Shown here: positions 1-44,028 of the stretch, piece after piece
Position numbering within the stretch: the stretch's first letter is position 1
Layout: every line of letters starts with the position of its first letter
Source of the DNA: an uncultured Gammaproteobacteria bacterium
GTDB taxonomy: Bacteria; Patescibacteriota; Patescibacteriia; 2-12-FULL-60-25
NCBI GenBank assembly: GCA_964584725.1
Contig: CAZPAP010000002.1
Coordinates: forward strand, 1-44,028
Reading direction: 5' to 3'
Length of the DNA: 44,028 bases
Program-made: the position numbers and the translations under genes
The notes under the pieces: generated by a model
Seen by the model: only the letters and a program-made list of their open reading frames with translations
Database searches by the model: none
Told to the model about the DNA's origin: nothing

Positions 1-26
1 GTCGGCTTTTTTGTTCGCTGGGCTCG

Positions 27-59
27 TACGAATTACGAATTTGTTACGAAGGTACGAAT
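27..59. repeat. TACGAAT heptamer-word array, copy A
   Basis: TACGAAT TACGAAT TTGT TACGAAG G TACGAAT. 27-43 is the exact reverse complement of 6657-6673. Confidence 0.85.
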
Positions 60-87
60 CGTGATTGGATAAAATAAAATAATTGTC

Positions 88-119
88 ATTCTGAGGGAAG
101 TCGGAGCGACCGTGAGAAT
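88..119. repeat. imperfect palindromic unit ATTCTGAGGG...CCGTGAGAAT
   Basis: 10-nt arms with 2 mismatches around a 12-nt loop, in the gap upstream of trxB. Confidence 0.5.
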
Positions 120-199
120 CTCCAAAATGGAGCAGCTAGCGAGGCGTTTAGGGCGCTTGTCAAAAAGAGTTTTTGAGATTACATTTAAGGCACGAAAAT

Positions 200-1132
200 A
201 TGTCAGACAACATGATCACAGCCGACATCGGCATTATCGGCGCAGGGCCTGCGGGCTATAGCGCAGCGGTTTATGCCATGCGCGCCGGGTTAACGGCCGC
301 GCTCTGGATGGGGCCTGAGCCAGGCGGCCAGCTTACGACAACAAACGAAGTAGATAATTTCTTGGGTTTTGATCAAGGTATCTTGGGCGCGGACTTGATG
401 GAAAAAGCCAAAAAGCACGCAGAGAGGTTCGGCGCGCAATTGATCCAAGATAAGATCACTAAAGTAGAACCAAAAGACAACAAGTTTATTTTGCATGGCG
501 AAAAGCAGAGCGGGGAAGTGCGGGCTGTAATTGTCGCGACTGGTGCCGTGGCCAAATGGCTGGGCACGCCGTCTGAGGCCAAGTTCAAAGGCAAAGGCGT
601 TTCAGGTTGTGCCACATGTGATGGGTTTTTCTTCAAGAACAAAAATGTGGCCATCGTGGGTGCTGGGGACGTGGCCATGGAAGATGCGCATTTTTTGGGA
701 CGCATTGCCAACAGCGTCACCATCTTGGTGCGCAAAGGCGAGGATGGCATCAAGGCCAGCAAAATAATGTATGAGCGCGCCAAGCAGAATCCAAAGATCA
801 AGTTTGTGTTCAATACAGAAATCGATGAGTTTTTGGGTGAGACAACGCTCAAGTCAATCAGATTGAAAAACAATGTCACGAACGAGCTGACAGACATGCC
901 CATAGACGGCGTATTCATTGCCATTGGCCATCGACCCAACACAGAGTTCATCTGTACGTTGGTGGAATGCGAACATGACGGCTACATCAAAGTCAGTGGA
1001 ACCAAAACAAATGTGCCAGGCATTTTCGCAGCCGGCGACGTAGCAGACCGCGTTTACCGCCAGGCCATCACCTCCGCCGCCTCAGGCTGCATGGCGCTCA
1101 TGGATGCCAAAAAGTGGCTGGAGACGAGATAA
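200..1132 (+). CDS. trxB: thioredoxin-disulfide reductase
   Basis: FAD GxGxxG site (IGIIGAGPAGY), redox-active CATCDG, second dinucleotide site VAIVGAGDVAMEDA, C-terminal GIFAAGDV. ATG at 200 preferred over the TTG at 173 used by the track. Confidence 0.9.
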   Translation: MSDNMITADIGIIGAGPAGYSAAVYAMRAGLTAALWMGPEPGGQLTTTNEVDNFLGFDQGILGADLMEKAKKHAERFGAQLIQDKITKVEPKDNKFILHGEKQSGEVRAVIVATGAVAKWLGTPSEAKFKGKGVSGCATCDGFFFKNKNVAIVGAGDVAMEDAHFLGRIANSVTILVRKGEDGIKASKIMYERAKQNPKIKFVFNTEIDEFLGETTLKSIRLKNNVTNELTDMPIDGVFIAIGHRPNTEFICTLVECEHDGYIKVSGTKTNVPGIFAAGDVADRVYRQAITSAASGCMALMDAKKWLETR

Positions 1133-1216
1133 TCGCGTTCAAACAGAGCAATAATTTTTGACCAAAAACACTGGGTCTGTTATGTTTTTGGCTATCCACG
1201 AACAAGGAGTAGGTAC

Positions 1217-1501
1217 ATGGCCTTACGGATTGTACGCGCCGTTGAATCGTTGCCGCGTAAATCGCGGTATAGGCAGCTTCGGCATTATCAGTGCACTGCT
1301 GAACGAGAACATCCATGCCATGGATGCGAGAGACCCATTCTCCCGGGTGATGAATACGAAGCAAGTGTAGTCATTAAGGAAAAAGGCGGCATCTACGTCG
1401 CCAAGTACCACGTCTCGCCACCGTGTGACCCATGGCCCGAAGATGAAGAGGATTGCGATGTGGACGAGGAGATTCCTGTCCCGGTTCAGGCAGTCGCCTA
1501 G
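1217..1501 (+). CDS. small Cys-rich hypothetical protein (orphan)
   Basis: 94 aa. AAGGAG lies 7 nt upstream of the ATG. Cys cluster QCTAEREHPCHGCERP plus a later PPCDP, and an acidic tail. Hairpin plus T-run follows at 1523-1547. No family recognised. Confidence 0.55.
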   Translation: MALRIVRAVESLPRKSRYRQLRHYQCTAEREHPCHGCERPILPGDEYEASVVIKEKGGIYVAKYHVSPPCDPWPEDEEDCDVDEEIPVPVQAVA

Positions 1502-1522
1502 CTCCATTCGTGGCTCGGCTCG

Positions 1523-1547
1523 AACAGCTCGCTCAGGGCTGTTTTTT
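1523..1547 (+). terminator. intrinsic terminator after the 94-aa ORF
   Basis: AACAGC-9 nt-GCTGTT hairpin followed by TTTT. Confidence 0.5.
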
Positions 1548-1576
1548 ATGTAACCACATAGGGCTTTTTTAATTAA

Positions 1577-2104
1577 TCACAAAACTTTCGCGTACATGAG
1601 TGCGTCTTTCATTTTTCTGTCTGTGCCTTTAACAGCTCTCCTTAGCAGTCCTTCTTTTTTATATCCGCATTTTATCGCCACTTTTTCGCTGGCTCTGTTC
1701 TCCGGCTGCATAAGGATTTCTATTCTTGACAATCCAAGCTTATTAAAACCTTCTTTCTCAACTAACTTTACAGCTCTGGTCGTGATTCCTTTCCCCCAAA
1801 GTTTTTCGTCAAGAAAGTAGCCGATTTCACCGATGTGTTTGCGATGGGAATTGATTTTGATGCCGACCGATCCGGCTATTTGGGCGCCAAAGAGAATGGT
1901 GTAATTCCATTCGGTATTATTTTTCCTGCGCGTTGGGTTTTCTTTCAGCCATGTTTTTTCATCCTCAACACTTTTGACGTGCACAGGAAAATAGAGGAAG
2001 TTCGGATTGTCCAAAATCTCAAAGAACCTCTTCGCATCGCTTACTTTTTGATAGCGTATGGATATTTTAGGCATATCTTGTTCATCAGGGCAGTAAGGGT
2101 TCAT
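1577..2104 (-). CDS. GNAT family N-acetyltransferase (RimJ/RimL-like)
   Basis: 175 aa. Typical GNAT core IGYFLDEKLWGKGITTRAVKLVEKEGF and C-terminal KCGYKKEGLLR. Confidence 0.85.
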   Translation of the reverse strand: MNPYCPDEQDMPKISIRYQKVSDAKRFFEILDNPNFLYFPVHVKSVEDEKTWLKENPTRRKNNTEWNYTILFGAQIAGSVGIKINSHRKHIGEIGYFLDEKLWGKGITTRAVKLVEKEGFNKLGLSRIEILMQPENRASEKVAIKCGYKKEGLLRRAVKGTDRKMKDALMYAKVL

Positions 2105-2108
2105 TTAA

Positions 2109-2432
2109 TTATCTCCATACTCTCTTTTTGTTGATTTCTTCCTTGTCGCGAAAAGCTTTTTCCAGATCAACATCAAACCGATTACAAATGCTCAAAAGAT
2201 AGATAAATACATCAGCGATTTCCAGCTCTAAGTCAGGTTTGCGGGAAGCATCGTCTATTTTGATGAGCGTATGTTTACGAGCTGCTTTTGCCATCTCGCC
2301 GATCTCTTCGCTCAAAAGCATGAACAACTCAGGGACACCTTCGTTTTCAAAACCACGTTCACTGACCAGATCGCGAACGTATTGTTGGAAATCTTTTAAT
2401 TCAGGTTGTTCTTTTAGGAAAAGTTGGCTCAT
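2109..2432 (-). CDS. MazG-like nucleotide pyrophosphohydrolase (small all-alpha NTP-PPase)
   Basis: 107 aa. LLSEEIGEMAKAARK and LELEIADVFIYLLSICNRF motifs typical of the MazG/NTP-PPase domain. Confidence 0.8.
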   Translation of the reverse strand: MSQLFLKEQPELKDFQQYVRDLVSERGFENEGVPELFMLLSEEIGEMAKAARKHTLIKIDDASRKPDLELEIADVFIYLLSICNRFDVDLEKAFRDKEEINKKRVWR

Positions 2433-2466
2433 AAATTATGTAGTTATCAGCACTTGAATCCATCTT

Positions 2467-2964
2467 TTAGATGGAAACCCGCAAGTTGTTGTCTTTTTCT
2501 GCAAGTCCAAAGAGGACTCTGAAGTTTTCAGCAAAACGGCCACTATGTTGTTCATCAAATGGCAGAGAGAGTTCTCTTCCCTGAAGAATCAACCGATGAC
2601 CATGCGTACCGCTCCCGACCAACACCGTCAGATCTTCACCCTCCAAGAAACCCTGTAACTCAGTGTCTGAAATGCTGATTAATCCTAAGCTACTGCCTTT
2701 ATGGATTCTCTTCTGCAGTGCTTCCAGTGCGAATCGCAGCATTTCAAGATTTTTTGATTCTCGGGCACAGCGAACCATTTCAAGGATTGATTGCCCAACA
2801 TTCTCTTCACGCATTTTTTCCATGGTTAACGAGGTCAGCCGCGCCCGCTCCTCGTCCTCCATCGGCTTATCGCTCGCTAGCCGCTGCATGGCATAGAACA
2901 GCGTATTTTTCGGATTGATGGATTCATTGGGAACCTGCGGGACCTCTGGACTTGAATTTTTCAT
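2467..2964 (-). CDS. hypothetical protein
   Basis: 165-aa ORF co-oriented with the MazG-like and GNAT genes and tightly packed with them. No motif recognised. Confidence 0.55.
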   Translation of the reverse strand: MKNSSPEVPQVPNESINPKNTLFYAMQRLASDKPMEDEERARLTSLTMEKMREENVGQSILEMVRCARESKNLEMLRFALEALQKRIHKGSSLGLISISDTELQGFLEGEDLTVLVGSGTHGHRLILQGRELSLPFDEQHSGRFAENFRVLFGLAEKDNNLRVSI

Positions 2965-2995
2965 AAATTTTTAGTGATAAATGGATATGCACATC

Positions 2996-3023
2996 TTGCC
3001 ACTTTGCTAAAAAAATGTATAGT
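2996..3023 (+). promoter_or_regulatory. sigma70-type promoter candidate for the four-helix-bundle/comEC unit
   Basis: TTGCCA (2996-3001), 16-nt spacer, TATAGT (3018-3023). Confidence 0.4.
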
Positions 3024-3109
3024 AAATGTAGGTGCCGGGGAGCCTCACGTCGTGATACGTAACTTGTGATACGTGAAGCGTATGACCCTATTTTTAGACG
3101 TGTCACAAG

Positions 3110-3120
3110 TCACGAGTCAC
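3110..3120. repeat. 11-nt direct repeat TCACGAGTCAC, left copy
   Basis: Exact second copy at 3501-3511. The pair brackets the four-helix-bundle CDS. Confidence 0.8.
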
Positions 3121-3131
3121 CTTGCACCTCT

Positions 3132-3470
3132 ATGTACCATCAAGAACTGAAGGAATTGATCGATAAATATGTCCATCTGGTCTACGGGTTGTCTCGGAAG
3201 TTTCCAAGAGAAGAGATTTACGGCTGTACATCCCAATTACGAAGGTCGACTTTATCCGTGGCTTTAAACTACCTAGAGGGCAATGCCAGGAGGAGGCCAC
3301 TTGTATTCAAAAACTTTTTAGAGATTGCTTATGGTTCCCTAAATGAATCAAGGTATTTGCTAGAATTTTCGTGCAAAGAGAATTACATAACCCAATCCGA
3401 TTTCGTTGAGGCTAACGGGTTGGCTATAAGGATAGGGGCCATGCTATGGGGAATCCTGAGCCGACTTTAA
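3132..3470 (+). CDS. four helix bundle protein (23S rRNA intervening-sequence protein family type)
   Basis: Pattern typical of this family: KFPREEIYGCTSQLRRSTLSVALNYLEGNARR and AYGSLNESRYLLEF. ATG at 3132 preferred over the track start at 3066. Confidence 0.85.
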   Translation: MYHQELKELIDKYVHLVYGLSRKFPREEIYGCTSQLRRSTLSVALNYLEGNARRRPLVFKNFLEIAYGSLNESRYLLEFSCKENYITQSDFVEANGLAIRIGAMLWGILSRL

Positions 3471-3490
3471 GACATTTTTTCGTGTTTTAC

Positions 3491-4957
3491 ATGTCGCGTA
3501 TCACGAGTCACGTATCAGTAAAGTTACAAGTATTGAAGCCTTGGGTGGTTCCAGCCGGGTTCTTGTGCGGCATTGCCATCCATTCCTTTTTTCCGCTGAC
3601 ACCCACGCACACGCTCGTTTACTGGATTTTAATTGCACTGATTTGCATCCCCCTCCTTTTCAAGGAGGGGACAGGGGTGGTTATTATGAAATCGCTATTC
3701 GTTTTTCTTTCACTGCTGTCTTTCGGTCTTTTCCGTTTCGACCTAGCCATCCCCAGAGCACCAGTTGCATCAGAAGATGAGTTTATAGCCATTGTCCAAG
3801 ACTCGTCCTATGGCAAATTCGGCTGGCAAGCGTATGTGAAGACTAAGGAGAACACGTTTTTGATTAGGGCGAAGCGCAGTCTGGTCATCGGCTCAACCAT
3901 CAGTTTCACCTGCAAACCCAAAGTCAGGACGCAGGGGAAGGATGATTACCATCTTTTTGTCTCATTCTTTAAAAAGTATCAAGCCGAGTGCTCGCCAAAA
4001 ACTGTTATGACCATCAAGCCGCCGGCCTGGTGGGATGTGCGGCAGACTTTTGCGGATTTGCGAACGTGGACTAACCGTCGCATCATGTCTGCCATGCCAG
4101 GGGACGAAGGTGCGTTAATCGCTGGCATGCTTTACGGCGAAAGGGGAATGTCGCAAAAATCCAATGATCTGTTCCGCAGTGCAGGCCTGACGCACTTGAT
4201 TGCTGTGTCAGGCTCTAACATCACCATTGTCGCGTCTGTGATTTTTGCGCTTTTGCTCGGCGCTGGTTTGTGGAGGCGACAAGCTTTTTGGGGCACGACA
4301 ATCGCACTAGCGTCTTACGTGATGTTCACGGGCTTTAGCGCATCTGTAGACCGCGCTGCAGCTATGGGCTGGCTGGTCTTGCTGGCGCGCCACCTAGGCA
4401 GGCAATCGCAGACTTGGCGCTTGCTTGTCTTGTCTGCCGCCATCCTGTGTTTGATTGATCCTTGGATGCTGGGGTTTGACGCAGGTTTTGCACTTTCGTT
4501 TTTAGCCACGCTCGGCTTGATGATTTGGACGCCCATCATCAATCGCAAGCTAGGATTTTTATATTTTGATGTTTTGCGCGAGGCAGCTGCCACATCCATT
4601 GCAGCTACATTGATGACCACGCCTTACATGGCTTTGGCTTTTGGCCGCGTATCCTTGGCTGGCATTTTTACGAACTTGATTGCTGTGCCGCTCGTGCCTT
4701 GGGCCATGTTGTTCGGCGCTATGGCAGCTGCTTGGGGCCAGCTTTTAGGTTGGCAGGCAGTATCTTTGCCAGCGCTTGGAGTGGCAAAAGCGATTTTTTT
4801 CTCAGCCAGCATCGCGAACTATGTGCCTTTTTTGAACCTGGAAATCCAAGACATGAATCTGCTCCTGCTCGTCGCGACTTATGCACTGCTCATCGTTATT
4901 TATTTTAAGTTGCGCAAAGAAAATGATTTATACACAGAAACACGCCTGATTTGTTAA
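3491..4957 (+). CDS. comEC: ComEC/Rec2 family competence channel protein (no metallo-beta-lactamase domain)
   Basis: Multi-pass membrane ORF with the competence-domain motif RSAGLTHLIAVSGSNITIV. ATG at 3491, downstream of the stop of the previous gene. Confidence 0.85.
   Translation: MSRITSHVSVKLQVLKPWVVPAGFLCGIAIHSFFPLTPTHTLVYWILIALICIPLLFKEGTGVVIMKSLFVFLSLLSFGLFRFDLAIPRAPVASEDEFIAIVQDSSYGKFGWQAYVKTKENTFLIRAKRSLVIGSTISFTCKPKVRTQGKDDYHLFVSFFKKYQAECSPKTVMTIKPPAWWDVRQTFADLRTWTNRRIMSAMPGDEGALIAGMLYGERGMSQKSNDLFRSAGLTHLIAVSGSNITIVASVIFALLLGAGLWRRQAFWGTTIALASYVMFTGFSASVDRAAAMGWLVLLARHLGRQSQTWRLLVLSAAILCLIDPWMLGFDAGFALSFLATLGLMIWTPIINRKLGFLYFDVLREAAATSIAATLMTTPYMALAFGRVSLAGIFTNLIAVPLVPWAMLFGAMAAAWGQLLGWQAVSLPALGVAKAIFFSASIANYVPFLNLEIQDMNLLLLVATYALLIVIYFKLRKENDLYTETRLIC
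3501..3511. repeat. 11-nt direct repeat TCACGAGTCAC, right copy
   Basis: Exact copy of 3110-3120. Lies in the first codons of comEC. Confidence 0.8.
3650..3670. repeat. perfect 9-bp-stem palindrome CCCCTCCTT-TTC-AAGGAGGGG inside comEC
   Basis: Read directly. It is in frame and translated as PLLFKEG. Confidence 0.85.
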
Positions 4958-5001
4958 ACTGCGCGATGCATTTAAATGGTTGTCATGCGCCAATGACATT
5001 G

Positions 5002-5030
5002 GTAGAGACGTCCTGCCAGGGCGTCTCTAC
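5002..5030. repeat. palindromic unit GTAGAGACG-11 nt-CGTCTCTAC
   Basis: Same 9-nt stem as the palindrome at 27836-27864. No T-run follows it here. Confidence 0.8.
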
Positions 5031-5559
5031 GCGCATAACAATTGATTCGTAATTTCATGTGTCATTTGTCATTGACGCTATGAATTGCCAACTTGCCAGC
5101 TTTATAACAGATTATAAGTGAGGCTTCACAGCCCGCACCTCAAAAACGAAACAGCTTAGGACGGCCGCCCCAACAAAACATATTTTTTCATCGGGTACGG
5201 TGCCAAGGAGGTAAATGCCTTGTTACTGCCCCGGGCTGGTAAGGCAACTGGCCACGGAGATGATGATACGTTTTGCTTAAAGTGGATTGTACATTCATGG
5301 ATTTGAATAATGTCTGTGGATGGAGGGGGTTGGGGACACGGACTTTACATCCGTTCGGAAAGGCCACGTTTCAGCGGCGCCGCAAATAGGGCGCAAAAAG
5401 ATTTCCAGCCCGCTTGTTCGAGCTATAGGAAGTCCGCGGAAACATCTGGCCCAGCATCTGGCGCGAGCCAAAGCGCCTCAGGATAGGCCGTCCTAAACTA
5501 TTTCGCCATGCTTCCTTTTTTCCTTTCGCGACGCGTAATGAAAGGAATTGGAGGAAGCT

Positions 5560-6537
5560 ATGGAAGAATTGAAATTCGTTTCTTTGAAAACCCAAAACCA
5601 GAAGGTGAGAGCGCCGCGCATAACGTGGAGGCGCATCAAGAACGGAGTCATACAGAGCCTTGCGATTTCCTTTGCGGCCATCGTGGCTGCCACTTTGCTC
5701 ATGTCCTTGTGCGTCTTGCTCTCGACCTGCGCCGAAGGAAAACCAGATCCAGCTGAGTTCGTCGGACCAATCGGGCCAGCCAAGCCCAAGCCAGCGTTTG
5801 ATGCTGGGCAAGGTGGTTCTTCGTCGGGCGGATTTGGCGGCAAAGGGGGCGAACCAAGCTCAGGCGGATCATCCGGCACATGGGTCACGGCTGGCACGGG
5901 CGGATCTGCTGGCTCATCAGAAATAGTTGCCTCAGGCGGTTCGTTTGCCACGGCTGGCACGGGCGGATCATTATATGGCGTTGGTGGATCTTCGTCTCTC
6001 GGTTGCGATTTGGTCGGCCAGGAAACCTGCACTGGCTTGGACGAGGATTGCGACGGCCTGATTGATTGCCAGGATCCGGATTGCGCGAAAATGGGCGTTT
6101 GCCAAGCGCTTGATGCTGGCAACTGCAACGGCGAGACTGCGATCCATCTCTATTACCAAGGCCCAGCTTGGGTGGGTACTAACTCGCTCTACGCCTGGTG
6201 GATGCCTCCTGGCTTGCCACCGCGAACTTGGGGCGTGGTAGATGAGTGTTTGGATTTGCTTGCAAACGACGGGCAGCTGGACTGCATATTCCATGTTCCG
6301 CATTGCACCACGTCGTTTGAGTTCCAGGTGTTTCTGCCGTACAGCAGATATTGGGGCGACATATCGTGCAGCGTCAACGGGGGCTGCGGCAGCACGATTG
6401 GAAATGTAGCCCTGGTCATCCAAGGCACCCCGCTCCAGTACTATTTCAAATCAAATGGGATCAAAGATCCGAACTGCAATGGCAACGGATGCGACCCATA
6501 TCCCTACAAAAACGGTCTGGTGGATTTCGTTCCCTGA
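5560..6537 (+). CDS. membrane-anchored or secreted Gly/Ser-rich protein with a Cys-rich DxDCDG-type motif
   Basis: GGAGG lies 5 nt upstream of the ATG at 5560 (the track start at 5548 is a TTG). N-terminal hydrophobic anchor SLAISFAAIVAATLLMSLCVLLSTC, then G/S-rich repeats, then ETCTGLDEDCDGLIDCQDPDC, then a Trp/Cys-rich C-terminal domain. Confidence 0.6.
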   Translation: MEELKFVSLKTQNQKVRAPRITWRRIKNGVIQSLAISFAAIVAATLLMSLCVLLSTCAEGKPDPAEFVGPIGPAKPKPAFDAGQGGSSSGGFGGKGGEPSSGGSSGTWVTAGTGGSAGSSEIVASGGSFATAGTGGSLYGVGGSSSLGCDLVGQETCTGLDEDCDGLIDCQDPDCAKMGVCQALDAGNCNGETAIHLYYQGPAWVGTNSLYAWWMPPGLPPRTWGVVDECLDLLANDGQLDCIFHVPHCTTSFEFQVFLPYSRYWGDISCSVNGGCGSTIGNVALVIQGTPLQYYFKSNGIKDPNCNGNGCDPYPYKNGLVDFVP

Positions 6538-6641
6538 CTACTCGCCCTGCCATCTGGTGGGGCTATTTTAAACTTATCCCCATGACGAGTTAGTGATGAC
6601 TTGCTAAGATTGCCAAAGTAGAACAAGAATAGAACAAACCA

Positions 6642-6673
6642 ATTCGTATATTCGTTCAAATTCGTAATTCGTA
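6642..6673. repeat. TACGAAT heptamer-word array, copy B (inverted)
   Basis: ATTCGTA T ATTCGTT CAAA TTCGTAA TTCGTA, about 40 nt upstream of recA. Confidence 0.85.
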
Positions 6674-6711
6674 TTAACCCTTAATTACAAATAAATCAGT
6701 AACTTATTAAT

Positions 6712-7794
6712 ATGGCAGTGAAAAAAGTTGATGAACGCGATGCTCGCAAGTTAGCCGCCCAAGAAGCGATCGATCAGATTAAAGAACGTTTTGGGGAGGG
6801 CTCTATCATGCGTTTAGGCGAGGCTAAGAAGATGCTGGTTGATTCTGTTTCTACGGGCTGTTTGTCTTTGGACTTGGCTCTAGGGGTGATGGGCGTGCCG
6901 CGTGGCCGTGTCATTGAGATTTATGGTCCTGAAGCTTCGGGCAAAACGACCTTAGCCCAGCACATCATTGCTGAAGTGCAGAAATTGGGCGGCATTGCGG
7001 CTTTCGTGGATGCAGAACATGCCTTGGATCCGGATTATGCCAAAAAGATCGGCGTGAATATCAATGACATGCTTATTTCTCAGCCAGATACTGGTGAACA
7101 GGCCTTGGATATCGTGGAAACTTTGGTTAGGTCCAATGCAGTCGATGTGGTGGTCATAGACTCAGTGGCTGCCTTGGTGCCAAAGGCTGAAATCGAAGGC
7201 GAAATGGGCGATTCGCACATGGGTTTGCAGGCGCGCTTGATGAGCCAGGCCATGCGCAAGCTCACGCCTATTGTATCCAACAGCAAAACAGTCGTGATCT
7301 TCATCAACCAAATCCGCATGAAGATAGGCGTGATGTTCGGCAACCCGGAAACCACGACCGGCGGCAATGCGCTCAAGTTTTATGCTTCCATGCGCATAGA
7401 AGTGCGCCGCAGTGCCCAGATCAAGATGGGGGATAGGATCATCGGCAACCGCGTCAAAGCCAAGATCGTGAAAAACAAGATGGCTGCGCCTTTCCGCAAT
7501 TGCGAGTTTGACATCATGTATAACGAAGGCATTTCAATCAGCGGCGATTTGATCGACTTGGGTGTTGAATGGGGAGTCATCAAAAAATCCGGCAATAGCT
7601 ATGCATATAATGAGGAAAAATTAGGCATGGGGCGTGAGAATGCCAAGCAAACACTGCGCTCAAGGCCAGACCTGATGTCCAAGATCCGTGAGCAGATTAT
7701 TGTGGCTTGGAAGGCAAAGGAGGAAGAGAACGGAAACGAGCCATTCAAAGCCGGCGCAGACATCAAAGACAGCGAAACCGAAGAGGTCGCATAA
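6712..7794 (+). CDS. recA: recombinase RecA
   Basis: Walker [21 protein letters not shown], and L2-type region [28 protein letters not shown]. Confidence 0.97.
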
Positions 7795-7836
7795 ATCAGG
7801 ACAAATCGTTGAGGATTTGTTAAGATACTGGATGCC

Positions 7837-14443: not shown

Positions 14444-17400
14444 ATGAAGACCAGGGTTTTCAGGCGCCAAGCGCCCAAAGAGCGCGAACGCCAATACTTC
14501 ACGGCCTCTCGCGATGCGATGGCTTTGCCGGACTTGATCGAAGTCCAAAGACAAAGCTACAGATGGTTTCTTGAGAACGGCATCCGTGAGCTGTTTCGGG
14601 AACTGTCGCCTGTAAGGGACTTTATCGGACGTGATCTTGAGCTGTCGCTCACGGATTATTTTTTGGATGAACCTAAATTCGACGAAAAGACTTCAAAGGC
14701 AAAAAATATCACCTTTGAGGCGCCTTTGCGCGTAAAGACCAGGCTGGTCAACAAGCGCACGAACGAAACCAAAGAACAGGAAATTTATTTGGGCGACTTG
14801 CCGGTGATGACTGACCGCGGAACATTCGTGATCAATGGCGTTGAGCGCGTGGTCATTTCTCAGCTCGTGCGTTCGGCTGGCGCGTTCTTCACGGCCGAAG
14901 CTGGCCGCGGCCGCAGATACTATGGCGCCAAGGTCATTCCAAACAGGGGAGCGTGGCTGGAATTCGAAACAGACATGAACCACGTGATCTGGGTGAAGAT
15001 CGACCGTAAGCGCAAAGTCGCAGCTACATCACTGCTCAGGACATTCGGCATGTCAGCTGACGAAGAAATCAAAGAAGCTTTCAAGGACATCGATGTCCAC
15101 CCGCTCAATAAATACATTGATGCGACTTTGGCCAAAGACGTGGCCAAGAATGAGGACGAGGGCTACATCGAAGTCTACAAGCGCATCCGCCCCGGAGACA
15201 TGGCCACGGCAGACAATGCCAAGTCTTTGATCCATTCCATGTTCTTCAAGTTTGAACGCTATGACTTGGGCCCGGTCGGCCGCTACAAATTCAATCAGCG
15301 TTTCGGCATGCCTTGGGACGCAGACATGATAACCAAGGAAGAGAACAGGATTTTGTCCAAAGAAGATCTGATGTCCATCTTAAAGGAAATCATTAGGCTG
15401 AATAACACGCAGGAAGATCCGGATGATGTCGATCACCTCGGAAACCGCCGCGTCCGCGCCATTGGCGAGCTCTTGCAGAGTCGCTTCCGCATTGGTTTGG
15501 CGCGCATGGAACGCATCGTGAAAGACAGGATGTCCACGCAGGAAATCACTGCCTTATCACCAGGCAGGTTGATCAATGCGCGCCCAGTGATCGCTGCCAT
15601 CCGCGAGTTCTTCATGTCTTCCCAGCTTTCGCAGTTCATGGACCAGACAAACCCGATGTCTGAGCTGGAACACAAGAGGCGCTTGTCTGCGACCGGCCCT
15701 GGCGGCTTGTCGCGCGAACGCGCCGGCTTTGAAGTCCGCGACGTGCATCGCACTCACTATGGCCGCATCTGCCCGATTCAGTCTCCAGAAGGCCCGAGCA
15801 TCGGCTTGGTCGGCCACATGGCCAGCTACGCGCGCATCAATGATTACGGATTCATCGAAACCCCATATCGCAAAGTAAAGAATTGGGCCGAGAACAACGG
15901 CGAAGACGGCGTCGGCCAGTTTTTGAGGGTTGAGGTCCGCGATGGCGAGGGCAAGGTCGTGGGCAAAGCAGGCGAAGAGATTTCAGCAAGCTTGGCAAAA
16001 AAGCTGGCCAAGATTTCCATTCCCAAACTGCCGCTTGTGCCGCATGTAACAAATGAAATCGCTTATTTGAACGCATTCACTGAAGAGCGCGGTACGACTG
16101 CGCCGGCCACCACGCCGATTTCGCGCGACGGCAAATTCATGGTCGAGCGCACTCCGGCCCGCAAGAACGGTGAACCGACCGTGGTCGATGTGCATGAGAT
16201 CGATTACGTCGATGTTTCTTCCAAGCAGATTTTGTCCATTTCCACTTCACTCATTCCGTTCGTGGAACACGATGACGGCCAGCGCGCACTCATGGGATCA
16301 AACATGCAACGCCAAGCTGTGCCTTGCATCAAGCCGGATGCTCCGATCGTGGGTACTGGCGTGGAACGCCGCGCAGCAGTCGATTCAGGCCATGTGATTT
16401 TGGCGCCGGATGATGGCACTATCGTTTCTGTTTCCGGCAACCACGTCGAACTGCAGACAGCAGACGGCAAGTCCAGGCGTTATGACTTGATCAAATTCCA
16501 GCGCTCCAACCAATCGACTTGCTTGAACCAGCGCGTCAGGGTCAACAAAGATCAGAAGGTCTATGCCGGCGAAGTGCTGGTAGACGGCGCTTCGTGCGAA
16601 CAAGGCGAATTGGCTTTGGGCCAAAACCTGTTGTGCGCCTTCCTTTCATGGGATGGCTACAACTTTGAGGACGCCATCATCCTTTCGGAAAAATTGGTAC
16701 ACCATGACCGCTTCACCTCGGTCCACATCGAGCATTTTGCCATGGACGTGCGCGACACAAAGCTCGGGCCTGAGGTCGTGACTAATGACATCCCGAACGT
16801 ATCCGAAGAAAAACTCAAGAATTTGGATGAGAACGGAGTAGTGCGCATCGGCGCCGAAGTCAAATCCGGTGATATTTTGGTGGGCAAGATCACGCCTAAG
16901 GGCGAGACTGATCTCTCGGCCGAAGAAAAACTTTTGCGTGCCATTTTCGGCGAAAAAGCCAGGGACGTGCGCGACACATCCTTGTACTTGGAGCACGGCG
17001 CCCGCGGCAAGGTAGTGGGCATCACGCTCTTTACCCGCGAGAACGGCGACAAGCTCCAGCCGGGCGTGCTGAAGAGGATCGTGGTCGCAGTCGCTGACTT
17101 GAGAAAGATCCAAGTCGGAGACAAACTGGCCGGACGTCACGGAAACAAGGGCGTCATCTCGCGCATCGTGCGCGTCGAAGACATGCCTTTCTTGGAAGAT
17201 GGTACATCAGTCGATGTTATCCTTTCCCCGTTGGGCGTTGTCTCCCGTATGAACTTGGGACAGATCCTGGAAACGCATATGGGTTTGGCGGCCAATGCTT
17301 TGGGCTATCACGTAGCCACCCCTGTGTTTGATGGCGTGCCAGAGCAGGTGCTGTGCGAACAGCTCATCAAGGCAGGCTTCCCGGCCACAGGTAAAATCAA

Positions 17401-17908
17401 ATTATTCGACGGCCGTTCAGGCGAGGCTTATGAGCATGATCCTACAGTCGGCTACAACTACATGCTTAAGCTGCATCACATGGTCGAAGACAAGATCCAC
17501 CAGCGCTCCATTGGCCCGTACTCATTGATTACGCAGCAGCCTTTGGGCGGCAAGGCCCAGTCCGGCGGACAGCGCTTCGGTGAAATGGAAGTCTGGTCGC
17601 TTGAGGCTTATGGCGCAGCCCATACTTTGCAGGAAATTTTGACCATCAAATCAGACGACGTGCCAGGCCGCTCCAAGGCATATGAGGCCATCATCAAGGA
17701 TGAGCGCATCTCCAAGGTCAATGTGCCGGAATCATTCAATGTGCTGGTCCGCGAACTTAAGGGCTTGTGCTTGGATGTTGAGTTGCTCAAAGACGGCAAG
17801 CGCATCGAAGAGAGCAAGCCAACGCATGTGGCCAAACCCACTGCTCCAGGGCAGTCATCCGAAGAATTCGCTTGGGAATCTAATCCAGAAGAATTACCTA
17901 AACTCTAA
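14444..17908 (+). CDS. rpoB: DNA-directed RNA polymerase subunit beta
   Basis: Unambiguous rpoB blocks (GTFVINGVERVVISQL, RLSATGPGGLSRERAGFEVRDVH, GRHGNKGVISRIV, GGQRFGEMEVWSLEAYGAA). The exact start among N-terminal Met codons is uncertain. Confidence 0.97.
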   Translation: MKTRVFRRQAPKERERQYFTASRDAMALPDLIEVQRQSYRWFLENGIRELFRELSPVRDFIGRDLELSLTDYFLDEPKFDEKTSKAKNITFEAPLRVKTRLVNKRTNETKEQEIYLGDLPVMTDRGTFVINGVERVVISQLVRSAGAFFTAEAGRGRRYYGAKVIPNRGAWLEFETDMNHVIWVKIDRKRKVAATSLLRTFGMSADEEIKEAFKDIDVHPLNKYIDATLAKDVAKNEDEGYIEVYKRIRPGDMATADNAKSLIHSMFFKFERYDLGPVGRYKFNQRFGMPWDADMITKEENRILSKEDLMSILKEIIRLNNTQEDPDDVDHLGNRRVRAIGELLQSRFRIGLARMERIVKDRMSTQEITALSPGRLINARPVIAAIREFFMSSQLSQFMDQTNPMSELEHKRRLSATGPGGLSRERAGFEVRDVHRTHYGRICPIQSPEGPSIGLVGHMASYARINDYGFIETPYRKVKNWAENNGEDGVGQFLRVEVRDGEGKVVGKAGEEISASLAKKLAKISIPKLPLVPHVTNEIAYLNAFTEERGTTAPATTPISRDGKFMVERTPARKNGEPTVVDVHEIDYVDVSSKQILSISTSLIPFVEHDDGQRALMGSNMQRQAVPCIKPDAPIVGTGVERRAAVDSGHVILAPDDGTIVSVSGNHVELQTADGKSRRYDLIKFQRSNQSTCLNQRVRVNKDQKVYAGEVLVDGASCEQGELALGQNLLCAFLSWDGYNFEDAIILSEKLVHHDRFTSVHIEHFAMDVRDTKLGPEVVTNDIPNVSEEKLKNLDENGVVRIGAEVKSGDILVGKITPKGETDLSAEEKLLRAIFGEKARDVRDTSLYLEHGARGKVVGITLFTRENGDKLQPGVLKRIVVAVADLRKIQVGDKLAGRHGNKGVISRIVRVEDMPFLEDGTSVDVILSPLGVVSRMNLGQILETHMGLAANALGYHVATPVFDGVPEQVLCEQLIKAGFPATGKIKLFDGRSGEAYEHDPTVGYNYMLKLHHMVEDKIHQRSIGPYSLITQQPLGGKAQSGGQRFGEMEVWSLEAYGAAHTLQEILTIKSDDVPGRSKAYEAIIKDERISKVNVPESFNVLVRELKGLCLDVELLKDGKRIEESKPTHVAKPTAPGQSSEEFAWESNPEELPKL

Positions 17909-17920
17909 CAGACCACTATT

Positions 17921-20900
17921 ATGTCGTTTTTCCAATCAGAAAACGTAAAGACGACCGACTTCAATGGCATGCGCCTGAAGTTGGCTTCGCCTGAGGTGAT
18001 ACGCGGGTGGTCGTACGGAGAGGTAACCAAGCCTGAGACCATCAACTATAGGACGCAGAAGCCGGAAAAGAGCGGCTTGTTCGCCGAAGAAATTTTCGGC
18101 CCTTCCAAAGACTGGGAGTGCTATTGCGGAAAATATAAAAAGATCAGGTATAAGGGCATTGTGTGCGACAAGTGCGGTGTCGAAGTCACGCACTCATTGG
18201 TCAGGCGCGAACGCATGGGCCATATCGAGCTTTCATCGCCCGTTGCCCACATCTGGTTCTTGCGCTCTGTGCCGTCACGCATCGGCAATGTGCTGGATCT
18301 CTCGGTCATGTCTTTGGAGAAGGTCGTGTATTTCGCGGCTTTCATCATCACGCACGTGGACGAGGATCTGAAGGCTCAAGTCATTGAGCAGCTGCGCACC
18401 GAATACAAAGGCAAGCGCAAGCAGATAGAATCGGAATTCGACCGCGAAGTCGAACGCATCAATGACAAGGCGCAAAAATCAGACAAGGCCGTGACCGAAG
18501 AGTTGGACAAGGCCCAAGGCAACAAGGAACGCAAGCTCAAGGAATTGGAAGCTGATTTTTCGGAAGCTGAAAAAGAATTGAAGACATTGGCTCCGCTCAA
18601 GATCATTTCGGAAAATGAATACCATGAGTATGCATTGAAGTTCGGCCATGTATTCGAGGCCAAGATCGGCGCCGAAGCCATTGATGAACTTTTGAAGAGG
18701 ATCGATGTGGCTGCGACTGCCAAAGCTCTGCAGGAAGAATTGGGCCATGCCTCCGGTGCAAAGTACGAGCATATCATCAGGCGCTTGAAGCTTTTGAGGT
18801 CTCTAGGCCTCCAAGGCATTGATCCGCATTGGATGATCCTTAAGGCTGTGCCAATCATTCCGCCGGACTTGCGCCCAATGGTGGCTTTGGATGGCGGACG
18901 TTTCGCCACCTCAGACTTGAACGACTTGTATCGCCGCGTCATCAACCGCAACAATCGTCTCAAGCGCTTGGTGGAACTGCATGCGCCGGAAGTGATTACG
19001 CGTAACGAAAAGCGCATGTTGCAGGAAGCTGTAGATGCTTTGATCGACAACAGCGCGCGTCATGCCAAGACCGTGCTGGCATCCACCGGCAAAAAGAGGC
19101 AGCTGAAATCTTTGGCCGACATCTTGAAGGGTAAGCAAGGCCGTTTCCGCCAGAACTTGCTCGGCAAACGCGTGGACTATTCAGGCCGTTCAGTCATCGT
19201 CGTCGGCCCGCGCCTCAAGATGCACCAGTGCGGCTTGCCTAAGAGCATGGCTTTGGAATTGTTCCGCCCGTTCATCATCGCCCAGCTCATCAAGAACGAA
19301 ATCGTACATAACATCAGGTCAGCCAACCGCTTCATTGAGGGTGATAATCCGGAAGTGTGGGACATCTTGGAAGTGATCGCCAGCAATGCCGTGGTGCTCT
19401 TGAATCGCGCTCCGACTTTGCACCGCTTAGGCATCCAGGGATTCCAGCCGGTTTTGATCGAAGGCAAATCAATCCAGATCCATCCATTGGTCTGTTCGGC
19501 CTTCAATGCAGACTTTGACGGCGACCAAATGGCTGTGCACGTGCCGCTTACGGAAGAGGCTCAGCGCGAAGCCCGCGAAATCATGTTGTCAACCAAGAAC
19601 TTGCTCAAGCCTGCGACTGGCACGCCTGTCGTATCTCCGACCCAAGACATTGTGTGGGGCGCATATTACATGACCACCATGCTTGAACCGGCCGAGGGCC
19701 AGGTAGTCAAGACGTTCGGTACGGCTGATGAAGCGGCTTATGCTTTCGCGGCCGGACATTTGGCTGCACGCGATAAGATCAAAGTCAGGTTGAGCCCTGG
19801 CGAACCGGTCATCGAAACTTGCGTGGGCAGGATCCTGATCCACCGCGTCATGCCCGAGGGCATGGTGTTCACCAACGAAAAATTAGGCAAGAAACAACTG
19901 GCTGAAATCACGCATTGGAGCATCCAGCAGTTCGGCTTTGAAGAAACAGCCAAATTCTTGGACCGCATCAAAGAGGCGAGCTACAAATACATCACCAAAT
20001 CAGGCTTTTCCTATGGCTTGGGCGACTTGCCGGATCTGGACGCCAAAAATGTCTTGATTGAGGAAGCTGACAAAAAAGTCCAACAGATAGAAAGCCAATA
20101 TAAGGAAGGTTTGCTCACCAAACGCGAAAGATACACGCAGATCATCAAAGCTTGGTCTGATGTACAGGATAAGATCACCCAGCTGTGCAAGAACGCTTTG
20201 GATCCGGCTGGTCCGGTCTCGGCCATGATCGAGTCTGGCGCGCGCGGTTCAGTCGTGCAGTTGCGCCAGGTCGTCGGCATGAAGGGCATGGTGACCAATC
20301 CGAGCGGCGAAATCATTGAGTTGCCGATCAAGTCATCTTTCCGCGAAGGCTTGGACGTGTTGGAATACTTCATCTCATCCCACGGCACGCGCAAAGGCTT
20401 GACTGATACGGCTTTGAAGACAGCTAACGCCGGCCACCTTACGCGCCGCTTGGTTGATGTGGCCCAAGACGTGATCATCACGTCCATGGACTGCGGAGAC
20501 AAGGACGGCATGGTGCTGACCCACGAAGAGTGCGAGGAAATCGGCGAAAACATGCTGACCCGTATCCAGGGCCGCTTCACCATCAAAGAGATCATCAACC
20601 CCAAGACCAAAAAAGTGATCGTGGGCAAGGATTCCTTGATCACCGAAGAGCACATCAGGGTTTTGAAAAAGCTGGAAGAGCCGCTCAAGGTCGTGCATGT
20701 ACGCTCAGTCATGAGCTGCAAGAACCACCGCGGTTTGTGCCAGCGCTGCTATGGCTATGATTTGGCTTACAACCAGCCGGCCAAGCTCGGAACAGCAGTC
20801 GGCGTAGTCGCTGCCCAGTCAATCGGCGAACCAGGCACCCAGCTTACAATGCGTACCTTCCACACCGGCGGTGTCGCATCAGGCGCAGATATCACCCAAG

Positions 20901-21907
20901 GTTTGCCGCGCGTTGAAGAATTGTTCGAAGCGCGCCAGCCAAAGCACAAAGCAGTGATGGCTGAGACATCCGGACGCATCACGATCGCCAATCCAGAGGC
21001 GCAAGAAATCAGGACCATTCTCGGCCAGCGCTTAGTCGATCCGGAAAAATCAGGCAAGATCATCAAAATCGTGGCAGAAGAGGTTCAGGAAGAGGTATTG
21101 GTCGTGACCAGCAAGGACAAGGTCAAAGTCAAAGACGGTGATAAGGTGGAACAGGGCCAGTTGCTCATCGAACGCAATGACGGCACAGAGATCAATGCCG
21201 ATCATTCAGGCACCATCAAACTCACCAAGACCAGATTGACCTTGATTTTCCAAGGCGAGGCTGAAGTAGAGTATCCATGCCCGATCGGCTTCAAGATTTT
21301 GGTCAAAGAAGGCGACGAGGTCCAGGCCGGAGATTCATTGACCGAAGGCCATTTGGATTTGCAGCTGCTCTTCAAGACCAAAGGCCCGCGCGCTGTGATG
21401 CAATACTTGCTCAGGGAAGTCCGGACCATTTACGCCACCCAGGGCCAAAAGATCAATTCCAAACATATCGAGCTCATCATCAGACAAATGTTCTCGCGTG
21501 CCTTTGTGCGCGACTCTGGCGATGCAGACCTCTTGCCAGGCGAAATCGTGGAAAAGCCGCGCGCTTTGGAAGAGAATCGCCGCGTGGAAGCTGCTGGCAA
21601 CAAGCCGGCTGAGCTGGACGATTTGTTCATGGGCATCACTAAAGTTGCCTTGACCACAGAATCATTCCTCTCGTCAGCCTCTTTCCAAGAAACAGCCCGC
21701 GTACTTATCAGCGCAGCTATCACCGGCAAGGTGGATCACCTTGAAGGCTTGAAGGAAAACGTGATCATCGGCCGCTTGATCCCGGCAGGCACTGGCTTTG
21801 GCTACCACTTTAAGGGCAGCGAAGGCGAGACCACTGATTATGCTGAGCAGGAAGGCCAAAACCAACCGCCAGCAGAGCCAGCCGCAGAAGAAGCATCTCA
21901 GACATAA
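17921..21907 (+). CDS. rpoC: DNA-directed RNA polymerase subunit beta'
   Basis: Zn site [20 protein letters not shown], catalytic [12 protein letters not shown], and trigger-loop/bridge-helix blocks. Confidence 0.97.
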
Positions 21908-21917
21908 CCCACCCCAC

Positions 21918-21940
21918 CCCTCCCTTAGTTTAAGGGAGGG
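21918..21940. repeat. perfect 10-bp-stem palindrome CCCTCCCTTA-GTT-TAAGGGAGGG
   Basis: Starts 11 nt after the rpoC stop. Same word family as 3650-3670. A further GAGGGAGGG follows at 21951-21959. Confidence 0.85.
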
Positions 21941-21978
21941 AGAGCGAAGCGAGGGAGGGTTAAGATTAGAAAGACAAG

Positions 21979-22000
21979 GCAGCCCGAAAGGGCTGCTTTT
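21979..22000 (+). terminator. rpoC intrinsic terminator
   Basis: GCAGCCC-GAAA-GGGCTGC followed by TTTT. Confidence 0.75.
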
Positions 22001-22070
22001 GAAATCTTGACAAAGCAGATGTCGAACGCTCAACCTACGTAAGCAATCAGCGAGAAAAAATCAAAGTATG

Positions 22071-22091
22071 AAAAAACCGCCGAGATGGCGG
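22071..22091 (-). terminator. intrinsic terminator of the 198-aa orphan gene
   Basis: On the - strand: CCGCC-ATCTC-GGCGG followed by TTTTTT. Confidence 0.6.
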
Positions 22092-22101
22092 GTGAGGGGG
22101 G

Positions 22102-22698
22102 TCAGCTGTAGAAGCCTGCACGATGAGGAACGTAACTGTAAAGGTCAAGGAACCAATCCATGGCCCGCTCAATCACACCGACGGCATCCTCGGGCGTGAG
22201 GGTAATCAGACGGCGATCGCCGATTCTATAATTCGACCCGGGGAAGACTCTACCGAGGAATGTTTGGACCACGGTTTGAGCCTTAATGACTTCGCTGTTT
22301 TGATGGTCGTGGTCATCGATGTGTAGCCACCAGCCGTTTTCCTTTGGCCACCATAGCGTACCCATCGATCCCAACCGACCGCCAGAAACGGTATAGCAAA
22401 GGTCAATCGTGCTCTCGAAGCAACCGGTTGAATGAGAAACGCGGAGGCGGAAGTCGTTGTGGTCAACACCCCAACCCTCTGCCATGCTCAAGTCGTAAGG
22501 GACGGCTATGGTGGCAGAATGCAAAGAGATGTAGTTCTCGTGAGCGCAGCAATGGCAGTGCACCTCTTTGCGGGATGCGGCTATGCGGCGCGCTGTCTTG
22601 AAGAACTCGGCATAGCGGAGTTTTTCGATGTCTACGAGCCATGATCTGTGCTCGTTCGAACCGTGTGGAGTCAACTGCTTAAAAATGATCTCATTCAT
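22102..22698 (-). CDS. orphan protein, 198 aa, His/Cys cluster (HCHCCAHENY)
   Basis: GGAGG lies 4 nt upstream of the ATG. A lone - strand gene between rpoC and yebC. No family recognised. Confidence 0.7.
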   Translation of the reverse strand: MNEIIFKQLTPHGSNEHRSWLVDIEKLRYAEFFKTARRIAASRKEVHCHCCAHENYISLHSATIAVPYDLSMAEGWGVDHNDFRLRVSHSTGCFESTIDLCYTVSGGRLGSMGTLWWPKENGWWLHIDDHDHQNSEVIKAQTVVQTFLGRVFPGSNYRIGDRRLITLTPEDAVGVIERAMDWFLDLYSYVPHRAGFYS

Positions 22699-22741
22699 GT
22701 AGCCTCCTTATCAGAGCTTGGTATTGTGAGGTGCAGTCGTC

Positions 22742-22770
22742 TTAATATCATAATACAGCTCAAATGTCAA
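22742..22770 (-). promoter_or_regulatory. sigma70-type promoter of the 198-aa orphan gene
   Basis: On the - strand: TTGACA, 17 nt, TATTAA. Confidence 0.55.
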
Positions 22771-22815
22771 TAGTCCGCTCGACAAAATATACTTAGATGC
22801 GTAAGATTGTTGCGT

Positions 22816-23535
22816 ATGTCAGGCCACAGCAAATGGAGCAAGGTCAAACAGTTCAAGGGCGCGATCGACGCCAAGCGTTCTGCGTCTTTCACCAAACTCG
22901 CGCGCGAGATCGAAGTCGCAGTGCGCGAAAAAGGCACGGACCCGGGCATGAACTTCAGGTTGCGCATGGCCATCGACAGGGCGCGGGCTGGCAACATGCC
23001 AAAAGACAGCATTGAACGCGCGATTACGCGCGGCTCTGGCACGAACGACGGCACCCAAGTCGAATCTCTGCGTTACGAAGCCTATGGCCCGGGCGGTTCA
23101 GGCTTGGTCATTGAGTGCCTGACTGACAATCGCAATCGCACTGCAGGCGATGTCAAACAGATTTTGTCTAAGAACGGCGGCTCATTTGCCACGCCAGGTT
23201 CAGTCGCATTCCAATTCGATCACAAGGGCGTGGTTCGCGTCGCTTCGGTGCCAGCAGACAAGCGCGACGAAGTTGAACTTGCTTTGATTGATGCCGGTGC
23301 AGAAGATATCCGCCACGAAGAAGAGGGGACCATGATTATCTGTGCCATAAACGATTTATCCAAAATGAGCGAAGCAGTATCTGGCCTCAACTTATCGATC
23401 TTATCCGCTGAAATAGAATGGCTGCCGAAAAATATTGTCGCGCTTGATGACCAGGCAGGGGAAACAGTTGGCCAGCTGGTTGAGTTATTGGAAGAAAATG
23501 ACGACGTATCAAATGTCTTTACGAATGCAGGCTAA
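22816..23535 (+). CDS. yebC: YebC/PmpR family DNA-binding transcriptional regulator
   Basis: N-terminus MSGHSKWSKVKQFKG and MPKDSIERAI. ATG at 22816 preferred over the TTG at 22807. Confidence 0.92.
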   Translation: MSGHSKWSKVKQFKGAIDAKRSASFTKLAREIEVAVREKGTDPGMNFRLRMAIDRARAGNMPKDSIERAITRGSGTNDGTQVESLRYEAYGPGGSGLVIECLTDNRNRTAGDVKQILSKNGGSFATPGSVAFQFDHKGVVRVASVPADKRDEVELALIDAGAEDIRHEEEGTMIICAINDLSKMSEAVSGLNLSILSAEIEWLPKNIVALDDQAGETVGQLVELLEENDDVSNVFTNAG

Positions 23536-23538
23536 TGT

Positions 23539-24033
23539 ATGCGCGTCTTAGGCGTTGACCCAGGTTTTGGCATCACAGGCATTGGAGTCGTGGATTATGA
23601 TAAGGGAAAATTATTGCATGTTTGCCATAGCGTGATTATCACTGCGGCGGGCTTGGAATTTCCAGAGCGGCTCAGGATTATCAGGGACGGAGTTAAAAAA
23701 GCGATCGATGAGTTTTCTCCAAGCGCAGCTTGCGTTGAAAAACTTTTTTTCCAATCAAACGTATCGACTGCCATCCAGGTCGGCATGGCCCGCGGCGTGA
23801 TTCTGCTTATGCTGGCTGATGCTGGCTTGCCCATAGTCGAGCTTACGCCGAATGAAATCAAAGAAGCTGTGGCAGGCTATGGCAGTGCAGACAAGAAGCA
23901 GATCCAGATAATGGTGCAAAAACAACTCAATTTAAAATCAATCCCCAAGCCAGATGATGCAGCTGATGCTTTGGCTATTGCCATGGCTGGCGCTTTTGTA
24001 CACCAGAACAAAATAAGGCTAAAAAATGGCTAG
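23539..24033 (+). CDS. ruvC: crossover junction endodeoxyribonuclease RuvC
   Basis: MRVLGVDPGFGITGIGVV, VEKLFF, and C-terminal DAADALAIA catalytic-residue context. Confidence 0.92.
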   Translation: MRVLGVDPGFGITGIGVVDYDKGKLLHVCHSVIITAAGLEFPERLRIIRDGVKKAIDEFSPSAACVEKLFFQSNVSTAIQVGMARGVILLMLADAGLPIVELTPNEIKEAVAGYGSADKKQIQIMVQKQLNLKSIPKPDDAADALAIAMAGAFVHQNKIRLKNG

Positions 24034-24128
24034 AATAAGCTAAAATTTGAGCAACGACAAAGCAGGCTTTTCCCTTGCCTCGGGTCAGCGGTTGTGATAA
24101 ACTTTTGGGGCTAAACAAGCATAAAAAT

Positions 24129-24770
24129 ATGCAAATTTTCTGGCAAGGTTATACCTCAATCCGTATCGAAACAAAGCAAGGAGACAAGGCCGGCGAGCTA
24201 GTGACCGACCCTTTTGAAAATGAAAGCGCGATCAGGTTCCCTCGGACGGTCGAGCCTGAGATGGTCGTGCTGTCCAATCAAGAGCGAAAGGATTTTAATC
24301 TTGAAGGCGTAGCTGGAAAACCGTTTATCGTATCCGATCCCGGCGAATATGAAGTCCGCGGTATTTTTGCCTATGGTATCCAGGATCCGACAGCAGACGC
24401 TGGCGAGAAACGGCCGGTTGTCTATCGCATAGAAGCAGAAGATATCTCGATCGGGTTTTTAGGAAAATTGAACCGCAAGCTGACTGATGTCGAACTTGAA
24501 CACTTGGGCAATATCGATATCCTTGTCTTGCCGGTCGGCGGGGGAGACGGCATGGATGCAAAGACTGCGGCTGCGGTCGTGAATATGATTGAACCGCGCA
24601 TAGTGATACCGATCAACTATCAGATTCCGGGCATAAAAGCGAAATTGGACAGCGTGGATGCTTTTTGCAAAGCAGCTGGCGGCAAAAGACAAGATGGCAA
24701 TCGTCTCAAGATAAGCAAAAAGGAATTACCGGCAGACGATACCCTGATCATGGTCATTGAAAGAAGCTGA
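24129..24770 (+). CDS. MBL-fold metal-dependent hydrolase (UPF0173-like)
   Basis: Start MQIFWQGYTSIRIETK and overall layout resemble the small L-ascorbate-lactamase-B-type fold. ATG at 24129 preferred over the TTG at 24075. Confidence 0.7.
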   Translation: MQIFWQGYTSIRIETKQGDKAGELVTDPFENESAIRFPRTVEPEMVVLSNQERKDFNLEGVAGKPFIVSDPGEYEVRGIFAYGIQDPTADAGEKRPVVYRIEAEDISIGFLGKLNRKLTDVELEHLGNIDILVLPVGGGDGMDAKTAAAVVNMIEPRIVIPINYQIPGIKAKLDSVDAFCKAAGGKRQDGNRLKISKKELPADDTLIMVIERS

Positions 24771-24771
24771 T

Positions 24772-25305
24772 ATGAGTCCTGAATCCTTTGCTCCGCGCTC
24801 TGCGTCTCCAAAAAGACCAAGAGCCCGCAAAATCGAGCCTGGTTCCAACCCAACACCCGAGCGGCCGAGGATTTATAGTGCTGAAGAAAAACGCCAATTG
24901 ATTTTGGCGCATTCTGAGCGCGATGTGGATCCGGCCCAGCGCTTTTCCTTGTGGGCAGGAGTCGCGATCTGTTTCTTGGCCATTGCTGTCGGCTGGGTCT
25001 ACAGCATGCGCCAGACTATTGCCGGAGCTTTTGACTCACCGGTCGTGCAGACAATCAATGATTTCAAGACAGATGGAACAGACGGAACCCAGTTGCAGAA
25101 AAATATCGATGAGCTGATGAACCACTTGAACACGGCCCAGTCCCAGAGCGCAGCTGAATTGCAGACCATGAAAGCCGTGGCAGACCAAGTGCAAGAGGCG
25201 GCCTCAAGCAGTGGAGCCAGACAGGATCTATTCAAACCAGCGACAGCAACCAGCCCGAGCAAAACACCTAACCTCCCGTCCGGAGTTAAAGTCGAAAATT
25301 ACTAA
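24772..25305 (+). CDS. hypothetical membrane protein
   Basis: Basic/Pro-rich N-terminus, one TM segment ([18 protein letters not shown]), Gln/Ala-rich C-terminal part. ATG at 24772 follows the stop of the previous gene. Confidence 0.55.
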
Positions 25306-25313
25306 TAATCAGT

Positions 25314-27818
25314 ATGGCAGACAAAGAACAAATCGTTCCCCAGGAACCAATAATCGGAAATGTCATAAACCAGTCGCTGTCTGAAGAAATGCGCAGCAGC
25401 TATTTGGATTATGCCATGTCCGTCATCATCCAGCGCGCCTTGCCGGATGTGCGTGACGGCTTGAAGCCCGTGCATCGCCGCATTTTGTATGCCATGTGGC
25501 AGGAGGGTTTGCGCTCAACAGCCAGGTTCAGGAAGTCTGCGACTGTGGTCGGTACTGTGCTCGGCAACTACCATCCGCATGGCGACTCGGCCGTGTACGA
25601 TGCCATGGTGCGCATGGCCCAGGATTTTTCCTTGCGCTATCCGCTGGTCAGGGGCCAAGGCAACTTCGGCTCCATGGACGGCGACAGTGCTGCTGCTTAC
25701 CGCTATACCGAGGCCAAGCTCTCAGCCATTGCCGAAGAGCTGTTGTTTGATATTGAAAAAGACACGGTTGATTTCATCCCGAACTTCGACGGCACCAAAA
25801 AAGAACCATCAGTCCTGCCGGCCAAGCTGCCCAACCTTTTATTGTTCGGATCAGTCGGTATTGCCGTGGGCATGGCCACCTCCATCCCAACCCACAACCT
25901 CACGGAATTATGCGATGTCATTTCAGCTACGATCGATGATCCTGAAATCGATATCGATGACTTGCTGAAGATTATGCCAGGCCCGGATTTCCCGACCGGC
26001 GGCATCATCTATGACAAGAATGCCATTAAGCAGGCTTATGCCACGGGTAAAGGCGGCATTGTTATCCGCGCCAAGACCGAGATCCAAGAGGAAAAAGCTG
26101 GGACGTTCAAGATTATCGTGAATGAAATCCCATATGCAGTGAACAAAGCGACTTTGCTTGAGAAGATCGCGACTTTGGTCCAGGAAAAGAAAATCGAGGG
26201 CATCCGGGACTTGCGCGACGAATCAAACAAAGACGGCGTGCGCATCGTGATCGAGCTCAAGAAAGACGCATACCCGAAGAAAGTCCTGAACCAATTGTTC
26301 AAGATGACCCAGCTGCAAGAGACTTTCCACGTCAACATGCTGGCCCTTATTGACGGAGGCATGGTGCCGCGCGTTTTGAATCTCAAAGACGTGATCCACG
26401 AATACATCCAACACCGCCAGGTCGTGGTCCGCCGCCGCACAGAATTTGATTTGGCTAAAGCCAAAGATCGCGCCCATATTTTGGAAGGTTTGCGCATTGC
26501 TTTGCTCAAGATCAACGAAGTGATCGAGACCATCAAGAAATCAAAAGACAAAGATGAAGCCAAGGTCAATTTGATGAAGAAGTTCAAGCTGTCAGAGGCC
26601 CAGACCATGGCCATCTTGGAAATGCGCTTGCAGCAATTGGCTAACCTGGAGCGTTTGCGCGTTGAGCAGGAATACAATGAAAAGCTCAAGCTTATCGAAG
26701 AATTGGAAGCCATCCTTAAGTCAGTCAAGAAGATGCTCAGCATCATCAAGGATGAGGTCAAAGAACTCAGGGATAAGTATGGGGATGAACGCCGTACAGC
26801 TGTGGTGCCGCACCCGGTCGGCGAGTTCTCGATCACGGATCTGATTCCGGACGAGTCCACCATCGTGATGCTGACCAAAGACGGCTACCTCAAGCGTTTG
26901 CCGCCGGATACGTTCCGCACCCAGGGCAGGGGAGGCAAGGGTATTGCCGGTTTGTCCACCAAAGAAGAGGACGAGGTAGACCTCATGCTTTCTACGAACA
27001 CGCATGCTGACATCTTGTTCTTCACCACGCGCGGCCGCGTGTTCCAGCTCAAAGCGTATGAGATACCGCAGGGCAGCCGCACGTCCAAAGGCCAGGCTAT
27101 CGTGAATTTCCTACAGCTTGCGCCAGGCGAACGCCCAGCCACGGCTTTGGCTTTGGATGATATTGAAGGCGCCAAGTTCCTGATGATGGTGACTGGCCAA
27201 GGCACGATCAAAAAAGTCGGGCTTGAGGATTTTGCGCATGTGCGTCGCAGCGGTTTGATCGCGATCTCCTTGCACGATGGCGATGATTTGCAATGGGTCA
27301 AGCCGACTGACGGCAAAGATGAAGTCAGCCTGGTGACGCGCTTGGGTCAATCTATCCGCTTCTCAGAAGAGGATGTGCGCGCCATGGGCAGGAATGCATC
27401 TGGCGTGCGCGGCATCAAACTCAAGAAAGACGATTCAGTCATTGGCATGGATATCATCAATCCGAAGCTGGCTGACAAAGGCATGTTCACCTTGTTCTGC
27501 ATTGCAGAAAACGGCGTGGGCAAGCAAACCAATATCACGGAATTCAAGACTCAAGGCCGCGGCGGCTCAGGCATCCGCGCCATGAAGGTCACGCCCAAAA
27601 CCGGCCCGGTTGTCGCGGCTTTCGTGGCCCCGACCGACGAGGAGCGCGACTTGATGCTCATCAGTAAAAAAGGCGTGGTCATCCGCGTGGCCTACAAAAC
27701 AGTGCCAACGCTCGGCCGCGATACCCAAGGCGTGCGCATCATGCGCTTCCGCGAAGAAGGGGACTTGCTCTCCAGCGTGACATTCGTGAATTGCGATAAC
27801 GAAGAAAAAGGGGAATAA
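25314..27818 (+). CDS. gyrA: DNA gyrase subunit A
   Basis: [39 protein letters not shown], active-site context [10 protein letters not shown], and C-terminal beta-pinwheel repeats. Confidence 0.97.
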
Positions 27819-27835
27819 AAATAATTATAAACAAA

Positions 27836-27868
27836 GTAGAGACGTTGCAGTGCAACGTCTCTACTTTT
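27836..27868. terminator. bidirectional terminator between gyrA and clpP (GTAGAGACG palindrome)
   Basis: GTAGAGACGTTGCA-G-TGCAACGTCTCTAC followed by TTTT, and preceded by the complement of a T-rich run. Confidence 0.7.
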
Positions 27869-27883
27869 ATATGCGGATGTGTT

Positions 27884-28495
27884 TTATTCTAGGACTTTAT
27901 CGATCAATCCGTATGTCTTTGCTTCTTTTGGATCCATGAAATTGTCGCGGTCAGTGTCTAAATCAATTTGTTTGAAAGGCTTGCCCGTGTGCTTGGCCAA
28001 GATCTTGTTCAGCTGATCTTTCATCTTCAGGATTCTTTCGGCGCGGATCTTGATGTCCGTGGCCTGGCCCTCAAAGCCGCCTAGCACCTGGTGGATCATG
28101 ATCTCTGAGTTAGGCAAAGCAAAGCGCTTGCCTGGTGCGCCGCCAGCCAAAAGCACTGCGCCCATTGATGCGGCCATGCCGATGCAGATGGTGGAAACAT
28201 CGCAGGCCACGTGCTGCATGGTGTCGTAAATGGCCAAACCAGCTGTGACTGAGCCGCCCGGGGAGTTGATGTAAAGTTTGATGTCCTTGGTCTTGTCCTG
28301 GCTTTCTAAGAACAGAAGCTGGGCCATCACGATATTGGCCACGTCATCGTCAATCGGCGAACCAAGCATGATGATGCGGTCTTTAAGCAAGCGGGAATAT
28401 ATGTCATAAGCCCGCTCTCCATAGTTGGATTTTTCAATAACTGTAGGCACCAGATAGTTGTCGTTGGCCTGGGAAGTAACTGTGTATTTATTCAT
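27884..28495 (-). CDS. clpP: ATP-dependent Clp protease proteolytic subunit
   Basis: [27 protein letters not shown] (active-site Ser) and MIHQ (His) blocks. Confidence 0.96.
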
Positions 28496-28544
28496 ATGAT
28501 TACAGGATATAGTATTATTATTTAGCAGTCAAACTCCTTGAGTG

Positions 28545-29513
28545 CTAAGCGACTTTAAAGCCTTTTTCAGTCTCAACAATTCTGCCTTTAAGCGAAAAAC
28601 CTGCCGCTCGTTTGTGCCCGCCGCCGCCGAAGAATTCGGCGAACTTAGCCACGTCCTTGTTGATGGATCTCAAAGATCCTTTGATGGTGCCGTTCTCCAA
28701 ATCATGCAAGACCATGATTGTGCCAGCTCCGCCGCATACAGCATTGATGAAGTTGATCAAAACATCTTTGCCGAAAGCTTCCAATCCCAAATTCTTGATG
28801 TCCTTATCATATATATACGTTGATGCCACATCATAAGTTGCATTCTTTTTCAGTCTGGACAAAGCCAAGCCCCACATCTTGAGTAAAGGGATGTTTTTGT
28901 CTTTCAGCACATGATTGCCGATATCCGAAAACCTGGCGCCAGCCGAAATCAAGCGGCCGCCCATGTCCATGCTCCCAGTAGTCGTTGCGCTGTTGGAAAA
29001 ATAATTCGTGTCCCAAAAAATGCCGGTCAGCAAAGCTGTAGCCATTATTGGATCAATGAAGATTTCGTTTGATTCAAAAAATTGTCCACACAGTTCGCTG
29101 GTTGAAGTCGCACTCGGGTCAATGATATTGATGTCACCGTATTTTGTGTTGACTGCATGATGGTCAAAATCCACGATCAGGGGAGCGTGCTTGAGCCTGG
29201 GCATAAATGCATCCACGCCAGCATAGGGGAGTGAACCAGAGTCAAAAACGATCACAGCATCAAAGATAGCGTCAAATACAGCCGGGTCAGACGAGTACTC
29301 GTAAAAGTTTTCCAAATATGAAAATTGCTTTTCAGGCTGGGTCGCGCAAAACAGCACAGGCTCTTTGCCCTCGCGCTTGAGCCACTGGTAAAACGCGGCC
29401 GTGGCGCCAATCGCATCCCCGTCCGGGCTTTTGTGCGCAATCAAAAGCACGCGCTGCTTGTCTTTGAGCGCTTTATGCAAGCTGGTCAACTCGTGCTTTT
29501 GAGCCATAATCAA
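28545..29513 (-). CDS. DHH family phosphoesterase (NrnA-like oligoribonuclease/pAp phosphatase)
   Basis: HKSPDGDAIGA, DHH motif (FDHH), and DHHA1 motif GGGGHKRAAGF. Confidence 0.85.
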   Translation of the reverse strand: MIMAQKHELTSLHKALKDKQRVLLIAHKSPDGDAIGATAAFYQWLKREGKEPVLFCATQPEKQFSYLENFYEYSSDPAVFDAIFDAVIVFDSGSLPYAGVDAFMPRLKHAPLIVDFDHHAVNTKYGDINIIDPSATSTSELCGQFFESNEIFIDPIMATALLTGIFWDTNYFSNSATTTGSMDMGGRLISAGARFSDIGNHVLKDKNIPLLKMWGLALSRLKKNATYDVASTYIYDKDIKNLGLEAFGKDVLINFINAVCGGAGTIMVLHDLENGTIKGSLRSINKDVAKFAEFFGGGGHKRAAGFSLKGRIVETEKGFKVA

Positions 29514-29553
29514 TAGGCTAGCATAGCCTAAGTTTGGCGCCAGGTCAAGGGGT

Positions 29554-29898
29554 TTATATCTCTCCCTTTTGCTTCAGATCTTCAATGTACTTCTCAATTT
29601 TTTCGGCTTTTTCTTCAGTATGGTCAAAGCTCCAGTGCAAGTTGGGCATGTGGCGCAAATGGAGTTTGCTGGCCATTTCTTTGCGGATGTCGTTTGAATA
29701 GTCTTTTAAGGCCTCGCCTACGGCTTCTTCCATGGCAACTGGCATAACGCTTAAAACCACGTTGGCAAAACGCAGGTCTGTGGTCATTTTGGCGTCCATG
29801 ACAGTCACAAAAGACCCGATCGGAAACTCGACCTTCTGGTTTAGGATGCGTGCCATCTCGTCCCTGAAGTGGGCCACGCGCTGGTCATAAGTCGGCAT
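29554..29898 (-). CDS. rbfA: ribosome-binding factor A
   Basis: Size and pattern RVAHFRDEMARIL...VTVMDAKMTTDLRFANVVLSV. Confidence 0.88.
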   Translation of the reverse strand: MPTYDQRVAHFRDEMARILNQKVEFPIGSFVTVMDAKMTTDLRFANVVLSVMPVAMEEAVGEALKDYSNDIRKEMASKLHLRHMPNLHWSFDHTEEKAEKIEKYIEDLKQKGEI

Positions 29899-29961
29899 AT
29901 CCAGATTATCTTAAAGGTTTGACGCGAGGCCGTAAAGAGCTTATCCTGTGTTCATTGATTT

Positions 29962-32160
29962 ATGTATCTTAGGAGGCTAGAGCTGCAAGGGTTCAAGACT
30001 TTTGCCCAAAAGACTGTTTTGGAATTTGAGCCGGATTCAGACGGGCGCCGCGGCCTGACTGGAATCGTGGGCCCGAACGGTTCGGGCAAATCAAACGTGG
30101 CTGATGCAGCGCGCTGGGTCATGGGCGAACAAAGTCTGAAATTATTGCGCAGCAAAAAATCAGAAGATGTAATTTTTTCCGGCACAGACAAAAAACCGCG
30201 TGCTGGTTTCGCCGAAGTGAACATGACGATCGTCAATGACGACAAGCCTGATCTGGACTTTTCCGAAATCGTCATTACGCGCCGTCTATATCGCGACGGC
30301 CAATCCGAATACGAAATAAACAAGCAATCAGTCCGCCTTACCGACGTCACCATGCTGCTCGCCCAGTGCGGCATCGGGCAGAGGACATACAGCGTCATCG
30401 GCCAAGGCATGGTGGACGACATCCTGTCTGCTTCGCCGGCCGAGCGCAAGGAGTTTTTTGATGAAGCAGCGGGGCTTAAACCCTTTCAGCTCAAGCGCCA
30501 ATCCAGTGAAAATAAATTGGAGGCCACTAAAGAGAACTTGCGCCAGTCCGATGCTGTACTCAAAGAAATCGGGCCCAGGCTGCACTCGCTGGAGCGCCAG
30601 GTCAAGCGTTTGGAACAACGCGATGCTTTGGATGAAGAGCTGAAGAACCTTGAAGCGCAATATTACGGCGGCACTTGGAAACAGCTTAAGGATCTGCTCG
30701 CCTCAGCCAAGCAAAAGCATGAGAAGATGGCGCAAGAGGTCGCCAAAGCATCTTCTGCGTCCGAAGCTTTGGAGACTGAGCTGAACAAGATGGAATCAGC
30801 CAATCCGCCATCTGATGAATTCAGGAAAATACGCGAAAACATTGATGCTTTGGCAGTCCAGCGGGATAAGCTCAGGGAAAAGCAGATGCGGCTTGAGGCT
30901 TCGCGCGAAGTGGCTAAAATCAGGGCTGAGAAGCCGTGGACGCCTTTGCCGCTCTCAAAAATAATCGAGTCCATTGAAGACGTACGCGTCAAACAGGAGG
31001 ACCTGTTGAAACTACTGGAATCCGGAAAAGTAGATGCGGGCAAGCTTAAACAGATCGTTGAAGATCTGAATCGCAAGGTCACGGACTTGGTCGCAAAATT
31101 GCAGAGGCCGGCGCCAGAGCCAGAATCCCAAGCCAGCGATCCGAGCTTGGAAAAAGAGATCAGCGCAATCGCGAATGAGATGCTTGGTTTGAATGAAAAG
31201 ATCAGGGCAGCGCAATCAGGTCTGGAAGAGTGGAACAAGCGCGAGCAAGGCCAACGCACGCATATTTTTGAGATCCAGCGTCAGCTTTCAACGCGTCGCC
31301 AGGAACTGCAGTCTGCAGAACGGCGCTTGAGTGAGGTTGCGGTTGAGTTGGCGCGCGCTGAAACAAAAAGAGACGGATTTTTGGAAGAAGCTAGGGCGCA
31401 TATCGAAAATGCAGACTCCAGACTCGATCAATTGGCGACAGCGGCGACCAGTAACGAACCGTTGGAGGGTATTTTGCCCAAGATCACCAAGCTCCGCACC
31501 CAGCTGGAATGGATCGGCGGCATTGACCCTGAGGTCATGAAAGAATATGAGGAAACGAAAAAGCGGTTTGATGATTTGAATACGCAGGTTGAAGATCTGG
31601 TGAAAGCCATGGTGTCTTTGGAAACGATCATCAAGGAATTGGATCTGACCATCACAGAACGGAGCAAGACATCTTTCCGCAGGATGAATTTTGAGTTCGG
31701 GAATTATTTCAAAAAGATTTTCGGAGGAGGGGATGCCAAGCTGATTGAAGTGTTCGAGGAGCCAGAGGTCAATGAGCTGGGCGAAGTCATTAAAGCCGTG
31801 GATCCGAATGCCGGGCCATCCGGGGTTGATATCCAGGCTACGCCGCCAGGTAAAAGGCTTAAAGCCATCTCGCTGCTGTCCGGCGGAGAGCGCGCCCTAG
31901 TATCTATTGCCCTTATCTGCGCCATTATGGCCACCAACCCCTCGCCCTTCGTGGTTTTGGACGAAGTGGACGCAGCTTTGGATGAGTCCAACTCGGCCAA
32001 ATTCGCCGAAATCATCAGTACGCTGGCTGACAAGACCCAGTTTGTGATCATCACGCATAATCGCGCCACCATGGGACGAGCTCATATTTTGTATGGAGTA
32101 ACCATGGGAAATGATGGAGTTTCTCAACTTTTATCAGTAAAACTACAAAATCTCAAATAG
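29962..32160 (+). CDS. smc: SMC-type chromosome segregation ATPase, unusually short (732 aa)
   Basis: Head motifs GPNGSGKSNVADA, GQGMVDDIL...FDEAAGL, LSGGERALVSIAL, VVLDEVDAALD. Only coiled-coil-like sequence lies between them, with no recognisable hinge. Confidence 0.8.
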   Translation: MYLRRLELQGFKTFAQKTVLEFEPDSDGRRGLTGIVGPNGSGKSNVADAARWVMGEQSLKLLRSKKSEDVIFSGTDKKPRAGFAEVNMTIVNDDKPDLDFSEIVITRRLYRDGQSEYEINKQSVRLTDVTMLLAQCGIGQRTYSVIGQGMVDDILSASPAERKEFFDEAAGLKPFQLKRQSSENKLEATKENLRQSDAVLKEIGPRLHSLERQVKRLEQRDALDEELKNLEAQYYGGTWKQLKDLLASAKQKHEKMAQEVAKASSASEALETELNKMESANPPSDEFRKIRENIDALAVQRDKLREKQMRLEASREVAKIRAEKPWTPLPLSKIIESIEDVRVKQEDLLKLLESGKVDAGKLKQIVEDLNRKVTDLVAKLQRPAPEPESQASDPSLEKEISAIANEMLGLNEKIRAAQSGLEEWNKREQGQRTHIFEIQRQLSTRRQELQSAERRLSEVAVELARAETKRDGFLEEARAHIENADSRLDQLATAATSNEPLEGILPKITKLRTQLEWIGGIDPEVMKEYEETKKRFDDLNTQVEDLVKAMVSLETIIKELDLTITERSKTSFRRMNFEFGNYFKKIFGGGDAKLIEVFEEPEVNELGEVIKAVDPNAGPSGVDIQATPPGKRLKAISLLSGGERALVSIALICAIMATNPSPFVVLDEVDAALDESNSAKFAEIISTLADKTQFVIITHNRATMGRAHILYGVTMGNDGVSQLLSVKLQNLK

Positions 32161-32298
32161 GCTTATTTTAGCCAAAAAATTGCCCTTGACGTGTGGAAAA
32201 CAGCATGAGATATTATGACTGTTCCTTATAGGCGTCTTAAGCAAGATGCCTTTTGTCATCTTTTGGCCTAACAGAGCGTTAAAAGGGCATGACAACCC

Positions 32299-32327
32299 TT
32301 GACAGGCCCAAAGATATGTGGTATAAA
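32299..32327 (+). promoter_or_regulatory. consensus-like promoter upstream of the DUF3006/VanW genes
   Basis: TTGACA, 17 nt, TATAAA, with TG at -15/-14. Confidence 0.6.
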
Positions 32328-32375
32328 TACAAATCCCGCAAATTAGATAAACAAGGTTTTTTCACTTCAGAGGCT

Positions 32376-32482
32376 TTAAGCAATCCGCATCCACGACAAG
32401 CATGGAATCTCTTCGCAGGCTTACGCTGGTCTCCGGACTCGCATCTTCCTGTAAAAAGGTTTCTTGGATGCGGATTGCTTAA
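32376..32482 (+). repeat. perfect 18-bp inverted repeat TTAAGCAATCCGCATCCA around a 71-nt loop
   Basis: Left arm 32376-32393, right arm 32465-32482. Lies in the leader downstream of the promoter. Confidence 0.85.
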
Positions 32483-32560
32483 GGTCTTTGTTTATTTCCG
32501 CGTCTCAGCTAAAATACAGACGCAAAGGATCGACTTTTGCTTAATCAGAACATCCAGCAC

Positions 32561-32743
32561 ATGTTAGAAGGAATCGTAAGGGAAATTCAAGACGACAAAG
32601 TCCTGATAGAAACAGAAAAAGGGAATGCAGCAATTCCTGTTTTTGCTTTTGACCGCGCTCCGCAAATAGGGGAGAAGATCCAGATTTCCGTGTCCAAGGA
32701 CGATGCAGCGAAAAACATAATCAACAAATTACTCACTGAATAA
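32561..32743 (+). CDS. DUF3006-like small protein
   Basis: 60 aa from the ATG at 32561. MLEGIVREIQDDKVLIETEKGNAAIPVFAFDRAPQIGEKIQISV resembles the DUF3006 pattern. Immediately precedes the VanW gene. Confidence 0.55.
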   Translation: MLEGIVREIQDDKVLIETEKGNAAIPVFAFDRAPQIGEKIQISVSKDDAAKNIINKLLTE

Positions 32744-32745
32744 AT

Positions 32746-34578
32746 ATGTCTGAATCAAAAGCAAAAAATAAATTGTTGCGGACGGTTTTGGCCTGGACAG
32801 GCATTACGGTCGGACTTCTATTTTTGCTTTTCATTATTTTCGGTTCAGGCGCACTGGTCTATGCCAAGATGTATGAAGGCAAGATCTATCCAGGCGTCAA
32901 AGTCTTGAATATCAGGCTGGACGGCTTGACTCAGGAGGAGGCGCGCAAGCTGGTGGACAAGAATATCGATGTGGCTTTGGCCAATGGGCTGTCTTTTACA
33001 TTGAACGGACAAACAGCGAATCTTTCGATTTCATCTGGCACTGATTCGCCTGATTTGGTCAGGTTTGATGCGGACAAAGCAGTCAAAGACGCTTATAAAG
33101 TCGGGCGCGAAAGCGGCGTCCAGAAAATCATCTACGAGATCCTGCGAACGCGGATTTATCCGATGAGCGTGCCGGTCAACATTGAATTGGATGAGACAGG
33201 GATCACGACCGGACTCAAAGCCCAATTGCACGAAAAATTGCCGGAACCGAAAAATGCCACGTTCAATTACGTGACCAAAAAAGGCGCAGAACCTGAAATA
33301 AAGATCATACCTGAAGCAGACGGATCGGAATTGGATTTAGCTGGAGTTTTCGAGAAACTGACTGCCCAGGCAAAAGTGCTGAACTTCCAGCCGATGACTT
33401 TGCATGTCAAAAAAATAAAGCCCCAGACCAAAACGAGCGACTTGGAACCTTTGTTGCCTCAGGTCGAAAATATTTTGGCGCGACCAAAACTGAAATTCAC
33501 ATATGATGGCAAGGCTTATGCCATTTCAACATCGACTTTGGCCACTTGGATTACGGTCAATCTGGAGAACAAGCAAGTGACTTTGGATAAACTGAGTTTC
33601 GCCTCAAGTATCCGCATGCTGGCTAAGGACGTTGAAGCCGAAAGCAAGACCGGCAAGCTGGAGATCAAAGACGGAAAAATCTCTTCGTTCAAAGCCGGTA
33701 CTGTCGGCCGCAAAATCAACATAGACAAGACATTGGACCCGGTCCTTAAATCTTGGCCGCCCTCATCCACTTTCCCTTTGATCGTGGAAGAGGCGCAGGC
33801 GCAGATAACGGGCGATGAGCTGGACCAGTTCGGAATCAAGGAATTGATCGGAGTCGGCACATCAGACTTCAGGAATTCGCCGCCTAACCGTTTGAAGAAC
33901 ATCAAAAAAGCAGTCAACGAAAAAGTGAATGGAGTCTTGATTGCGCCTGGCGAAACTTTTTCCATGCTCAAATCTTTGGGAGAAGTCGATGGTGTACACG
34001 GCTGGTTCCCTGAGCTGGTCATCAAGGGCGATAAGACTTTGCCTGAATTCGGAGGTGGGTTGTGCCAGGTAGGAACAACCATGTTTCGGGCTGCGATCGC
34101 CACGGGTTTGCCGGTCGTGGAAAGGCGCAATCACTCGTATCGAGTCGTGTATTACGAACCAGCCGGCACGGATGCCACGATCTATGACCCTTCGCCGGAC
34201 TTGAAGTTCACCAATGATACGGGCAAATATATCTACATCAACGCCTATATCACTGGTACGAAAATCTATTTTGAGATGTGGGGCACGAAAGACGGAAGAA
34301 CAGTGACCCAAACCAAGCCCAGCATCTACAACATTGTTGCGCCGCCACCGACCAAACTGACCGAGACTTTGGATTTGGCGCCCGGCGTCAAGAAATGCAC
34401 TGAATCAGCCCATGCTGGAGCTGATGCTGATTTTTCCACGACTGTAATCTACGCAGACGGCCAAAAACGAATGGACAGCTATCATAGCCATTACAGGCCT
34501 TGGCAAGCTGTTTGCCTCATTGGAGTAGCTCAGCTGACTCCGCCGACAGACGCGACCCAGGTAACGCCAGCGCAATAA
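32746..34578 (+). CDS. VanW family protein
   Basis: N-terminal TM anchor. VanW core GGGLCQVGTTMFRAAIATGLPVVERRNHSYRVVYYEPAGTDATIY. Confidence 0.85.
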   Translation: MSESKAKNKLLRTVLAWTGITVGLLFLLFIIFGSGALVYAKMYEGKIYPGVKVLNIRLDGLTQEEARKLVDKNIDVALANGLSFTLNGQTANLSISSGTDSPDLVRFDADKAVKDAYKVGRESGVQKIIYEILRTRIYPMSVPVNIELDETGITTGLKAQLHEKLPEPKNATFNYVTKKGAEPEIKIIPEADGSELDLAGVFEKLTAQAKVLNFQPMTLHVKKIKPQTKTSDLEPLLPQVENILARPKLKFTYDGKAYAISTSTLATWITVNLENKQVTLDKLSFASSIRMLAKDVEAESKTGKLEIKDGKISSFKAGTVGRKINIDKTLDPVLKSWPPSSTFPLIVEEAQAQITGDELDQFGIKELIGVGTSDFRNSPPNRLKNIKKAVNEKVNGVLIAPGETFSMLKSLGEVDGVHGWFPELVIKGDKTLPEFGGGLCQVGTTMFRAAIATGLPVVERRNHSYRVVYYEPAGTDATIYDPSPDLKFTNDTGKYIYINAYITGTKIYFEMWGTKDGRTVTQTKPSIYNIVAPPPTKLTETLDLAPGVKKCTESAHAGADADFSTTVIYADGQKRMDSYHSHYRPWQAVCLIGVAQLTPPTDATQVTPAQ

Positions 34579-34590
34579 ACCGAAAGATTG

Positions 34591-34599
34591 TGGTATAAT
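34591..34599 (+). promoter_or_regulatory. extended -10 element TGgTATAAT of hsp20
   Basis: The -10 ends 6 nt before the ATG at 34606. This implies a leaderless or near-leaderless mRNA. Confidence 0.5.
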
Positions 34600-34605
34600 C
34601 TCAGC

Positions 34606-34968
34606 ATGCAATCATCAGCGCTTGATTGGTCTTCGAACTTTGAAGAAGGCCAGCTCTCGGTAGACGTGTATCGCAAAGGCGATATGCTGGTCATCAAATC
34701 CTTGGTGGCCGGAGTCTCTCCGGATGATTTGGATATCTCTATCCATGGCGATTTGCTCACCATAAAAGGTAAGCGCGACATGAAAAAGGAAGAATCAACC
34801 GAAGATTGGTTTTATCAGGAGTGCTATTGGGGGTCTTTCAGCCGGTCAATCGTATTGCCATACCAGGTCGCGGCCGATGCCACAGAAGCTAAGCTGAAAA
34901 ACGGTATTTTGGAAGTCAGGATTCCTATTCGGGCTGATGGCAAGCAGGTAAAGGTCAAATGGGGCTAA
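34606..34968 (+). CDS. Hsp20/alpha-crystallin family small heat-shock protein
   Basis: Alpha-crystallin domain pattern DVYRKGDMLVIKSLVAGVSPDDLDISIHGDLLTIKGKR...FSRSIVLPYQV...AKLKNGILEVRIP. Confidence 0.9.
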   Translation: MQSSALDWSSNFEEGQLSVDVYRKGDMLVIKSLVAGVSPDDLDISIHGDLLTIKGKRDMKKEESTEDWFYQECYWGSFSRSIVLPYQVAADATEAKLKNGILEVRIPIRADGKQVKVKWG

Positions 34969-34994
34969 GATAATAAAAAAATTACCCACATGTT

Positions 34995-35014
34995 CCCGCA
35001 TTTGCGGGTTTTTT
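34995..35014 (+). terminator. hsp20 intrinsic terminator
   Basis: CCCGC-ATTT-GCGGG followed by TTTTTT. Confidence 0.6.
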
Positions 35015-35032
35015 AGCGCTTGTTTTTGTGGT

Positions 35033-35797
35033 ATGCTGTTAGGGCGAAATATGCCGGAGGATAAAGCAAATTTCCGAGGTGCTTTGGATGGACATTGGAG
35101 AAAATTGAACAAAAGTAAAAGAGTCGCGTTCATTACCTTTGTAATTGGCGCGGTTTTGCTGTTTTCCTTTTCTTTTTTGAATTTAATGGACAGTATTTCC
35201 TCTCCTTTCCGCGGTTCTGTGGCTCAGCTTGAGAAAAACAAAGACATGCTTAAGGATCCTGAGACTGAACAGAATGCCCTGGCCAAAAGGACTGACACTG
35301 ACGGCGATGGCTTGTCTGATTGGGATGAGGAGAATGTTTATCATACGTCGCCTTATCTTTGGAGCACGGCCGGGGACAAAATGCCGGACAACGTGAAGCT
35401 GGCTTTGGGCGAGAATCCTTTGTGCAAACATGGAGAAAAATGCAATGCCAGCCAAATGAAATTTGATTTGGGCAGCTCTACCTTGCCTTTCGTCGATTTG
35501 GTGAACAAAACAAACAACGTCAATTCGACTTTGAATGAATACATGCTGGGCACAAGCGCCCAGGCTAAGGATTTTCAGGCTCAGGCCAGCAGCACGGGTG
35601 TGGATTTGAGCTGGAAGAACCAGGTGCCGCGCGACCCCGTGGTTTTGAGGAAGGCTTTGGTCGATTCAGGCAAGATAACCGAAGAAGAATTGAGCAAAGT
35701 CACGGACGATCAACTGCTCAAGATGTTCGACGATGCCATGACAGAGCTCGAGCAGAAGCAAGCTAATATCTCAAGTTCGACCCAATCGGGCATTTGA
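35033..35797 (+). CDS. membrane-anchored protein with a thrombospondin-type-3-like Ca-binding motif
   Basis: TM anchor VAFITFVIGAVLLFSFSFL, motif DTDGDGLSDWDEEN. The start could instead be the ATG at 35051. The stop lies 2 nt before the giant ORF start. Confidence 0.65.
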   Translation: MLLGRNMPEDKANFRGALDGHWRKLNKSKRVAFITFVIGAVLLFSFSFLNLMDSISSPFRGSVAQLEKNKDMLKDPETEQNALAKRTDTDGDGLSDWDEENVYHTSPYLWSTAGDKMPDNVKLALGENPLCKHGEKCNASQMKFDLGSSTLPFVDLVNKTNNVNSTLNEYMLGTSAQAKDFQAQASSTGVDLSWKNQVPRDPVVLRKALVDSGKITEEELSKVTDDQLLKMFDDAMTELEQKQANISSSTQSGI

Positions 35798-35799
35798 TT

Positions 35800-38700
35800 A
35801 TGTTCAAGACACGATTGCTCTTTAGCAAAATCGGCCTGATGATCGGGCTCGTGTCTGTTTTGGCGATTTTAGTCGCACCAATCGCCAGTGTCCATGCAGA
35901 ATCCTCTGAACCTGTTGCGCCAGAAGTGCCGCCAGTCTACATCCCTGGGGATTGTAATGTACTATTTGCTCAGTTGGCCGCCCTTCCGCCCACAGATCCG
36001 AATCGAAGCTTATTGAATTCCGATTTCATCAGGTGCTTGAATGATGATTTGACCCGTTCCCAAATTTGGCAAGGCCAAGTCCAGGAATATTGGTACAGGC
36101 GCAGCAAGCAAATCAACCAAAGCTTTGAGTTTAAGATCAAGATCGCGCTTTTGGGCGGCGTTTTGAATGCCATGGGCTATGCGGCCCAAAGGATCGCATA
36201 TGAAACTGCCCAATTGATTCTGACCGGAGGCCAGGGGAGCGAACCCATGTTCTGGAACCAGCCGATCGGCGATTGGATAAAGAACGTAGGCGATCAGAGT
36301 GCAGGCATGTTCATCAGCGAACTTGATACTGCAATCGGCACATATACCGAAGAAAACCTCGGCACGAAGATCAGTTTTTGCAGCAAACCCAACCCTTTGT
36401 CGCTTTCCATGTCTTTGTCCGGCGTCCAGCCCATAGAGATGATGAAGCCGACTTGTACGCTTTCGGCCATGGCCAGCAATTTTTCGGCCATCGCAGACAT
36501 GGTCGAGTCGGGTGACGCCTTGAGGATACAGAAAGCCCAGTTTGACCCTAAAGCGAACGACTTGGCGATCGGCATAGAAATCAATAATCGGAAAGTCCAA
36601 GGTGAATTGGATTACATGAAGAACCAGTTGGCTCAACGCATGGAATCGCAAGGCATGAAGAGCATCACAGACGCCATTTCAGGCAAAATCAAATACCCAA
36701 GCGTTCTGGCCAACAGTTCTTTGGAGAACATGGATCCAGTGGCTGTTGCTTACAAGAATCAGCAGCAGCAAGAGAGCTACATGATGGATGCATATTGGCA
36801 GACAGGCTTGGAAGGTATAGCTTTCCTGACCGTATCGACATTCGCCAATACAATGGTGGTGGGTATTTTGCAGAGGATCTTCAAGCAAGATACTCCGGTG
36901 GGCGATTCCATCAGTGCCACACCCAACCAAATGAAGATCAAGTTCACTTCTTTGCAGAATGCAGATGCTTCAGGCGATGCTGTGGATCTTTATGAACGGC
37001 AATCTTTTGCCAAGGCTTTGGGCGATTATATCGTCCCGAATTTCACTTCAACCGAAGATAAGGATATTTTGGGTGAACTTTCCACGTGCGTGACTCCGCG
37101 GGGCAGATGGAGCTGTGCCATGGATCAGGCGTTAGCCGTGGCCATCAGCGCCGGGACAAAAGACGGGGCTTTGACCGTCGGTCGCGCCGCAGGCATCGGA
37201 GTTGAGGGTTCGACTTTCAGTCCGAACGGCCAAGGCGTGCATGCAGATTGGGAACTAATTCCGGAAAGCGACATAAAGAACAATACTGACCCGGCTTGCG
37301 CTCAGCGCGCATATTGCGCAGGCAACCTCAAGAAAATGAGGCTGGCCCGCATCTTGCCCATTGGCTGGGAATTGGCCGCCAATTCGATCTACAACATAAA
37401 GAAGAGCGGCAAATATGTCTTGCTCGGCGAAGTCATCAGGAACTTCTACAACTGCAATGATAAAGGCGAAATAGACAAAGACCATCCGTGGTGCCACTTA
37501 GTCGATCCGAATTGGATTTTGACTTCGCCCAAGTATCAATGCCGAGCTAAGGGTTATGGCGACACGATAATGCCAGGTACGGGCACGAGGCTTGAGGATT
37601 GCGGAGACGTAGTTTCGTGTTTGGGTACGAACCAAAACAACGAGTGCACCCAAGGCTATGGATATTGTTTGGCCGAACGCCCGGTCTATAGGTTTGATTC
37701 AAAGACCTGCGAACCGCAGAATGCCTCGTGCCGCACTTATAGCGGGCCTTCGGGCATGGCTTCGTATTTGCGCAATAGCGTGGACAGGGGACACTGTTCG
37801 GAAGAGAACATGGGTTGCGCCTGGTATGCGACAGAACGCTATGTCACCAGCACCCAGACAGCCGACGGCTTATGGGTGGGCACAGTCACCAGCGGACCGC
37901 GCGTCTATTATGATGGAACATCCAAGCCGTGTACGGCCGAGGGCTGCAGCAAGGTCTATAGGTTTGAGCCTGGCCAGCAAGCCTTGAATTTAGTGCAGAA
38001 CGGATCGTTCGAGAGCGCGCAAAAGGATGACCAAGGTTCCATCAAGAGCCTTGATGGCTGGCACACTGGCTCGCAATGTTCCTTGGACAAGTCTGTTTTG
38101 AGCGACAGCTCATATGATAAGGCCAGCAATCTGTCCCTTGATGGTTCGTCATGCAAAGGCGCTGAGCAGGATATCCAAATCACGCAAAACAGATATTATG
38201 TATTGAGTTTTTACTTGAAATCACAAGCGAAATCAGAGAAAGACACCTCGATCGTCACATTCTATAAGACAGTCGGCGGAAGCCAGCAGCCGATCACATC
38301 GAACATTGCGGCTTATGAAGATTGCGTGGCTTCAGGCAATGGGTTGACTTTCAGTAAACCAGCCAGCGATACCTGGATCAGGACAACGTGTAAATTCGTT
38401 TCGCCCAAAGACGCGACATCCATGAAGCTTGTCCTATCTGGAGCGCCAGGCGTATTGCGCTACGACGCCATCCAGCTGGAAGAAGGGCAGAACCCGACAT
38501 TGTTCGGGGAGGGTGTGGCTGCCCAATTAGCCGAGTCATATTTGAGGATCGCACCGGATGCATATAAATGTACTGGTAATGATACGACCGATAACCCGGC
38601 TTGCAAGCGCTTTGCCCGTGTTTGCGCCCAGACTGATGTCGGTTGCCAAGGCTATAAAGATACCGAAGATCTGACAGCGCCCGAAATACCGGCCTCGCTA

Positions 38701-41700
38701 TCCACTAAAGATCTGTGCCCGGCGATCTGCGCAGGCTATGGCGAATACCGCAAGCTGGCTTCTTCGTTCGATTTGGTCAAGAGCGCTGATCCGGTTTATA
38801 ACGATCCGAACGATGACACGATCGCGTATTTCATTCCGTCATTGGCTGCGCAATGCTCTTTGGCCGAAGTCGGTTGCGAGGCTTTCACTAGCCTGGAGGG
38901 CGCGACCAGCACAGGGGAATCGGTCTCATACTACAATCAACTCAGGTCTTGCGAAAAACCGAGCGCCAACTCAGCCACCTTCTTTACTTGGGAAGGTTCG
39001 GATGTGACAGGCTATCAATTGAAGACCTGGTCTCTGATCAAATCCGATAAAGATAACTCACCCAAGATTTTGCTTAAAGGAGCGGCTCTCGGGTCGATCA
39101 AAGACCCTGGCACATGCAATGAGATGACTTGGAAAAAAGGCACTGATCCTGATTGCCGTCAGTTTTATGATAAGGACGGCGCAGTCTATTACAACTATTA
39201 TTCGCAGACTATTTCGTCGGACATTGCCTGTACATTGATGCGCAAGAGCAATTCATCCGACGTGGATTGCAGCAAGACAGGCGGACAATACGTAACCGAG
39301 ACCAAGGATTGCATGTATCTGGCCTTGCCGGCCGAAAGCAATTCCTGCTCAGCATCAGCCGGAGGCTGTCGCGCTTACATGGGCCCGACAGGCCGGAATG
39401 CGGTCGCCGTGCTGTTCGAACAGTTCAATGATCCGAATAGTTTGGCCAAATTCGCGTTCGATAACAATAAAGTTAAAGTCCAATTATCAAAAGAAAGCGT
39501 CTTGGTCGGCGACCAGTCGGTCAAGGTCGAATCAGTCAAAGCCTCAGACATGGACCTGAAGATGGTCGTGCCGATTGGTACGACGAGCACCTTGTATCGT
39601 ATTTCATTCTGGGTAAAGACAGACAATGTTTTGGCTGAAAACGCTGATGTCAGCATTGATGGCCAATCTGCGGGTTCTTTTGTGCCGGATGTCAAATGGA
39701 AACGCTTTGAATTCGGCCCGTTCGCCATCAAAGGCACGACCCAGGGCGCTACTACGACCGCACAAATCGCCTGGCATTTCCCGGCAGGATTCAAAGCCGC
39801 ATATCTGGATACCATCAGGCTGGATCAATTGAATGACACGCAATTCGTGATCAAGGACAAATGGTCGATTCCGGCTGCTTGCGATGCGACTTATCCGGAG
39901 AATATTCCTGAGCCGCATGCCATGGCCGGTTGCCGCGCCTACACTGACCGCGACGGGAACACGGCCTTTGTCCGCAAGTTCAGCTCTTTGTGCCGCGAAC
40001 AAGCCATTGGCTGCAAAGCTTTCATTGATACGCGCGGCAATGCTGATCCATATCCGAAAACAATCAGCGTCACTGGTACGCCAGGGCCTTCCAAGAAAGG
40101 CAACGACAACTCGAATAATCCGGCTGACCTCAAAGCCAAGGCATATGACGAACAATTCTTAGGCGATTGGTCCGAGACCACTGATCCATACAGATATTAT
40201 TACGCCATAGACGACCAACGCGCCCAATGCGACAGCGCAGAGAACATGTGCCGGGCTTTCGGTAAGCCAGTCTTCATGCAGACCGGGTTGAGTTTGGCTA
40301 CCACGACATATGCAGTCATGACTCAGGATGTTGATATCTACTCCAACCAAAAACAGGTCTATGGGTTCCAGACAGTACTGTTGAAACACGATTTCAATTC
40401 TTACGCGGATGACAACGGGAATCTTAAGCTCGCGTGCCGCAAAGATGAACTTTTCTGCAACAGGTTCCAAAGCGGCAATGTGGTCGAGTATTTCAGGGAT
40501 CCTGCCCAGCATGCTTGCGTGTGGCAAAAAGCCATCAAGCTGACCAAGAACGAAGCCTACAATATAATGCAGGACGGCGTTTATTCCGGCTGGTTCAGGA
40601 AAGGCACGAGTATCCCATGCTACCCGGAGTACCTTGGGTCAGGCGAACAATATCTGCTCCAGTTCACCGGCGAACTCAGGTATGCGGGCTGGGGAGCTGA
40701 GTGCCCGCAAGACCAAAGCGAGTGCGCTGAGTTCGTGGATCCGAATGATACATCCGATGCATCCCAGCCTTTGGGCAGGTCGTATTTCATGATCAACAGC
40801 AATAAATTGGATACACGGTCATGCGGGGGCGTTGTTGATCCGTTGGCTGGCTGTGTGCTGTTCAACAACAAGAACATCTCAGAACTGCAGGCCAGCAGCA
40901 AGGCGACATATGGCAAGATCCAGGCAGAGCACGGCGCGCCACAAAGCCCGGTGGATTGTCAGAAAGATCCGGAAAATCCAAGCTGCAAAGCAAACGGTAC
41001 GTGCGAGAATTTTGCGAAAAAACCTGGCGCGAATTATCTCTGTTCATCCGATGATTTCCAGAAGAACATCAACTCTGCCGTTCAAGAATACGAAAAGAAT
41101 AAGCAGTCTTGCGCCAGCGACGACGATTGCGTGCTCACGGTCAATAATAGTCCGTCGGTTACATGTTATGTAGGCAAGGCATATGGCACGTGCCAGCTGC
41201 CCAAGAACGACTCGAACATTGTCCTGAAAGTGAAATTGGACAGGGAGTGCGCGCGCTGGATGGGTTGCCGCACGGGTGAGACGGTTTATGATCCGTCCGC
41301 ACAGAAATACGTCAATCAATGCTCCCAGCTTGAATTGTGCGAAAAGAACGGTTCAAAGAACGATGATATTTTCTGCGCTAAGTTTTCGGACAGGACCAAA
41401 GAAGACCTTTTGTCAGTCGGCCAGTTCATCACGCCAGAAACATACAGCTCCAGGTTGGTCGGTTATGGCAAGCTGGATTATTCGGGCTACACGATTCCTA
41501 ACCAATATCTGCTGACGGATATCCAGCCGGATGCTGTCGGGTACCAGATTTTGTCAGGCGACCTCAAGGAACAATACAGATACGACCAGCGCTTGGTGGC
41601 TGAGATACCGTTGAGCAATGAAGTGGTGAGTTATACGGACAATAATTTCAAATCTTTACCGTCGGGTTATAGCTTGTGCCAAGACCAAAGGACACAGCGC

Positions 41701-44028
41701 ATCGGTTATCGTTTGCCGAACTCCGATATCTGCATCTTATCCATCAGCGGAGACGAGGCCACGGCCATGAGCCAGAACAAGCAGGGCTTGTCCAAGGATA
41801 TCCAACAGATATATAAAGAGTTCGCAGCGAGCAATGTCTCGAACCAGAATGCCTTGCTCCAAAGCGCAATGCCCAGTCCAGAGTGCCAGCTCTTCCCGGA
41901 AATCGATTCCCCATTGCCTAACCAGTATGTAGCAAAGTGGAACGATGCTAGCGTGCCGCCGACTCCGGAAACGATGTTGACCGGGTTTGAAGGTTCGAAA
42001 GCTTGCGTATTCGGCGAAGATTGTTCTTGCTCATATCGCAAAGCCAGATATCAGCAGAATCTTGAAAGATATTATTCGCTATCAGGCTCTGCGCCGGCTG
42101 TTGGAGTTTGCTTCGGCGGCGCAAAAGAGGGGAGCGCTTGCGTGCCAGGCGGGTATATTCCGGTGGATGCCAAAAACAGGGTTATGGTTTCTCAACAAGG
42201 GAATTTATCGGACAATACATGCCAAGGCGGATCATGCGTGCCCATCCAAGATGTAGTGGTGATGAACGGCAAATACGCCTATTGCCTTGAGCGCGACAGG
42301 ACCAGGATCGATGGGATATCGCAAAGCACATCGCCGTGCCTGACTTGGAGCCCAGCCACAGTCTTGGGCGGCAAGTATGATCTGGCCCATTATTCGCCGA
42401 CTGCCGGATATCTCCCGCCGCAAGGAGCAGGCGAATATTTCTGCACCAGCGGCGCCAATCCGCAGAAATTGGATACGTGGAGTACGTTTACCGACTCAGG
42501 CAGCCCGGCAGATGGTTATTGGGGCAAAAATTTCAAGTCTCCAGGAAAACTGGTCCAGTTCGGCTTTTCCAGGGCAGATGTCTGGTCCATCCATTCATAT
42601 GATGATTACCCACAAGTCGCTATTGATGGCGCGACCAATATCGCGTATTCAGGGAATCTTGATTGCTTGAAGTCCGGTGATTGCAAGAATGATTTGGTGA
42701 CAGGGCAGGCAACACAGAACATGCGCTATCAATGCCGACGCACTTCTTTGTGCGAAGGCGTATTGGATTCCGAATCAAAGAGATATCCAAACCCGGCCGA
42801 AGGAAACGAGAATGGTGGATTGGATGCTAATCCGTCTGAAGGCAGGTGGATCATGACCGGCGAAGACATAAACAGTTCATACATGGAATATTTCATCCCG
42901 GATGTGAACTCGACCTATGGCCAGAACGAAAAATATTTTGATTATCATTTCGGGATGTTCAAGTTCAGCATCGAGCCGTTCGCGGCCGGTACTGCCTGCA
43001 AGTGGAATCCGCGTTGGCTAGGCATGACTCATCAAGTGGTCGAAGACATCAGCAAGAATACGGCTGCTGAGTTCTCTTGCCAGAATTATCTGCAGCAGGT
43101 CCAAACCGCATCCCAAAATTTTTACAGCAGGTTCTCAGCCGCTTTCCCTGGAGTCTTGAGCCGCGATAATGAGGCTGTGCTTAAGGATACGCAGGAAACG
43201 CCAGTCAAACTCAAGTGCACTTTCGGGCCTTGGGGGCAGTGCTTCTATAAATATTGGGAAACCGGCTTCCAGAACGGCAACCAAAGCGAATTTAAGTGGC
43301 CGTTCATGACGCATAAGGGTAAATTGGACAAGTTCAGCTTTGCCGAACAGTCAGCTTTGTATTATGCCGAGGAGTGCCGTTCGGGCCAGCCGTATTTCGG
43401 CATCCGCGCTGTGTTCCAGAACATCAACGATAAGATGAACGCCTTAGCTCCGGATGAAGCGCGCAAAGTGAGCTTGGATGGCCCATGGCAATTCGTGGGT
43501 TTCTGGGTTACGACCTGTTTGCCGACCAAGAACCGTCAGGATCCAGGCTGGTTGTATTTGCGCATGGACGTGGTCACGGCTGATGTGTGCCACGAAGTCG
43601 GACAGGTGATCGCTCCGAATACGCGTGAGAGCGCAGCTTTTGCAGATAGGGTTTGGTCCCAGGGCGGGTTCTTTTTGCCGGTGCTTGGCATCAGATATAC
43701 ATCGCGCAATGAACCATTCGGTTCGGCCATAGCCACAGGCAAGATCGGTCCAGATCCGATGCTAGTAGGCGCATCCACGCCATTGTCTGACAGCGCCCTA
43801 AAAGCCCCGACATTCATTGATTCCGGAGTCACGACCGCGCCTTTGTTTGCCCAGCAAAATGCCTGGGTGCCGCTGACCAATCTTTTTGCCCGTGTGTATA
43901 AGGTTTATCGCTGGGATCCAGTGCCTGTGTTTGATGGGAGTTATGCTTGCGTAAAAGGCACGTCCAAAGGCAAGGCTTGTACTTGGGGTGCGAATTCTTA
44001 TCAAGGCCTGAAAGATTGCGGAGATTAC
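35800..44028 (+). CDS. giant secreted Cys-rich modular surface protein, 3'-partial (at least 2743 codons)
   Basis: Reading by eye, frame 1 has no stop from the ATG at 35800 to the last base of the window. The track lists no frame-1 ORF here, only short ORFs in other frames. Signal peptide MFKTRLLFSKIGLMIGLVSVLAILVAPIASVHA/ES. Two NGSFE-type beta-sandwich (CBM4_9-like) modules and recurrent GCxA[FY] Cys motifs. Confidence 0.85.
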   Translation, partial: MFKTRLLFSKIGLMIGLVSVLAILVAPIASVHAESSEPVAPEVPPVYIPGDCNVLFAQLAALPPTDPNRSLLNSDFIRCLNDDLTRSQIWQGQVQEYWYRRSKQINQSFEFKIKIALLGGVLNAMGYAAQRIAYETAQLILTGGQGSEPMFWNQPIGDWIKNVGDQSAGMFISELDTAIGTYTEENLGTKISFCSKPNPLSLSMSLSGVQPIEMMKPTCTLSAMASNFSAIADMVESGDALRIQKAQFDPKANDLAIGIEINNRKVQGELDYMKNQLAQRMESQGMKSITDAISGKIKYPSVLANSSLENMDPVAVAYKNQQQQESYMMDAYWQTGLEGIAFLTVSTFANTMVVGILQRIFKQDTPVGDSISATPNQMKIKFTSLQNADASGDAVDLYERQSFAKALGDYIVPNFTSTEDKDILGELSTCVTPRGRWSCAMDQALAVAISAGTKDGALTVGRAAGIGVEGSTFSPNGQGVHADWELIPESDIKNNTDPACAQRAYCAGNLKKMRLARILPIGWELAANSIYNIKKSGKYVLLGEVIRNFYNCNDKGEIDKDHPWCHLVDPNWILTSPKYQCRAKGYGDTIMPGTGTRLEDCGDVVSCLGTNQNNECTQGYGYCLAERPVYRFDSKTCEPQNASCRTYSGPSGMASYLRNSVDRGHCSEENMGCAWYATERYVTSTQTADGLWVGTVTSGPRVYYDGTSKPCTAEGCSKVYRFEPGQQALNLVQNGSFESAQKDDQGSIKSLDGWHTGSQCSLDKSVLSDSSYDKASNLSLDGSSCKGAEQDIQITQNRYYVLSFYLKSQAKSEKDTSIVTFYKTVGGSQQPITSNIAAYEDCVASGNGLTFSKPASDTWIRTTCKFVSPKDATSMKLVLSGAPGVLRYDAIQLEEGQNPTLFGEGVAAQLAESYLRIAPDAYKCTGNDTTDNPACKRFARVCAQTDVGCQGYKDTEDLTAPEIPASLSTKDLCPAICAGYGEYRKLASSFDLVKSADPVYNDPNDDTIAYFIPSLAAQCSLAEVGCEAFTSLEGATSTGESVSYYNQLRSCEKPSANSATFFTWEGSDVTGYQLKTWSLIKSDKDNSPKILLKGAALGSIKDPGTCNEMTWKKGTDPDCRQFYDKDGAVYYNYYSQTISSDIACTLMRKSNSSDVDCSKTGGQYVTETKDCMYLALPAESNSCSASAGGCRAYMGPTGRNAVAVLFEQFNDPNSLAKFAFDNNKVKVQLSKESVLVGDQSVKVESVKASDMDLKMVVPIGTTSTLYRISFWVKTDNVLAENADVSIDGQSAGSFVPDVKWKRFEFGPFAIKGTTQGATTTAQIAWHFPAGFKAAYLDTIRLDQLNDTQFVIKDKWSIPAACDATYPENIPEPHAMAGCRAYTDRDGNTAFVRKFSSLCREQAIGCKAFIDTRGNADPYPKTISVTGTPGPSKKGNDNSNNPADLKAKAYDEQFLGDWSETTDPYRYYYAIDDQRAQCDSAENMCRAFGKPVFMQTGLSLATTTYAVMTQDVDIYSNQKQVYGFQTVLLKHDFNSYADDNGNLKLACRKDELFCNRFQSGNVVEYFRDPAQHACVWQKAIKLTKNEAYNIMQDGVYSGWFRKGTSIPCYPEYLGSGEQYLLQFTGELRYAGWGAECPQDQSECAEFVDPNDTSDASQPLGRSYFMINSNKLDTRSCGGVVDPLAGCVLFNNKNISELQASSKATYGKIQAEHGAPQSPVDCQKDPENPSCKANGTCENFAKKPGANYLCSSDDFQKNINSAVQEYEKNKQSCASDDDCVLTVNNSPSVTCYVGKAYGTCQLPKNDSNIVLKVKLDRECARWMGCRTGETVYDPSAQKYVNQCSQLELCEKNGSKNDDIFCAKFSDRTKEDLLSVGQFITPETYSSRLVGYGKLDYSGYTIPNQYLLTDIQPDAVGYQILSGDLKEQYRYDQRLVAEIPLSNEVVSYTDNNFKSLPSGYSLCQDQRTQRIGYRLPNSDICILSISGDEATAMSQNKQGLSKDIQQIYKEFAASNVSNQNALLQSAMPSPECQLFPEIDSPLPNQYVAKWNDASVPPTPETMLTGFEGSKACVFGEDCSCSYRKARYQQNLERYYSLSGSAPAVGVCFGGAKEGSACVPGGYIPVDAKNRVMVSQQGNLSDNTCQGGSCVPIQDVVVMNGKYAYCLERDRTRIDGISQSTSPCLTWSPATVLGGKYDLAHYSPTAGYLPPQGAGEYFCTSGANPQKLDTWSTFTDSGSPADGYWGKNFKSPGKLVQFGFSRADVWSIHSYDDYPQVAIDGATNIAYSGNLDCLKSGDCKNDLVTGQATQNMRYQCRRTSLCEGVLDSESKRYPNPAEGNENGGLDANPSEGRWIMTGEDINSSYMEYFIPDVNSTYGQNEKYFDYHFGMFKFSIEPFAAGTACKWNPRWLGMTHQVVEDISKNTAAEFSCQNYLQQVQTASQNFYSRFSAAFPGVLSRDNEAVLKDTQETPVKLKCTFGPWGQCFYKYWETGFQNGNQSEFKWPFMTHKGKLDKFSFAEQSALYYAEECRSGQPYFGIRAVFQNINDKMNALAPDEARKVSLDGPWQFVGFWVTTCLPTKNRQDPGWLYLRMDVVTADVCHEVGQVIAPNTRESAAFADRVWSQGGFFLPVLGIRYTSRNEPFGSAIATGKIGPDPMLVGASTPLSDSALKAPTFIDSGVTTAPLFAQQNAWVPLTNLFARVYKVYRWDPVPVFDGSYACVKGTSKGKACTWGANSYQGLKDCGDY

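Follow-up and report, generated by a model that had tools for sequence, protein, structure and literature searches.

Giant proteins of the Omnitrophota reportedly reach ~85,000 aa. Their Archaeovorin and Dockerin types are extracellular, with CBM-like folds and TSP3/calcium motifs, attain at least ~30,000 aa in three Dockerin-type examples, and are highly repetitive or enzyme-rich (HEAT, dockerin, peptidases, glycosyl hydrolases), adjoining T2SS-like loci (bioRxiv 10.1101/2023.11.21.568195). Vampirococcus lugosii encodes several giant proteins per genome, of 1,392-4,163 aa, which carry WD40, PKD, integrin, fibronectin and DUF11 domains, are predicted to lie at the surface and have been proposed to act in cell-cell contact (PMC8080830). 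The window analysed here, a stretch of 44,028 nt, ends within a giant gene whose product resembles those of V. lugosii in being a very large predicted surface protein in a reduced genome, but whose family occurs once per large record, is non-repetitive and extremely Cys-rich, shows none of those domains in Pfam scans, and is always accompanied by a small TSP3 partner. With the Omnitrophota giants it shares a large extracellular protein of ultra-small bacteria, a CBM-like fold and a TSP3 motif in the system; unlike them, it belongs to a family of 2,600-4,600 aa, non-repetitive, equipped with a Sec signal peptide, the TSP3 motif being carried by a second, small protein.

Classical giant adhesins (RTX/LapA, LPXTG MSCRAMM, SRRP) are comparable in size, extracellular location and presumed binding. 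The giant protein differs from all of them in its N-terminal Sec signal and about 4% Cys; it has neither the tandem Ig-like/RTX repeats nor the C-terminal type 1 secretion signal of RTX/LapA adhesins, and its family has neither the LPXTG nor the C-terminal transmembrane anchor of LPXTG MSCRAMM and SRRP adhesins. CenC-type modules (CBM_4_9; CAZy CBM4, 9, 16, 22) normally adjoin a glycoside hydrolase or sit in a phage tail fibre. The same beta-jelly-roll is modelled for aa 722-900 of the giant protein, and aa 1203-1350 are a divergent copy, but here the modules form part of a Cys-rich protein of 4,300 aa in which no catalytic domain was detected. The partner carries the conserved D-x-D-x-D-G-x-x-D-x-x-E calcium-binding motif of TSP3_bac proteins, but differs from these in having one or two repeats, subthreshold, in a ~250-aa bitopic protein that matches nothing else. 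Features of the locus are collected in Table 1.

Table 1. Features of the giant gene, its partner and their upstream neighbours, in window coordinates; aa numbers refer to the encoded protein.
Feature	Position	Strand	Basis or remark
VanW+PG_binding_4 gene	32746-34578		upstream of pair
Hsp20 gene	34588-34968		upstream of pair
Intrinsic terminator, CCCGC-ATTT-GCGGG then T-run	34995..35018	+	3' of hsp20; consensus scan and sequence read
Partner gene, 254-aa bitopic membrane protein	35033..35797	+	ORF and translation
Partner predicted transmembrane helix, aa 31-52, VAFITFVIGAVLLFSFSFLNLM	35123..35188	+	read from sequence
TSP3-type calcium-binding motif, DTDGDGLSDWDEEN, aa 88-101, partner ectodomain	35294..35335	+	Pfam TSP3_bac, subthreshold
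Coupling junction	35794..35802	+	partner TGA 35795-35797; giant ATG 35800
Giant ORF	35800..44028	+	first 2743 codons of an estimated 4,300; cut by window end
Predicted Sec-type signal peptide, aa 1-33, site VHA/E	35800..35898	+	hydropathy peak 2.6 at aa 11-29
Unconstrained/hypervariable mature N-terminus, aa 34-100	35899..36099	+	L012 comparison, family alignment
All-alpha N-terminal domain, aa 101-420, invariant Cys 194 and 219	36100..37059	+	AlphaFold2
Cys-rich alpha+beta core, aa 421-721	37060..37962	+	most conserved part of giant
Jelly-roll module 1, CenC / CBM_4_9 type, aa 722-900	37963..38499	+	Pfam, Foldseek
Disulfide-rich beta module A, aa 901-1202	38500..39405	+	C-x6-C-x-[AG]-[YF] motifs
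Jelly-roll module 2, aa 1203-1350	39406..39849	+	divergent copy of module 1
Disulfide-rich module B, aa 1351-1700	39850..40899	+	partial homology to module A; motifs
Further Cys-rich extracellular sequence, aa 1701-2743	40900..44028	+	conserved blocks alternate with variable

Retranslation of frame +1 from the giant ATG to the last base of the window gave 2743 codons and zero stops, as the first-pass annotation had claimed; the nearest in-frame stop 5' of the ATG lies at 35764, and at ~50% GC the chance of so long a stop-free run is ~(61/64)^2743, or ~e^-131. The gene had also been described as hidden from the ORF track, and it is missing there because the listing drops ORFs that leave either end of the source. 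Throughout its length the protein is collinear with proteins of 4150-4620 aa that are annotated as “hypothetical” in Patescibacteria MAGs (46-55% identity, query coverage up to 100%), so ~1,500 of its residues lie beyond the window, which ends within a genuine gene some 13 kb long. The part beyond the window is expected to lack an anchor and to carry DWGDG and DNWGWC motifs in a conserved C-terminal domain. An assembly chimera, or a pseudogene open by chance, is hardly credible: nothing but the truncation of the gene by the window speaks for such an artefact, whereas seven homologues from other assemblies (P0003, P0004, P0005, P0006, P0009, P0011, P0012) align collinearly over 100% of the 2743 aa, gene order is common to the window and L012, a relative with 88% identity, base composition is uniform along the window, and the folded domains show more synonymous than nonsynonymous changes. 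We conclude that misassembly or a frameshift in the giant gene is very unlikely.

The junction with the preceding gene is as first described, the giant ATG lying 2 nt after the stop of a membrane-anchored protein with a calcium motif. An alternative in-frame TTG start at 35794 would produce a 4-nt TTGA overlap with the partner stop, and elsewhere the two genes overlap by 4 nt (L001) or are 7 nt apart (L003). The true partner start may be ATG 35051 instead of 35033, because the terminator ends only ~20 nt before 35033. This hairpin is the strongest reported in 32000-36200, with 5/5 G-C pairs followed by TTTTTT, and is the predicted 5' limit of the two-gene unit. The VanW and hsp20 genes are indeed found just upstream of it, as previously noted, but we rejected them as functional partners because the terminator intervenes and because their synteny is gone in distant relatives, which keep the small partner; the most distant loci without VanW, Hsp20 and SMC synteny are L059, L060, L063-L067, L071, L072, L074, L076, L078, L080, L082 and L083. 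A universal downstream partner was likewise rejected, a 500-aa Cys-rich gene being present in only 8-12 loci and NusA being simply the next gene in 29/49. The surroundings of the giant gene are core chromosomal (rpoBC, gyrA, clpP, smc, recA), and the window is without tRNA genes and without Rfam matches.

A partner orthologue, 23-93% identical, lies directly upstream of the giant gene in 79/79 loci, the count covering those whose records include sequence upstream of the giant gene. The partner has a K/R-rich N-terminus ahead of its predicted transmembrane helix, and would therefore adopt an N-in, C-out topology by the positive-inside rule. Its ectodomain, aa 53-254, contains the DxDxDGxxDxxE calcium-binding motif as DTDGDGLSDWDE (aa 88-99), scoring 19.1 bits against TSP3_bac, below the 25-bit Pfam cut-off (20.4 bits for the L072 orthologue); beyond it, as far as ~nt 35440, come a degenerate second repeat and a pair of Cys. 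Across 72 orthologous sequences the DTDGDG..D.dE block is retained in 80% or more, and a C-terminal helical block is conserved as well.

The giant protein begins with the classical signal peptide that the first-pass annotation had proposed, with a V-H-A/E site at which cleavage is predicted; an AxA-type site recurs in homologues. The mature N-terminus behind it (aa 34-100) is the block with the lowest conservation and occupancy in the family alignment. It is 43% identical to L012, compared with 88% overall, and its codons differ from those of L012 by 38 nonsynonymous and 14 synonymous changes; it evolves at about the neutral rate, not clearly under positive selection. In the N-terminal domain AlphaFold2 places helices at H68-142, H156-187, H255-283 and H313-361, with low to moderate confidence (pLDDT 35-85). 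The amphipathic and hydrophobic helices first described in this region stand as predicted helical structure (aa 52-411) but not as conserved transmembrane segments, their hydrophobicity not being consistent across the family. A hydrophobic helix near aa 337-359 was rejected as an internal membrane anchor, the segment being inconsistent across the family. Beyond the signal peptide no consistently present hydrophobic segment was seen among 12 full-length members, no membrane or LPXTG anchor was found in 12 full-length relatives, and full-length homologues end in variable, non-hydrophobic tails, without the combination of LPXTG, hydrophobic helix and charged tail. The giant protein itself is without membrane anchor, lipobox and sortase signal, to judge from the 2743 residues in the window and from full-length relatives.

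The rest of the protein was expected to be a Cys-rich extracellular region with beta-sandwich modules, and 95 Cys and two such modules were found. Most of the 95 Cys are invariant or nearly so in alignments (dozens are invariant) and probably form disulfides; the family median is 4.1% Cys by sequence composition, and no internal sequence repeats were found in the family (repeat fraction 0). The core, whose invariant residues include N509, K512, R514, R517 and E524 along with paired C-x6-C motifs, is conserved at 40-61% across 60 species and is modelled with a pLDDT of about 90 over aa 420-620; the pLDDT values reported here come from an AlphaFold2 model built on a 52-row alignment, an earlier 21-sequence run having given a mean pLDDT of 50. 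Jelly-roll module 1 matches Pfam PF02018 (CBM_4_9) at aa 730-828 (E 3.8e-7, 31 bits vs a 25.9 cut-off), and 6/11 family members also pass the CBM_4_9 gathering threshold. Foldseek assigns the module a probability of 1.00, with target-normalised TM-scores of 0.70-0.73 to CBM16 (2zex, 2zey) and 0.69 to the CBM22 entry 4xup, where model pLDDT is ~85; it also matches phage CBM-cenC tail proteins. Conservation falls to 17-18% in the centre of module 1 (aa 751-850), one of the least conserved stretches.

Module 2 was recognised by hhalign against module 1 (probability 95%, E 2.2e-8) and is conserved at 28-30%, compared with 45-61% for the scaffold. Beta module A is modelled with pLDDT 85-93 over aa 980-1200 and conserved at 46-54%; its aa 918-1033 align by hhalign to aa 1372-1490 of module B (probability 73%, E 2.9e-5). 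No domain was recognised, and no Pfam or PDB match found, in aa 1701-2743, within which aa 2250-2350 form another variable stretch in the conserved scaffold. By their fold, the CBM-like modules may bind sugar.

Sequence and profile searches of Pfam, NCBIfam and the PDB placed the giant protein only through its one CBM_4_9 domain. Profiles of the core and of the N-terminal domain had no match in Pfam or PDB, and matches to GspL_C, ZP Ig-like and choice-of-anchor domains were set aside as weak and below threshold. Pfam/NCBIfam searches found no SLH, CWB2, LysM or other known wall-anchoring domain; Pfam searches of the giant and its relatives found no RTX or Ig-repeat match, no HEAT or dockerin repeats and no embedded enzymes; and no toxin or hydrolase family was detected by sequence in the giant. 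With Foldseek on 1200-aa models the best 50 matches were all jelly-roll, and the other confident domains (aa 420-620, 980-1200) had no match there, so an enzymatic or pore-forming activity may yet be concealed in these novel domains. Cry, Vip3 and CDTb were matched through the jelly roll only, over ~170-190 columns; longer CDTb alignments had an rmsd of 24 Angstrom and a TM-score of 0.13. The view that the protein matches no nameable adhesin family is borne out by the Pfam, NCBIfam and PDB searches, in which it could be fitted to no described family of adhesins, S-layer proteins or toxins.

An exhaustive HMMER search returned ~1,290 clusters of relatives (50% identity) at E<=1e-3, and 1,030 at E<=1e-30, which rules out a protein unique to the source organism. 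The relatives come from Uhrbacteria, Falkowbacteria and similar genomes, are mostly 2,600-4,600 aa long (measured family lengths 2,563-4,620 aa) and share 30-55% identity across genera. The breadth of the family rests on this exhaustive representative search; of three word-indexed searches two were unproductive, one with the whole-length alignment giving no new members and one with the conserved core only 7 fragments. The gene in the window belongs to the family by collinear homology with a conserved Cys scaffold and by the TSP3-motif bitopic protein directly upstream. A genome scan turned up 100 relatives, reduced to 79 loci, in records titled Uhrbacteria, Falkowbacteria or Patescibacteria, and the three of these records that measure 1.08-1.5 Mb have one locus each. 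High conservation with a single locus per large genome record is atypical of host-specific adhesins. Database annotation of the family is “hypothetical protein” only, and a full-text literature search found no paper describing it. In the folded domains, ratios of nonsynonymous to synonymous codon differences are 0.15-0.44, and these domains are therefore under purifying selection.

We suggest that the giant is an exported, partner-tethered, glycan-binding envelope fibre with an obligate small TSP3 partner, an explanation to which we would give an even chance. The region from ~35020 to 44028 and beyond would form a two-gene transcription unit encoding an envelope apparatus typical of Uhrbacteria-like Patescibacteria. 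Its first gene would produce a small membrane protein of type II (N-in) with TSP3 calcium-binding repeats in its ectodomain, and its second, translationally coupled, a protein of ~4,300 aa that would be exported by Sec, lose its signal peptide, fold as a non-repetitive chain of disulfide-stapled modules and expose at least two CenC-type lectin jelly rolls. The partner may hold the giant at the cell surface, probably via the N-terminal helical domain, or the lectin modules may keep it there by binding wall polysaccharide, or both. In that position the giant would serve as a long and rigid fibre or scaffold that binds glycans at the surface.

Whether the glycans so bound would be the cell's own or a host's divides two further readings. 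The protein may be a self-directed envelope component, an S-layer-like or wall-organising exoskeleton whose lectins would attach to peptidoglycan or secondary wall polymer of the same cell and which would shape or protect the envelope; we regard this as a serious but doubtful possibility. It accords with the look of a core gene (one locus per 1.08-1.5 Mb record, ~1,290 clusters) amid housekeeping genes, with folded domains under purifying selection and an invariant Cys scaffold, and with the share of ~1% of a ~1.1 Mb genome that the giant gene takes in L030, where a chromosome of 1,084,458 bp carries a 3,645-aa ORF. No known wall-anchoring domain was found, however, and at 300-500 kDa and without repeats the protein is far outside known S-layer proteins; moreover, the centre of module 1 and aa 34-100 vary far more than the scaffold, whereas little such variation would be expected with an invariant wall polymer of the cell itself as ligand. 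That variability, shared by aa 2250-2350 within the conserved scaffold, would suit an episymbiont's host-attachment adhesin, a conserved stalk presenting variable lectins and an N-terminal patch to host glycans. So would the resemblance of the CenC-type jelly rolls to those of phage receptor-binding/tail-fibre proteins, and giant membrane/surface proteins have been proposed as attachment factors in another CPR bacterium (PMC8080830). Against this stand the single locus per large genome record with 30-55% identity across genera, the lack of the tandem repeats typical of adhesins, the near-neutral rate of aa 34-100 with no clear positive selection, and the Uhrbacteria themselves, which are not known to live on a host, and we consider such an adhesin unlikely. 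Host-cell attachment, which the first-pass annotation favoured, may be the role of the giant; its gene, a core gene free of repeats and under purifying selection, has a profile that suits a core role in the envelope no less than that of a host-specific adhesin.

A secreted effector, lytic or pore-forming, in which the helical bundle would enter a target membrane to which the CBM directs it, loosely in the manner of three-domain Cry toxins or Vip3, or in which a hydrolase would be hidden in the core, strikes us as very improbable. The order of domains, a long-helix N-terminus followed by a CBM-like jelly roll with no anchor, is consistent with it, and Foldseek does list Cry, Vip3 and CDTb. These matches, however, span the CBM domain only; no toxin or hydrolase family was found by sequence, the hydrophobicity of the internal helix is not conserved, and the conserved C-terminus speaks against a polymorphic toxin.

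Genomes of Uhrbacteria and their relatives are about 1 Mb, and almost all sampled family members give ~1% of the genome to the giant gene, under purifying selection, which implies a central function. The giant and its partner offer, as a conserved pair, a concrete candidate for how CPR/Patescibacteria build their exterior and contact other cells, and supply structural study with several domain families that are novel, well conserved and disulfide-rich. A bolder and rather unlikely interpretation is that the pair constitutes an unrecognised, lineage-defining envelope organelle, the principal interface of Uhrbacteria-type (ABY1-like) Patescibacteria cells with their partners, in which a calcium-dependent membrane dock would hold a fibre of about 0.3-0.5 MDa, rigidified by disulfides and composed of three or more domain types without known relatives (the helical N-domain, the Cys-rich core and the C-x6-C beta modules). 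If true, this would be a new kind of bacterial surface machine, beyond one more adhesin.

We determined that the window ends inside a single, very large gene. Translation in frame +1 from the ATG at 35800 to the last base at 44028 gave 2743 codons and zero stops, as the first-pass annotation had proposed; this is the first ATG after the closest in-frame stop on the 5' side (35764), and an in-frame TTG lies at 35794. The ORF track lists only short ORFs in other frames across these 8.2 kb because it leaves out ORFs that run off the source end, essentially the explanation offered previously (stop-terminated ORFs only). Patescibacteria MAGs encode “hypothetical proteins” of 4150-4620 aa with which the giant protein is collinear (46-55% identity, query coverage up to 100%); this would place roughly 1,500 of its residues beyond the window end. 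Base composition is even along the whole window. Gene order is shared with the nearest relative locus, L012, whose giant is 88% identical and whose neighbours are 93-99% identical. Misassembly and frameshift had been raised earlier as possible errors; because L012 keeps gene order and homologues are collinear at full coverage, a chimera or an overlooked frameshift is very unlikely. We conclude that the giant ORF is a real gene, truncated by the window.

The giant is paired with a small membrane protein. In this 254-aa partner (35033-35797) a K/R-rich N-terminus precedes a single hydrophobic helix (aa 31-52). It also carries the motif DTDGDGLSDWDEEN, which agrees with the calcium motif noted previously and scores 19.1 bits, under threshold, against Pfam TSP3_bac; by the positive-inside rule its predicted topology is N-in, C-out. 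Its 72 orthologues (median 246 aa) conserve a membrane-proximal PF motif, a C-terminal helical block, and the block KR-DTDGDGlsD-dE...TsPyL-dt-gDg-pDnvE...C..g..C, in which two calcium-binding repeats of the TSP3 type are followed by a Cys pair. The partner TGA lies two bases 5' of the giant ATG, the spacing first reported; the genes overlap by 4 nt in L001 and lie 7 nt apart in L003, two loci of the closest clade, and are probably co-translated.

The window belongs to the core chromosome (ComEC, RecA, FtsK, RpoB, RpoC, YebC, RuvC, GyrA, ClpP, DHH, RbfA, SMC), with VanW+PG_binding_4, Hsp20 and a short SMC upstream of the partner. The earlier placement of VanW and hsp20 just upstream is correct, but any association stops at synteny: a clean intrinsic terminator follows hsp20, so that partner and giant form their own transcription unit, and the VanW/Hsp20/SMC synteny is confined to the nearer clade, being missing in the most distant loci (L059, L060, L063-L067, L071, L072, L074, L076, L078, L080, L082, L083). 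Annotated upstream neighbours there are GroEL, a release factor, an epimerase and KsgA (L072), or KsgA (L066). No gene downstream of the giant is universal (NusA in 29/49 loci, a Cys-rich secreted protein of ~500 aa in 8-12), whereas the partner gene lies directly 5' of the giant gene in 79/79 related loci; the functional unit is therefore the partner-giant pair. Since only about 20 nt separate the terminator from the annotated partner ATG at 35033, ATG 35051 is a plausible true start, and a very compact promoter is suggested; an extended -10-like element, TGGTATGCT, overlaps 35033. In the closest clade the downstream Cys-rich protein (~500-550 aa; L001 22785-24428, L003 23207-24712) starts 3-10 nt past the giant stop and has repeated C..G.W....C modules and no Pfam match. 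The SMC matches the 1,181-position TIGR02168 model in two stretches, head and tail, and its coiled-coil arms appear roughly halved; L001 and L003 carry the same short form (735-736 aa). Little coding is found on the + strand at 12.1-14.4 kb, upstream of rpoB.

Features of the giant protein (aa, its own numbering) and of the window (nt)
Feature	Position	Strand	Remarks
Sec signal peptide	aa 1-33		V-H-A/E site; AxA-type sites also in homologues
Unconstrained patch	aa 34-100; nt 35899-36099		just past signal peptide
All-helical domain (predicted)	aa 101-420		very long helices H68-142, H156-187, H255-283, H313-361; pLDDT 35-85
Most conserved part	aa 421-721		40-61% identity over 60 species
CenC-type jelly roll, module 1	aa 722-900		Pfam CBM_4_9, 31 bits (cut-off 25.9)
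Divergent second jelly roll, module 2	aa 1203-1350		hhalign vs module 1: probability 95%, E 2e-8
Intrinsic terminator	nt 34995-35018	+	CCCGCATTTGCGGG then T6 at 34995-35014; strong, clean, directly 3' of hsp20
Short SMC	nt 29962-32160		732 aa
HTH_25 (RodZ-like, N-terminal) + “Glucodextranase domain B” beta-sandwich (C-terminal)	nt 10082-10804		240 aa; directly after FtsK; unusual pairing
Sizeable ORFs without Pfam match at thresholds used (n=6)	nt 10864-12087, 13229-13933, 2467-2964, 22102-22698	-
	nt 5548-6537, 24757-25305	+

The signal peptide claimed earlier is predicted to be cleaved at a site type that recurs in homologues. Behind it, aa 34-100 form the family's least conserved block (43% identity to L012 vs 88% overall), with 38 nonsynonymous and 14 synonymous codon differences, about the neutral expectation; the patch would be an unconstrained linker or else a variable, exposed tip. 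In the folded domains the ratio of nonsynonymous to synonymous codon differences is 0.15-0.44, which indicates purifying selection. We found no Pfam or PDB relative of either the helical domain, with two invariant Cys, or the most conserved part, whose invariants are N509, K512, R514, R517, E524, W572, R597 and paired Cys (aa 420-620 modelled at pLDDT ~90). The modelled first jelly roll resembles CBM16 and CBM22 in Foldseek (target TM 0.70-0.73), and a BFVD search matched phage CBM-cenC tail proteins. The Cys-rich modules behind the two jelly rolls are also related to each other (hhalign probability 73%), and these paired relationships suggest that a unit of jelly roll plus Cys module was duplicated long ago. 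A C-x6-C-x-[AG]-[YF] motif preceded by a beta-strand occurs in at least 9 copies, and aa 980-1200 are modelled as beta-rich (pLDDT 85-93). Both jelly rolls are less conserved than the Cys-rich scaffold (45-61%): module 2 reaches 28-30%, and the middle of module 1 (aa 751-850) 17-18%.

Exhaustive HMMER searching of 1.84 billion cluster representatives with aa 1-1200 recovered 1,290 proteins at E<=1e-3 (1,030 at E<=1e-30), mostly 2,600-4,600 aa long. Scanning one genome per GTDB species gave 100 relatives, with 79 loci kept, in records titled Candidatus Uhrbacteria, Falkowbacteria, Parcubacteria or “Patescibacteria group”; contigs or chromosomes of 1.08-1.5 Mb contribute one locus each. Some loci of the Patescibacteria type (SMC-VanW-Hsp20-partner-giant) are filed under unrelated names, L077 as Candidatus Methylomirabilis sp. 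and many (e.g. L008, L015, L016) as “uncultured Gammaproteobacteria bacterium”, probably through mis-binning or placeholder taxonomy. L010, on a 1.32 Mb contig of an Uhrbacteria MAG, has a giant frame (9953-18877) that closes after 2,975 aa, against ~4,300 aa in clade relatives, probably through an indel error or genuine truncation; a match to the downstream gene lies at 24940-25941. The 135 near-full-length representatives (median 3,168 aa, 4.1% Cys) contain no internal sequence repeats and have a conserved C-terminal domain (DWGDG in 71/135, DNWGWC-like in 94/135). Twelve full-length members had no recurring hydrophobic segment besides the signal peptide and no C-terminal LPXTG or transmembrane anchor. 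All near-full-length giants (P0002-P0170) share a final conserved strand, RPW[IV]V[YF].G[SA]..., followed by variable tails, and 44/135 finish in [VILM]-x-P (e.g. ITP, VTP, VEP), a possible signal for processing or sorting at the C-terminus. This is a large, lineage-wide, undescribed family of exported, Cys-rich proteins.

Because the giant is exported, Cys-rich, anchorless and always co-encoded with a bitopic calcium-motif protein, the most economical model is a partner-tethered fibre: the giant would be exported without an anchor of its own, the partner would expose a putative calcium-binding ectodomain and hold it at the surface, and the giant would form a disulfide-stapled fibre displaying lectin modules. 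The first-pass interpretation, a surface protein for attachment or envelope remodelling, is partly supported: an exported, Cys-rich protein agrees with it, and attachment would be one candidate role. Where the predicted glycan ligand lies separates two readings. On the cell's own wall it would fit an envelope scaffold, and one locus per large genome record together with strong conservation of the giant favours such a core role; on another cell it would fit attachment, and foreign-surface recognition is favoured by the variable jelly rolls and N-terminal patch and by the resemblance to phage receptor-binding modules. That the giant acts as a toxin or lysin is much less likely, as matches to Cry, Vip3 and CDTb are confined to the jelly roll.

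CBM_4_9 is the only family membership that holds for either protein, the partner's TSP3 motif scoring under the Pfam threshold. LPXTG and RTX/LapA adhesins each have at least one defining feature that the giant lacks, in line with the earlier statement that it matched no described adhesin family the annotation could name; nor does it have the anchoring domain that marks S-layer proteins. The giant also misses at least one defining feature of Omnitrophota giant proteins, which have HEAT or dockerin repeats and embedded enzymes, with dockerin-type examples of at least 30,000 aa (bioRxiv 10.1101/2023.11.21.568195). The closest concept comes from the CPR bacterium Vampirococcus, but its giant surface proteins have known interaction domains and several copies per genome (PMC8080830). 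Full-text literature searching found no description of the giant family. The giant, with its obligate small TSP3 partner, belongs to an undescribed family that we place with the giant surface proteins already known from ultra-small bacteria.
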